Origin: a virus
Lineage: Duplodnaviria; Caudoviricetes
DNA length: 58,196 bases
Strand: one strand, 5' to 3'
IMG/VR virus record: IMGVR_UViG_3300027973_000066
Location: 1-58,196 of that record
Part shown: in pieces, positions 1 to 58,196 of the stretch
How positions within the stretch are numbered: position 1 is the stretch's first letter
How the letters are laid out: each line of letters opens with the position of its first letter
Notes under the pieces: generated by a model
The model's database searches: none
What the model was told of the DNA's origin: nothing
The model's input: only the letters and a program-made list of their open reading frames with translations
Program-made: the position numbers and the translations under genes

Positions 1-58
1 CCATCTCGCCAATGTTGCTTGAGATGGTCTGCTGCGACTTACCAGGAACCAGGGGCAT
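1..58 (-). CDS. 5' part of the gene that continues at 58196..57648 across the circular junction (MPLVPGKSQQTISSNIGEM...)
   Basis: ATG at 58..56, 1 nt after the TAA of the 422..60 gene. The 19 codons end in ATG-G, identical to the last 4 nt of the window read on the minus strand. Confidence 0.85.
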   Translation of the reverse strand, partial: MPLVPGKSQQTISSNIGEM

Positions 59-59
59 C

Positions 60-422
60 TTAGCCTCCAACCGAATAGGTGACGTTGAGAGACTGGCCTG
101 TGCCAGCCACGATCACCAAGCCATTGGTGAAAAGCTGATTGACCGGGTGAACGCCAATCGTATTAGGCACCGTCACAAGGGCATTGGAGGCCGCCACAGC
201 GCCCGTAGAGGCTGAGTTGTACACGGTGCCTGGGGCGCTGCCCGCCACGGTCACAGACACGTTCACGAGCCTCCCAGAGCCTGTGATGACCTGCGTGGCC
301 GTTGTAGTGGTCGCCGTGGCAGAGGTGGTAGAGCCATACAGCCGAACTAGCGTCAGGTTTAGGGTGTTAACCCCAATGACGCCGTTCTTCTGGATTGTGG
401 CAATGTCATCAAGACTGGCCAT
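60..422 (-). CDS. Small beta-rich putative virion protein
   Basis: 120-aa Thr/Val/Gly-rich ORF, coupled (TGATG) to the nozzle gene. Confidence 0.7.
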   Translation of the reverse strand: MASLDDIATIQKNGVIGVNTLNLTLVRLYGSTTSATATTTTATQVITGSGRLVNVSVTVAGSAPGTVYNSASTGAVAASNALVTVPNTIGVHPVNQLFTNGLVIVAGTGQSLNVTYSVGG

Positions 423-2515
423 CAGAACTTCCCATCTGGCTGATACCGATACCGCATCGCGCCCATACGCCAGAACGAATTGAAGTCGTTGCTCTCCACC
501 TTAATGGATACCAGCCGCCCCCTAAAACGAGGCACAATATACTGCGTGGCCTGCGTGACCGTGTAAGGTCCGTATGTTGTCGGCGTGTCGCCAGGGTAGT
601 TCGTGACGTAGAACGTCAACTGAAGGTTGGCGTTGGTTGACCCGTTGAACGTGCCCCACTTTGCGTCGGGCCAGAACTGATCGATGTACGTCATCATGTC
701 GCCCTCAGACAGGGCGAAATACCCCGTCTGGAAGCTACTGTTCATGGCCTGATCGCCGGCATTATAAGAAGTTTCGTGCTGGTAAATAATGCCACCAGCC
801 GTGGTGCCGATCGGCGGCCCCAACACAGACTGGTTAATCCAGGCCGTGCGAGACAGGCTACCGAAGTCCCACTGGTTTAACCCAATGTTGTATTTCACGT
901 AGGCGTTGACCTCACCGCCATTGCTCATGGTCGGGTAGTACCACGTCACCTCATTGAACTGAGAGTTAGGCGCAACCCGGATCTTATGCAGATTGGTTTG
1001 GTCCAAATCCTGGAAGATCACGTCCCAGATCGGGCACAAGACGGGCTGCACGCCATTGCCGGCAAGCATGTAGAACTGAGATGGGCCCATCCAGAACACA
1101 GCACCACCTATGGAGGTGGCCGCCTTGGACGCTATCAGGCCGCAGCCGGTGCCAAGCTCATTGAACTGGTAGATGTATGGCTGGCCCACATACTGCATCG
1201 ACCAGACGGCAAGGTCAGTCCAGATAAGCCCCTGCTGCGGCCCCTGGATGGCACCAATAATCCTCGAGCCCTTGGGTATCCGGTAAGACCCGGCCTGATT
1301 GATAACCTGCCCGGCCCACACTTCATAATTTTCAACGTCGCACCAGCGGATCAGCAGAGGATCTTGAATGCCGTTAAACGTCGATCCCCAGGCGACAATC
1401 TGCCTCTGAGGCATGGCGACGAAGATGCCACCATTGCTTGAGGGGGCCTGAGCGATAGGCGTTGCAATCTGCTGGTTCAGCAGCGGCGACCAAGTGTAAA
1501 TGGCCCCACCGCTGGGAGAGGAAGGGTCAGTGGATGGCGATACGCTGGTAGGGCAGGCAATAAGGATCTCGCCCCAGTGATCCAGGGACCAGTCAGATGT
1601 TGTGATTGTCGTGCCTACTGCCGCAGTAGGCGTGACGCCAGTGCCGTAGCCACCAGCACCATACCCACCCGCACCATACCCAGTGCTTGTCGGAAGCGGC
1701 CCATCCCCGTAGTAGTACAGGTATCGAGAGTTGCCACTGTTAATGCTAACCGTGGTTGTCGATGTTGCATCGTTTTGCGCGTAAAATGTAAACGTGTTGG
1801 TTGTGACGCTCAAGACAACGTAATTGCCAGAAAGGGTAACGCCACCAACGGTAGTTGGCACGAGAACGGGGTAGGTGTTTCCAACCACATACCCGTGATT
1901 GGCCAATGTTACCGTTACTGTATTACTGCCATTTGTCGTCGCAAACGACGCAACAGTGCCACCAGAGGCAGTAGACGTTGCCGGCGCAGGATTACCCAAA
2001 ACATCAGTGGCATAAATTTGATATTGATTCGCAGACAAGAAAACGCAATCGTAAAACCCAAACAAAATCAAGCCGCCAATGCTGATATGTGTCTTAATAA
2101 ACACCGCATCAAAGGACGTAATGTTGCTTCCGGTGTCAGTGATGGTAACAACATTAGAGCCGCTTGTTGTACTCACCGCCACAGCCACATTGTGCGTGTC
2201 GCACTGAGGTGTGATGGGGTCCACAACTCCATTTGTCAAAACATATAGCGGAGCGCCAATAGTGGCATTGCCGGTGGTCTGGCAGCCGACTGCCAGCCGC
2301 TTCACATAATTCATGTCCTCCCAGGCCAGCAAAGCCCTTGGCGTGCCTATGACAGAACCGTACTGGGTCCACCCACCCAGCTTCTGCGGCAGGCCAATAC
2401 CCTGCCGATCGGGCACAAACCGGATCAGATTGCTGTAGGACAACGCCGCCTCATTCAGCGCCATCGTCCTATTTTCATCGACGCCAGGGATTAGCTTAAG
2501 AGTTGAATGCGGCAT
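422..2515 (-). CDS. Tail nozzle / DNA-stabilisation protein (P22 gp10 / T7 gp12-like beta-propeller)
   Basis: 697 aa with propeller-like motifs (DPLLIRWCD, GLIWTD, VFWMG, NEVTWYYP). Lies downstream of an adaptor-like gene and upstream of the ejection genes. Confidence 0.7.
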   Translation of the reverse strand: MPHSTLKLIPGVDENRTMALNEAALSYSNLIRFVPDRQGIGLPQKLGGWTQYGSVIGTPRALLAWEDMNYVKRLAVGCQTTGNATIGAPLYVLTNGVVDPITPQCDTHNVAVAVSTTSGSNVVTITDTGSNITSFDAVFIKTHISIGGLILFGFYDCVFLSANQYQIYATDVLGNPAPATSTASGGTVASFATTNGSNTVTVTLANHGYVVGNTYPVLVPTTVGGVTLSGNYVVLSVTTNTFTFYAQNDATSTTTVSINSGNSRYLYYYGDGPLPTSTGYGAGGYGAGGYGTGVTPTAAVGTTITTSDWSLDHWGEILIACPTSVSPSTDPSSPSGGAIYTWSPLLNQQIATPIAQAPSSNGGIFVAMPQRQIVAWGSTFNGIQDPLLIRWCDVENYEVWAGQVINQAGSYRIPKGSRIIGAIQGPQQGLIWTDLAVWSMQYVGQPYIYQFNELGTGCGLIASKAATSIGGAVFWMGPSQFYMLAGNGVQPVLCPIWDVIFQDLDQTNLHKIRVAPNSQFNEVTWYYPTMSNGGEVNAYVKYNIGLNQWDFGSLSRTAWINQSVLGPPIGTTAGGIIYQHETSYNAGDQAMNSSFQTGYFALSEGDMMTYIDQFWPDAKWGTFNGSTNANLQLTFYVTNYPGDTPTTYGPYTVTQATQYIVPRFRGRLVSIKVESNDFNSFWRMGAMRYRYQPDGKF

Positions 2516-2518
2516 GGA

Positions 2519-3238
2519 TTACCCCCTGGTCGGCGATGCGACCACAGCAGGCGACATAGAAGTCCACCCGCTGGACTCAAACTTCTTCCGGTACTCCTCA
2601 ACCGTCGCGCTCTTCAGCAGCGTCTGGTACTGCGTCTCATACGTCACCGGCATCTGAGGATCGTTTGCCATGGCGGAACTGAAATTGCGCTGGAATGCCG
2701 CGATGTAGATCATCGATGCCATGATCATCAAATCAGGCAGGTAGGTCGAGATGAAGGTGGTGGTGTTTGCGGCAGACAGAGAGGCAGGCCTCACCGTGCC
2801 CACGATCTCCAGCGTATAAGCCCCATCAGACCAGGGCGCGAACAGCAGCGTGTTCTGTGTCTGCATGGCAAAGAAGTTCGGCACAGTCTTGTTGGTCGAA
2901 CTGCCATAGACCCGGTTCACCCACTCTTTCGTCACCGGCAGCAGCGCCACTCGCGTACCATTATCCGGCGTAGTCGTGCCGGCAGGGGTGATCACGTTCA
3001 CCTCCTGGATGGTGATGAAGGCATCTATGGCGAACGTCAAAGACCGGGTGCCGTTCGCCAGCGCGTAGCTACTATTGGTAGATACCGTGGTCAGCAGATC
3101 CAGATCACGATAAATGCGGTTTTCCGCATACGTGATCATCGACGGCAAAATAGCCACGAAATTGGGGTCAGTAGCCGGCACCACTGCCATTGTGGCAATC
3201 TGGTCCACATATGTCGCATATGTCAGTCCAGTGGTCAT
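2519..3238 (-). CDS. Putative head-tail adaptor / tail tubular protein
   Basis: 239 aa; N-terminal helix pattern (ITYAENRIYRDL), 'P..FA' and 'P.SD..Y' motifs; position just before the nozzle gene. Confidence 0.6.
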   Translation of the reverse strand: MTTGLTYATYVDQIATMAVVPATDPNFVAILPSMITYAENRIYRDLDLLTTVSTNSSYALANGTRSLTFAIDAFITIQEVNVITPAGTTTPDNGTRVALLPVTKEWVNRVYGSSTNKTVPNFFAMQTQNTLLFAPWSDGAYTLEIVGTVRPASLSAANTTTFISTYLPDLMIMASMIYIAAFQRNFSSAMANDPQMPVTYETQYQTLLKSATVEEYRKKFESSGWTSMSPAVVASPTRG

Positions 3239-3250
3239 CTACTCAGCCCC

Positions 3251-3649
3251 TTAGTTTCTTGACGAAATCGCCTTAGCAATAGACGGCGCAATCTTCTCTG
3301 CGCTACGGCCAATCACATAACCGCCAAGCCCAAGCTGGACTATATCCCACAGTTTTAATACTTCTGCATCAGAAATTCCAGGGGCCGACCAACCAAGCCA
3401 GCGAGCCACAATCAAGCCCCCGAAAGTCAGCATCAAAATAGGCCGCCAGCTTGCCGCCAGGAAATGCTCAGACTGAGCCTCGGCCTTGACGATATCACCC
3501 GCCGCCTGATCCATAGCCGACTGATTGGCCAGCAGGGCCATGGTAAGCTCCTGCTGGACCTTGGCCGCCTGCTCAGGGTCAGGGAAGAACCTCTTCAGCG
3601 TGTCGCCCAGGATCGGTAATAGTGCCGGTATCAGCGCTGCGAACATCAC
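3251..3649 (-). CDS. Holin, 3TM GTA-release family-like
   Basis: EAQS...SWRP motif, hydrophobic segments and C-terminal GLGGYVIGRSAEK. Confidence 0.8.
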   Translation of the reverse strand: MMFAALIPALLPILGDTLKRFFPDPEQAAKVQQELTMALLANQSAMDQAAGDIVKAEAQSEHFLAASWRPILMLTFGGLIVARWLGWSAPGISDAEVLKLWDIVQLGLGGYVIGRSAEKIAPSIAKAISSRN

Positions 3650-5318
3650 TATTCTCCATAAATGCGAGATTAGCCCTCAAGCGCTCATCATTGGGCGCAT
3701 GATCCAATGCCAGCTTGGCCTGCTCCTTGGCAACATCTTTCAGCCCCAAGTTCCACGCCGCCACAGCCGCCAGATCATGCGCCCAGTAGCCCCACACAGC
3801 AGGGTCACCAGTGTAAACCAACGCACGATCCGTAATGGTCAACGCCCGGAACGAGTAGGCGTAGCACTCATGCCACCGGCTCTGCTGGTACATCAGCATG
3901 GCCAGATTGCACCAAGGCTCTCGAGTGTTTGGCCCCTCGCCGGCAGCCTGGAGGAACCACTTCTCTGCCGAAGCCTGATCGCCCATGGAGTTATACGTCT
4001 GCCCCAGCAGGCGCATGGCGTAGCAGCGCTCATTCTGGTTGCTGGCACCATTCATACCCAGATAGTGCGTCAGGGCATCACGAGCCTCTGGCCACCGCCG
4101 GTAGAAGGTCAACTCGCGGGCGTAGTAAAAATAGTGAGTAGGGTCGCTGGCATCTTCTTTCACTGCCGCCTCGAGGATTTCCATATATTGGCCACGGCTT
4201 TTGGTCGGGTCAGGATGGTGGGTCACCAGCAACGCATCAGTGCGTGCCACCACTTCCTGCATGCGGGGATCAATCCGAATCTCTTCATGGCACGGGTGGT
4301 GCCAGTGATAGCCGGCTCGGCTGTGGATCTTATGGTGGGGGAACCTAAGCCCGCTGCCCCAGTCAAACAGATACCAGAGGTTCGTGGTGTCAGGCTGCCA
4401 CACACGCTCAATCTCTTCGCGCCAGCCGGGTTCAAGAACCTCATCAAGATCGAGGCTGATGCAGACATCAATATCACGCGGAACTAGCGCCAGAACGGCA
4501 TTACGGGCCAGATCAAAGCGCCAGGGCTTGATGTGGATATCATGCACAATGGCTCCATGCCGGGCTGCCTCTTCGGCTGTTCCGTCCGTACTGCCGGTGT
4601 CGGCAATCACAATCACATCAGCATCCTTGGCTGACTTGCAAAACCTCTCAACAAAGTGAGCTTCGTTTTTGGCGATGGCGTAGATTGCAATTTTCAAGCG
4701 GGGCCTCTCAATCAAACCCCATTCCAATGCGTACTGGGGCCGGTTTTTGACAATCCATGGTCGCGCCTCATCAACATGGCGCTTCGTATCGTGACCTATG
4801 GTAGCCGACCCAACGTGAAAGACAAATGCGCGGGAGATAAAATGTTGATACCCCAGGGCGCGAAGATCCGCGCACTGCACATCATCTGAATACCAGTTGA
4901 TTGGCGGAAATGGCGCGGCCTCAAAGGCCTCCTTGCTGATCCAGGCCAGGATGGGAGAGATGGCATAAGCCTCAACCGGCTTCCATTGGCCTAGAGGGTC
5001 ACCCTTTTGGATATCCCTCACATTATCAGCCCTGGATGCCACCAGCCCCAGGCGAGGCACCATCCTCTTCAACGCCTTCACGTCATCCATCAATTTTCGG
5101 ATGGTGGATGGCGTCAGGGCGATGTCGTCATTGGCGATCAGGATCTCATCGTGGCACTCAAACACCTCGCGCATTGCGAGGTTATAATCGTCACCAAAAT
5201 TGCCCTGAGTGCCGTTAAAGACCCAGACTTCAACATCGTTTGGAGCATATTCATCCACCGTCTCCATCAGCCTGGAGAGGTGAGGGCCGCCCATCGTGCA
5301 TACGACAAACGGGATCAT
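3579..5318 (-). CDS. Tandem GT2/GT-A glycosyltransferase with C-terminal TPR repeats
   Basis: Two GT-A folds (ILIANDDI...YSDD; IAKNE...DTGSTDGT...ARN...LDLDE) followed by helical TPR-like repeats. Start placed at the ATGA overlap with the upstream gene. Confidence 0.85.
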   Translation of the reverse strand: MIPFVVCTMGGPHLSRLMETVDEYAPNDVEVWVFNGTQGNFGDDYNLAMREVFECHDEILIANDDIALTPSTIRKLMDDVKALKRMVPRLGLVASRADNVRDIQKGDPLGQWKPVEAYAISPILAWISKEAFEAAPFPPINWYSDDVQCADLRALGYQHFISRAFVFHVGSATIGHDTKRHVDEARPWIVKNRPQYALEWGLIERPRLKIAIYAIAKNEAHFVERFCKSAKDADVIVIADTGSTDGTAEEAARHGAIVHDIHIKPWRFDLARNAVLALVPRDIDVCISLDLDEVLEPGWREEIERVWQPDTTNLWYLFDWGSGLRFPHHKIHSRAGYHWHHPCHEEIRIDPRMQEVVARTDALLVTHHPDPTKSRGQYMEILEAAVKEDASDPTHYFYYARELTFYRRWPEARDALTHYLGMNGASNQNERCYAMRLLGQTYNSMGDQASAEKWFLQAAGEGPNTREPWCNLAMLMYQQSRWHECYAYSFRALTITDRALVYTGDPAVWGYWAHDLAAVAAWNLGLKDVAKEQAKLALDHAPNDERLRANLAFMENSDVRSADTGTITDPGRHAEEVLP

Positions 5319-5848
5319 GCACGTTCCAGAACTGTCAGGCCGTTGTTGTTTGAGTAGTGAGCCTTGATCCGCCATTCGGGGAATGTCGTAAGAAACTCCC
5401 ACACAGCCAGAATCAAGCCGGGGCCACCATCATCACCCGTCTGGCCAAAGGTCACCGTGTCATGCAAAGCAATATATTTCAAAACGCTATTGTGAAACGT
5501 AAACAACTCATGCCGAAGCTGTTTGTACGTATGCAAAGTATCAATGAACAGCATGTCTGTTTCTGCGATGGAGCCTAGCTCTAAGGTGCTGGCTTTTATA
5601 AACTCGGCCTTCTTCCCCTCCTCAAAAGCCAGTTCAAACAGGTGCAGGGCGGCAGGATGCTGGAAGATGTCATAGCTCATAAGCTGCGCCTTGGAGGCCA
5701 GGAAAGCGGTTGTGCTTGAACCCCAGCGAACACCAAATTCAGTGACATGATCACATTCATTGGCCAGATCAAAAAGGGTCGGAAGGTGTTCGTTGATATC
5801 GCTGGGGGTGCTGGCCGCTGCTACGTATTGCGCCTGAATGGGGGTCAT
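5315..5848 (-). CDS. Class I SAM-dependent methyltransferase (Methyltransf_24-like)
   Basis: EFGVRWGSST motif I, DMLFIDTLH and IALHD motifs. Confidence 0.8.
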   Translation of the reverse strand: MTPIQAQYVAAASTPSDINEHLPTLFDLANECDHVTEFGVRWGSSTTAFLASKAQLMSYDIFQHPAALHLFELAFEEGKKAEFIKASTLELGSIAETDMLFIDTLHTYKQLRHELFTFHNSVLKYIALHDTVTFGQTGDDGGPGLILAVWEFLTTFPEWRIKAHYSNNNGLTVLERA

Positions 5849-6078
5849 TTATCGGCTTTCTTATCCAGCTTCTCAAAGATCGCCTTCAGCATGTCCTTCA
5901 TCTCGGTGATGTCCTGGCGGTAATCCGCTTTGCTGACATACGAAGTGTGCATCTCGCGCTCTAGCTTGATAAGGTTTTCCTTCAGCGAACCAATGGCATC
6001 CCAGACTGTCTTGAGCAGCCAGCCGAAGCCGGCAACGCCTAGTGACATCATGGCGTTGAAGATATCTTGTTGGCTCAT
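5845..6078 (-). CDS. Small membrane-anchored coiled-coil protein
   Basis: N-terminal hydrophobic helix followed by a coiled coil; ATGA coupling on both sides. Confidence 0.65.
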   Translation of the reverse strand: MSQQDIFNAMMSLGVAGFGWLLKTVWDAIGSLKENLIKLEREMHTSYVSKADYRQDITEMKDMLKAIFEKLDKKADK

Positions 6079-6545
6079 CGCGGCACCTCTGGCCAAATTA
6101 CGTTGTAGGGAAAGCCGGGCTGGCTTGGCACATCTCGCAGAGCCTGCCGGTAAGCTGCAAGGTCAAAGTTAAGACCATTGCCATCCTCCAGCGCCTTGAT
6201 CACACGCCAGTCAGTGGCGGCGAGACGGGCATTCCGATCTGCGCGCACTGAGGATGCCTGCTGGGCATTGCGGGCGTCGATCTCATCCTGCGGGAGAGGC
6301 TCAATAGCCCACTGCTGAATCCAGGATTGCCCATCATAAACCGGGGCAATCTCAACCATGCGTTGCGTCAAAACATCAACCACCGGCTGATCCGAGTAAT
6401 GGACCGGGAACACGTTCCATTCGGCCAGACTGGCAGGCGACAGGATGCCATTCGGGAAACTTGTCGAAGGGGTGTCCCGCATCAGATCAGTCTGCGTGTA
6501 AGGATACGCAACAATCTGATTGTCGATGGCTTTGACGTAGAGCAT
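6075..6545 (-). CDS. Tail fibre assembly chaperone-like protein
   Basis: C-terminal R..RN.RL..TDW...YRQALRDVP.Q.GFP..V.WP signature. Confidence 0.8.
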   Translation of the reverse strand: MLYVKAIDNQIVAYPYTQTDLMRDTPSTSFPNGILSPASLAEWNVFPVHYSDQPVVDVLTQRMVEIAPVYDGQSWIQQWAIEPLPQDEIDARNAQQASSVRADRNARLAATDWRVIKALEDGNGLNFDLAAYRQALRDVPSQPGFPYNVIWPEVPR

Positions 6546-6546
6546 C

Positions 6547-6816
6547 TTAGTCTCCTAGTTGCTGCTTCAGCACCGCCAGCATCACCTTGGCCTTCTTCTG
6601 CTCTAGCCGCTCAGAGGCGAGAAGGCCAGTCAACTGATCGACAAAGCCAGACAGTTCAGCGCGGTCAATGCTGTTCATGGCGGCGATGGTTGCCAGCGCC
6701 AGCGTGTAGTTGTCGATGTTGATCTGGTAATGCATCACCTCTTGCTCGCGGGCTTCAAAGTTGATGGCGAGGATTTCCTCACGGGTCTTCGGTGTTTCTT
6801 TGGTGGTATCTGTCAC
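6547..6816 (-). CDS. Hypothetical helical protein
   Basis: 89-aa ORF with a GGAGAG RBS, inside the operon. Confidence 0.7.
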   Translation of the reverse strand: MTDTTKETPKTREEILAINFEAREQEVMHYQINIDNYTLALATIAAMNSIDRAELSGFVDQLTGLLASERLEQKKAKVMLAVLKQQLGD

Positions 6817-6827
6817 TTATCTCTCTC

Positions 6828-8875
6828 CTAAGTGATTGTGTTGAAGGCTACGCCAAGGCCGCTGCCTATCGGCAAGGTGCTTGGGTTTGCATATTTCGTT
6901 CCAAAACCAGAACTAGACCAAGGGTATGCGGTTACATACGGGCTTGTGTTGTGGGCAAAAGCAATACTTGCTCCATCTAAACTAAAAGCAACGTCAAACG
7001 TAGTACCGGTAGGTGAAGTGGCTGGATCAGAATATTTAGTTCCAAATCCCGACCCTGACCAAGAATAAACCGAAACATATGGCGCAGTGCTAGATTGGGC
7101 AATAGCAATTGCAGAACTGCTTGGATTAAATGCTACGCCATCCCCTGTACCAGTCGGTAATGTGGCCGGATCAGAATACTTGGTTCCAAACCCAGAGCCG
7201 GACCATGGGTATGTTGATACAAATGGCGTTGATGAATGTGCTACAGCAATTGAAATCCCATCGGGACTAAACGCCACGTCATTTCCTTGGCCTGTTGGTA
7301 AAGTTGCTGGATTAGAGTATTTAGTCCCGAACCCAGAACCTGACCACGGATAGGCTGATATAAATGGTGTAGTGGCGTGAGCAACAGCAATTGCCGCGCT
7401 ACTAGGGCTAAACGCCACACCATATCCGGTGCTGGCAGGAAGGGTGGCGGGGTTAGAGTATTTGGTGCCAAAGCCGCTTGATGACCATGGATATGCTGTC
7501 ACATATGGCGATGTGACATGCGCCACAGCAACCGAAGCCCCATCTGGGCTGAACGCCACGCCATCTCCATTGCCTGTTGGTAAGGTGGCAGCGTTGGCGT
7601 ATTTGGTGCCAAAGCCGCTTGAAGACCACGGATATGCCGTCACAAATGGCGTTGTGGTATGGGAAACAGCAATTGCCGAGCCATTTGGGCTAAACGCTAC
7701 TCCGTTACCTTGGCCTGTCGGCACCGTCGCCGGATTGGTATATTTCGACCCAAACCCACTTGACGACCACTGATACGCCGAAACAAACGGTGTTGTAGTG
7801 TGAGCAACAGCAATCTGCTGAGCCGGATACCCGCCGGATGCGAAGGCGACGGCATAACCATCGCTGCTTACGGCAGTTGATGGATTGGCGTATTTCGCCC
7901 CGAAGCCGCTTGAGGACCACGCATAGACTGCAATGTTGGGGCTGGTACTATGCGCCACAGCAAGGGCTGTAGCGTCTCCGCTAAAAGCAACGCCGCGCCC
8001 CGTGCTGGTGGGAAGCGTGGATGGGTTTGCGTATTTGGTTCCAAAGCCGCTTGATGACCATGGATACGCATATATATATGGTGTTGCGTCTGTTGTCACA
8101 GCAATAGCGTCGTTGTTAGGGCTGAAAGCCACGCCATTTCCATTAAATCCACCCGGCAGAGTTGCAGGGTCAGAGTATTTAGTTCCAAACCCAGAACCAG
8201 ACCATGGGTATGCTGTTATGTAGGGGCTGGCATCGTGCGCGACAGCTATTGCGGCTCCAGAAGGACTGAATGCGACGCTCCTGCCAGTGTCTGTTGGCAA
8301 AGTTGCAGGGTCAGAGTATTTAGTTCCAAAACCAGAGCCTGACCATGGGTATGCTAGAATGAAGGGACTGGAACCATTTGCGACAGCTATTGCAGAGCCA
8401 TTTGGGCTAAATGCTACGCCATAGCTACTGTTTGTTGGCAAAGTTGCAGGATCGGAGTATTTAGTTCCAAAACCAGAACCTGACCATGGGTATACTGTTA
8501 TGTAGGGGCTGCTGATGTAGGCTACGGCAATTGCAGAGCCATCAGGACTAAATGCGACGCCCCGAACGTCGCCTACCGGCAACGTCGCTGGATTAAAATA
8601 TTTAACTCCATAACCATTACCTGACCACGGATACGCATGAATATAAGGGCTTGAGTCTGTACCCACAGCAATTGCCGATCCAGTCGGGCTGAAAGTTACA
8701 GAAAAATGAGTTCCAGCAGGAGAAGAGGCGGGATTAGTATACCTTGCTCCAAACCCACTGGCATTGGTCCACGGATACGCAAAAACGCCCGTCGTACTGC
8801 CACACACAGCAATCGCCCGAGACGCCACTAGATTTGGCGTGAAGCCTGCGACCTGAGTTGTATTCGCGCTAAACA

Positions 8876-8876
<1 letters not shown>
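6828..8876 (-). CDS. 14-repeat (7+7) WD40-like beta-propeller, putative receptor-binding protein
   Basis: 14 copies of an ~47-aa unit (YPWSxSGFGTKYxxPATLP...GVAFSP...AIAVAH). Start taken at the TAATG overlap. Confidence 0.8.
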
Positions 8877-10840
<1,964 letters not shown>

Positions 10841-11341
10841 TTATAGCGGTCCCGTCTTCGGTACTTCCGTATTGTTGTATGGCAGACCTGGGTTGTTATT
10901 TCCAGGGGCATTTGGATCAGTGCCCGGCTGCTGGTTCTTACCGCCCGGCGGCTCACCAGTCTGCTGTGTCACACGGTTCTTGTTGTTCTGCGTAATACGG
11001 GTATTGCCGCCAGGAACAGGAATGCCAGTCTGAGCATTCACCGTGTTCTGCCCCGAGGTAACCCGAGTGCTTGTCTCAGCCGTCACAAAGTCCTGAATGC
11101 GAGGGTTAATGACGGGCATGGGATCAGCAGGGACAATGATAGCCCTCAACTGGTTTTGCGGGTCATCATAGCACACCCGACACACCAGGATCCGCTTGTT
11201 GATCATCGATGCGCCGGCCCAGTCGTATTGCCAGCTAAGATTGACGAGATTTTGCCGAAACCCGCACCTGTCGCAGATAGCATGCGCCTGGGGGCTGGTG
11301 GCGCTGGTTCTAGCCCGGCCAGATTGTGAGGCGTAAGCCAT
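10841..11341 (-). CDS. Phage protein with two CxxC pairs (putative Zn ribbon)
   Basis: CDRC...CRVC motifs, in the late operon. Confidence 0.65.
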   Translation of the reverse strand: MAYASQSGRARTSATSPQAHAICDRCGFRQNLVNLSWQYDWAGASMINKRILVCRVCYDDPQNQLRAIIVPADPMPVINPRIQDFVTAETSTRVTSGQNTVNAQTGIPVPGGNTRITQNNKNRVTQQTGEPPGGKNQQPGTDPNAPGNNNPGLPYNNTEVPKTGPL

Positions 11342-11353
11342 GCAAAGCCTCCA

Positions 11354-12049
11354 CTAGGGTCGGAAATAGCCAGATATCATCGGGCTGATGTACTGCGCCG
11401 CCGTCTCCACATTCTGTTCCGCAGCCACGTTGTAGCTTTCGTCAGCCACCGCCTTAAGCCCCTGAGCCATCTGTGGGGCCCAAACTTTTGAAAGGCGGTA
11501 CGCAAGCCCGTCAGCAAACGCCTCAAGCCAGAAATATGGGATTTCCACATTCTGGCCGCTCGTGAAATTAGAATCTTGAACTTGGCGCGTCTTATAATAC
11601 ACCAGATACTGAGCGCTGTAGCCATCCGGAACAGGCCAGAGTTTAACACTGCCGTTGATGAGGCGATCCTGCCAGTAAACTGTCGGAAAGCCCTGCTGCT
11701 CCTTGTTCGGATAGCTCGCATACTCCGTGCGGCTGATCGGCAGGATGATGCGATCAATCGGGTTAGAATTGCCATTGTCGATCCTGATGTAGGTGTCCAG
11801 CATAACCACGGTGTTGGGATCAATCGTGTATGTCGATTGCCCCGCCACCAGCGGCACAGAAATCCTCTCAACGGTCCAGAGGTTCACACCATTGTTGGAC
11901 CAGTTGGCCAGCATCATGTTGGCGGCAATACGCGCCGACTCCATATGCTCCTGGGTCAGCGAGGTGTTGCGGATGCCGATCAGATTGTAGGCATACAGAA
12001 CCAGTTCGCCCAGCGACGGATCAAAATTGTATGTGCCGCTAGTGGTCAT
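11354..12049 (-). CDS. Putative head-tail connector / adaptor protein
   Basis: 231 aa; 'NMMLANWSNNGVNLW' and 'LWPVPD' patterns typical of podovirus adaptors; position after the head genes. Confidence 0.65.
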   Translation of the reverse strand: MTTSGTYNFDPSLGELVLYAYNLIGIRNTSLTQEHMESARIAANMMLANWSNNGVNLWTVERISVPLVAGQSTYTIDPNTVVMLDTYIRIDNGNSNPIDRIILPISRTEYASYPNKEQQGFPTVYWQDRLINGSVKLWPVPDGYSAQYLVYYKTRQVQDSNFTSGQNVEIPYFWLEAFADGLAYRLSKVWAPQMAQGLKAVADESYNVAAEQNVETAAQYISPMISGYFRP

Positions 12050-12058
12050 GGTTTACCC

Positions 12059-12850
12059 CTAAGCGTTGGCGTCGTTTTGGATGTAGATCACATGGAACTC
12101 GCCGGTGACAGCACTGCCGGCGGTGCTTGATGTCGCCCGCATTTCAATGTCTGTTTTTTCTGGCACCATAATTGGAGTATCAAAATGGCGATCAAAAGAA
12201 TTTCCAGCGGTCATTTTACACGTTGATTCTACCACAAACACAGAGCCCAATTTCCTTAAATTAAGAGAGCCAGTAATTATGACATTGGCCGTTGTGTTTC
12301 CAGAAGTCCAAGCACAAGAAGTGATGTAGGCCGTGTACCCAGCCGGCACCGTCCAAAATGCCTGCTCAGACACGTTGTACCCAACAGAAACATACCCATA
12401 GATCGTCGCAGGTACACCAGACGTAACCGTGCCAACGCCAGCATACAAAATGCCAGCAGCCGTGCCGCCAGAACCTGCCGTCAAAACTTCCATGTAGTGA
12501 AACCGAAGGTAGCTGTTCACAGTGTTAACAGCCGTCTGCCCGTTCAACGTCACGGTTTCAGAGATTTCGTTGTAATCGGCATCAAGCCCATTAACCAAAA
12601 CCGTCCTGGCACCAGTGCCGGCAGCAGCGTCACTTGCGCTGGCGCTGGAGATCTTCAGGACAGTGGCCGCAGATGGGTATGCGTAAAGCGTGCCGCCACC
12701 CGGCCACAAGGTCGAGAGGGCCGTTCCCACGCTTGTGTTTGTGCCAAACTGGAACAGCCGCTCATGCCAGGAGATCTGGCCTCGAGCCACCTGAAGCTCA
12801 AAAGGCTCAAAACGACCACTTTGGGTAATCGACCAAGCTGTAGTGGGCAT
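12059..12850 (-). CDS. Putative virion structural protein
   Basis: 263-aa beta-rich ORF in the structural operon. Confidence 0.6.
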   Translation of the reverse strand: MPTTAWSITQSGRFEPFELQVARGQISWHERLFQFGTNTSVGTALSTLWPGGGTLYAYPSAATVLKISSASASDAAAGTGARTVLVNGLDADYNEISETVTLNGQTAVNTVNSYLRFHYMEVLTAGSGGTAAGILYAGVGTVTSGVPATIYGYVSVGYNVSEQAFWTVPAGYTAYITSCAWTSGNTTANVIITGSLNLRKLGSVFVVESTCKMTAGNSFDRHFDTPIMVPEKTDIEMRATSSTAGSAVTGEFHVIYIQNDANA

Positions 12851-13023
12851 TATGCTTTATCCTTCTTACGTCCAGCGCGCATCGCAGTGACGTTATCTAC
12901 CAAATTCGGCCAGGGCCTGCCAGCAGCACGAGCGCTAGCCTTGGCCGAAGTAACCTGCTTCCGGCTCATGTGCTTATCACCAGAGTCCTTCGGAGCATCT
13001 TTTTCCCAGAAAGCCTTTTTCAT
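12850..13023 (-). CDS. Small basic hypothetical protein
   Basis: TGATG/TAATG coupling to both neighbours; AGRPWPNLVDN motif. Confidence 0.65.
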   Translation of the reverse strand: MKKAFWEKDAPKDSGDKHMSRKQVTSAKASARAAGRPWPNLVDNVTAMRAGRKKDKA

Positions 13024-13292
13024 CAATTGCAATCCCACTTGCGAAGAGCCTTGTTGATCCTGCTATTTGGATCATTTGCCGTCTTAGCGCCAGTCAAATG
13101 CTTACGCATCCCCTCCATCCGCGAACAGAAGTTGTCCCGGCGAGATGCAGCTACTTTGCTATGCTTCGCCGTTTCACGTGAAACAGGCGGCTTTATGTCG
13201 TGACCTTCAGCACGCAACGAGGCTCGGCCCTTTGCATTCAATCCACCAGAAGGGTTTTTACCTTCTTTACGTGTCCATGCACCAGCCATCAC
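13023..13292 (-). CDS. Small basic phage protein (possibly DUF6321-like)
   Basis: AWTRKEGKNPSGGLNAKGR...FCSRM...ALRKWDC pattern; GAGGGG RBS. Confidence 0.65.
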   Translation of the reverse strand: MMAGAWTRKEGKNPSGGLNAKGRASLRAEGHDIKPPVSRETAKHSKVAASRRDNFCSRMEGMRKHLTGAKTANDPNSRINKALRKWDCN

Positions 13293-13304
13293 ATAACCCC
13301 CTCT

Positions 13305-13333
13305 AAGAAAAGATGGGGGCCGAAGCCCCCACC
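13305..13333 (-). terminator. Rho-independent terminator
   Basis: TGGGGGC-TTCG-GCCCCCA followed by TCTTTTCTT on the minus strand. Confidence 0.85.
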
Positions 13334-13336
13334 TGA

Positions 13337-13645
13337 TTAGTCGATAGAGACGGTATGCCGACCCTTGGCCGGCGTGCCGCTGTGGGCGCTAGAGAGGGGG
13401 CTGCTGTCAGCACCCACGCGGCCACCGGCCTTGCGGGGCTTGCGGCCCATGTGAGCCTTAGCAGCCATGCCAGCCACCTTGCCCATAGCCTTGCCACCAC
13501 GCTTGCGCTCTTCAGCAGCCTTGGTGATCTTGGGGGCATTCACGCGGCTCTCAGGAGCCTCACGAATGTCCTGCTCATACTCACGAGTGCCCATGCTGGG
13601 GGAGTCCATCCCACCACCAGAAGCGCGATTTTTACGACCCTTCAT
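13337..13645 (-). CDS. Small basic protein with three xxGG motifs
   Basis: AGGAG RBS; RASGG, RKRGG and RKAGG motifs. Confidence 0.7.
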   Translation of the reverse strand: MKGRKNRASGGGMDSPSMGTREYEQDIREAPESRVNAPKITKAAEERKRGGKAMGKVAGMAAKAHMGRKPRKAGGRVGADSSPLSSAHSGTPAKGRHTVSID

Positions 13646-13656
13646 GAGGTGTCTCC

Positions 13657-14109
13657 TTATTGCTGAGCGTAGATGATCGTCACTTCCACATAGCCGGCGC
13701 TGGTAGCGCCAACCGGAGTGACGGTAACAACAACCGGCGCTGACGTTGCAGCAGCAGCACCGAGAACAGTCACACCGCTCATCGCCGCAAGCTGCGCGGC
13801 GCTGAAGGTGATAGAAGCGCGGCCAGCAGTCTTAGCGTTTACGCTGCCAACATACTGCGTACCAGCAGCGGCAGTGCCAATGCTCAGAGTTGCAGACGTG
13901 GCAGAGTTGAACGCCGTCAGAACGTCAATGTTGAAGTCGATGATCTGCGAGCCAGCCGGAATGTAGATGGTAGACGAAACGGCAGTGGTGCTGTTTTGAG
14001 TGATCGTCGTAGTTTGGATGAGGGTCACATAGCCCTGGTTGGGGCCGTTAGTCTCGCCAGACTGAAGATCACCAGACAGAACCGGGCCGCTAAAGTGGGT
14101 AGCCGCCAT
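13657..14109 (-). CDS. Putative capsid decoration / minor head protein
   Basis: 150-aa beta-rich ORF (THFSGP N-terminus) downstream of the capsid gene. Confidence 0.6.
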   Translation of the reverse strand: MAATHFSGPVLSGDLQSGETNGPNQGYVTLIQTTTITQNSTTAVSSTIYIPAGSQIIDFNIDVLTAFNSATSATLSIGTAAAGTQYVGSVNAKTAGRASITFSAAQLAAMSGVTVLGAAAATSAPVVVTVTPVGATSAGYVEVTIIYAQQ

Positions 14110-14110
14110 T

Positions 14111-14812
14111 TTAGTGGTTCCTTTCTGTTGAAGAGGTGGAGAGCGTCACGTTCGGGTTACCCTCACTATGCAGCTTCAGATACTCAACTGCGTTCATGAG
14201 GATCTCCGTGCTATCTTTCAGCTTACCAATCCCGGTGTTGCAGTCTGAACACAACAGCCCCCGGATTGCTCCAGTGATGTGGCTGTGATCCACAGACAGA
14301 GCTTTCAGCTTCCCACCACGCTTTTGCGTTTCGGGTTGAAGGCAAATAGCACACTTGCCTCCTTGAGCATCAAGCATCTTGTTGTAATCTTCCAACGAAA
14401 GGTTAAAGCGCCTTTGAAGGTGCGTCTTGCGCCAAAACACAGGGTTTTGTTCGCGATGCGCCTTCATGTAATCGGCACGGGTATCAAATTCCGACACGTT
14501 GCCAGTGCCTTGTGACACCTGCAAATTGTCAAAACGGCAATCTTTTTTATCACCATTTTTAAATCTAATACGCCGATCCGGCCATTCTCCAGTCATGTAA
14601 AACCAAGCAAGCCGCCCATCGGTCACTTCTTCGCCTTCAAGACGAATATAGCGATACCCATCGGTATCGCCAGAACCACCAGCACGACTGCCCGCCCTCA
14701 CATTTTTGGCGGGGCTAATTTTCCACACAAACGCGCCAGTGGCTGGATTGTAATCCAGCGCCTGCCGCACTTGCTCGTGTGAAAAACTAGGCACCTTTGC
14801 TTTACCCTTCAT
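14111..14812 (-). CDS. Free-standing homing endonuclease: degenerate HNH-like domain plus endonuclease VII domain
   Basis: N-terminal YNPATG.F.W...RLAW.YMTGEWP module; C-terminal CAIC...VDHSH.TG.IRGLLCSDCN. Start at MKGK after GAGAGGG. Confidence 0.85.
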   Translation of the reverse strand: MKGKAKVPSFSHEQVRQALDYNPATGAFVWKISPAKNVRAGSRAGGSGDTDGYRYIRLEGEEVTDGRLAWFYMTGEWPDRRIRFKNGDKKDCRFDNLQVSQGTGNVSEFDTRADYMKAHREQNPVFWRKTHLQRRFNLSLEDYNKMLDAQGGKCAICLQPETQKRGGKLKALSVDHSHITGAIRGLLCSDCNTGIGKLKDSTEILMNAVEYLKLHSEGNPNVTLSTSSTERNH

Positions 14813-14817
14813 TTTTT

Positions 14818-14872
14818 CCCTCTCTGGTTCACTATGTTTGAACCGTAAACCAGAGAGGGGGAAGATTGTCAA
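14818..14872 (-). promoter_or_regulatory. RBS-sequestering hairpin plus TTGACA box upstream of the endonuclease gene
   Basis: 12-bp inverted repeat at 14818-14829 / 14848-14859 covering the RBS; TTGACA at 14872..14867. Confidence 0.6.
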
Positions 14873-14909
14873 CTCCAGGATGGAGCTTTCCAAAAACCCT
14901 TTTAGATCA

Positions 14910-15821
14910 TTAGGTTGGAAAGCTACCATAGATTGCACGGAAGTTATAATATCCGAAGCTGTACCTCTCGTAGCCTTTCACCAGGAGGTTATCCGTGACG
15001 AAGTCGACTTGCATATCCGTCTCAAACTTGATGCGCTCCATGTAGGAGAGGCCATCAATGTTCGTGAGCAGGAACCAAGCGCGGCTCGACGTGAGGAAGT
15101 CGTTCACCATGTACGACTCTGGCAGGCCGCCAGCGGTCATCATGATTGCATTGACATCGTTGTCGGCAGTGCCAGGACGCAGTTCGGTCTTGGTCAGGCG
15201 GATAGCAACCGGCTCAAGCTGGGGCGGAACCACCAGCTTGCGAGCGCGGGCGAAGACCTTCAGGCCGGCCTGATCCTTGAAGTTCGTACGAACGGCGATC
15301 ATGCCGTTCAGCAGCGTGGCTTCATTCAGGTCAACGTCAGTCGTCGGGCGGTTCGCAACCGTGCCACCGTCAATCGGGTGGTCGGTGGCGCACAGAGCCT
15401 TGCCGTCACCACCAATCGACGCATTGTAGGTCGTGGCGGTGTTCAGCACGTTCGCGCCGTAGATTTCCTTGGTCTGCTGGAAGGACTCGATCAGACCGAG
15501 GTTCGACGGGTGGAACTGCGTCTTGTACAGGTTGTCGTCGATCGCCTTGCGGGTGATAGCATACCCCAGGGCGATTTCGGTGTGTTCCTGGTTGTACACA
15601 AAACGCTCACCAGCGCCCGAGTCAAATGCAGTCTGACCACCTTCGGTCTTCAACTGCGCAAGGCCCAGGTACCGCATTTCAGCAGTACGCTCGAGGGCCA
15701 TCTTCGAGTCGTGCTTGGTGAACACCTTGTCGTACTGCGACGGGATCATCTCATACTTGCCTTCGACACCGCGAAGGCCGGGCAGGAGAAGATCCTTAAT
15801 GGCACTAAGATTAACAGCCAT
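14910..15821 (-). CDS. Major capsid protein
   Basis: 303 aa with HK97-fold-type pattern (LGYAITRKAIDDNLY, GGDGKALC..DHP, KLVVPPQL, ERYSFG); AAGGAG RBS; gene position. Confidence 0.85.
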   Translation of the reverse strand: MAVNLSAIKDLLLPGLRGVEGKYEMIPSQYDKVFTKHDSKMALERTAEMRYLGLAQLKTEGGQTAFDSGAGERFVYNQEHTEIALGYAITRKAIDDNLYKTQFHPSNLGLIESFQQTKEIYGANVLNTATTYNASIGGDGKALCATDHPIDGGTVANRPTTDVDLNEATLLNGMIAVRTNFKDQAGLKVFARARKLVVPPQLEPVAIRLTKTELRPGTADNDVNAIMMTAGGLPESYMVNDFLTSSRAWFLLTNIDGLSYMERIKFETDMQVDFVTDNLLVKGYERYSFGYYNFRAIYGSFPT

Positions 15822-15833
15822 GGTTCTTGCTCC

Positions 15834-16463
15834 TTACGAGATGCCGGTGGGGCCAGCGCCATTAGAGCGCAGCCACTCATTGTTGAAGCCAACAACCACC
15901 CAGTTAGAGGCGGAGTTCACATCAGTGCCAGGACCACCGGGCGGCTGCGTGATCAGATCGACCACAACAAACGGGAAGGTGACCGTGGTGCCCAGGCTGT
16001 TCAGGTACGCACCCGAAATGCCGGTGGAGGTGTTGCCCGTGCCAATGGCAAACTGAGCATACTGACCAACAGGGCTGCTGGTGAAGGTGCTGAGAGTGCC
16101 GCTGATGTTGAACGTGGTGCTGTTGCCCTGCACCACAAAGCGGGTGTTGGGGTCATCAATCACATACGCTTCAACGTCACCAGTTGCATCAGAACCGGGC
16201 CAGTAGTTGCTGAACACGGGGCGCTTCTGCGACGTGGACAGATACTTGCAACCCACGAAGATGCCGGCCAGCGTGGTCGTGCCGGGCGAGGCCTGCGTGA
16301 TGTAGCCGTTGGCGGTGCTGACGACCGGCATAACCGGGTCGCCATAATAGATGGCCGTGGTGTTGCCAGCGGCAATTCGGCGGGCAGTCTGAGCGAAGGT
16401 CGGTGCGCCACCAGCCCCACCCTGATACTGCCGGAAACCAAACGGTGCATTGGTATTTGGCAC
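15834..16463 (-). CDS. Putative capsid cement / stabilising protein
   Basis: N-terminal NAPFGFR, IYYGDPV and GIFVGC motifs; immediately upstream of the capsid gene. Confidence 0.65.
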   Translation of the reverse strand: MPNTNAPFGFRQYQGGAGGAPTFAQTARRIAAGNTTAIYYGDPVMPVVSTANGYITQASPGTTTLAGIFVGCKYLSTSQKRPVFSNYWPGSDATGDVEAYVIDDPNTRFVVQGNSTTFNISGTLSTFTSSPVGQYAQFAIGTGNTSTGISGAYLNSLGTTVTFPFVVVDLITQPPGGPGTDVNSASNWVVVGFNNEWLRSNGAGPTGIS

Positions 16464-16491
16464 TGTTTGTGATCCTTATACTAAGCGCATC

Positions 16492-16549
16492 ATCGCACGC
16501 CGGGGCGATTCAGGGCTGGGACATCGTTTTACCCTTCCGCCGGGGAAGG
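16492..16549 (-). promoter_or_regulatory. Two tandem hairpins sharing a CCCCGGCG core in the leader of the capsid operon
   Basis: CCTTCC-CCGGC-GGAAGG and ATCGC-CCCGGCGT-GCGAT on the minus strand. Confidence 0.55.
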
Positions 16550-16600
16550 ACATATTGGCCTTATAAGACCAAGCGAATAATGATTGCCAGCATTTTTTGT

Positions 16601-16637
16601 AAAAGAAAAGGGCAAACCGCTTACACGATTTGCCCTT
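16601..16637 (-). terminator. Rho-independent terminator
   Basis: AAGGGCAAA...TTTGCCCTT stem followed by TTCTTTT. Confidence 0.7.
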
Positions 16638-16666
16638 ATGTAAAGAAAATTCGGTTTTCTTAACAA

Positions 16667-17278
16667 TCAGTCCTGCGGAATTGGCATGGGCTCATAACCA
16701 CGGCTGATTTTCGGCTTTACCTGGGCGTGGTCACGCCCAAATTGACCTTCAGGCGCTGAACCAAGCTGCGCCTCCTTGTGCTTCACCTGCTCCTTGGCAT
16801 TGCGCTGGTCAATGTTGCGGAATTGCTCGGTGATCACCTTGGGCCGCATCATAAGCTGCATGCCCTTACGCTCGATGGTGTGATAATTGCCGTTGGCCGG
16901 CATCATCTCAGGGTGACGGCTGGCAGGGACAGTCTCCCAGCCCGCGCGTGCCAGTTGGACCTGATACGCAGGGTCTTCCTGATTGTAGATGGTCTTGCGC
17001 TTCCACTCATAGCTCCAACCATCAGGGATCTTGTGGGGCTCGATGTAGAAGTCGTCAGTGCCCTCATCCAGGCCGCCCAGGTGCTGCATAATCTCAGCAG
17101 CGCGGCGAGCAGCAGCCGCACGAGGGTCTTCCTCACGCATAGCTGGGCGCATGGCCGGGCGAGAGACAGCAGCCTCCTGCTCAGGCGCTACAGCCTGCTC
17201 AAGAACTTCGCCTTCAGCGGCATCAACGGGGAGAATGCGACGGGGGCGGCCACGCCGGCCACGAATAGGAGCTTCCAT
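16667..17278 (-). CDS. Hypothetical head-region protein
   Basis: 203 aa; P.GW.Y.W and GWE.V motifs; lies between scaffold-like and capsid genes. Confidence 0.7.
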   Translation of the reverse strand: MEAPIRGRRGRPRRILPVDAAEGEVLEQAVAPEQEAAVSRPAMRPAMREEDPRAAAARRAAEIMQHLGGLDEGTDDFYIEPHKIPDGWSYEWKRKTIYNQEDPAYQVQLARAGWETVPASRHPEMMPANGNYHTIERKGMQLMMRPKVITEQFRNIDQRNAKEQVKHKEAQLGSAPEGQFGRDHAQVKPKISRGYEPMPIPQD

Positions 17279-17292
17279 GTTCTATTTCCTTC

Positions 17293-18168
17293 TCAGTGCA
17301 ACTTGCCTTCGCGCTTCAAGGCGATCTTGTTGCGCGCGTAATCCTCGGGCGACATGCCCATCATGCTAGCCATCTCACGCTCTTCGGAACTGAGCCTCAC
17401 AACATTAGGCCGGGTGCCAGATGCCGTGCCAGAACGAGACACAGGAGCAGCAGCAGGGGCCGATCGACGTTGTGCCGGCGCGGAAGCAGAAGACAGGGCG
17501 GATTCCTGCTCAACCACTGGCGCGCCAATACCCAGAACCTTTTCGACCGAAGCAAAATACTCGGGCGTGTCGGATGCAATGCCGTCAGCGGTCACAAGAT
17601 TGTGCGCTGCAATCATCTTCTGGGTCAGGCGAGGCGTGCGGGCATACTCAGGATGGGCCCGAACCCACGCAGCAGAAGGCGCAGACAGTTGCGAAGCCAG
17701 TTGCTCAACCGGATCCGCATGCTGCACCTGCTGAACAGGCTGCCTTGACTGAGCCTCCATGGCAGACATGCCGTTTTCAAGCTGAAGCAGCTTGGCGCGG
17801 GCGTCAGCCATCGCCTCCTGGTACTCGGCGGCGCTATCATAGTCGCCAACAGCCATCGCCTGCTTGTAATTACCCTTCAGGATATCCCCTTCGCGCTTCA
17901 TCGTGTCGATGGCAGTGCGAACAAGCTGAAGGTTGGAGCTATCCACCTCGCTACGGGCCTGCTGGGCCTGCGAGGTAGCCTGATGAGCGCGATATTCCGC
18001 CTCTTCACGGCCCTTGCGCTCAACTTCTAGCCGGCGGCGCAGTTCTTCCACACCATCTTCGGCGGAAATGACCGGTTTTGCCTCAGTTTCAACAACAACA
18101 TCAGGCGTTTCGGCCACAGGCTCATCAACCTGAACCTCAATTTCTTCGGTTTCTTTGGCGTCAGACAT
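17293..18168 (-). CDS. Putative scaffolding protein
   Basis: Acidic N-terminus, long coiled coil, C-terminal 'VRLS.EE..MA..MGMS.EDYA' helix; upstream of the capsid gene. Confidence 0.65.
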   Translation of the reverse strand: MSDAKETEEIEVQVDEPVAETPDVVVETEAKPVISAEDGVEELRRRLEVERKGREEAEYRAHQATSQAQQARSEVDSSNLQLVRTAIDTMKREGDILKGNYKQAMAVGDYDSAAEYQEAMADARAKLLQLENGMSAMEAQSRQPVQQVQHADPVEQLASQLSAPSAAWVRAHPEYARTPRLTQKMIAAHNLVTADGIASDTPEYFASVEKVLGIGAPVVEQESALSSASAPAQRRSAPAAAPVSRSGTASGTRPNVVRLSSEEREMASMMGMSPEDYARNKIALKREGKLH

Positions 18169-18180
18169 GAATTTTTCCCC

Positions 18181-18573
18181 TTACCAGACCTGATCGGGCG
18201 CAGTAATTTTGCCACGCACTGCCGTATCTTCCAAAATTCGGCACATCAGGTTGTTGATGGTGATACCCCAGCCGTCAGACGGGCGGAAAATCACCCAGTC
18301 GCCCTCATTCACCTCAATATCGGTGAACCACTGCTCGCTGGCATCGACAAAGGCCATCGGCCCCTTCTTCACCACGAGCCCAACCTTGCCCTGGATCTTA
18401 TCCTCGGCCACGGTGGCGTCAGGAAGGTAAATCCCGCTCTTGGTTTTTGTCGGGCGCACGTAAATTGCAACCAGAACCTGATTATTAAACAGTTCAATGG
18501 TCGAAAGATCGCCAATATCCTCCAGGATACCGGCCTTAGGATCATTGACATGATCCATGGTCATAAACGGCAT
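18181..18573 (-). CDS. groES: Phage co-chaperonin GroES (Cpn10)
   Basis: VLV...KTKSGIYLP...GLVVKKGP...V..GDWVIF...ILED signature. Confidence 0.85.
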   Translation of the reverse strand: MPFMTMDHVNDPKAGILEDIGDLSTIELFNNQVLVAIYVRPTKTKSGIYLPDATVAEDKIQGKVGLVVKKGPMAFVDASEQWFTDIEVNEGDWVIFRPSDGWGITINNLMCRILEDTAVRGKITAPDQVW

Positions 18574-18583
18574 TGTTTTTCCC

Positions 18584-18793
18584 CTACCGATTGCTCTGAC
18601 TAGACCGAATTTTCGCCTCTCCAATCAAGTCATCCATATTGCGAAGTGCCATTATTGCACCTTGCACATACGTTATACTACCATTTCCGGTTTGGTTAAT
18701 AGGTGTGCTTACAAGCAACTCCTTTAGCCTCTCGATCTCTTCGGAAATGAGTCGATTTATCTCTTTTTCAAACATTGCTGCGTTGGTCAGCAT
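18584..18793 (-). CDS. Small helical hypothetical protein
   Basis: 69 aa with AAGGAG RBS; upstream of groES. Confidence 0.7.
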   Translation of the reverse strand: MLTNAAMFEKEINRLISEEIERLKELLVSTPINQTGNGSITYVQGAIMALRNMDDLIGEAKIRSSQSNR

Positions 18794-18800
18794 GTCCAGA

Positions 18801-18906
18801 TCTCTCCTTCTGGCCCCTCGCCATAGATGCCGGGCCGGGAAGGTGGGAGAGGAGACACCTTCCCGGCCCCATTCGCGCGCCTCTGTGCGGAGGGTCAGCG
18901 CGCGAA
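18801..18906 (-). promoter_or_regulatory. Structured intergenic RNA (two strong hairpins)
   Basis: 14-bp perfect stem at 18832-18845 / 18856-18869 and 9-bp stem at 18872-18880 / 18898-18906. Confidence 0.55.
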
Positions 18907-18910
18907 GGTC

Positions 18911-20629
18911 TTACTTACGGGGCGGCTTCAACCCGTAAGCATCAATCTTCTCCAAGCGGCCTTCACCGCCACCAGCACCAGCGTGCATCTTCGGGTAGAT
19001 GCGACCGCCAGCCTTGCGAGCAGGGGGCTTCAGGCCATAGGCGTCGATCTTCTCAAGCCGACCTTCGCCACCGCCGGCACCAGCGTGCATCTTCGGATAG
19101 ATGCGGCCACCAGCCTTACGACCAATGGGAGGCATCATGCCGTCTGGGCCACCAGGAGGGGGCGGCATAGGCATGGGGGGCATGCCACCACCACCAGGAG
19201 GCGGCATGGGCATCGGCATCGGAGGCATGCCACCAGGAGGGCCACCAGGGCCGCCAGGAGGCATGGGAGGAGGAACAGGGATAGGAAGGCCCTGGGGCGG
19301 GCGGGGCGGCATAGCGCCCGGCTGCTGGCCACCAGCGTTGATGCTGATAACGATGTTTGTCTTGCCCTTGCCGCCCTTGGCAGGCTTCTTCTTGGTGCTG
19401 CCAAACAGGCCACCACCATAGGCGCGGGCTTCACGGCCACCAGTCGGGCGAGTGCCGCCAGTGTAGTTGATCTCGCCGCCGTGAGCTTTGGCCGTCTTCT
19501 TGGCTTTGCCGCCGCGCTTCATGCCCTCAAGGCCGGCCTCACGAGCAAGCTGCCCGCGCCGGTTCATGATATTATTCATTATGTCCCCTTGAGAACCCGG
19601 GGATTGGTCCATGGTGGAAACAAAGCGGCCACCATGCTTGTTTGTCTCTTGATAAAGCCTATTCAATTCATCAGCCGACATTTCGCGCGATGCCGGAGCA
19701 GTAGCACGAGGGCGGGAAGGCGCACGTGGCGCAGAAGCGGCAGGGCGGGAAGGCGGCGGGGGAGCGGGACGTGCAGCAGCGGCAGAAGGAGCGGCGGCAG
19801 CATCAAGAACACCCTGTTCGCCAGCAAATCCGCGAGGCTTTGGCGCGAGTGGATTTTCTTCGCCGGCAAACATGCGTTCAGGGCGCGAAGGATCGGGGCG
19901 CGAAGCCATGGCGCGAGCCATATTTGCTTCGCGCATCCGCAAATCTTGAGCGACATCACCGCCGCCCATTTTATGAGCCCGGCCACCCTTCTTTAAGCCC
20001 TTAGCCGACTGCTGCCGGTCGTGCTTCTCATCCAGCTTGGACTTCTCCCAAGCCTCCATCTTCATGCCATGCTTCTTGGCCAGCTTCTTATCCTGCTCAA
20101 GGTCAGCCTTGGAGTGTTCCCACTCCATCTCGCTCACCTTCCCGCCCTTCTTCATCCCAACCATCTGGCCCACGCGGCTGCTGGTGGGCTGGAAGCCCAT
20201 GCGCGCAGTGGGCACCTTGGACTGAGCGTCCAGAACGCGAGGATCTGCATTGCCGCCGTCAGCGCGCTTCATACGCCCGCCGCGCTTCATTCCACCAACG
20301 TGAGGCTTGCCAAGCTCGGCATTGGCCTCCTTCACGTTGCGGTTGATCTTGGCGTCAACGTACTCCTTGACCGAACCACCAGCCTTGCGGGGCTTGCGGT
20401 CAGAACGAGGCGCAGAGCATGAGCCCTCGGCCATCATGCCCACCTTGCCGCCGTTCTTGAACTGCCGGCGAGACACAGGCCGCAGGCCTGTCTTCGCTTC
20501 GGTGTTCATCATCTCGGGCGGCGTCCAGGTGGAAGCATCCACCTTCTGCTTGGGGTCACCGGCAGAACCAAGGCGCTTGGCCTTGGCATCCCTGGCGGCC
20601 CGAACGGCCTTGGCGCTTGTGTCAGACAT
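18911..20629 (-). CDS. Low-complexity basic protein with many xxGG motifs (putative internal head protein)
   Basis: 572 aa; more than 10 [FMRK][KA]xGG motifs, a poly-Pro/Met tract and a C-terminal tandem duplication. Confidence 0.75.
   Translation of the reverse strand: MSDTSAKAVRAARDAKAKRLGSAGDPKQKVDASTWTPPEMMNTEAKTGLRPVSRRQFKNGGKVGMMAEGSCSAPRSDRKPRKAGGSVKEYVDAKINRNVKEANAELGKPHVGGMKRGGRMKRADGGNADPRVLDAQSKVPTARMGFQPTSSRVGQMVGMKKGGKVSEMEWEHSKADLEQDKKLAKKHGMKMEAWEKSKLDEKHDRQQSAKGLKKGGRAHKMGGGDVAQDLRMREANMARAMASRPDPSRPERMFAGEENPLAPKPRGFAGEQGVLDAAAAPSAAAARPAPPPPSRPAASAPRAPSRPRATAPASREMSADELNRLYQETNKHGGRFVSTMDQSPGSQGDIMNNIMNRRGQLAREAGLEGMKRGGKAKKTAKAHGGEINYTGGTRPTGGREARAYGGGLFGSTKKKPAKGGKGKTNIVISINAGGQQPGAMPPRPPQGLPIPVPPPMPPGGPGGPPGGMPPMPMPMPPPGGGGMPPMPMPPPPGGPDGMMPPIGRKAGGRIYPKMHAGAGGGEGRLEKIDAYGLKPPARKAGGRIYPKMHAGAGGGEGRLEKIDAYGLKPPRK
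18918..19121 (-). repeat. Tandem duplication of a 34-codon unit (RKAGGRIYPKMHAGAGGGEGRLEKIDAYGLKPP x2)
   Basis: Identical peptide in both copies, with synonymous DNA differences. Confidence 0.85.
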
Positions 20630-20741
20630 TGGCAGTCTCCATGGAGTTACGGGCGTCCCCGTTCTGGCATTGCCAGTCAGAAAGCAATAACGCTTTCTGA
20701 CGTTTTACAACAACAGTTTATTCACTCGTTGGGATTGCGGT

Positions 20742-23700
20742 CTAGTATGACACGTTGTTGGCGTTGATACTGTTCGCCCCAGCCAACGAAATCGTCCCAT
20801 TTGCCACGTTGCCTACGCAGGCAGTGTAATCTGCGCCAAAGGCTTCCAACACCGAAGGCGAAACCGCCACGCTATCAAAGATATTGCCGTTCACAGAAAC
20901 TTGTAGTGAACTCAGAAGATAAAGATCAACGTTGGTGTTGGCGACAAAATAGCAACCCATAAATGAATGTTTTGAACCAGATACCACTGCTCCAAAATAT
21001 GAGTTGCTAATCTGGCAGGATGAAAATGACACCCCAGAGCAAGAAGCATTAATTTGAACAGCCGGCTGAGCTGGGCTTGCCCCAGCGGTGGCAAACTCTG
21101 ACGCTGAAAATTTCCAGTTTGTCGATGACGCCATGATCAATGCGCCGCCTGGGCATGTGGTGAAGGAACACGCGGCAGCGTCTCCCCAATCCTGCCCATT
21201 GATATTAAGCCCAACATTTTGGCCGTTTGTTGAGCAAGATGATAGGCGCACACCCTCATCAAACGCCCCAGCGCCGCCATTTATATAAAACCCACTGCCG
21301 CTTCCATTTTGAACTTTACAAGAAACAATGTCTGTGTCGGCGCAATTGTCGATAAAAACACCGTTGACGACACTGGAGATGAACATGTTTGATATGTAAG
21401 TGTTGGCGCAATACCGTAAATATACGCCATTGTTAAATGCGCCTTCAATGTTCAAATCATTTATTCTAATCTGAGAACATCTGATTGCGGAGGAGGTGCC
21501 GTCAATAACTATGGCGTTGCAGTTTGTTTTTGAATTTACCAAAAGCTTCATTCCAGCAACGCCAAACCCTGTTTTTATGGAGGTGGCCGCTGCATAATAG
21601 AAGATTGACGTGTTGTTTGCCGCGCACAAAAGCAAGGTAGCTTGAGGCCCCGCACCGTACAAAATCAATCCTGCTTTAAGGGTCAATGAGTTTACTAGGT
21701 AAGACCCTGCTGGAAAGTAAAGCACTCCAGAAGCTGCATTGATGGCGTTTTGGATCGCGGTGGTGTCATTTGTGACGCCGTCACCAACAGCGCCAAAGTC
21801 TTTCACGCTAAAAGTGTCAGCAGCTTTAGATTGCCAAGTGCGGGTGGTCGCGCCAGATCCAGTCTGCAAAAAGCCCTGAAAGGTTGCAGCCACCGCCCCA
21901 TTGCCGGTGTAGGCGTAGCCTGTTGGGCCAGTAGGCAGGCTTGCAGACCCAGGAGCGCCAGTGGGGCCTGTAGGGCCAGTGGGGCCGCCAGCAGGACCAG
22001 TAGGCCCTGTAGGACCTGTTGGACCAGAACCAGTAGGGCCAGTAGGACCAGTAGGACCGCCAGACGGGCCTGTGGGGCCTGTAGGGCCTGTGGGGCCACT
22101 AGAGGTAATGCCCTGAACAAATTTGTTTGTGCCGGTGCCGCCATCGGAAATGTTAGCAATAATGTTGTTGTTAATGACGTTACCAACTATCTGATAATAA
22201 TCAGACGGGCCAGAATTAACAAAAACACCGTAGGCTTGAGTGGTTCCTACGCCAGTAAACGAAGTGTCATTGGTAATGTTGTTTCCTGTAATGGAAAATT
22301 TAGAAATGCCGGAACCAACACCAACTCCCGCGCAACCCGGAGTTACAGTAGAATTAAGGGTAATAATGTTGTTGTTTATGCCAGATCCAAAACCAGCATT
22401 TAACAAAATGCCAAATTGAGCATTTCCCCAAATGCGGGTATTGGTGACCAAAAGCTCGCTACGCCAACTGTTGTTTGTAACAATGCCATTTCCTGTAAAA
22501 CTAGAACCAACCCAGCTTGTGGTAAGGAAGCAGCCTTCACCGCCATAAAGGCGGATTGCGTCATTCCATTGGTGATCGCACTCTAAATCAAAAGCATGCA
22601 ACCATGTTGGGAACGAATAAGACTCAAGAGTGTATGGTGCCCCTACACTGTCTTGCATCAAGACAGCAGTGCCACCCCACAAAAACGCAGAAGCTTCAAC
22701 AATTAAGCTGTGGGCATAAGAATCGTAAATAAGATGTATAAAGCTGGTTGAGCCAATTGTTACTTCAGAATTGTCCATAACAACACGAGAAATGACGCCT
22801 CTAAAACTACCAAGCTCAACAGTTCCATAGTATTTAATGCCGTAGGTTCCGTAAAAGGCGCGTAACTCACAGTCAACTATCTGGTTTCCGGTGCCCCACA
22901 TGGAGATTCCGTTGCCCGTGCCGGTAATCTTGCATGTTCTTACTTCACAAAAGTATGCGTTGTTTTCAAAAACAACTGCGTGTCCGCTTGTTAAATTGCT
23001 TGAACCGGTTTTCCGCCGGATATTGATTGACTCAATGATGCAGTGCTGCAAACCCGAAATGGTAATGACGGCATTACCGCTCGTGCCATCCCACTCAATG
23101 ATCGTCAGCCAGCCAGCGCCGCTTTCGCCGTAGATCCTCTGGCCGTTGGACACCATCGTCAGGCCAGTAACCACCCGGTAGTTACCCGGTGGCAGATAGA
23201 CGTTCTTCCCCGTGTTCAGCGCAGCCTGGATGGCGGCTGAATCATTCGTAGTGCCATCACCAACCGCACCAAAATCCAACACTGAAACAAAATCAGCCGC
23301 CTTATTCTGCCAAGTGCGGGTGACTGCGCTTGTCCCAGGCTGCAAGAAACCCTGAAAGGTAGCGCCGGTGGCCCCATTCCCGGTATAGGCGTAGCCTGTT
23401 GGACCAGTGGGCAAATTAGCAGCGCCAGAAGGCCCTGTGGCACCAGTAGGACCAGTAGGCCCAGTGGGTCCAGTAGGGCCTGTAGGACCAGTGCCAGTAG
23501 GTCCAGTGGGCCCAGTAGGACCAGTAGGCCCAGTGGGTCCAGTAGGGCCTGTAGGACCAGTTCCAGTAGGCCCGGTGGGGCCAGTAGGCCCAGGAGGCCC
23601 TCCAGACGGTCCTGTGGGCCCCGTGGGGCCGGTAGCACCAGCGCCAGTAGGCCCAGTAGGGCCCGTTGGCCCAGTAGGTCCAGTGGCTCCAGTAGCACCA

Positions 23701-24095
23701 AACCCAGTAGGCCCCGTAGACCCAGTGGGGCCCGTTGGCCCAGTAGGTCCAGTGGCACCCGTAGGCCCGGCTGGCCCACCAGAGGGGCCTGTTGCTCCAG
23801 TAGGCCCTGTAGGCCCCGTAGGGCCAGTAGCGCCGGCTCCAGTAGGCCCAGTGGGCCCCGTAGGGCCAGGAGGGCCACCAGACGGCCCAGTGGGCCCCGT
23901 AGGCCCTGTAGCACCACCACCAGCAGCGCTAATCGTCACCCGCCCAGGCGTTGTGGTGCTATCAATCGTGACATTGGTGCCAGCAGTCAGGGTCGAGAGA
24001 GCAAACCCCGCCCCATTGCCAATAGGGATCTGCCCAGCAGCAGGGGTCTTAACAATCTCTAACTTGGGGCCGAAGACGCCAATGTCGTTAGCCAT
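20742..24095 (-). CDS. Collagen-linked spike with two pectate-lyase-3 / beta-helix domains (putative depolymerase)
   Basis: GPT collagen runs; two [11 protein letters not shown]..ND..AIQ.A motifs, each followed by parallel beta-helix repeats. Confidence 0.85.
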
Positions 24096-24100
24096 ACTAG

Positions 24101-27100
24101 TTAACCCCTATGCCGCATTGAGGCTGTTAGCTGCAAAGCGCGAACCAGACCGGGATCTAGGCTGGCTTGTTTCGTTTGATGGCGCGCATTTGTTTGCCCA
24201 CCCCACCTGCGATAAACAGGCGGTGCGCCGGGACTTCCTTGTGAAACTCCCTGGCTTCCAGTTGAGTTTTCATCGCCCGCGCCGAAGCGCTGTCTATGCC
24301 ATTGTGCTTGACGGCCAACTGGTACATTTCCAGCAAGGTGTCTTTCATATTCATCCTCCATTGCTACTTGGGTGTCGTACTCAACATATTTAGCATGCGA
24401 TACGCCATCAAATTTTGTAATTTCGTCAATAGCCCGCAGCATATCTCGTTTAGCTTTTTCGGAGCCTCCAGGACTACCCCCTAGTTCAGGAATGTACTGA
24501 AGGCGCAATCCGACATATTGCCCGTGTGGTGCGCCGCCGGCAAGCCTGTCTTTTGCGCGAAAATCCGTCACAAAGGTAAAGCCGGCGTCTATGCCAAGCT
24601 CATTTATTACCTTTGTGAGCGACTCAGTCGCTTTATCATCGAGCTTCTTCGTGAAGTAAACTTCCATGCCTGGGTTGGCGTTTTCTACGGCACCAGGAGA
24701 AACAACCTCAGACAAAAAGACCGCCTGCTGGTTGCGGCGCTGGCCTTCGCCAACAATGGATTTCCATGTGTTTGCCGGATCAAAATTTTGTCTGGTGACA
24801 AACTCAAGATCGTAGGCTTTCTCATCATAGATGTTCCCAGTGGGGTCAATGTAGCGACCACGGCTCGGGGTAGCCTTGGACATTATGACGCCAGGGGTGG
24901 AATTGACCGCCTGCCCAATGGCCGACTGGCCTTCAGCAAAAACTTCTGGTGTGGCAGGGTTTTCTTCCCGGTCAGGTGACAGGCCGCCAACAAAACGCCG
25001 CGCAACAGCCTGCATATCGTTCAGTTGCTGCGTTGCTGACGTGCGTGTTTCTTGCGCCTTCTGCTCAAGCGCACCCAGTTTCTGTTCAGCAGCAGGATAC
25101 TTTTGGATTGTGCTGCCGGCGGCTTTGGCAGTGCCCAAAATGCTCTTTGCCAACTCAACCGCTTGGGTTCTGTCGGTTATACCCATCCGCTCCATAACAG
25201 CATCGCGCTGCTTTGCGGATGTGCCATGCTCAAGAATCCATTTGTTTTCATCATACGCTTTTTGGGCGGCTTCTAACGGAGCCTTGTCGCTCAAGAAATT
25301 TGAAATCTTCCGGCGATCAGTAGCGGTGGTGTCATTTTCAGATTGCTGCCGAAGCTCTTTTAGCTTTGCCCTATCAGGCACGCCGGCAAAATTAGCTTCT
25401 TGCTCAAAAGAACCGCCCTCGCCTGTCTTGTTGGTCCAATCATTCTTAGTCCAATGTTCCTTTTCTAGGAACCAAACGATAGCTTGCAGATCATCATCGC
25501 CCAGGCCGGCAAAACGCGGGTCTTTACGAAGCTCTTTAGCCGCGTTTTGGAACGCCTGCTGCCCAAAACCAAACTCTCCTCCAGTTTGGATGCCAGTCTT
25601 TAGAGGATCAGCCAGATAAGAGCCTGAAACGCCGCTTTCTGAGGCGGTAGGAACAGGTTTCATTCCAGTCATACGGCGAAGGAACCTAGCAGCCCACAAA
25701 TCAATCGTGGCTTTGTCGGAATATCCAATCAAATTGCCGGTAAAATTAGGGGTTTTGGGGCTATCGCCAGCTTTCCGTTCGCGAAATTTGTCCAAAAACG
25801 CCATCATAGTTGCGGGTGTATTGGCATTAAAAAGCGTTCTGCCATCAGCCTTTGTAATTAAAGGAAATTCGCCTTCTTGGGCTTTTTGAAATGCAATGTC
25901 TTTGGCACGCTTTTGAATTTGCTTTTCATTGGTCAAGCCTTCTGATCTTGCCTGCTCGGTTGCAGCAGGCAGTGCCGCCTTCAGGTCATTCAAATGGCCG
26001 TTGATGTACCCCTTGCCGGCGGCAACGGATGCGCTTCCCATTTCGCCGCCATTATCAACCCAATCTTGCAGCTTGCCCAAGGCGCGATCATAAGATCCGC
26101 GTGAAAATTCAGACAGCGCTTCGATGGTGTTATCCCAGTTTTGACGAACGCCTGTTTGCGCGCTGGTGGCACCAAGGGTGTCTGCCATGATGTCGGCAAA
26201 ACCGCCGTACTCCTGGCGCAGCCGGTCGCGCATAGCTCGGTACCAATTGCGAGCCTTCATGATCACCGAAGCGTTTTTATCTCCAGCATCTTCGCGATTA
26301 GCAACTTCTTTGACGGCCTTAACAATGTTTTTGGTCACACGGTTAAGATGGGCCGGGTCCCAATCCGTTGCGCCCGTGCGCTGGTCTTTAGTGTCTTTGG
26401 GTTTGTGGAAGTTATAGGCTTGCTCTTGAACTTTTAGTTCTGGATAACCTTCCGCATCTCGCACAACTTTTTTTTCATTATCTATTTGAGCGCCAACAAT
26501 GTTAAACGGGGCCCATTCTGATGTTGGAAAACGGTTTTTTAGTCTACGATAAGAATACTCCACCTCTTCGGGGGTCAGTTTATGCGTTTGTGCAATTTGA
26601 TTAATTATTTGCGTGTCTTCTGGCGCAAGCTTTGCTTTGACTTCTTTTCTTTTGCCACGGTTAATGTTGAAATTAAAGTCTTCGGTTGTTTGGGTTACAG
26701 GCTGGTCGGCAACTGCCTTTGGCATCAAATTAGCCTGCGGCGCAGGCTGCGCTTGCGGCAACACTTGCTGCGCCATCTGCACAGGGTTTGGCTGCGCCTG
26801 CTGGGTGAGGCCTAGAGCCTTCTGCACAACAGGATCATCTTCGCCGCCGCCAGTGCCGTATCCGATCCTGCCGCCCGAAGAGCGGCCATACTGCTTGTGG
26901 ATCTTCTCCATAACCTTCCGGTCTTCGGGGGTGATGAAGTCTTCCGCGCCTTCATGCGCCGTCCAGGCCGGCATGATGCCCACCTTTTGGGGTGCGAACA
27001 CCGTGTCTTCTGTGCTTGCGTTGCGGTTGTTTTCGCCGTGGGGGCCAAAGTTAAGCCAGCTATTCTGGCCTCGCGTCTCGCTGGTCAGGGCAAGGCGAGC

Positions 27101-28594
27101 TAAGGGCGAATACATTGAAGCATGAGAACGCCACGCATTTTCTTCACCATCACTTCGAAAGCCTGAACCTTCTTTGGCGTGGCCAAAGTAGTCATGCACG
27201 GCGCGGAAGACATCGTTTACGGTGACAGGAATGCCATTCCAATATTCTCCAGTGTGAGCAAGAAGAGGGTTTCTTTTTACATCTTCTGGAGAAATTTCTT
27301 TTGAACCAAACCCAAATTGCGTAGGAAACACATACATATGATGGTTTTCATTTATGTCTTTAATTACCAAACGCGGGGATGCTTCGTAGGGGTTTTTTTC
27401 TTTTTCAGGGTTCCAAAAACTAAGTTTTAACCCAGCGGCTTTTGCCGCCCGATACTGCGCCATAGTTTCCTTAACCATAGCATCGTAAGCTGCCTTCACC
27501 AGAGGATGGTTGGCATTGTCTTCCATCTGTTCGTATTCATTAGAAATACGCTTGCCGCGCGTTAGATCAACTTTGGCGTATTTCTTCGGTGGATTATACG
27601 GAAGGCCGGCATCCCGCATATATTGTTCGGCAACGGAACGAACCAAGTGGTTAGGCCCAGCCGTGATTACCTCACCCGTGGAGGGGATTTTTATGCGCGT
27701 GGGAAGACCTTCGAGAGGTGCTTGATGCTGTGAAGGAACGACTCCTTCGCCTCCTGGTAGGCTTCGTCCGAAGGGTAGTTCTCCCGCTTGGGAGCCAGCT
27801 TCGCTATGTGTGGGGGCATTTTGACCGACATATGTATCTCCATGGTTAAGCACTGATCCGACAGGCGGTAGCATGCTTCCCTGCGTCAGGTCGAGGGCCT
27901 GTGGTGCAATATGATCATCGCCACCACCGCCGGCATAGCCAATCCTACCACCCCCTGCCTTCCCAGGCACAGCCTTCGCCTGAACGCCCTTCGCCGTCAG
28001 GAGGGCGGCGCGGATCTTCTTATCGGGGCTGCCAATCCGCCCGCCACGGGCGTTGCCGGCGCTGCCGGTGTAGTCACCGTTGTAGCTTTCATTGCGAGCA
28101 GCACGCGCCTCACGCGCCGCAGTCTCATCAAGCTCCCGCTGGTGGTTCTCGGCCCACGTCTTGTCAGCAAGCTGCCTTGAGGGATCAGCGGCAGGGTTGA
28201 ACTGGTACGTGTTCCGCAACTGGAAGTCGTTCGCACTCTGCACCGGATTGTAGTTGCTAACCGGCGCGCCTCCCTGCTGGCCGAACAGGCCGGCGATGCT
28301 GCGGAGGAGGGAGGAATAGTCAGGCTGGCCATTCATATTGAACTGTTGCTGGCCGCCCATGTTCGGCTGTTGTTGAGGCTGAGGATAGTAGGCGTTGCTG
28401 GAAGGCATCTGCCTGATGCCTTGGCCCCCTTGGAACTGCTGCTGTTGCTGGAACTGCTGGAACGGGTTGCCACCGCCCCCCTGGTTCGCCATGCCACCAT
28501 ACTTGCCAGTGCCAGACTGAGGCATCACCTGCGTGCTGATGTCATTGCCGGCAGACTGTGGGGCCGCCTGAGCCCCTGGAACACCACCACCCAT
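24101..28594 (-). CDS. Large multidomain (polyvalent-type) protein, probably virion-packaged
   Basis: 1497 aa coupled to the portal stop (TAATG); globular domains separated by GGRIG linkers. Confidence 0.75.
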
Positions 28595-30954
28595 TACCGT
28601 CCACCCTTCGCAATCTGTGCCAGCACCATCTTCGCCTGCTCAAGAGCAGCGTCATGGCGCTTCATATCAAATTCATGACTGCGCTGCTGACTTTCTCGTG
28701 CCTGCTGGCCTTCCAGCTTCATGGCCTCGATCTGCATCTTGGCCTTGCGGTCTTCCTCCTGGTTTCGGGCATCAGCAGCGGAGTTCATCAGGTTGTACTG
28801 GGTGTTCTCGGCCTTCTGCTGAAGCTCTGCCTTCTTCAGTTCCAGTTCTTCCGGCGACATACCCTTTGACCCTTCGGCCAGACCGCCGGCACCGAAAGAT
28901 TGCATGTCGAACTGAAGTTTCGCTTGGTCGAGTGCTGCGTCTGCTTGCAGTTTCTGAGTACGGGCTTGGGCTTCCATCTCCTTAATCCCAACCTCCTTTT
29001 GCTTAAGCTGGAACTCAGCGATCTTCTCCTGGATCTCAGGCGGCATCTTACCCTGCGCGCTGGGCGGTGCCATGAACTGCTCGGGGTTGTTCCAGCCAAT
29101 GGCCTGCAACGCCGCCTTGTCGATGGCAATTGGATCATACAGCCCAGGCTGCGCCGCCTGAAGCTGTTTTAGGGCCATGATCTTCATAATGCGCTGGGTG
29201 TGGGATGCCGTGTTCGGGTCGGCCTGGGGCACCAACTCGCAGTCGTTCAGGGCCGCCAGGAACGTCTGCTCGTCCCATGCGTAGGAGGGCTTGTTCTTCT
29301 TCTGCCAGAAGCTCTCAGGGTTTTCCTTGAAGCACCGCGCCAGCAGTTGAAACTCGGTGGCCTGGGCGGCGTGCATCCGCTTGTGGACACTGTTCATCAC
29401 CTTCTGGGCCTGCTCGATCATGGCGAGCGTGGTGCCCACTGGCGCATCAGCCCTGCCCTCACCAACAGCCTGCTCGCTCGTGCCGCCGATCCGCATGCCA
29501 GTCTGGGCCATGCTCTCAGTCAGGGCCATCAGGGCCTGGGAGGGCTCCTTGTAGGGTAGGGGCATCACGGCCTGACTGATAGGTAGGCCACCTGTCTTCA
29601 CCAGCGCTCCACCGCCAGGAGGAACGCGGAAGATGTTGGTGTTCTGGCGGGCACCAGTCTCAGCCATCAAGAAGCCGGGAAAGTTGGCGTACATGCCGGC
29701 ATCGAGGAGTTCGCGCCACGCTGCCGTGATGGCGTTGACGGTGTTGCCCAAGATGTGCAGCAGGCCAATGTCGTAGAAGCCAAAGCCGGGCACGAAGGTG
29801 TACTTGACGAAGTTCTGCCGCGCCTCGGGCAGTTCGCCATCCTCATCGTAGTTCCGCACGATGGAGAGGATCTTCTTGCTGCTGGCGTCGATGGTCACCC
29901 GGTAGGGGATCTCAAGGCCGGTGACCTTGCCTTTGAACTTGTGGTGGAAGCCCTGCACATCCAGTTCGCAGTAGCACTCATAGATCTCGCGGTCGCGGTC
30001 GTCAGGGTTGGTGACGGAGACGGCGATGCCCTCCTGGCTGCGCTTCTCAAGCTGCACGCTGTCAAGCTGCGCCATGTTGGGGGTGTGGAGGTCAATGTCC
30101 TTGTACACGCCCAGGATCTGCATGCGCCGCACCACGCTGGGGCGCATGTACACCCGGTGGGTGATGCGCTTGGCGTTGCTCAGGTCAGTGGCGGCATTGT
30201 TCACAATCAGATCTTCGGCATCCACCGTCTCACTCACCGGGCGGTTGCGAAGGGGGCAGAAAGTGATCTTCTTGAACGCAGTGCCGCCGAACCCCAGCAT
30301 CAGCAACATGCGGTCGGTGTCGGGGTAATACTCGGTGGCCACCGCCGTCAGGTAGTGGTTGAGATCTTTCTCGAGGGCGTTGGCCAGCTTGTCCTGCTCG
30401 AGGTTGGCGTTGTTGCTGTCGTTCCGCACCTTCACCGGCCCATCGGTGGGCAACAACTCGCTCCTGGCATTGGCCTGGAAGCGCAGCACAGCCTCAAGGA
30501 GCAGGGGGTGGCGAACTCGGCTCATACCCTCCACAGGAGCCCCGTCAGCGGCCCCCTGAAGGCCTGGGATCTCGATCTTGAGGCCAAGGAGGCGCAGGCC
30601 GGTAGCGCGGTCTTCCACCCAGTCCTGGCGGCTCTGCTGGTCGTCTGAGATGCCGCGCATCAGTTCATCGGAGATGCGGGATAGCTCGAGGTCATCAATC
30701 TTATCGACAAGGTTATCGAACCAGCCGGGCGGGTTTTCGTCGTCTTCAGCGTCGGCAACGGGGCTGCCGTTCAGGCTGACAGTGATGCTGCCGTCGGGGT
30801 GATCAATGCGAAGGATATTGCCCTTGTCATCCATCTCGGGCACGTCTTCGCCCTCATCAGCGTCGATGATCTCAATATCCGCCGCTTCGGGCAGGGGCGC
30901 TGCTGGCGCTGCTTCTTCACGAATATTGGCGCTAAGGCCAGGGACGAGGGGCAT
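28594..30954 (-). CDS. Portal protein
   Basis: 786 aa directly after terL; HPLL.EA..FQA.A..EL.P..GPV and PG.GFY..GL.H..G motifs; C-terminal coiled-coil barrel. Confidence 0.85.
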   Translation of the reverse strand: MPLVPGLSANIREEAAPAAPLPEAADIEIIDADEGEDVPEMDDKGNILRIDHPDGSITVSLNGSPVADAEDDENPPGWFDNLVDKIDDLELSRISDELMRGISDDQQSRQDWVEDRATGLRLLGLKIEIPGLQGAADGAPVEGMSRVRHPLLLEAVLRFQANARSELLPTDGPVKVRNDSNNANLEQDKLANALEKDLNHYLTAVATEYYPDTDRMLLMLGFGGTAFKKITFCPLRNRPVSETVDAEDLIVNNAATDLSNAKRITHRVYMRPSVVRRMQILGVYKDIDLHTPNMAQLDSVQLEKRSQEGIAVSVTNPDDRDREIYECYCELDVQGFHHKFKGKVTGLEIPYRVTIDASSKKILSIVRNYDEDGELPEARQNFVKYTFVPGFGFYDIGLLHILGNTVNAITAAWRELLDAGMYANFPGFLMAETGARQNTNIFRVPPGGGALVKTGGLPISQAVMPLPYKEPSQALMALTESMAQTGMRIGGTSEQAVGEGRADAPVGTTLAMIEQAQKVMNSVHKRMHAAQATEFQLLARCFKENPESFWQKKNKPSYAWDEQTFLAALNDCELVPQADPNTASHTQRIMKIMALKQLQAAQPGLYDPIAIDKAALQAIGWNNPEQFMAPPSAQGKMPPEIQEKIAEFQLKQKEVGIKEMEAQARTQKLQADAALDQAKLQFDMQSFGAGGLAEGSKGMSPEELELKKAELQQKAENTQYNLMNSAADARNQEEDRKAKMQIEAMKLEGQQARESQQRSHEFDMKRHDAALEQAKMVLAQIAKGGR

Positions 30955-31033
30955 GATTAACAGTCCTTGCTTTCCGGCAAAGTAACCACGGCGGCCTTAT
31001 CACACAACATCCAATAGCGTGGAAGGAAAATGG

Positions 31034-32677
31034 TTACGGAGCGCCGTACAGTGGCGCAGGGTCTTTGCCGATATGGCGCATGCTCTCCTGCACCTGGGCA
31101 GTCCACTCCTCGCCCCGCGTCAGCATGCCTAGCTCTCGCATGTGGCGAAGGGCTTGGGACACCGTGTCCACAAGGTCATCGTGCTTGCCACGGGGGAAGG
31201 AGCCCACCTGGGTAATGACCTTATCGGCCCAGGTGCGGTCAGGGCAAAACACCATGCCTTCAGCAAACAGGTGCTGGATGCTGTAGAGCCTGGATAGCTT
31301 GTCCTGGCTCTTCGGGTCGATCAGCATGACGGCCCAGTCCTCGTGGCCGAACAGCCGCCGGATCTCCTGCGCCACGCTGATGCCGGCGGCCTTGTTCTCG
31401 ATCAGGAGGCGATCAACCTTCATGGATTTGCAAGTGTCGGCGGCCTTCTTCACCAGTTCGTGTAGCTCGAGGCGTTCGGCCCAGGCGGTCATGAGCATGA
31501 CGCGCGGGTGCTGCTGGCTGTAGGCGCGCTCGACACCATCCTCGGTCTTGACGCTGCGGGCCATGACATCGCCGCTAAAGACACCCCAGACGGTCAGGGC
31601 GGAGTAATCCCCATCAGACTTGGTGGTGTAGGCGGTGTCCAGGCTGGCGATGATGAAGTCCATTGCCGGGTAGGCGTCGTGTTCCCACAACTGCCACCAC
31701 TCGCGCTTGATGATGCCGCCGCCTCGAGGCTCTGGCCGCTGCTGAAGCTGGCCGGCAACGGCGTAGGGGCCCATCACCGCCTTGTCGCGCTCGACCACAT
31801 CTTCCGGAAACCTTTCCGGAAAGAGCAGTTCGCCGTCTGTAGTGCGAGGATCTGCGAAGGGGACAGGCTCATCCTCCCACTCTGGCCACCACTCGACGGG
31901 GGTGGAGCAGGCGCGGTCTGCCTCAAACTCCATGGGCAGCATCAGGTGCGTGTAAGGCAGAGCCTTGTCGAGGATGGTGCCGCTTACATCCTCCTCGTGC
32001 AAGCGCTGCATGATCACGATGATTGCGGAATTTTTCGGGGAGTTCAGGCGGGTGGGCACCGCCTCGAGGAACCAATCGAGGGTGCTTTGCCGCTGCTGCT
32101 CTGATGCCGCGCTCTCGACGCTGTGAGGGTCATCGATGATAACGCGATCACCACGAGAGCCTGTAATCGTGCCGGCGGCCACGGCTTCGCGGAAGCCCAT
32201 GGATGTGTTCTCAAACTTCAGCTTGGCGTTCTGGTCCTTGGCCAGGGAGACATGAGGCCAGCAGGCCTGATACCACTCCGACACCACCAGCCGGCGCATG
32301 CGGACATTGTCGCGGATGGCGAGGTTCTGGCTGTGGCTGGCGCATAGGTAGCGCAGGTGGGGCATGCGCTGCGGCCCCCACTCCCACGCCGGCCAGAACA
32401 CGCCCACCAAAAGCGACTTCATCGTGCCTGGGGGGATGTTGATGAGGAGGCGGTTGAGCTTGACCCCATCGATCTCCTCTCCGGCTGTGACAGCCTCGAG
32501 GTGAGCGCACAGGGCGTCGATGTGCCAGCCATGAACATAGGCCTGCCCAGGCTCCACGATGTGCCAAGCGAGGCGCACAAAGGCCGCTAGGCTCTCCTCG
32601 CAATCGGCGCGATCAAGCTGGAGGAGAGCATCGCTGGGATCGACGGTCATGCCGTCGATCTTGATCAAGCGGGTCAC
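31034..32677 (-). CDS. terL: Terminase large subunit
   Basis: INIPPGTMKS Walker A, IIDDP Walker B, IMQRLH, QQRP; nuclease motifs SLDTA and HDDLVD. Confidence 0.95.
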   Translation of the reverse strand: MTRLIKIDGMTVDPSDALLQLDRADCEESLAAFVRLAWHIVEPGQAYVHGWHIDALCAHLEAVTAGEEIDGVKLNRLLINIPPGTMKSLLVGVFWPAWEWGPQRMPHLRYLCASHSQNLAIRDNVRMRRLVVSEWYQACWPHVSLAKDQNAKLKFENTSMGFREAVAAGTITGSRGDRVIIDDPHSVESAASEQQRQSTLDWFLEAVPTRLNSPKNSAIIVIMQRLHEEDVSGTILDKALPYTHLMLPMEFEADRACSTPVEWWPEWEDEPVPFADPRTTDGELLFPERFPEDVVERDKAVMGPYAVAGQLQQRPEPRGGGIIKREWWQLWEHDAYPAMDFIIASLDTAYTTKSDGDYSALTVWGVFSGDVMARSVKTEDGVERAYSQQHPRVMLMTAWAERLELHELVKKAADTCKSMKVDRLLIENKAAGISVAQEIRRLFGHEDWAVMLIDPKSQDKLSRLYSIQHLFAEGMVFCPDRTWADKVITQVGSFPRGKHDDLVDTVSQALRHMRELGMLTRGEEWTAQVQESMRHIGKDPAPLYGAP

Positions 32678-33198
32678 TCGCTGGCCTTCGCCGCCTTCAG
32701 TGCGGCACGCAGGGCGGCTCGAGCCTCGGGATCTAGAGAGGTGGCGTCAATCGTGGTTTTGACCTCAGTCTGGATGGGAGCGCCATCAGCGCCTGTCACC
32801 TCAGTCTTGGTGATGTCGTGCCAGCCTTGGGCTGCTCGGCTTCGGTTCTTCAGTCCGAACAATGCGGCGGTAATGTTTCCAGGCGCACCATCTGCAATGT
32901 CACGCACGCGCCGCTCCCACCACGTAGTGCCGGCAACGCGCCCGTTCTTTACGGCATCAGAAAAACTGGGGTGTTCATGCTGCCAGCGGTACATGCTGTC
33001 ATGGCTCAGGCCAATCATGCCGGCAGCGCCATCGAGGCTGTAGCCCTGCGCCATCAGGTCAAACACCTGCTGGGCGATCTCGGGCGTGTACTTCGTAGGC
33101 CGGCCTCGCTTGGGTTGCTCAACAGCCTTCACCACCGCCGCAGGCGCGGCGGGCTTCGCTGGCTTTCCTTTGCGCTTGGGGGCAGGGGCGTTGGGCAT
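32674..33198 (-). CDS. terS: Terminase small subunit
   Basis: GRPTKY + HTH + 'EVTGADGAPI' tail; GTGA overlap with terL; AGGAG RBS before MPN. Confidence 0.85.
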   Translation of the reverse strand: MPNAPAPKRKGKPAKPAAPAAVVKAVEQPKRGRPTKYTPEIAQQVFDLMAQGYSLDGAAGMIGLSHDSMYRWQHEHPSFSDAVKNGRVAGTTWWERRVRDIADGAPGNITAALFGLKNRSRAAQGWHDITKTEVTGADGAPIQTEVKTTIDATSLDPEARAALRAALKAAKASE

Positions 33199-33226
33199 TT
33201 GATGATCTCCTGCCCCTGCATATACG

Positions 33227-33256
33227 AAAAACCCCCAGCTTTCGCCAGGGGTTTGT
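33227..33256 (-). terminator. Rho-independent terminator
   Basis: CCCCTGGC-GAAA-GCTGGGG followed by GTTTTT. Confidence 0.7.
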
Positions 33257-33259
33257 TGG

Positions 33260-33607
33260 TCAAGATCTAAAACCGTGAAGAATGACCGGCGCATCAAAAT
33301 TGAAGAAACATATTGGCTCATCAGAAAACCTAAACCAGTAATTAAGCGGACTGTACCATTCTCCGTCTTTGCGCTTCCGAATGCGAATCACAGAATAATC
33401 TGGGTCACTCCTAACATCCCAGCCTTGGCCTTTCCAATTTTTCATATTGCTTCTGCATTCAGGTGGCACTGGCTTGGAAGCATCTCGAGAAATCCACATG
33501 CTGCGGATTTCCATTGTCTTATCGCTAATAAGGCGCACCACTTCATAAGGGTCAGCTTGAGTTAAAACATCATCGTCATTGAAGCTAAGTTTGATTGCGT
33601 ATTTCAT
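33260..33607 (-). CDS. Hypothetical protein
   Basis: 115-aa ORF, AT-richer than its flanks. Confidence 0.6.
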   Translation of the reverse strand: MKYAIKLSFNDDDVLTQADPYEVVRLISDKTMEIRSMWISRDASKPVPPECRSNMKNWKGQGWDVRSDPDYSVIRIRKRKDGEWYSPLNYWFRFSDEPICFFNFDAPVILHGFRS

Positions 33608-33630
33608 GTTCCTGTTCCTGTTCCAATGAT

Positions 33631-33660
33631 GAAAGGGTGGTGGGGGCCGAAGCCCCCCTC
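33631..33660 (-). terminator. Terminator-like hairpin
   Basis: GGGGGC-TTCG-GCCCCC after the 111-aa gene; weak U tract. Confidence 0.6.
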
Positions 33661-33669
33661 TTTGGGTTG

Positions 33670-34005
33670 TTAAGCGGTTGCGAGCAGCGAGCGCGCCATT
33701 GCCATAATGGCGGTCTTGGCCTCGACCTCTTCGTCGGTCATGAACAGGTCAGTGAGGTAATCGCCAGTGACCGGGCGTGCGGGCGAAACGTCGACGATCT
33801 TGAAGCCGCGAGCATCGAGTGCCGCGATAACTTCAGCATCGGTCATTTCGCGCGTGGTTTCGATCATCGTGGGGTCAACGCCCGTGGCACCGCAACGGAA
33901 GCACTCACCGCCGTTACGGTGCTGGAAAGCTGCGATGCGGCCAGCGCCACTGCAGCGGCTGCAAGGGCGGGCTGTATATTCAGTGACGGTAGTGTTCATC
34001 TTCAT
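33670..34005 (-). CDS. Small Zn-finger protein (CSRCSGAG...CFRCGATG)
   Basis: Two CxxCxxxG motifs; has its own promoter and terminator. Confidence 0.75.
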   Translation of the reverse strand: MKMNTTVTEYTARPCSRCSGAGRIAAFQHRNGGECFRCGATGVDPTMIETTREMTDAEVIAALDARGFKIVDVSPARPVTGDYLTDLFMTDEEVEAKTAIMAMARSLLATA

Positions 34006-34038
34006 AATCCTTCAAACCGGCACCAGCGCCGTGAGATC

Positions 34039-34100
34039 TTTATGGCACCATGCGAGGTAGGGCGCAACACCCTATCTCGCTTTTGTGCAAATTATTTTTA
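34039..34100 (-). promoter_or_regulatory. Sigma70-like promoter with spacer palindrome and AT-rich UP element
   Basis: TTGCGC-N17-CATAAA; TCGCATGGTGCCA overlapping the spacer. Confidence 0.65.
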
Positions 34101-34313
34101 CGTCGGGTCAGGCATCAGCACATTCCCCACGGCGATGTAGAGCCCCATGGCTACGGAAGAGGATGCTGGCACGCTGGCGTAGCCCACTTGTTTATCCGTC
34201 TCATAAACAATCAGCAGCACAGACGGATCACGTGACAGAACCTCATCCAGGGCCTTGCGGGCGGATACGCCAATGGCGCAGTCGTTAGGGTCTATCTTCT
34301 CGCCCTTCTTCAT
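34098..34313 (-). CDS. Hypothetical protein
   Basis: ATGA-coupled to the phosphoesterase gene. Confidence 0.6.
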   Translation of the reverse strand: MKKGEKIDPNDCAIGVSARKALDEVLSRDPSVLLIVYETDKQVGYASVPASSSVAMGLYIAVGNVLMPDPT

Positions 34314-35323
34314 GCCGATCGCCCCGCCTGGACACGAACACGGGGCTTGCCGGCAAGCTCCTGGCCCCGGAACCAAGCCACGCCATTGATGATCTCACAA
34401 AGCTCAGGCGGCATCAGCATTCCATTCCTCCATGTCAGCACCGCGAAGCCGGGGGTCCACAATCTAGTGTTACCTTGCGTGTACCCGAAGCACGGCCAGT
34501 GAGGATCCGCAAGCATGCCAGTCTGCACACCGTACCGCCGCCCTCGCATGTCCACCATGGGCTTTACTTCCAGGCTGTGCGTATCGCCACTGACAAATGA
34601 TACACCAGCTTTGACGGCATTGTTCCAGCCGGCGTGGATACCGCCGTGGTAACGGTGCATGATGACGGCATCATTCAGGTCCAGCCTGTGGCACATCTTC
34701 CAGTCAGGGAATTGACCGGCAAAGTCGAACCCGTCAACGCCCTCAAACATAGCGGCGTTGAGGGCGAGGTATTTGTCGAAGCGGTCATCATGGTTGCCCC
34801 TGACCCAGAACCGCAGGGCTTTTGGCGCTAGGCCCATAATGTCATCGAGGTGCTGCTTGGCGGCCTCAAGTTCGTCTTTGACCTTAATGCGCCTGTTCCA
34901 GCCAATCGGGTCATGCCTGCTGGGCTCGCCCATGTCCACCAGATCACCCACGCTCAAGAGGATGTCAGGCTGCACCAGGGGGATGGCGCGCAGGAGGGCC
35001 TCGTGGGCAAGGCTCCGGGGCTGGTGGAGGCTAGTCCAGTGGGCATCGCTGAATGCCACTACAGTGGCGTTAAGATGCGTGATTTTAAGTGTTAGTTCGC
35101 ATTCAGGCGGATTGTCGGGGTCATAAGCCACTGCTGCGGCCTTGTGGTGTTTCCTGATATCAGGCTTACCAAATCGACTTATCGCCGCCTCATAATGATT
35201 GGCGGCTGTTTTATTGCTTATCGGAGGATTGAATGCTCTTGCCGCTGCGGTGACATTGCCGTGTACTAAAACGGCATTATAAACTTCTTCGATGTCGGAC
35301 CATTTATATGAAGGTTGGGCCAT
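34310..35323 (-). CDS. Calcineurin-like metallophosphoesterase with N-terminal HTH-like region
   Basis: SDAH, GDLVD, GNHD, MH and GDTH motifs. Confidence 0.85.
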   Translation of the reverse strand: MAQPSYKWSDIEEVYNAVLVHGNVTAAARAFNPPISNKTAANHYEAAISRFGKPDIRKHHKAAAVAYDPDNPPECELTLKITHLNATVVAFSDAHWTSLHQPRSLAHEALLRAIPLVQPDILLSVGDLVDMGEPSRHDPIGWNRRIKVKDELEAAKQHLDDIMGLAPKALRFWVRGNHDDRFDKYLALNAAMFEGVDGFDFAGQFPDWKMCHRLDLNDAVIMHRYHGGIHAGWNNAVKAGVSFVSGDTHSLEVKPMVDMRGRRYGVQTGMLADPHWPCFGYTQGNTRLWTPGFAVLTWRNGMLMPPELCEIINGVAWFRGQELAGKPRVRVQAGRSA

Positions 35324-35346
35324 TGGGGTATCGAACCTCTCTGGTC

Positions 35347-35375
35347 AAAAAAAAGGGGAGCCTGGATGGCTCCCC
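35347..35375 (-). terminator. Rho-independent terminator
   Basis: GGGGAGCC-ATCCA-GGCTCCCC followed by T8. Confidence 0.9.
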
Positions 35376-35380
35376 GCGCA

Positions 35381-35587
35381 TTAACTGCGAATTGGTCGAG
35401 ATGCTAGGTAATTCTTCATGTCAAGATCGGCGTTCTCAAATGCTTCACGAAGAGTGACCTTGTTGTGATCCAGCCATTTCTGGATTAGGTGCCGGGCTTC
35501 CCACCTCGGTTCTGCTCCAGCGCCGTGGCAGGCTTCCAGGTAGAGCCTGCGAAGATAGTCTCGCTCGAGTGCGTGCATGGCTGTCAC
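35381..35587 (-). CDS. Hypothetical protein
   Basis: GTGA-coupled ORF ending just before the terminator. Confidence 0.55.
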   Translation of the reverse strand: MTAMHALERDYLRRLYLEACHGAGAEPRWEARHLIQKWLDHNKVTLREAFENADLDMKNYLASRPIRS

Positions 35588-35781
35588 TCCTGGCCTGCCC
35601 ATATGGATGGGCGAGAGATAACATGCAGAACCTTCCCATCAGGCCTTGTCACGTCAAATGGCGGCTGGGTCAGGCCGGCGCGCTGTAGGGGCAGCTTTGG
35701 CAACACAATGAACGTGCTGCCTTCGCCATTGAGCCAGTAGCCCCACTCGACGGTGGGATCATTCGTGTACGTTTCTTCCAT
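35584..35781 (-). CDS. Hypothetical protein
   Basis: TAATG-coupled start (MEETY). Confidence 0.55.
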   Translation of the reverse strand: MEETYTNDPTVEWGYWLNGEGSTFIVLPKLPLQRAGLTQPPFDVTRPDGKVLHVISRPSIWAGQE

Positions 35782-36038
35782 TATGCAGTTTCCTTCATGG
35801 CGGCGATCAACTTGTCTTTGTGCATGGCGGTGAGAAGTTTTCTCCTGACATCTTGATCCAACCAAACGCTATTAATCGTGAGGATCTCCAGCAGCAGCAT
35901 GACGCCTGGGTGGATGGGCACTTTGCCGGCAAGCCAGCGGTAGAGGGTAGACTGGTTGATGCCGCAAACCTTGGCGATGACGGCATCAGTCAAGCCGATC
36001 TCATCCAGGGTTTGGCGCAGGTGGGCGGGGGTGATCAT
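35781..36038 (-). CDS. XRE-type helix-turn-helix protein
   Basis: GLT...IAKVCGINQSTLYRWLAG pattern. Confidence 0.8.
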   Translation of the reverse strand: MITPAHLRQTLDEIGLTDAVIAKVCGINQSTLYRWLAGKVPIHPGVMLLLEILTINSVWLDQDVRRKLLTAMHKDKLIAAMKETA

Positions 36039-36262
36039 GACAACTCTCCTTCAAGATTAGCCAGCGCTTCATCCGTAGCCAGAGTGCTTTCTTCCAGCCG
36101 GTCAATAGCCTCCTCGATCTGCTGATATGCATCCTCCAGATCGTTGTCTTCGCTGACGATCTCTTGCGCCTGCTCAAGCAAGGGCTGCGCCTTGCTGAGC
36201 AAGGCCTGGGCCTTTTTGATCAAGCTGGCCGCGCGGTCAGCGGTTTTTTTGGCGTTGCTCAC
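36035..36262 (-). CDS. Small coiled-coil protein
   Basis: GTGA/ATGA coupling; helical, with an acidic C-terminal half. Confidence 0.6.
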   Translation of the reverse strand: MSNAKKTADRAASLIKKAQALLSKAQPLLEQAQEIVSEDNDLEDAYQQIEEAIDRLEESTLATDEALANLEGELS

Positions 36263-36456
36263 AGTGCATACTCCTCTGCATCGATCCAGTAAGCCTGACA
36301 AGCGTGATGCCAGCCATCACGGAAGGCGTCACGCAGGTGGCTCTGGAGGTACGGGTTAAGGTCATCAATGTCAGCGATGACTTTGCCGACATGCCGCTCG
36401 AAGGCGTGGAAGCCCAGGGTGTAGGCTGCGAGGTAGGCGTCCATATCGATGGTCAT
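36259..36456 (-). CDS. Hypothetical protein (NPY...F.DGW motif)
   Basis: AAGGA RBS; 65 aa. Confidence 0.65.
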   Translation of the reverse strand: MTIDMDAYLAAYTLGFHAFERHVGKVIADIDDLNPYLQSHLRDAFRDGWHHACQAYWIDAEEYAL

Positions 36457-36475
36457 GGTTTTGATCCTTTTGAGT

Positions 36476-36505
36476 GAAAGTAACGGGGGCTGTGAAGCCC
36501 CCGCC
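36476..36505 (-). terminator. Terminator-like hairpin
   Basis: CGGGGGCT-TCAC-AGCCCCCG followed by TTACTTT. Confidence 0.7.
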
Positions 36506-36510
36506 TTGGA

Positions 36511-36786
36511 TTAGCAGGCCACTTTGGGCTTGGCCTTGAGGGTTTCGACCAGGGTCACTTTGGTGCAGGTGGCGATCTGGTCAGCGGTGAGGAACTGAGT
36601 GACCAGCTTAATGTCGAGGTTCTTGCGCTCGGAGAGAGTGACGGTCACGTCAGCCATCTCGCCCTCGACCAGGGAGAGGCCGGTGGCCTTGATCTCGGCC
36701 TTGGCGGCATCGAGGAGCTTGGTGATGCGGTCGGCTTCGGCCTTGAGGGCGGCGAAGCGGTCGGCGAGGGTGAGATTGTCAAACAT
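36511..36786 (-). CDS. Small hypothetical early protein
   Basis: AGGA RBS before MFDNL; own promoter and terminator. Confidence 0.7.
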   Translation of the reverse strand: MFDNLTLADRFAALKAEADRITKLLDAAKAEIKATGLSLVEGEMADVTVTLSERKNLDIKLVTQFLTADQIATCTKVTLVETLKAKPKVAC

Positions 36787-36832
36787 GGTCTTGATCCTGA
36801 TTTTGAGTGCCGGCTCGCTGCCGGTGAACAAA

Positions 36833-36861
36833 CGTATAATTGCACTGTGCGAGGGGCGCAA
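36833..36861 (-). promoter_or_regulatory. Sigma70-like promoter with spacer palindrome
   Basis: TTGCGC-N17-TATACG; TCGCACAGTGCAA in the spacer. Confidence 0.65.
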
Positions 36862-36899
36862 CAGGAAAATGCGTCCCTCGATGATTTTTTTATCGGGCC

Positions 36900-37169
36900 T
36901 TAAAACAGCCTAAGCTGGTTGGCTCTGCGCTTCGCCACCAGCCGCACAATCTCCTCGAGTTCCTCGCGCCAGCTTTCAGGGTAGACCGCGAAGCAGTGGC
37001 TGCCTGGGCCATTGGTTTTAGGCCTGAGCGCTTTGGGTGGAAGTTGGCCGGTGGTAGCCTCATACAGATCACGGGCGGCATTCCCTGCCGCCCAGGTATC
37101 CTCGGGGATGGGTTCCAGATCGAGATCGTGGAACACGTCAATTACCGTGATGCGCTTAGTCCCGTTCAC
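36900..37169 (-). CDS. Hypothetical protein
   Basis: GTGA-coupled start; 'G..P.K...H.FAVYP' pattern. Confidence 0.6.
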   Translation of the reverse strand: MNGTKRITVIDVFHDLDLEPIPEDTWAAGNAARDLYEATTGQLPPKALRPKTNGPGSHCFAVYPESWREELEEIVRLVAKRRANQLRLF

Positions 37170-37321
37170 GGAGCCACCCACATGGCGAAAATACTGAGTA
37201 GGATGGCGATCAGCCACAGCAGGAGTTCCACGTCCTTGTCCTTCCCCAGGTGGTATCCACCGGCGGCAGCAAGGAACAGGGCGGCGAAGTGCATGAAGAG
37301 GGCGATGAAGGAGTAGATCAT
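37166..37321 (-). CDS. 51-aa two-TM membrane protein (not in the ORF track)
   Basis: MIYSFIALFMHFAALFLAAAGG...VELLLWLIAILLSIFAMWVAP; fills the gap and abuts or overlaps both neighbours. Confidence 0.6.
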   Translation of the reverse strand: MIYSFIALFMHFAALFLAAAGGYHLGKDKDVELLLWLIAILLSIFAMWVAP

Positions 37322-37322
37322 C

Positions 37323-37511
37323 TCATTCCTCCAGCAGATCGGTCAGCACTGCGGCGGTAAACCGCACGGCTTCGGCTTGAGTGGCATATTCCTGGGCGGC
37401 ATCTTCATTGCCCAGGGACACCTCGGCACCGTAGAGCCTGTCACGCAACCTTGCCTGCTGCTCCAATACGCGGATTGCGTAGACGATCTTCTCGGCGGCT
37501 TCTTCGGTCAT
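37323..37511 (-). CDS. Hypothetical protein
   Basis: TAATG-coupled start (MTEEAAEK). Confidence 0.6.
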   Translation of the reverse strand: MTEEAAEKIVYAIRVLEQQARLRDRLYGAEVSLGNEDAAQEYATQAEAVRFTAAVLTDLLEE

Positions 37512-37825
37512 TAGCCGTCCTTCCGCGCCAGGGAGAGGGTCGGCTTGCTCCTGGTGGGCGTCACAGTATGCACGGGCGGGGCATAGTGGGGCATCACTTT
37601 GCCGATCAGGCTGCAATTCAGGACTATGTCGCCTCGATCAATCCAGACGCGCTCGCCGGTTTGGCGGTCATCGTCAAAGTACAATTGACGCGCCAGGATA
37701 AATGGATCTTCGCACATTGCCGCGCAGAACTCTGAGCAGTCGACGCTGGGATGCTCAATGATAAGCTGGTGGACGTAGCCCTCGCCTCGGCTGTTGGGCA
37801 TATTCATCGTGACCATAAATCTCAT
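37511..37825 (-). CDS. Hypothetical phage protein
   Basis: 104 aa (MRF.VTMNMP...IGKV); AGGA RBS. Confidence 0.65.
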   Translation of the reverse strand: MRFMVTMNMPNSRGEGYVHQLIIEHPSVDCSEFCAAMCEDPFILARQLYFDDDRQTGERVWIDRGDIVLNCSLIGKVMPHYAPPVHTVTPTRSKPTLSLARKDG

Positions 37826-37883
37826 TTTTCAATTCCTGTCTGATAGCGGAAGGGGGTTGGTGAAGCGGAAATTGCTTAGGGGG

Positions 37884-38003
37884 TCAATCCTCATCCTCCT
37901 TCCAATTTGTCTCACGCCACTGTGCCGCCAGACCAACTCCAGCGCAAAGGGCGGCAATCACGACGCCGCCGATCAACGCAATCCAAAAAAAATTGATACT
38001 CAT
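37884..38003 (-). CDS. 39-aa single-TM protein (not in the ORF track)
   Basis: MSINFFWIALIGGVVIAALCAGVGLAAQWRETNWKEDED; ATGA overlap with the upstream stop. Confidence 0.55.
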   Translation of the reverse strand: MSINFFWIALIGGVVIAALCAGVGLAAQWRETNWKEDED

Positions 38004-38683
38004 TTGGCTGTTCCTTTTCTGCCACGTTTCGTCGGAGGGGGTGCGGCTGTAGAATGCCCCTGTAGCACCTCCTGTAAGGCCGCCTGATGCCCTCTGGCCT
38101 CAGTCTGGGGGGTAGGGTGCGGAGAAGCCTCTAAAGCCTCTAGCGCCCCCTCCATGAGTGTTTCATCACCATCAAAACTCGGCACGGGGTCGTCACCATC
38201 GAAAACTGGCTTAGGCCTATCTCTTTCGACAGTAGCGCCAGGGAATGCCACCTTGGTCGCGTTGATCACGGCACTGTTCGCCGCCATCACCACCCGCACC
38301 ACCTCCTCGAGGGTCCATGTCGCCACGGTGCGCCCATCGTGCTTTGCGCGGAGGATCTCGACCTGGGCGTGTTCGGTGTCGTGGCAGATGATGACGATGG
38401 TGCCGTCATCCGCCCTCTGCTCCCACAGGCCTGGGGGAAGAGGCTCCGCGCCGGCAGCAGTCGCCGCAGCGTCCATGCCGCGCCAAGCCCGCATCATCAT
38501 CTGGTCCTTGTGGGCCTGGGGTATCCATTCGCCCTGGCAAGCCTCGAGGGTAGCCACCCACCGGGCCTGAGCCTCAGGCGGCACAAGCCGGGTCAGCCGA
38601 TCGATGCCCCACTTGCGTTCCATGAAATTGGCAAGGTCATCAAGCTGGGTCAAAGAGGCTGGAGGAGGGGTAAGATAATCCAT
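38000..38683 (-). CDS. Hypothetical protein downstream of primase-helicase
   Basis: ME.KWG.DRL..LV...K..FPGA.V motifs. Confidence 0.7.
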   Translation of the reverse strand: MDYLTPPPASLTQLDDLANFMERKWGIDRLTRLVPPEAQARWVATLEACQGEWIPQAHKDQMMMRAWRGMDAAATAAGAEPLPPGLWEQRADDGTIVIICHDTEHAQVEILRAKHDGRTVATWTLEEVVRVVMAANSAVINATKVAFPGATVERDRPKPVFDGDDPVPSFDGDETLMEGALEALEASPHPTPQTEARGHQAALQEVLQGHSTAAPPPTKRGRKGTAK

Positions 38684-38729
38684 GATTAAGAAGCCTTCCA
38701 AGTAGGTTCGCCATCCCTCCGGGGGCGAC

Positions 38730-38970
38730 CTTCTCCAGAGGGGAGCCACCCCGGAGGGGGAGAAGCGGAGAAGCAGGCAAACCGGGCTTCTCCGTAATGT
38801 CTCTCAAACCAATTATGGAGAAGCTCCACCGGAGAAGCAAAAATGGCGGATTTCCGGGCTTCTCCGGGCTGGAGAAGCCCCCCAAAATAATTATGGAGAA
38901 GTGGCTTCTCCAGAAGTCGGAGAAGGGTTTTGGAGAAGCTCGGAGAAGCCCCTGGAGAAGGTTGGAGAAG
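38730..38970. repeat. Cluster of 15 GGAGAAG/CTTCTCC heptamers; putative replication origin
   Basis: 11 forward and 4 inverted copies counted by eye, immediately 3' of the primase-helicase gene. Confidence 0.7.
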
Positions 38971-38971
38971 G

Positions 38972-41071
38972 TCATTCGTCATCGTTCAAATCCTCAATAT
39001 GTATGAAAATTGGTGCCTTTTCGTGGTTGCCATCAATCTCCTTCCAAAGCATTTTTCGGGCATTTGGAAGTACCACTGCCCGCTGGCGGCCAATTGGAAT
39101 GAGCATGTGCAGGTCTTTTGTTTGACGCCCACGGGATAGCCCAAGGCCCTCTGCCACACGGCCTAACGGCAATTTGGTACTATTCCCCATGGCGATCATC
39201 ACGCGGGCCAGCCACTCCTCTGGAGGAGGTGCATCTGGGTCTACAGGCCGCCCTGGCTGGCCCGTTTTGTTGGGCTCATAGATCGGCACGAGGCTTGATC
39301 TACCAAAGCCTGGGTCGATCTGCTCCATCTTGAACATCATTGGAGGCGCCGGCTCACCGTCCTTCTGATCCTCATTGATCAACCTAACATGGTGGGGCCC
39401 GGCGGCCTTGATGGCATACGTGGCATCAACAGCACCGTGGATGGCGCTCGAGCCTCGCATGCCACGCTCGACATCCTTACCCGAGTGATGGATAGGCGCG
39501 ACCGTGCAGCCTAGTTCCTCTTTTATCTCATCGCACTGCGCCATGACAGAACCAACCTCCTGGGCGCTATTCTCATCCACTCCTGGCATAGCGCGAGCAA
39601 GGGTATCAATCACCACCATGGCGATAGCCATGCCTTCAGGCACCGTGGCCCTCACCACCTCGATCACTTCCGCCACTGCCGCAGGGTCGCGGAAATTGAC
39701 GGCGCGAGGGATTACGTAAAAAGGAATGTCGGCATTGATGCCATACTGGTGCCGCATCGCTTTGAGGCGGGTCGGAAAGCCCCCTAAGCCTTCGCCGGCC
39801 AGATACACCACCGCCCCCTGGACAACCGCCCTGTCGGCCCACGGGAGGCCTGCTGCGATGTGCAGGGACAGGGAAAGCCAGACAAAGGTCTTACCCACCT
39901 TAGGCGGCCCCCACGGGATCACCAGGGCGCGAGACGGCACCAGCCCCTCCACCAGCCACACTGCCGGCGGCATGGCCTCGACCTCGGCCAGGGTCATGAT
40001 CTTCAAGGCGCGGGATCGAGCCTGGGGCTGTGGCGTTGGTTTGACTGGCTCGATGATCTCACCAGTCTCTGGGTCATGCTCCAGGGTTGGAGCGCTAGCC
40101 ACTTCACGCCCGCGCCACGTGGGGGCCACGAAGAAGGGGCTGGAGGTTCTGGCGAGGTAGTAAAGAGAGCCAAACCCGATCTTGCGAGGAGGGCTCTTGT
40201 GGAAGCTCTGCCAGACCCTGAGGCACTCGTGATCCTGGTGCTTTTGAGACTTGCACGACCACCGCTGGAATGCCTCCAGGCCCTCGCCGGCACCGCCTGT
40301 GGCGGCGTATGTGGCAAGGCCAACACGTACCCAGTCGTCATACTCGACATCGTGGTTGGTGATGGCAGCTAGTGCCGCCACAACGTCCTGGAGAGGGGCG
40401 TGAGCCTCCTCACGGGTTTTGGCTGGGCCCTCGTGGGTCTTGATGGCAGTCTGCCTTCCTGCCTTCGCCAGGAGGTCCAGAACAGGGCCGCTGATGTCAC
40501 TCATAGCCGTAGCAGCACCGGGCAGGTGAATGCCGGTCACGGTCACATAGCGTGCAGCCCTGAAGAACACCTCGCCCTTGCCGCCACCGGGCAGCTTGTA
40601 GGGAGTGTGGATCGGGGCGTGGAGAAACCCGCCGTGAGTGCCAATGATCCTGATGCCACGGCCTGATGGCGTGATCTCGGTGTAGCTGTTGCAGGCCTCA
40701 ACTAGCTCAGAAGCCCACTCTGTTAGCTCACCAGTCTCAGGGTTACGGCAATCATCAAGGTCCAGATACACGTGCTGAGTATCATCCCGAAGAACATATC
40801 CAATTCCATCCAATTGACCGCCCGCGAGGGCGCGTTCTGCCGCGTCAAGATAGGCCCAGGTGTTGGGCTTCTGAGTGCTGGCGTGAAAATCTGGAAAGTT
40901 GACGCAATAAAGGGGCTTATCCCATCCGCCATTTGGCTTTAGCTGCCATCTCCAACCCACCCAGCGCGCATGATGGCGCAGCACCTGGAGGGCAGACGGC
41001 AGGCTGAATTGTGTGGTTACCCGGCCCTCTGGGCCTCGTGGAGATGGTGGGCTGGAATTATCGGTCATCAA
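38972..41071 (-). CDS. Primase (AEP prim-pol-like) + PriCT-2 + RecA-like AAA_25 helicase
   Basis: LDLDDC and EITPSGRG primase motifs; YDDWVRVG...WS.KS.K PriCT-2; GPPKVGKT Walker A, VVIDT Walker B, HHSGK...RGSSA. Confidence 0.9.
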   Translation of the reverse strand: MMTDNSSPPSPRGPEGRVTTQFSLPSALQVLRHHARWVGWRWQLKPNGGWDKPLYCVNFPDFHASTQKPNTWAYLDAAERALAGGQLDGIGYVLRDDTQHVYLDLDDCRNPETGELTEWASELVEACNSYTEITPSGRGIRIIGTHGGFLHAPIHTPYKLPGGGKGEVFFRAARYVTVTGIHLPGAATAMSDISGPVLDLLAKAGRQTAIKTHEGPAKTREEAHAPLQDVVAALAAITNHDVEYDDWVRVGLATYAATGGAGEGLEAFQRWSCKSQKHQDHECLRVWQSFHKSPPRKIGFGSLYYLARTSSPFFVAPTWRGREVASAPTLEHDPETGEIIEPVKPTPQPQARSRALKIMTLAEVEAMPPAVWLVEGLVPSRALVIPWGPPKVGKTFVWLSLSLHIAAGLPWADRAVVQGAVVYLAGEGLGGFPTRLKAMRHQYGINADIPFYVIPRAVNFRDPAAVAEVIEVVRATVPEGMAIAMVVIDTLARAMPGVDENSAQEVGSVMAQCDEIKEELGCTVAPIHHSGKDVERGMRGSSAIHGAVDATYAIKAAGPHHVRLINEDQKDGEPAPPMMFKMEQIDPGFGRSSLVPIYEPNKTGQPGRPVDPDAPPPEEWLARVMIAMGNSTKLPLGRVAEGLGLSRGRQTKDLHMLIPIGRQRAVVLPNARKMLWKEIDGNHEKAPIFIHIEDLNDDE

Positions 41072-41099
41072 TTTTTAACGCCCCTGGTATGATCGTGGT

Positions 41100-41135
41100 A
41101 AAAAAACGGGCGCGCCCCGTGAAGGACGCGCCCGT
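41100..41135 (-). terminator. Rho-independent terminator
   Basis: ACGGGCGCG...CGCGCCCGT stem running into a T tract. Confidence 0.8.
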
Positions 41136-41143
41136 GAGTTATA

Positions 41144-41881
41144 CTACCAGGGAGCGGCAGCAGTCGCCGCCACAGGGACCGGGGCAGCAGTCGCCGCCGA
41201 AGCCACAGGGGCCGGGGCGGGGACGTGGTTAGTGGGGGCAGGGGCCGCCACAGCAACGGGGGCAGGGGCTGCCACAGGGCGAGAAGCAGCCGGCACCGGC
41301 ACAACACGCTCGCCCAGGGAGGCGGGGCGCTCAATCCAGTTGGTGAAGGTGAACACCGGCACCTTGAACTTGCTCAGGCCCTGAGGGGTCTTCACTTCCA
41401 CCGTCCTGGTGCTGGTCTGCGCCACGGGGATCATGCCGGTGGCAGCCTCAGGGGACGCGGCGAAGGCATTCCAGGCCTCCTCCATCGCCGGCAGGCCGGT
41501 CTTGCTCGAGAGTAAGAAGTAGCGCGCTGCATCATCGCCAAACGTCTTGGGCGACATGACCTTAATGCGGGCGGCGGGGTTGAAGGCCTTCTTACCCTCG
41601 GGGGTCAGTTCCTGCGGGCACTGCGGAATGGCAGCGCCGTAGGGAACCATGAGGAATGAGGGGGGGCTGCTGATCTTGGCGTAACCAACCTCCAGGCTAC
41701 CGAAATCCATCAAAAATGACGGGTTCATGTAATCTTCTGATTCAGAATTAAAGTACCGGCCACCCTCTTCCATGCGAGTGACGTGCTTCCAAAGGCCCGA
41801 ACGGGCATCAAACTGAAGGCGACCAAGAAACTCGTTGCTGCCGCCGCCGCTGTTGTCGGAGCCTGCGATACCAAAAGCCAT
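41144..41881 (-). CDS. Putative single-stranded DNA-binding / annealing protein
   Basis: Beta-rich core ending P.F.F..W..RP, flexible Ala/Pro tail with terminal Trp; between nuclease and primase genes. Confidence 0.55.
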   Translation of the reverse strand: MAFGIAGSDNSGGGSNEFLGRLQFDARSGLWKHVTRMEEGGRYFNSESEDYMNPSFLMDFGSLEVGYAKISSPPSFLMVPYGAAIPQCPQELTPEGKKAFNPAARIKVMSPKTFGDDAARYFLLSSKTGLPAMEEAWNAFAASPEAATGMIPVAQTSTRTVEVKTPQGLSKFKVPVFTFTNWIERPASLGERVVPVPAASRPVAAPAPVAVAAPAPTNHVPAPAPVASAATAAPVPVAATAAAPW

Positions 41882-41952
41882 TGTTTTAGTCCTCTCTTTC
41901 GTTTGCGGGCTGTTGAAAAGGCCGCCTCACTACGCCTACGTCTGGGTTGCCG

Positions 41953-42702
41953 TTAGGCAATCCCAAAGCATTCTTTTGCCAGCGCCCTTGTCTGGGGGTC
42001 ACTGAAATAGAACGAATCCAGGTCTGGCACCACCGTCGAGGCTAAGACCTTCGGGTCGGGTGACAGGCTCAGGAACGCCTCTAAACGCTGCGCGATGTTT
42101 GCGAGGTTGGCAAGATGGTCTTTTGCATTTTCCAACCGATAAACGCCGATTTTTTGCGGAGTGCAGTAAGCGATGCGGCCCTCATCGTTGGTTTCGTGAA
42201 TGTAAAGAGACACTTGGCGGGCGTGGCTGGTGGAGATCTCGGAGGAGAGGCGAAGCTGGCTTTTGATGTCGAGGGTGATGCCATGCTGCCCCCAGCGCAC
42301 GTCGATGAACCCCATGACGGGGATCGGCACGCCCTCGATACGTTTGTCCACTCGCACCTGGATGCCATCAGGCACGCCATATTTCCGAAGCTCAGGGATG
42401 GCCACGGCCACGATGCCAGGGATGGCATCACGCTCCTTCTGGCGCTTGGGGTCACCTGATAGCGCCGCCAGCTTATCAAACTCGGCCAGGGCCAGGGCTT
42501 GGCAAACTGAGATCTCGGCGGTGGGGTTGAGGAGGCCATGGACAATGCCGGCCTCTGCTGCCGTGCCGCGATGGGCGGCGCAGCCTACTGAGCCGCGCTT
42601 TTTGAGCAGCCTCTCCATGACCCAGAGGGCGGGTTGAGCCGCAAACAGGTTGAGGCTGGAGGGCGACAGGTGGGCGATGCCGTAGCGCTCAAAGGCGTTC
42701 AT
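41953..42702 (-). CDS. PD-(D/E)XK exonuclease-like protein
   Basis: HLSPSSLN, RGTA.E, GFID...DIKS and Q..LY motifs. Confidence 0.85.
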   Translation of the reverse strand: MNAFERYGIAHLSPSSLNLFAAQPALWVMERLLKKRGSVGCAAHRGTAAEAGIVHGLLNPTAEISVCQALALAEFDKLAALSGDPKRQKERDAIPGIVAVAIPELRKYGVPDGIQVRVDKRIEGVPIPVMGFIDVRWGQHGITLDIKSQLRLSSEISTSHARQVSLYIHETNDEGRIAYCTPQKIGVYRLENAKDHLANLANIAQRLEAFLSLSPDPKVLASTVVPDLDSFYFSDPQTRALAKECFGIA

Positions 42703-42911
42703 GCTTTCTCTCCTTGGGTAGCCCTGGCGGGCATGAAGTCATTGGCGGTGACGGAGCCACCAGTGGCCGCCTCGATCAGCAGCATAGAAGCCCAGGATGG
42801 GCGCTTCTTGCCGTTGATCCAATCGTGAACGGCAGGCACTGACACGCCTATTTCTGCGGCCAGAGCGGTGAGGCTTAGGCCTTTAAGTAGCTTATATTCT
42901 GCGAGTTTCAT
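42699..42911 (-). CDS. Cro-like HTH regulator
   Basis: LAAEIGVS...V..W..G..RP...IE.ATGG.VT..D signature; first gene of the divergent replication operon. Confidence 0.85.
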   Translation of the reverse strand: MKLAEYKLLKGLSLTALAAEIGVSVPAVHDWINGKKRPSWASMLLIEAATGGSVTANDFMPARATQGEKA

Positions 42912-42966
42912 GAGGTGGTTATCCTCCAGCCGCCCGGTTCACACAACGTGAAAAACCGCGCCCTCA

Positions 42967-43027
42967 TAAAAATAATTTGCCAAAAGTGAAAATAGGTACT
43001 TCCCACCGCTTTAGCCCCGTGCATAAT
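42967..43027 (+). promoter_or_regulatory. Sigma70-like rightward promoter with AT-rich UP element
   Basis: TTCCCA-N16-CATAAT; UP element nearly identical to the one at 34071-34100. Confidence 0.6.
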
Positions 43028-43061
43028 GCGTCTCGTTGAAACCTTCTTGGAGATCACGATC

Positions 43062-43358
43062 ATGAACATTCAGCCCACTTCCGAGTTCCCCGCCGCCATT
43101 CGCCGCAATCAGCAAATTGCCGAGCTTGCCGCATGGCGCTCCAGCATCATCCGCTCGTGGGACAACGCCTGCGACGTTATCGATGACAACAATGAGCGCG
43201 AGTGTGAGGCCATCCTGGCCCTCCAGCGCGCCTTTGACGCCCTGGCGCATTACGCTGACGTGCTGAACAGCGATTTCCTCTCTGGCCGCGATCTTCTCGC
43301 CCAGATCACTGACATGGCCAGCGACATGGCTGGCAGCATCATCAAGGAGGCTGAATAA
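43062..43358 (+). CDS. Hypothetical early protein
   Basis: GGAG RBS; first gene of the plus-strand block. Confidence 0.7.
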   Translation: MNIQPTSEFPAAIRRNQQIAELAAWRSSIIRSWDNACDVIDDNNERECEAILALQRAFDALAHYADVLNSDFLSGRDLLAQITDMASDMAGSIIKEAE

Positions 43359-43654
43359 TGGAAGATCTTGTGGGGTTGCCGGGATTTTTCCGGCGATGGC
43401 CTTTGGCTGCGCCAGAGTACGGCGAGATGAAGCAGAGGCGTAAAGACGCAAAAGCCGGTCAGGTCTTTGCCGTTTTGGTTTGGGATGATGAGGCGGGAGA
43501 GGGTGAAGTTTATCTGTCGCGCAACTTGACCAAACTTCATCCAAGTTCAGCCAAAGATGCCATTCAAGATTGGGCCGGGCTATTGGACCATGAGTATTCC
43601 AAATGGCACATATTCAATGGCCGTGAACCCGTAGAGAAAGATGACAAGCCATGA
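43358..43654 (+). CDS. Hypothetical protein
   Basis: TAATG coupling; AAGGAGG RBS. Confidence 0.6.
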   Translation: MEDLVGLPGFFRRWPLAAPEYGEMKQRRKDAKAGQVFAVLVWDDEAGEGEVYLSRNLTKLHPSSAKDAIQDWAGLLDHEYSKWHIFNGREPVEKDDKP

Positions 43655-43755
43655 ACACCATAACCATCGCCCTCTCGGGCTTCATCCTTGGCGTCAGCGC
43701 GCCATACATCTTCAAAGCATCTTTGCAGGGCCTGCGGGCGTGGGGGTTGATGTGA
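43651..43755 (+). CDS. 34-aa hydrophobic peptide (not in the ORF track)
   Basis: MNTITIALSGFILGVSAPYIFKASLQGLRAWGLM; ATGA and GTGA overlaps on the two sides. Confidence 0.55.
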   Translation: MNTITIALSGFILGVSAPYIFKASLQGLRAWGLM

Positions 43756-44057
43756 GCGGCTGGCCTGATCCTGACAAACCCGGTTACCCGGTAGATCCTG
43801 AGACTGATGGCTGGCATTGGCTGGCCAACAGCAGGAATTTTCCATGCCCATGGATGTGGTTTGCGGAAACGTGCGAATGGGGGCATGCACAAGGAGATAT
43901 GGTATCTTTAGAAACTATGAGCAACGCCAAATACCTTGGCCCTGCCCTCACGCCGGCTGAAGTGGACGATGTGGTGCATATGATTGGCGAGGCGGCAGCG
44001 CATGCGGTGAATGAGCTTTTGGCTGCCACCCAGACAGATGGGGAGACAAAGCATTGA
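43752..44057 (+). CDS. Hypothetical protein, paralog of 44655..45044
   Basis: Starts SGWPDPDKPG.P..P..DG.HWL. Confidence 0.65.
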   Translation: MSGWPDPDKPGYPVDPETDGWHWLANSRNFPCPWMWFAETCEWGHAQGDMVSLETMSNAKYLGPALTPAEVDDVVHMIGEAAAHAVNELLAATQTDGETKH

Positions 44058-44437
44058 ACACCATGCGAACCATCCCCGATATGGTCACCGACCTGCGCGC
44101 TCTGGCGGGGCTGGAGGTGCTGCGCCACCATGCGGCTCTGCTGAACGACTCCGCAAATTACATCGAGGGTGCCACCGGCAGCCTGCGCGAGCATATGCAG
44201 ATGATCAGAGAGATGCGTGTGAGGCTGGAGAATGTGCGCCCTCTGATGGAGCAAGTAGTCAATAAATTAGAACAAGAAATTAATATATTGTATTACCACC
44301 GCAATGAATACCCTTATCACATGCGCCTTTACAATGCTGACATGGAACTACCGCGAGCAATCAAGTCCATGCTGCGCTGGTGGGAGCCGGGGACGGAAGA
44401 GCCTGCCAGCATCAGCCATTGGGGGATTGTGGAATGA
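44054..44437 (+). CDS. Hypothetical coiled-coil protein
   Basis: Overlap-coupled ORF. Confidence 0.6.
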   Translation: MNTMRTIPDMVTDLRALAGLEVLRHHAALLNDSANYIEGATGSLREHMQMIREMRVRLENVRPLMEQVVNKLEQEINILYYHRNEYPYHMRLYNADMELPRAIKSMLRWWEPGTEEPASISHWGIVE

Positions 44438-44658
44438 GCGACTGGCCATGTCCAAAATGCACTCTGCGCCCTGGCCAGACATGCTCGGATCAAGATTGCC
44501 CCGGCATTCAAAAACGACGCTCGATGTTCCAGCCCATCCACCCGGCCCTGCGCAGCATTAGCGGCGTCATGGGCTGCATCTGCCCACCCACCAGCGAACA
44601 GACGTGCCAGGGGGCGCTTTGCCCTCGCAGAAATCACATGAAGGATATGAAGCCATGA
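44434..44658 (+). CDS. Small Cys-rich protein
   Basis: CPKC...C...CP...CICPP...C...CP; ATGA coupling on both sides. Confidence 0.55.
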   Translation: MSDWPCPKCTLRPGQTCSDQDCPGIQKRRSMFQPIHPALRSISGVMGCICPPTSEQTCQGALCPRRNHMKDMKP

Positions 44659-45044
44659 GCGGCTGGCCTGACCCCGACAAGCCCGGTGTGCCGCTGAACC
44701 CTGATAGGGACGGCATTCATTGGCTTTTTAACCCGGATAATGACAAGCCACATCCAGTGATATGGGTAGCAGACCTAGGCGCATGGGCGGTTGGAGATGC
44801 CTGGACGGCGCGGATGGTGGCCGAGATGGGACTTCATTATCAAGGCCCAGTCCTGATGCCAGCCGAGGCGGACGCCCTCCGCGCCGAGAACGCGAGGCTG
44901 CGGGGAGCGCTTGCGGACATGTATGCCGGTTATTCGCGCGACATTACAACACATCGCGCTGAAAAAATAGCGCACGAGCGCGTAAAGAAAAAACTGGAGC
45001 AGGCTGCTGAAGCCTGGGGCATCAACCTGGAGGAAAAACCATGA
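44655..45044 (+). CDS. Hypothetical protein, paralog of 43752..44057
   Basis: MSGWPDPDKPG.P..P..DG.HWL...Y.GP.L.PAE.D. Confidence 0.65.
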   Translation: MSGWPDPDKPGVPLNPDRDGIHWLFNPDNDKPHPVIWVADLGAWAVGDAWTARMVAEMGLHYQGPVLMPAEADALRAENARLRGALADMYAGYSRDITTHRAEKIAHERVKKKLEQAAEAWGINLEEKP

Positions 45045-45238
45045 TCACTCAACTCAACCCACCGATCCCCGTCGTCACGCCGCACGGCAAAGGCATGGCG
45101 CAAATGGTGATTGATTATGGGATCGAACATGATCTGATTTGGGTGGTGTTCGATGATGACGGACAATGCTGGGCCTGGGGCAATAAGGACATCCGCGCTC
45201 AGAACAACATCACGATTGGCCGGGACATCAAACCATGA
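45041..45238 (+). CDS. Small phage protein
   Basis: GGAGG RBS; QLNPPIP..TP.G.G.A..IDYG.E pattern. Confidence 0.7.
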   Translation: MITQLNPPIPVVTPHGKGMAQMVIDYGIEHDLIWVVFDDDGQCWAWGNKDIRAQNNITIGRDIKP

Positions 45239-45906
45239 AACCCAGCCGTCGCGCCCCCATCACGCAGGAGGAGCGTGAGGCTATGCGCCAGCGCAGGCTG
45301 GCGGGTAAATCTCTTGAGGAGATTGCGCTGGAATTTTCTTGTTCGCGCGCATCAGCGCAGAAGACCTGTGCCAACTTGGTCGAAAGGACGTTCCAAATTG
45401 GAAAGCCAATCAGTCAGGAGAAGATTGATCAGATCATAGCTTACCGGAAGGAGGGCCGCACTCAGCCTGACATCGCCAGGATGGTGGGCGTCAGTACGAA
45501 CGTGGTGACAAGGTATACACCGCCTGAATTGAAGATCTGCCGCCCTAGGGGCGGCGAGAAGCGCGAGCGTGTGCGCTGGTCGCCAGAAAGGCCGGTAGGG
45601 GCAATCGGTCAGGCCCGGTGGGATAAGGCCGAAACCAAGAAGCTGTGCGACATGATGAAAAAAGGCAGCGCGTTGCGTGAGATCGCAATCGAGTTAAAGC
45701 GGTCATACACCAGCGTGAAGGACAAGGTAGGCCGAATGGCTAAGACCACAAAGGTTCTGATCCCAGAAGTGCCAGAGGTTGAATTTGAGGAGAAATCAAG
45801 ATTTGCCATGGCAAAATGCCTAAAGTGCTTGAAGCAATTTGAAAGCTATGATCCACGTAAGAACCGTATCTGTGTCAGGTGCAAAAGCAGTGAAGGATGG
45901 TCTTAA
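45235..45906 (+). CDS. Multi-HTH regulator with C-terminal Zn finger (GcrA-like arrangement)
   Basis: Three HTH-like units (GKSLEEIA, GRTQPDIA, W...E...L..M..KGSALREIA..L.RS..SV) and CLKC...CVRC. Confidence 0.7.
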   Translation: MKPSRRAPITQEEREAMRQRRLAGKSLEEIALEFSCSRASAQKTCANLVERTFQIGKPISQEKIDQIIAYRKEGRTQPDIARMVGVSTNVVTRYTPPELKICRPRGGEKRERVRWSPERPVGAIGQARWDKAETKKLCDMMKKGSALREIAIELKRSYTSVKDKVGRMAKTTKVLIPEVPEVEFEEKSRFAMAKCLKCLKQFESYDPRKNRICVRCKSSEGWS

Positions 45907-46160
45907 TGGCTGATAATATTGGATTGAGCGCTGGCCCGGTGATCTCAACAAATGTGGAGGCGCATTCGCTGAATGAACTCAGCTTTTCGTGGAAGATCGT
46001 GGCCGTGTGTCACCGCAGGTACATGATATGGAAGTGGTTCATGGATGGGAATGAGGTGGTGAAGATCCGCCCTGCCGTGGATGATGGCAGCATCATCATG
46101 GTGCAGCGTCGGGATGCTGATGCCACTGTTCTGCTGGCCAAGTGGGCGAAGTTCCAGTGA
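45906..46160 (+). CDS. Hypothetical protein
   Basis: TAATG/GTGA coupling. Confidence 0.55.
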   Translation: MADNIGLSAGPVISTNVEAHSLNELSFSWKIVAVCHRRYMIWKWFMDGNEVVKIRPAVDDGSIIMVQRRDADATVLLAKWAKFQ

Positions 46161-46615
46161 TCATCTGCGGCATTGACCCAGGCCTCAGTGGCGCTATCGC
46201 TTGGATCAGCAGCGAGGGGGACGCCCTGATCTGCATCGAGGATATGCCGGTCATCAACGTGAGCGGCAGGAACAAGGTTAATGCCTCTGCCCTGACCAAG
46301 CTCCTGAAGGACCGCTGGGCCGATCTGGTGGTGGTGGAGGAGGTGGGGGCGATGCCCGGCAACGGAGGGGTAAGCATGTTCAACTTTGGATACTCAGCAG
46401 GCATTCTGGAGGGCGTGTGCGCCGCTCTACAGGTGCCCTTGAGGATGGTGCGCCCAGCCGTCTGGAAGCGTCAGGCGGGCGTCCCTGCTGACAAGGGGGC
46501 ATGCCGCATGATGGCCCAGCGCTACTGGCCTGGGGCGAACTATTTTGGCCGGGCGAAGGATGACGGTAGGGCAGACGCAGCCCTCTTAGCGCGCTGGGGG
46601 ATCAATCATGTGTGA
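46157..46615 (+). CDS. RuvC-like Holliday junction resolvase
   Basis: GIDPG.SGA, VVEEV, SMFNFG, P..WK and DGRADAALLA motifs. Confidence 0.85.
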   Translation: MIICGIDPGLSGAIAWISSEGDALICIEDMPVINVSGRNKVNASALTKLLKDRWADLVVVEEVGAMPGNGGVSMFNFGYSAGILEGVCAALQVPLRMVRPAVWKRQAGVPADKGACRMMAQRYWPGANYFGRAKDDGRADAALLARWGINHV

Positions 46616-46672
46616 TGCTGCCCTGCTGGCGAAATGGGGAATTAGCCACTCATAATTTTTTGAAAAAAGGTG

Positions 46673-46701
46673 TTGACGGACGTTGCACGGTGCCACAGTA
46701 T
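46673..46701 (+). promoter_or_regulatory. Sigma70-like promoter with spacer palindrome
   Basis: TTGACG-N17-CAGTAT; TTGCACGGTGCCA in the spacer; AT tract upstream. Confidence 0.6.
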
Positions 46702-46735
46702 GCTCTCGTTAACACCATTTGAGGAGATCACGATC

Positions 46736-47023
46736 ATGACCGACCAGGAACGCGCCAAGAAGCTCTTCGGCAACGCCATTGGCTCCCACGGCGTCGATAG
46801 CTACGACTATCACTACCACCGCGATGAGCCCTTCGTGTTTGACCGCGAGATGGAAGAGCGCGGCAAAACTTGGCCCGGCGTCATTGAGGCTTCCGAAAGG
46901 CTGAACCAGCTTATTGATGAGTGCTCGTGGAAGCGGATCCCGAACAAGTGCATTCAGGATGAGATCCTGCGCGAAATGGACAGCCTGACCAAGTACATTG
47001 AACGGGCATACTACCTTGCGTAA
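46736..47023 (+). CDS. Hypothetical early protein
   Basis: GAGGAG RBS before MTDQE. Confidence 0.7.
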   Translation: MTDQERAKKLFGNAIGSHGVDSYDYHYHRDEPFVFDREMEERGKTWPGVIEASERLNQLIDECSWKRIPNKCIQDEILREMDSLTKYIERAYYLA

Positions 47024-47258
47024 GTCCGATTCATCCAAAGGGCATGCTGCCTTGCATAAGCCCCTTTTCACCCCAGGCTCTCAGGTGCCCTATGTGGCAC
47101 CTGAGTGGATTGACGCACACTGCTCGCCGGCAGTGTTGCGTGGCAGGCTCCAGGCCAATCTGGAAATCGCCCAGCAGGCAGGCCCTGACAGCCTAGAGCG
47201 CTTCAATTGCCTTAAGCGTGTCGCCCATTTGGAGAAGCTGCTTCAGACCAAAGTTTGA
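46998..47258 (+). CDS. Hypothetical protein (start uncertain)
   Basis: Last plus-strand ORF; overlaps the endolysin 3' end convergently. Confidence 0.45.
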   Translation: MNGHTTLRKSDSSKGHAALHKPLFTPGSQVPYVAPEWIDAHCSPAVLRGRLQANLEIAQQAGPDSLERFNCLKRVAHLEKLLQTKV

Positions 47259-47764
47259 GCAAACTTCTCCATCTCAATCACACGTTTAGTCCAGCCGTTG
47301 CCAAACACCTTGAAGGTCGGAAGATCTTCAAGGAAATCCATGCGCTCATTCTGGTACATGGCGATGCAAGTTTTAGGCCCGTAATAGCCCCACCAGCTTG
47401 CTACAGCGGCCAGGGTCTTGGGCCCCACATCACCATCAGGCTTGGCCCCCACAAGCTCCTGTAGCGCCCTCACAGCGCGCCCTGGGCCACTGTTCACGGC
47501 CCAGTCGAACACACAGACATCCAGGCCGCTGGGTAGGTCATCGCATTCGCATTTATCCCAGTAGTTCCGGCAGTAGATCGCCAGGAGATGCTCGTCAGGG
47601 ATGGCCTTAAGCTCCTCCACCGTGGCCTGCCGGCCAAGGTGGGCGCTGTAGGTCTTCAACGTCACGCCCTTCATGGTGGCCCCGCCAGGGTCGAGGGGGT
47701 GGTCAGAAAACCCGCCCTCCATGCTGACGGTCTTGCGGAAGGCCTTCTCGAAATTTTCGTTCAT
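47243..47764 (-). CDS. Endolysin, glycoside hydrolase family 108 with peptidoglycan-binding domain
   Basis: EGG..DHP.DPGGAT..GVT, FD.AVNSG, LQ..VG...DG.VGPKT and FG.GW..RV motifs. Confidence 0.92.
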   Translation of the reverse strand: MNENFEKAFRKTVSMEGGFSDHPLDPGGATMKGVTLKTYSAHLGRQATVEELKAIPDEHLLAIYCRNYWDKCECDDLPSGLDVCVFDWAVNSGPGRAVRALQELVGAKPDGDVGPKTLAAVASWWGYYGPKTCIAMYQNERMDFLEDLPTFKVFGNGWTKRVIEMEKFAQTLV

Positions 47765-48906
47765 CAGCCTCGAGCCTCAAGAGCGTCCACCTTAGCCTTC
47801 AACTCGTTTACCGCATTCACCAGGAGGGCAACCACCGCATCATAGTTAAGCGCCATCAAGCCTGGGCCGTCAGGGTCGTTTGCCGGCGCTGGGCCAGAGA
47901 CACTTACGGCCTCAGGCAGCACGGCAGCAACATCCTGCGCCAGGAGGCCGGCGCTGATGATCGGCTCGCCATTCATCTGAGTGATGTCATTGCGGGTATA
48001 GGTCAGGCCGGTAAGCCGGGCGACCCTTCCGAGGGAGTTTTGGATCCGCTGCTGGTTGTCTTTAATCCTCTTGTCAGAAGCGACAATCCAGCCTGTGGTA
48101 GCAGTTGCGTTGCCGTCATTCCTGAATTGGTATTCAGCAGTAGAAGGATTTCCAACGACAAACCTCGCGCCAGCGTAGGTCGTTCCGTCATTGAAAAACT
48201 GCAAAATGCTTTGGAAGCCACCGGGCGTAGAAATCATGAAGTTGCTAAAATACGGAGGACCGCCGGCTTGCTGCCCATTTAGAACAATATTGCCGCTGGT
48301 TGTTATGGTTCCGGTCGCCGTGACGGCACCACTTGCCGTGATGGCAGCAGCGCTGGTGGCACCTGTCACAGTCAAAGAACCAGCAGTGGCGGCATTCGTG
48401 ACCGTCAGGGCGTTTGCCGTCAGCGTGGTGCCGTTAAAGGTCAGGTTGGCAGAACCAGCGAAGGAGTCGCTGCTGTTGTACTGCACCTGGGTGTTGGTGC
48501 CGCCTGGAGAAGGAGGGGTGGAGATGCTCAACCGCATGCCGGTGGCGCTGCCATCGCAGGAGACAATGGTGCGATAGCCCCTGGGGATGCGGACAGCAGA
48601 TCCGCCGGCAGCAGACACCATGTACACTGAGAAGGTGCTGGTGCCGTTATTCACCGTCCACTGGCCGCCCTTCCCTGAAGGGATGGAGTAGTACACGTCA
48701 GCAGATGGCGTGCCGCTCACATCGATAAAAGGCGGCCTGTACTGCGCTTCAGTCAGCGTGATGGTGCCGCTGGTGCCGGTGGCGTTGATCGATGTCACAC
48801 CGCCAAAGGCAGTGTCGATAAGCGTGAAGTCACTGTTGAGCGGGGTGTTCCAGCTAGCGCTGTTAAACGCGGGAAGCTCCAGGCCCTTGTTCGTGGTGTA
48901 TGACAT
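47764..48906 (-). CDS. Tail fibre with C-terminal S74 intramolecular chaperone
   Basis: SDKRIK...GLLAQDV..VLPEAV...LNY...LLVNAV.EL. Confidence 0.85.
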   Translation of the reverse strand: MSYTTNKGLELPAFNSASWNTPLNSDFTLIDTAFGGVTSINATGTSGTITLTEAQYRPPFIDVSGTPSADVYYSIPSGKGGQWTVNNGTSTFSVYMVSAAGGSAVRIPRGYRTIVSCDGSATGMRLSISTPPSPGGTNTQVQYNSSDSFAGSANLTFNGTTLTANALTVTNAATAGSLTVTGATSAAAITASGAVTATGTITTSGNIVLNGQQAGGPPYFSNFMISTPGGFQSILQFFNDGTTYAGARFVVGNPSTAEYQFRNDGNATATTGWIVASDKRIKDNQQRIQNSLGRVARLTGLTYTRNDITQMNGEPIISAGLLAQDVAAVLPEAVSVSGPAPANDPDGPGLMALNYDAVVALLVNAVNELKAKVDALEARG

Positions 48907-48917
48907 CTATCTCTCCG

Positions 48918-51900
48918 TTAGATCGCTTGATCAGCCAGAGACAGGGCCTTCGCCACCGTCTCGTCCGGCATATCCAGAATAGGCTTCGTGTTGCCGTTAT
49001 GAGCCTTCTTGGCCCGATCGGCAGCATTGATCAACGCCTGCGCCTTCGCCCTGTGGTGGCTTGTTATGCGGCCACCTGAGGCGCGGGTGGCTCTGACTTC
49101 ATATCCGCGCTCAGGTTCATTTGCTTCTGCACCAATGCCTGAATACACAGACATCCTTGCAAGAGCCCGGCTGAGATCAACGTCACTGCCGGTATTCGGG
49201 CGAATTGGGTTTCGCTGCAAAAGCGAGTTGGCCAAATCAGGATTAAGCATGGCTTCGCGGATCAAGCCGTGCATGCTTGTGATGCCAGCCTCTCGGGCAA
49301 GGGCAATCGGGTGATACAGTGCGCCTAATGTACCGCCAATGATACCACCCAACATTGGACTGCCTACTTGATACCCAAAGCCAAGACCTGTTCCAAACCC
49401 TGACAAAGCCCGCGCATGCAATGTTCTGAAAAACTCAAATTTACTGCGGTTGTTTGTATCTTGCCTGCTTTGGGCAAGCATATCTACAGCAGTGTTGGAT
49501 TGCCCAGGCATGCGAGTGGAATTAAGCGACATATCAGAGCGGCGAATATCCGCAGCAATATTGTTAATTGAGTTCAATTCATCTCGGCTAAACACATGAG
49601 ACAATGCTAATTGATTTTGACGTAAAAATCTTTGCAACCTAGCGCCATAAATTTGTGCAGAATTAAGGTTGTTGACATTATCTCCAAATGTTGGAGAAAC
49701 GTAAGTTTCTGTAATATGATCAGCTACGGCGCGGCGCAAACCATCGCGTGCTTCTGGGTTATTAGACACAGTAGACGCAAGTTCGCCTATAAGTTGGCCA
49801 GAATTTCTTTTATTAAGTATATTACCAACTTCTGCTGTTACATTAACGGCGTCAGGATTGTCTCTGTTTATAAATTGCGCCAAGCTATTCCTGGAATTTC
49901 TTTGTGCAACTTCAGCTTGGCGTGCAGCCATTTCAGCGGCGACATTTGACGCCTCTACGGCTCCGCTAAAACGCCGGGAAATTTCTGGAAAAGCGCGAAG
50001 GGCATCTTGGTGTTGGGTTGCCCATCGCTCAAATTTAGCCGGGTCAATAACACCATCTGCACCACGGGCAGCGCGGAGCATGGACATGGTGGCATAGTCC
50101 TGCATCACGCCAATAGCAGCCGCGTCATCTCCTACGGCATTACGAAATGCCATAGCCCGATCATATCCTTTCTGCCCACTTGTAAACATCGTAGTAGCAA
50201 CGGTGGGATCGGGGATTCGGTACTGACCACTAAATCCACCAGTGCGAAGAATTGCCCCAACTGGACCTTGTTGAAAAGTTTGAGCATAGGCGGCGTGAGC
50301 TTTTTTTGCTTCTTCCAAAGCCGCCGAGGCTTCGTCGGTCATATTGGGTATCAATGTCTGTGCGGGCGGCGGCTCTAGGCCCCAAACCTGCCGAAGCCGC
50401 TGTTCCATCGTGAGTTGAGAGCCGCCAGCACCAGGAGGCTGCGCCCTCTCATGTACAATTTGATTTTCAACTGCATTATCAATGGCCGATGCAACAGCCG
50501 TTTTAAGTTGAGAAAGGCGTCCCCAAGCAGTAGAGCGGCCATTTGTACGCATTTCATTAGACATTGCGTCTGTGATGTGGGTGTCTAAATCACGAAGATT
50601 TTGAAAAGATGTTACATCTTCTAGGTTTCTAGTCAATTCACGAATAGTATTCTCAGCGCCTTCAGGTTGTTGTGCCATAGGGCCAAGGTTGCCATAAATT
50701 TCATTGGCTCTAGTGCGTACTGAAGAAGAAACTACGTTTAAGTTTTTTTCTGGGTCTACTGCATCATAAAGATCCTTGCGATTTTCACGCGCTCTTTCTG
50801 CTGCGTTCTCAAGACTATTACGAATTGATGCGCCATAATCTTCTGGAGTTGATTCACCACCAACCCTAGATGCGCGATCAGCCGCTTCAGTACGGGCTCT
50901 TTCAACCGCAGCCATCTCTTGCTGGTCAATTTCATCAAATTGATTTCTGATGAATTTAGACACATCGCGCGGATCGCCAGTTGTTTGAATGTTATTCAAT
51001 GCCTCAACACGCGCTGCATTTTGCGCGCGGCGCACGGCTTCAAACGACTGGTCGCCCATAGCTAGGGCTTGCCCCGCCACAGAACGCTCAAATTGTAGCA
51101 GATTAGGATCTTGAACCACTTGAGGCATGGTCGGTTCCGACCCTGGCACAAGCTCTTGGCGCGGTTCAGCCAGACGCCGCCTTACAGCATTTGGGTCGCT
51201 TGAGTTTTCATAAATTGCTTGGGCAGCGCCGGCATCGCGGCCAGACCGAGTAAATGGGCGCAAATATTCACGGCCAGCTTGTGTTGTTGCGCGAGCGGCA
51301 TTCCAGCCGGCAGCGGTTGCGCCACCAGTAAGGATCTCAGTGGCCATACGCGCCAAAGGGGCCCACGATGCGCCGCCTTGCTCAGGGTTTTCATCTTCAG
51401 CCCTACGGATGGCGCGCTCGGTGATTTCACCGGCCCCAGTCGCGGGCGCAGACAATGCCACATTGGCGGCTGTGGTGCCTGGGGCCAAATTGCCAAATGC
51501 ACGCGAGGCGATGTTATAAGCCTGTGGCGCAAGCCTCTCCAGGCCAGCGCGGCCCAAGCCATACACTTGGCCAGCCATGGTCAGGGCAGAGCCGGCACCG
51601 CTTCCTGCGCCGCGAGCAAAGGCTTCAATATTATTTTCAGGTTGGATGTTTGATGGATTAAGGCCGGGGTCGATGCGGCCAAGCTGGGTTTTAATCCAAT
51701 CAGAACCGAGAGCAGGATTTTCAATCAAAGGGGCATCATACCCAGCAAGTCGAGCGGCACGAGACGGCAAATTCAAAATGCCAGTAGCTAAATCAACAGG
51801 CATTCCAACTGTGTTATACACAGCCTCATTAAATCCAGCAGGAAGCATGCCGGCAATTCGGCCAATCCGCTCAACTGTAGATCGCTCGTAAGGAACCTGG

Positions 51901-52022
51901 GGCTCATTTAGGGCCGCAACAAATGCCTCACGATTGGTTGGCCGATTTGGCCTTTGCTCTTCTTGAGGCTTCAAAGCCTCAATAATTGCGTTTGCGTTAG
52001 GGCGGAAAGGTTCTTCAGGCAT
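48918..52022 (-). CDS. Large putative internal virion / DNA-ejection protein
   Basis: 1034-aa helical protein with Gly/Ala-rich hydrophobic stretches; follows the 1700-aa gene. Confidence 0.7.
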   Translation of the reverse strand: MPEEPFRPNANAIIEALKPQEEQRPNRPTNREAFVAALNEPQVPYERSTVERIGRIAGMLPAGFNEAVYNTVGMPVDLATGILNLPSRAARLAGYDAPLIENPALGSDWIKTQLGRIDPGLNPSNIQPENNIEAFARGAGSGAGSALTMAGQVYGLGRAGLERLAPQAYNIASRAFGNLAPGTTAANVALSAPATGAGEITERAIRRAEDENPEQGGASWAPLARMATEILTGGATAAGWNAARATTQAGREYLRPFTRSGRDAGAAQAIYENSSDPNAVRRRLAEPRQELVPGSEPTMPQVVQDPNLLQFERSVAGQALAMGDQSFEAVRRAQNAARVEALNNIQTTGDPRDVSKFIRNQFDEIDQQEMAAVERARTEAADRASRVGGESTPEDYGASIRNSLENAAERARENRKDLYDAVDPEKNLNVVSSSVRTRANEIYGNLGPMAQQPEGAENTIRELTRNLEDVTSFQNLRDLDTHITDAMSNEMRTNGRSTAWGRLSQLKTAVASAIDNAVENQIVHERAQPPGAGGSQLTMEQRLRQVWGLEPPPAQTLIPNMTDEASAALEEAKKAHAAYAQTFQQGPVGAILRTGGFSGQYRIPDPTVATTMFTSGQKGYDRAMAFRNAVGDDAAAIGVMQDYATMSMLRAARGADGVIDPAKFERWATQHQDALRAFPEISRRFSGAVEASNVAAEMAARQAEVAQRNSRNSLAQFINRDNPDAVNVTAEVGNILNKRNSGQLIGELASTVSNNPEARDGLRRAVADHITETYVSPTFGDNVNNLNSAQIYGARLQRFLRQNQLALSHVFSRDELNSINNIAADIRRSDMSLNSTRMPGQSNTAVDMLAQSRQDTNNRSKFEFFRTLHARALSGFGTGLGFGYQVGSPMLGGIIGGTLGALYHPIALAREAGITSMHGLIREAMLNPDLANSLLQRNPIRPNTGSDVDLSRALARMSVYSGIGAEANEPERGYEVRATRASGGRITSHHRAKAQALINAADRAKKAHNGNTKPILDMPDETVAKALSLADQAI

Positions 52023-55000
52023 TATTGTGTTCCTGTCGAATAGGCTTGTGCGCGATTCAGAACAGTATAAGGGGTTTCTGCATCTAGCCCATTAAAGCGG
52101 AAAACTTGCCCTGGCCGAACATTTGCAAATGCCCTCTGCACTGCCGGCGGAGCATTGTCAGGCATCACATAAGTTTGTCCTGGCACCCAATTGCGCTGGG
52201 CATCTTGTGGAAGTTGCATACCACGAATGTTGCCAACCCTACGCTCTGCTGCCGTTGTAAAGGCCTCGCTTGGGTTTGCCCGTGACCACGCATCATAAAA
52301 TGCAGACGGGCTATTCCAACCTTGCTGCTGCGCCGCTTGCCAATCAGTCTGGAACTGCCTCAAGCGATACAAAGAACTAAGCCCGTTGGTGAGCATTTGA
52401 TAATTTGCTTGAGGAGTATTGGTAATTGACGGCATGCCAGAAGACTGAACTCGGCTAAACTCAGCTTGAGTAAAACGAGAGTTAATAGCGGCTAATTGTT
52501 GAAGAGCAGCATTTAGACCTTCTTTTCCAAGCCATTGCTGGGCATCAACTTGACCTCTATTAATCGCATTGGCAATATCAGGCATACCCAAATCAGCCGC
52601 GTATGCAGCGACAAATCCCGTCATTTCGGAAGTGCGGCCAGATTGGAACAACTGTAGTGCGCGAGCCATAGAATGATAACGCTTAATGGCCTCGTCCATT
52701 ACGGGGCCACTTGTGAGGTAGCTGTTCATATCCGCATCGCGCTCAATTGCCTGTTGAGCAGGGCGGCTAAGCTCCCGAATTTGAGTACCCGGCGGAAGAT
52801 TTTGAGGAATAGGTGATCCGCCACCAGGAGGAGGTGCTGGAAGAGCCGTTGTTACAGCAGCGGTCGCTGGTGCCACCGTGGCAGTAGCAGGGCGCTGTTC
52901 ATTAGCCGCAGGAGAAGGAGCAGCGGCGGGTTGTTGAACAGCCCCTTGAGGCGCAGGCGCTGAACTACCAGAAGGCGGCGCACGGCGTCTTGTTGGCTGA
53001 ACCAAAGTCCCAGTTGCCGGGTCAATGTATGGCGCAAATTCATTTTCCGCTTCAGCGCGAGCGAGTGCCTCTTCCCTAGCACGTTGGGCATCACGCGCTA
53101 TTTGCCGTTGTACAAAAAAGTCATTCTCTGGCCCACCATTAGGGTCTGGAATGGGTGTTTTGCCAGTACGGTATTCCCGTAGTTCATTTCGCAAACGGTC
53201 ACGAGTCGATATTAAATCGGCAGGGATGTTACCTATGCCTAAATTATTGCCAGCAATTTCAATTTCATGCAAAGTGCGATTGAGATCAGCAACTATTGGC
53301 TCCAAGAACCTGTTTGCTTGTGCAAGCGCAGCAGCTTCTTGCGGATTGGCGGGAGGGGCAGCACTAACATCTGGCGTCCCCGTTGCCGCAGGAGGCGCAT
53401 TTGCACCCGCCGTGGGAGCAGCAGGGCGAGCAACAATAGGAGAAGCCCCAGAAGTAACCGCCGGTTGATTACCCCCCCCAGCAGGCGCTGCCTGAGGAGT
53501 GGTTCCACCAGCAGGCGCTGCCTGACCGGCAGCAGGAGCCGCAACGGTTCCTTCAGCGGTTGGGCGCGCTTGCGCGTCAGACATGGCCCTGGCGCTTCTG
53601 CTGCCTGTCATCAAAGCATTGAAGAGTGTAGCGCGCTGTTGGGCGTGCTGTTCAGCGGTAAGCGGCGCACCACCAGTTTGATCAATAAACGCGATGCTGC
53701 CGTCAGGCCTGACAATACGCCTGTAGCGTTGATCGAAATTGTTCAAAACTTGCAGCGCAGCCTGTTGAGAAGCCGTCTCTTCGCGCGTTGCAGCCGTGCG
53801 AGCTTGTTCCTGAGACACTTCAAGCTGGCCACGAGCAACCTGCTGCTCTTCAGCCTTGTTCTGCATTGCAGCGTATTGCTGCGCGCCACCAGCCACGCCC
53901 TGAAGCAGGGCAGAGCCAAGGTAACGGCTGGGCGAAGATGCCATGGCACCAAGGCCGCTTAGAATGGGAACGAACCAATCCTGGTTGCGCTGCAACCAGT
54001 TGCCTTCGCCGCGCTCCCTTGGATAAGTGAAGTTTACACCAGAGCGCTGTTGGCGTTCTGCAACGCGGTTAGAACTTCCGTCGCCACCATCTGCACTAAC
54101 ATTCTGCGCCACAGCAAGTCCAGCCGGTGGTGTAGTGGCAGCCTGAGCCGTTCCATCCAACCCAGCAGGCAGCCTTGCGTTGCGATAATTGTTATCAAAC
54201 TGCTCACGCAGTTGGGCTACAGTCATGTCGCGTAGTTCGGGATTGGCTCTAATAACCTTAGGCCCGACCACAGACGCAACGGATGCGTCAGGCGCAGCGC
54301 CAAGAAGAGAGCTTGCACCACTTCCGCCAAAACGATGCGCCAAGGCCAAAGTGCTGGGAGTTACCGCATAACCAGCAGTACGAAGCACGGGCGCATTTTG
54401 CCCTGCGTACCAGTCTGAGGCGCGGCGAGACATGGCCTCATCGTTTCGCGCTGCCGATACCTGCTCGGGCGTCATGCCTTGGAACAATGATGGGTGGGCC
54501 GCAGTGAAATCACCCCAGGTGGCATCAATAAATTGATGTGGACCACCTGCCGAGCTACGCGGGTTGCGCGCATTTGGCCTGCCGCCACTTTCGCGCTGCC
54601 TTACAATGTCGGAATAATCCCGTGCCTCCTGCGGGGTTAGGCCGCCGGGCGCTGCATTTGCATTAACGGCAGGGGCGTTTTGCTGCTGCGGAACAAGGCC
54701 AGCAGTCACCAGCCTGCGGTTCATGCGAGCATCAAGCTCTTCAGGAGGTATTACTAAACCATCAACAGGAGCCTCTGCCGCAGCCACCCCAGGTTCTTCC
54801 ACAACCGTACCAGCCGTCTGATACCCATGCCGCATGCCGGCAAGCCCGCCGCCGGCAAAGTGCCCACGGTCGGCGGCGTCTTCAGTGGCCTTGCGGTAAT
54901 CAACAGTACGGTATCCGCCGGCAAGGCCAACCGCGCCAGGGTGGTGCTTTTCAACGTCCTGAGCAATCAGGCCGATCTGGGTGGCAGGCTCGCCCTTGTA

Positions 55001-57124
55001 CCGATACCGAACAATATCCTGGCCGTCGAAGGTCTTGCCGATCTTCTCAATGTCGTCCTTCAGGCGGCGGTCGGAGAACGGCAGCATCGCCGCCAATGCG
55101 GCAATACCTTCGCCAGCCCCTGCGGCAGCAGAGCCAAGGGCTTCCGCGCCTTTAATGGCACCACCAATCTGGCCTAAAGTGCCCAGAAGGCCAGGGCCAG
55201 AGCCAGAACCAGACTGGCCAGCGCCAGCAGGCTTTGGCGTAAAGCTATCCATCGCCTTCTTGTTCTTCTCGGCATCGTCATCTTTCAGAACGGCGTCAGG
55301 GATGTAGCCGCCAACCTCAGAGAAGGGCAGGCCGCCCATGGCGTAATGGCCGCGCACGAGGCCGCCCGTGGCACTACCTGGGCCATTACCAAAATCATAA
55401 GAGATTACTTCTGAAAGCGGTTCTGCCCGAGTAACCGGAGCGGAAGTAGTGTTGGCATTGGTGGTTGCCGGCGGTGTCGTTGGCGTATTTTCCCCCCTAA
55501 GCCGGTTAACAGCATTTGCAACGCCACCCTGGCTGGGGTTGTACTCACCACCTCGGCCAATCAAGCCCCGGCCACCCTGTGGGTTTGCCGTAGTAGGTTC
55601 GGACCCAAACAAGGCATTGCTGCCTTCCGTGTATGCGCTACCAATCGAACGAGCGGTATTAAGCCCCTGCATGGCTTGGCCACCAGCCCCAGGCTGTTCA
55701 GCGGCGCGCACCAGTTCAGCACGCATCAGTCCCCGCGAGGGAAGCTGCATCTGTGAAGTGCCGTAAGCGCCGGCCCGACCACCAGACTGGCCATACAGGC
55801 CAGCCTTGCCATAGGGGTACATCCCCTGGTGGGAGTTCAGGATCTCGGCCATCATCGAATTGATGTCTGGCCCGCCACCTCGAGCATAGCCCAGTCCAGA
55901 CATTTCTGCCGCGCCACCAGCGGCAAAACCCATCCCTGCCATCTCTGGCATGACAGCGCCGCCTTCAGACGAATACCCACCAGCCAAACCACCGCCGGCA
56001 AAGTGCCCACGCTCGGCAGCATCGTCAGTGGCCTTGTCATAATCAACGGTGCGATAACCACCAGCCAAGCCCACGGCCTCAGGATGGTGCTTCTCAACAT
56101 CTTGCGCGATCAGACCAATCCGCGTGCCGGGTTCGCCCTTGTACTTGTACCGCACGATGTCCTGGCCATCGAACGTCTTACCGATCTTCTCGATGTCATC
56201 CTTCAGGCGGCGGTCGGAGAAGAACGACTGCGGCGATGTCGTAGAAGCATTGGTGGTCGAGCCAGACAGCGCGCCAGTGCCCATGGCAATGTTTGCCAGG
56301 AACTGCGCGACCTGGAACGGATAGCCCTGGCTTTGCAGGAACTGGTTGTAATCTGCCGTGTTCTTGGCCTGCTGCGTCTGCTGCTGGACAGTGCCAGCGC
56401 CAAGCTGCGCCTGAGCCCCCTGGAGAGCCGCCTGCTGGGCCTGAGTGCCCAGGCCTGCCATACCCTGCCCGTAGCCCTGCCCCATGCTGTACAGGCTCTG
56501 GCCGGCCCCAGCGAGGGCGGCACGGTTAGCCTGAGAGGCTGCAAGCTGCTGCGCCTGCTGCTGCTGGGCTGTTGTAAGGGCCTGCCCGTAGCCCTGGTTC
56601 ATCAAGCCGGCCACAGTCTGGCCGGTGGCCAGTTCCTGCTGCCGCGCGAGGTTGGCCTGGGCGATACGCCCTCGATCTCCACCGAAGGCCCCAGACTTAA
56701 TCTGGTCGCCCAGGATTTGAGACTGCTCCTGCCCCTGCTGCTGGCGCAGGTTGGCCATGGTGGTATCAACCACGCTGCCCAGATAAGGCGACATGTACTG
56801 GTTGATGTTTTGGCCGGTCAGGGCTTCGGGATTGACCGGCATGGCAGAGCCCAAAGCAAGGCCAGAGCCGGCCTGATAGCCGGTATTCATGGCCTGCCCG
56901 GCATTGTTGTAATATGGCGTAGCCATGCCCTGGGCTTGGTTGATGTTTGAAATGCCAGCCTGCTGAGTGCCAGTCAGGGGCGCAACAAACTCACCGCTAT
57001 ATGGCGTAAACGGCTGCTCTGCCGTCCTTTCAGCCCGCGCGTTTACCGAGTTGTATCGCGCCAGGACTTCGGGCGGGATCGACACACTGGATTGCTGTGT
57101 AGTTGTCCCGGTCTTACCACCCAT
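52022..57124 (-). CDS. Putative ejection polyprotein: Gln-rich pilot region, two internal S74 domains, lytic transglycosylase-like domain
   Basis: MGGK..T N-terminus, GAFGG.R, FSDRRLK twice, RESGG...A.N..SSA.G..QF...TW. Confidence 0.8.
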   Translation of the reverse strand: MGGKTGTTTQQSSVSIPPEVLARYNSVNARAERTAEQPFTPYSGEFVAPLTGTQQAGISNINQAQGMATPYYNNAGQAMNTGYQAGSGLALGSAMPVNPEALTGQNINQYMSPYLGSVVDTTMANLRQQQGQEQSQILGDQIKSGAFGGDRGRIAQANLARQQELATGQTVAGLMNQGYGQALTTAQQQQAQQLAASQANRAALAGAGQSLYSMGQGYGQGMAGLGTQAQQAALQGAQAQLGAGTVQQQTQQAKNTADYNQFLQSQGYPFQVAQFLANIAMGTGALSGSTTNASTTSPQSFFSDRRLKDDIEKIGKTFDGQDIVRYKYKGEPGTRIGLIAQDVEKHHPEAVGLAGGYRTVDYDKATDDAAERGHFAGGGLAGGYSSEGGAVMPEMAGMGFAAGGAAEMSGLGYARGGGPDINSMMAEILNSHQGMYPYGKAGLYGQSGGRAGAYGTSQMQLPSRGLMRAELVRAAEQPGAGGQAMQGLNTARSIGSAYTEGSNALFGSEPTTANPQGGRGLIGRGGEYNPSQGGVANAVNRLRGENTPTTPPATTNANTTSAPVTRAEPLSEVISYDFGNGPGSATGGLVRGHYAMGGLPFSEVGGYIPDAVLKDDDAEKNKKAMDSFTPKPAGAGQSGSGSGPGLLGTLGQIGGAIKGAEALGSAAAGAGEGIAALAAMLPFSDRRLKDDIEKIGKTFDGQDIVRYRYKGEPATQIGLIAQDVEKHHPGAVGLAGGYRTVDYRKATEDAADRGHFAGGGLAGMRHGYQTAGTVVEEPGVAAAEAPVDGLVIPPEELDARMNRRLVTAGLVPQQQNAPAVNANAAPGGLTPQEARDYSDIVRQRESGGRPNARNPRSSAGGPHQFIDATWGDFTAAHPSLFQGMTPEQVSAARNDEAMSRRASDWYAGQNAPVLRTAGYAVTPSTLALAHRFGGSGASSLLGAAPDASVASVVGPKVIRANPELRDMTVAQLREQFDNNYRNARLPAGLDGTAQAATTPPAGLAVAQNVSADGGDGSSNRVAERQQRSGVNFTYPRERGEGNWLQRNQDWFVPILSGLGAMASSPSRYLGSALLQGVAGGAQQYAAMQNKAEEQQVARGQLEVSQEQARTAATREETASQQAALQVLNNFDQRYRRIVRPDGSIAFIDQTGGAPLTAEQHAQQRATLFNALMTGSRSARAMSDAQARPTAEGTVAAPAAGQAAPAGGTTPQAAPAGGGNQPAVTSGASPIVARPAAPTAGANAPPAATGTPDVSAAPPANPQEAAALAQANRFLEPIVADLNRTLHEIEIAGNNLGIGNIPADLISTRDRLRNELREYRTGKTPIPDPNGGPENDFFVQRQIARDAQRAREEALARAEAENEFAPYIDPATGTLVQPTRRRAPPSGSSAPAPQGAVQQPAAAPSPAANEQRPATATVAPATAAVTTALPAPPPGGGSPIPQNLPPGTQIRELSRPAQQAIERDADMNSYLTSGPVMDEAIKRYHSMARALQLFQSGRTSEMTGFVAAYAADLGMPDIANAINRGQVDAQQWLGKEGLNAALQQLAAINSRFTQAEFSRVQSSGMPSITNTPQANYQMLTNGLSSLYRLRQFQTDWQAAQQQGWNSPSAFYDAWSRANPSEAFTTAAERRVGNIRGMQLPQDAQRNWVPGQTYVMPDNAPPAVQRAFANVRPGQVFRFNGLDAETPYTVLNRAQAYSTGTQ
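54836..55078 (-). repeat. Second copy of a 243-bp S74-domain repeat
   Basis: Encodes FSDRRLK...GHFAGGGLAG; near-identical in protein to 55979-56221. Confidence 0.85.
55979..56221 (-). repeat. First copy of a 243-bp S74-domain repeat
   Basis: Encodes FSDRRLK...GHFAGGGLAG. Confidence 0.85.
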
Positions 57125-57136
57125 ATCTACATGTCC

Positions 57137-57637
57137 CTATGCCGTATTGGTTTCGTCGGCGGGCTTCCAGTCACCCGTCCTGGCATTATACAGAAAAAAC
57201 GCGCCAGAAGGATTGCCAAACTGCCGTTCGTAAAGTCGCACTTTCGCGTCTGTTCGTGTATTTGACAAGACGCCAATCATTAGCGGCAAATTCAGCTTAT
57301 CCGCAACACTTTTTGCGAACTCGCACAGCCTCGCCGCCCTTCCACCCTTTGCACTTCTGTACTTCGGATGGACAAAAATCGCCCGCTCTTCAATGATTTC
57401 TTGGTCAGAGTACCACATGACAGCGGTGCGTAGCAAAATGGCGGCCTCAACCGTACCATCTTCACCGTCAATCAGGCCCATGATCCCCTTATCAAGGTTC
57501 AGCGCCGGCCAAATCTCTTGCAGAAGGCGTTCAGCCTTCGGCCTAACAAACCCGTTTTCATCCACAGCCATCAGGGCAAGGTCCATGATATCGTGAACGT
57601 CAGCAGGAGTACCTATCCGCACAGTTACCCCAGTCAT
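57137..57637 (-). CDS. GNAT-fold acetyltransferase-like protein
   Basis: VR..TP.D start, IFVHPKYR...A.RL motif A and ..LYER motif; precedes the ejection genes. Confidence 0.7.
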   Translation of the reverse strand: MTGVTVRIGTPADVHDIMDLALMAVDENGFVRPKAERLLQEIWPALNLDKGIMGLIDGEDGTVEAAILLRTAVMWYSDQEIIEERAIFVHPKYRSAKGGRAARLCEFAKSVADKLNLPLMIGVLSNTRTDAKVRLYERQFGNPSGAFFLYNARTGDWKPADETNTA

Positions 57638-57647
57638 CTCTCTCTCC

Positions 57648-58196
57648 TCAGTTGGTCTTAGGTCCAGGTAGACCCTTCAACGTCTTAATGGTCTTGGCCC
57701 GATACATTTTGACAAATTCATCCAATATCCGGTGCCCATCTTCCATAGACCCACCACCGATATTCTCTACCTCCGCAGGGGTCAATATGAACTCCCCGCC
57801 AGCAACAACAACAGGGACAGGCATTTCATCGCCGGCTGGGGCTGAACCACCTTCATTGGCGAAGATCATCTTCGCCACCCGAAACCCAGCAGCCGTATTA
57901 CCCTCGCCCATGGCCGAAATGATGTCAGCCGGGATGACGTAAGAACCAGACGCCACATGCACGGGAAGGTGGTCAGTGCGGCCAGCCACGGGGCTATCAA
58001 TGGCACCAGAGTGGATCTTACCGTCAGCCATGTTCTGCCGCTCATTAAGCCGAGGCATGCCGTCAGCCATCGTCTGCTTCTCGTCAGGAGGTGGCATCAT
58101 GCGCGGCATCATCTGAGAGCCACCCACGGCAGACTTGCGGGCAGTATCCAGCGCCGCCGCAATGGCCTGCTGCTGGGGGTGGCCAGCCTTCACCAT
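57648..58196 (-). CDS. 3' part of the junction-spanning protein, with two 'D..P....G[SE][YF][VI]' units
   Basis: GRTDHLPVHVASGSYVIPAD and VPVVVAGGEFILTPAEV; the true start lies at 58 across the junction. Confidence 0.75.
   Translation of the reverse strand: MVKAGHPQQQAIAAALDTARKSAVGGSQMMPRMMPPPDEKQTMADGMPRLNERQNMADGKIHSGAIDSPVAGRTDHLPVHVASGSYVIPADIISAMGEGNTAAGFRVAKMIFANEGGSAPAGDEMPVPVVVAGGEFILTPAEVENIGGGSMEDGHRILDEFVKMYRAKTIKTLKGLPGPKTN

Follow-up and report, generated by a model that had tools for sequence, protein, structure and literature searches.

Polyvalent proteins of phages are already known as such. How their unrelated modules are delimited, exchanged among phages and loaded into the virion is a question raised directly by a locus in the window analyzed here (the whole stretch of 58,196 nucleotides, a complete phage record), in which the gene following that for the portal codes for P0001, a protein whose modules are set apart by recurring short peptides. 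The phage lineage to which it belongs offers a testable answer, in that a defined peptide grammar is found at the ends of the cassettes, whether these are fused into one protein or occur as separate ORFs.

Genomic setting and domain architecture

The gene order in this region is TerS-TerL-portal-cargo ORF-tail spike, with TerS, TerL and an SU10-type portal directly upstream of the cargo ORF and the tail spike and head genes downstream (Table 1). Genes for a scaffold-like protein (17293-18168) and the MCP (14910-15821) are also present. The start ATG of the cargo ORF overlaps the TAA of the portal gene by 1 nt, an arrangement that fits the translational coupling to the portal proposed in the first-pass annotation of this DNA. 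The cargo ORF occupies a hypervariable slot between the portal and the remaining head genes. Across 31 portal-anchored loci the block of cassettes found there ranges from 406 to 2656 aa in total, distributed over 1-3 ORFs, and it is closed in 31 loci by orthologs of P0386, which displays about ten motifs of the [KR]xGG[KR][VI] type and a tag-like N-terminal helix. The slot contains only small ORFs in HTVC027P and Caulobacter phage RW, two cultured phages that are more distantly related in the head module; hence, the tag and cargo system is dispensable for this type of head. The MuF domain (PF04233) was recovered neither in a six-frame search of the genome at E<=1, in which the controls were detected, nor as a Pfam match of P0001 itself. 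Our searches turned up neither a close relative in culture nor a proteome of its virions.

Searches in which 7998 candidates were scored recovered 339 homologs of P0001 at E<=1e-3. The single polypeptide combines two unrelated modules, domain A and the C-module, which are separated by low-complexity linkers and have largely separate sets of homologs: among 265 proteins gathered by homology to P0001, and thus not an independent sample, domain A is present in 108 and the C-module in 176, with only 20 containing both. The earlier description of a modular polyvalent-type protein beside the portal is supported, and P0001 is best read as a phage-type polyvalent protein. Its modules are fused in homologs to ART-PolyVal (PF18760), PF18823 and PF18838, and the annotation "large polyvalent protein" occurs on a protein with relatives of the P0001 modules (OL906435.1). 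In P0001 itself no Pfam-recognized polyvalent domain rises above its cut-off, and the only hit is one to DUF7178, in the C-module, which at 16-19 bits falls short of the cut-off of 27. The N-extension varies in length between orthologs, and its indels separate P0002, P0003 and P0007.

Table 1. Features of the cargo locus and of related proteins in the window (nucleotide positions are those of the window; residue numbers are those of P0001).
Feature	Residues	Position (nt)	Strand	Remarks
Portal gene, SU10 type		28594..30954	(-)	PF23899 at 3.4e-13; phrog_1216 at 2.3e-29
Polyvalent cargo ORF P0001	1497 aa	24101..28594	(-)	Stop-free translation
N-extension	1-181	28052..28594	(-)	Q/G/N-rich low complexity, by composition
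Linker L1	182-201	27992..28051	(-)	GGRIG, then helix IRAALLTA
Linker L2	214-238	27881..27955	(-)	GGRIGY-Gly run; right edge of cargo slot 1
Low-complexity spacer	239-299	27698..27880	(-)	By composition
Domain A	300-565	26900..27697	(-)	266-aa conserved module; phrog_3170
Linker L3	573-598	26801..26878	(-)	GGRIG...AL.LT type
Q/P-rich spacer	599-639	26678..26800	(-)	By composition
C-module	640-1440	24275..26677	(-)	~800 aa; homology and AF2
C-terminal tail	1441-1497	24104..24274	(-)	Contains tag helix
LVRALQLTA helix	1483-1491	24122-24148	(-)	In the C-terminal tail of P0001
P0386		18911..20629	(-)	Conserved basic Gly/Pro-rich protein; closes variable block
P0387		48918-52022	(-)	1034-aa protein
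P0387 C-terminal tail	55 aa	48921..49085	(-)	SGGRIT ... ETVAKALSLADQAI; linker-like grammar

The linker peptides and their conservation

The three related linkers and the C-terminal LVRALQLTA reported by the first-pass annotation are present in the ORF where it had placed them, and they exceed what is expected by chance. Over the six frames of the window, the pentapeptide GGR[IVLM]G is found five times, with three of the five in the frame of the cargo ORF. The helix motif [VILMFA]xxA[LM]x[LIM][TSA] occurs three times in the cargo ORF, as against three times in the 38 other ORFs scanned, one of which is the C-terminus of P0387; L1 contains a variant that is missed by this strict expression. Over the 265 homologs we count 172 instances, compared to 56.3 +/- 6.9 (maximum 74) in 50 shuffles, with 84 of the 172 falling in the final 60 residues of the proteins. 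The strict motif is absent from 149 of the 265; the expression was designed after examples had been seen and overlooks many visible variants. It is found within 70 aa downstream of domain A in 78 of 107 proteins (29 of the 107 are without it) and downstream of a complete C-module in only six of 124. By its distribution among the sequences, the helix part of the tag is clade-specific. A position matrix built around all 3665 GG sites contains almost no information; hence, GG by itself is not the signal. Instead, the signal lies only in the composite of a GG element beside the helix, for which there are 169 distinct instances.

In an alignment of 13 proteins with overall identities of 33-94%, the invariant residues of L3 are G574, G578, Y579, G582, G583, D586, D587, P588, V590, Q591, A593 and T597. 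The same alignment shows G223 and G224 of L2 to be invariant, and Y220, D227 and A233-T237 to be at least 90% conserved. The invariant linker residues persist where overall identity has fallen to 33-38%, and in the C-terminal tail A1486, L1487, L1489 and T1490 are invariant despite the unrelated modules that precede them in the aligned relatives. In conservation, the tags equal the cores of the enzymes. The linkers within the cargo gene are not DNA repeats: when they are compared with each other as DNA, the only match is between L1 and L2, over 27 nt at 70% identity. The same grammar is also borne by another large-protein family of this genome, that of P0387, in which 28 of 77 homologs, spread over seven unrelated body clusters, possess a C-terminal tail of at least 90% identity. 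We found no description of the linker or tag motif in our searches of published main texts.

The base composition of the gene is also that of a mosaic. The GC content at third codon positions (GC3) is 0.64-0.73 in the linkers and N-extension (N-extension 0.73; L1-L2 0.66; L3 with its spacer 0.64) and 0.36-0.53 in the cargo (domain A 0.50; C-module 0.36-0.53), in keeping with the earlier remark that the DNA of the globular regions is AT-richer than that of the linkers. The linkers and N-extension are similar in this respect to the core genes (portal 0.78; TerL 0.80; MCP 0.74), and the cargo is lower. The AT-richness of the globular regions is not merely a consequence of amino-acid composition, and the synonymous composition of the cargo is foreign-looking.

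Exchange of cargo at the linkers

In near-identical relatives, DNA homology to the window breaks inside the linkers. The slot between L1 and L2 (cargo slot 1) is empty in P0001; in locus L006, which has a portal 97% identical to that of the window and a cargo protein matching P0007 at 99.3%, it is filled by an ART-PolyVal domain and a second module. The DNA homology between the two breaks off near aa 217 and starts again at aa 215, on either side of a 1065-nt insert in L006. In another locus (L005; portal 98% identical), the sequences diverge after aa 209, with other cargo beyond this point. Additionally, L3 of the window is 82% identical to L2 of L006 at the DNA level, along 77 nt. Cargo is also swapped after L3: P0033/36/39, P0037 and P0038/42 align to P0001 across approximately aa 213-617 only (in the case of P0037, to aa 1041), and are different downstream, yet possess the same terminal tail. 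Conservation is therefore not uniform from end to end, cargo being exchanged at the linkers; comparison of near-identical phages and of ~35%-identical relatives alike shows that cargo varies while linkers persist, as had been anticipated.

In MW202675.1, the closest record, which is from an uncultured phage, the block is split into ORFs that start with MDNEKAIRAAKLT.. or MTDAVKRALDMV.. and end with ..VSKALALTRSFTKR or ..IDRALSLTSRYT... L1 is likewise the counterpart of the N-terminal tag in relatives, whose ORFs open with the same helix (M..DKAIRAAKLT..). In the 31 portal-anchored loci, the strict tag expression matches the N-terminus of 29 and the C-terminus of 20 of the 51 cassette ORFs, whereas for other ORFs in the same loci it matches one of 108 N-termini and none of 103 C-termini. 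The lineage comprises at least 596 related portal loci, and beside tags of the AL.LT type a LAKSVKP / HALSKV type is seen in L030, L037, L042, L043, L047 and L079. Given that linker peptides stand at the N- and C-termini of the split ORFs, the linkers appear to be more than spacers and are best read as the retained terminal tags of fused cassettes, which stand alone as ORFs in relatives.

The conserved modules

Domain A (phrog_3170 at 2.2e-15) has 526 short homologs and the invariant residues H467, D468, H472 and H491, and its AF2 model has a pLDDT of 93.9. At E<=1e-3, 779 representative clusters contain relatives of the C-module, whose AF2 model reaches a pLDDT of 90.0 and a pTM of 0.85. The domain-wise fold search suggested by the first-pass annotation thus yields two confidently predicted modules, but no PDB fold match for either, and the host-takeover or anti-defense role inferred there would be putative for both. 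In the case of domain A, the best E in Foldseek against the PDB is 0.77, the wide VIA comparison gives a best Z of 2.7, and a further VIA comparison against the PDB returns one row at Z 2.1; Pfam at E<=1 shows nothing relevant. The ESM Atlas contributes only unnamed viral clusters, and in BFVD domain A matches only phage polyvalent or unknown proteins, one of them a 1390-aa "phage head morphogenesis domain-containing protein". The HD..GH motif of domain A invited a reading as an HD phosphohydrolase, which we dropped, the HD fold having been returned by no search.

The C-module is predicted by AF2 to consist of a small N-terminal domain, a helical domain (aa 747-1069), a coiled coil and two ferredoxin-like domains (aa 1198-1409). 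Foldseek against the PDB gives nothing convincing (best E 0.012), and a profile of the module against PDB sequences gives nothing relevant. The top VIA row for the helical domain is 3n0u_A at a middling Z of 7.5 (rmsd 4.5; 184/209 residues; model 113-424), and the domain displays an invariant K947 and D965, 18 residues apart, which we take to resemble a glycosylase/lyase catalytic pair. By sequence, an HhH-GPD DNA glycosylase is not recognized: a search of the genome at E<=10 that detected all 14 controls gave no PF00730 match, and the profile search of PDB sequences was of no help. The C-module also matches the AcrB porter subdomains (5en5_B) at a middling VIA Z of 9.2, which we read as a generic tandem ferredoxin-like arrangement. 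Being abundant and confidently folded, with no match among solved structures, domain A and the C-module are targets for structural and functional study.

Proposed tagged cassettes and the alternatives

On balance, we favor the reading that P0001 is made up of fused cassettes with terminal tags, and that these tags both address or dock the cargo into the virion and serve as recombination joints. Cassettes that are separate ORFs in related phages would have fused to give rise to P0001, each of them having a short amphipathic helix at its N-terminus (..AIRxALLTAK..) and at its C-terminus a bipartite tag, in which a Gly-Gly-x-Ile/Val element would be followed by an Asp-Pro-capped helix (..DPxVQxALxLT+). 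After fusion the tags would stay behind as linkers, so that every module boundary would be marked by a tag. Their retention would reflect a peptide-level function, most likely that of an address or dock which brings every module into the procapsid. Candidate docking places are the shell, the portal and the internal core, from which the cargo would then exit with the DNA. The Gly runs may provide flexible joints, and the conserved tag DNA might furnish common crossover points for the exchange of cargo among phages of the lineage. The cargo is probably carried in the phage head, and the junction peptide has the look of an address or joint that can be used again for different cargo. If the tags are addressing signals, the free fusion and fission seen in this region would be explained, and a rule would be available for cataloging, by sequence, the proteins that these phages probably inject. 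A variant in which the C-tag binds the N-tag of the next ORF in head-to-tail docking was set aside, since fused forms keep C-tags that are not followed by an N-tag. A complex prediction for the portal with L3 (aa 556-612), made without controls, scored 0.00 and speaks neither for nor against docking.

The main rival to addressing or docking is cleavage, which we regard as unlikely. Here, a polyprotein would be cut in the linkers, at the Gly-Gly element or close to it, in the head or after injection, with the terminal tags of split ORFs being pro-peptides and P0386 being degraded likewise. At the tags, both fusion and fission seem to be neutral, as would be expected if the mature products of fused and split forms are identical; Iyer et al. 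2017 (PMC5512222) propose that polyvalent proteins are processed into individual units, and the roughly ten GG motifs of P0386 would suit such processing. Additionally, four zincin-like metallohydrolases, namely YbeY, abylysin, jannalysin and IrrE, are among the weak fold matches of domain A, at Z values of 2.0-2.7 that are not significant. However, Peptidase_S78, S49 and MPTase-PolyVal (PF18818) are all absent from a six-frame search of the genome at E<=1, PHROGs or Pfam scans of 26 ORFs show no protease family, and PF18818 does not figure in the Pfam annotations precomputed for the 120 homologs listed. The residues flanking GG are, moreover, only loosely conserved beyond the close clade. The lack of S78, S49, MPTase-PolyVal and MuF in this genome fits a protease-less podovirus-like assembly.

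Somewhat less probable again is that the linkers are functionless in themselves, being flexible spacers and terminal extensions of domain A that are conserved only as young recombination joints. L2, domain A and L3 are inherited as a single block in all relatives, and hence L2 and L3 could in part be extensions of domain A; the DNA identity between L3 of the window and L2 of L006 and the mosaic GC3 of the gene point the same way. On the other hand, the same grammar ends ORFs that lack domain A, follows unrelated modules and closes P0387, the invariant residues survive at low overall identity, and the linkers of the cargo gene are not DNA repeats.

That P0001 is a non-virion multi-enzyme, late cytoplasmic or lysis-related, is less probable still: some relatives are annotated as "lysin" or contain M15/VanY and CHAP cell-wall hydrolase domains, and OANV1 gp16 is annotated as a lysin (PMC9239159), but according to Hardies et al. 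2016 (PMC4819975) muralytic domains of podoviruses are typically borne by internal virion proteins, OANV1 gp16 is reported to be similar to Bbp10 (PMC9239159), an IVP-D homolog in Table 2 of PMC4819975, the gene follows the portal within the head gene block, and a domain A relative is fused to a head-morphogenesis domain.

Returning to the tagged cassettes, we tentatively raise the further possibility, doubtful as it is, that the peptide formed by the GG-x-Ile/Val element and the DP-helix, with the N-terminal helix as its partner, is a portable virion-addressing tag of a large uncultured podovirus-like lineage, its bearers being loaded on the portal, core or shell and ejected with the DNA. If so, a foreign protein could be loaded by means of the tag alone, and the tag would reveal the whole repertoire of injected effectors of these phages from sequence alone. 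Naturally empty and filled slots exist among phages with portals that are 97-98% identical.

Comparison with known systems

The T4 internal-protein targeting sequence and the cargo-loading peptides of encapsulins are short portable terminal peptides that target proteins to capsids. The tags considered here would similarly address unrelated cargo inside an HK97-fold shell, but they are also found internally and occur at both ends. SPP1 gp7, a minor head protein of the MuF type, and other MuF proteins are distinguished from the present system by the MuF domain, PF04233 being absent from this genome at E<=1, and by a folded anchor, where the constant parts here are short peptides. They resemble it in the placement of the gene directly after that for the portal and in their variable, effector-like C-terminal parts (PMC5512222).

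Like P0001, the internal virion proteins of podoviruses are large carriers of variable enzymatic domains (PMC4819975), and OANV1 gp16 shares domain A, its connection to IVP-D through Bbp10 coming from the literature only (PMC9239159, PMC4819975). However, the cargo ORF follows the portal whereas their genes follow tubular tail B, and the modules here are globular alpha/beta units whereas theirs are long and helical (PMC4819975). The polyvalent proteins of Iyer et al. 2017 are predicted to be packaged in the capsid and then delivered together with the DNA (PMC5512222). P0001 differs from them in being without a Pfam polyvalent domain above cut-off and without the MPTase, and the junction peptides are not described in the main text of that article, where "linker" and "glycine" each occur 0 times. 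It resembles them in combining several unrelated globular modules in one polypeptide, in being encoded with the portal-terminase packaging system, and in having relatives that carry ART-PolyVal, InPase, M15 and GNAT domains (PMC5512222).

Gene order around the portal

The gene for the polyvalent-type cargo protein P0001 follows the portal gene in this complete 58,196-bp IMG/VR phage record, and the two overlap by one A, shared by the portal stop TAA and the P0001 start ATG. The tail spike combines collagen-like repeats, where GC reaches 0.72 at 23500-23900, with a pectate-lyase-type β-helix. A tail-spike orthologue lies between a cargo ORF and a P0386-like gene in one portal-anchored locus on another contig, L010, matching the window order. 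A probable homing endonuclease, the ORF with HNH and Endonuclease VII regions, extends over the 3' end of the major head gene.

Features of the window bearing on P0001
Feature	Position	Strand	Remarks
TerS	32674-33321	-	
TerL	31034-32677	-	after TerS
Portal, SU10 type	28594-30954	-	PF23899 3.4e-13; phrog_1216 2.3e-29
P0001, 1497 aa	24101-28594	-	after portal
Tail spike, collagen/β-helix	20742-24095	-	after P0001
P0386, basic Gly/Pro-rich, 572 aa	18911-20629	-	after tail spike
GroES-like gene		-	between P0386 and scaffold-like gene in listed order
Scaffold-like acidic coiled-coil protein	17293-18168	-	
Major head protein (MCP)	14910-15821	-	last of listed block
P0001 N-extension, aa 1-181	28052-28594	-	Q/G/N-rich, prion-like; precedes N-tag
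P0465	16667-17278	-	begins ..RGRRGRPRR..
HNH + Endonuclease VII ORF	14111-14938	-	
P0387, 1034 aa	48918-52022	-	
P0387 tail, 55 aa	48921-49085	-	
1700-aa protein	52022-57124	-	

Linker peptides as cassette ends

P0001 has two folded parts, domain A (aa 300-565) and the C-module (aa 640-1440). The three related linkers and the C-terminal LVRALQLTA described in the first-pass annotation are present at aa 182-201 (L1), 214-238 (L2), 573-598 (L3) and 1483-1491, with L1 adjoining L2 and no folded part between them. The N-extension is variable in length, its repeat number differing among orthologues 88-91% identical to P0001, and in most family members the tag helix opens the protein directly in its place. 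The six frames of the whole window contain five GGR[IVLM]G matches, three of them within P0001; the helix motif is found three times in P0001 versus three times in the 38 other window ORFs scanned, one of the latter 12 residues from the C-terminus of P0387. Across 265 homologues, a sample gathered by homology to P0001 and hence not independent, the helix motif count is 172 versus 56.3 ± 6.9 in shuffled sequences. The last 60 residues, 3.6% of all residues, hold 84 of these instances, and a GG precedes 97 of the 172 by at most 25 residues (about 20% expected); the strict motif is absent from 149 of the 265 proteins.

The linkers are the termini of cassettes. In MW202675.1, an uncultured related phage record with a 62% identical portal, the post-portal block is divided into ORFs that have an L1-type helix at the start and an L3-type tag at the end. 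Of 80 portal-anchored loci, we took 36 whose sequence continues downstream, 35 of them for 4 kb or more; in 31 a recognizable P0386-like ORF, orthologous to P0386, closes the variable block. With nested ORFs removed, these 31 loci hold 51 block ORFs (one, in L010, being the tail-spike gene), at one to three ORFs and 406-2656 aa in total per locus. A strict tag regular expression found a match within the first 28 residues in 29/51 block ORFs and within the last 45 in 20/51; among the remaining ORFs of these loci the corresponding figures were 1/108 and 0/103. In many of the block ORFs that it missed, a variant of the tag can be seen, for example ..GGSVVDRALMLS.. or ..DAVQKAVYIARQHKRGRP. The tag helix is clade-specific: the motif lies downstream of only 6 of 124 complete C-modules (GGx[VIL] in 49), and GGx[VIL] is found within 110 residues upstream of domain A in 73 of 102 copies. 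Cultured phages more distantly related in the head module have only small ORFs in this slot.

Many cassette ORFs, in L013, L014, L019, L022, L030, L035, L056, L065 and L069, have ..RGRP(PS) ends, and Arg-Gly-Arg-Pro recurs both in P0465 and at cassette C-termini. These motifs resemble an AT-hook, and the tails may contact DNA. The tail of P0001 itself ends in RHRG, without this motif.

Cargo exchange and composition

Synteny with two other loci, L005 and L006, and the alignment of relatives bear out the proposal that cargo varies while linkers are kept. The homologues P0004 and P0007 have additional modules, including ART-PolyVal, placed exactly between L1 and L2. L006, whose portal shares 97% identity with that of the window and whose product is 99.3% identical to P0007, is homologous to the window DNA up to aa 172 and again across L1 to about aa 217; 1065 nt without counterpart in the window follow, and homology restarts at aa 215, the GGRIG of L2, and holds at 94% identity as far as the contig runs. 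L005, whose portal is 98% identical, parts from the window after aa 209 into other cargo. P0033/36/39 and P0038/42 are alignable with P0001 only over about aa 213-617, and P0037 from about aa 213 up to aa 1041; all have the same C-terminal tail as P0001 despite their differing downstream parts. Indels in the N-extension are the only difference of P0002 (91% identical) and P0003 (88%). In 13 aligned proteins that share 33-94% identity with P0001, twelve L3 positions and A1486, L1487, L1489 and T1490 do not vary.

The globular regions are, as had been claimed, AT-richer than the linkers, with GC3 of 0.36-0.53 (domain A 0.50, C-module 0.36-0.53) versus 0.64-0.66 (L1-L2 0.66, L3 plus spacer 0.64); the N-extension stands at 0.73. 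A strong GC3 divide runs through the whole window between core genes (portal 0.78, TerL 0.80, MCP 0.74) and variable ones (tail spike 0.47, P0387 0.42, 1700-aa protein 0.54). These values are consistent with resident tags on either side of foreign or younger cargo; an influence of expression level on codon usage may also play a part.

Domain A and the C-module

Domain A has 526 homologues of 146-466 aa and also forms part of numerous larger proteins, among them a cyanophage 'large polyvalent protein' and OANV1 gp16. Its predicted fold (pLDDT 93.9, pTM 0.91, 40-row alignment) had no match among solved structures with Foldseek (best E 0.77), in the wide VIA search (best Z 2.7, YbeY, rmsd 4.0 over 108 aligned residues) or with VIA against PDB (a single row, Z 2.1). 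BFVD gave 21 matches at E<=1e-3, all phage proteins, either lacking a name or carrying one that refers to polyvalent, ART-PolyVal or head-morphogenesis domains. Domain A may be a metal-dependent enzyme, to judge from its invariant H467, D468, H472 and H491.

At E<=1e-3, relatives of the C-module are found in 779 representative clusters, and at E<=1e-30 in 307; the proteins that hold them reach 4461 aa. A small N domain, a helical domain, a coiled coil and a pair of ferredoxin-like domains make up the predicted fold (pLDDT 90.0). Even the best structural matches are middling, 8-oxoguanine glycosylase for the helical domain (Z 7.5) and AcrB porter subdomains for the ferredoxin-like pair (Z 9.2); no HhH-GPD was found by sequence for the helical domain, either by profile against PDB sequences or in the genome search.

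Similar grammar in other proteins

P0387 has a C-terminal ..SGGRIT..(helices)..ETVAKALSLADQAI, and its tail recurs at 90% identity or more in 28 of 77 homologues, where the bodies attached to it, on other contigs, fall into seven unrelated clusters; PF18763, PF18823 or PF01464 occur in some family members. The tail looks like a portable constant piece with exchanged bodies. In P0386, about ten motifs are of the [KR]xGG[KR][VI] type and the N-terminal helix is tag-like; the protein also contains a long stretch of prolines and, at the C-terminus, a 33-aa unit duplicated exactly in tandem. The P0387 tail and P0386 motifs may be homologous to the linkers, or may just share their grammar. Two Peptidase_S74 (endosialidase chaperone) stretches lie near aa 303-351 of the 1700-aa protein, which also matches PHROGs annotated 'DNA ejection protein' and 'virion structural protein'; a possible reading is a large internal protein with a fibre-like N-part that cleaves itself.

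Role of the tags and relationship to known systems

Peptidase_S78, S49, MPTase-PolyVal and MuF are not detectable in the genome, and no protease family matched among the 26 window ORFs scanned; for this reason we favor tags that would act as binding and addressing peptides and double as flexible joints, with the conserved tag DNA possibly providing crossover points. The main rival is that the tags are sites of cleavage. From its gene context and the literature on related protein classes (PMC5512222, PMC4819975), P0001 is predicted to be packaged in the virion.

The main text of the 2017 polyvalent survey (PMC5512222) does not mention linkers, and our literature search found no description of the P0001 linker peptide. 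P0001 is distinguished from phage-type polyvalent proteins by having no catalogued polyvalent domain above cut-off, no MPTase and no MuF anchor; it shares with them both architecture and gene context.
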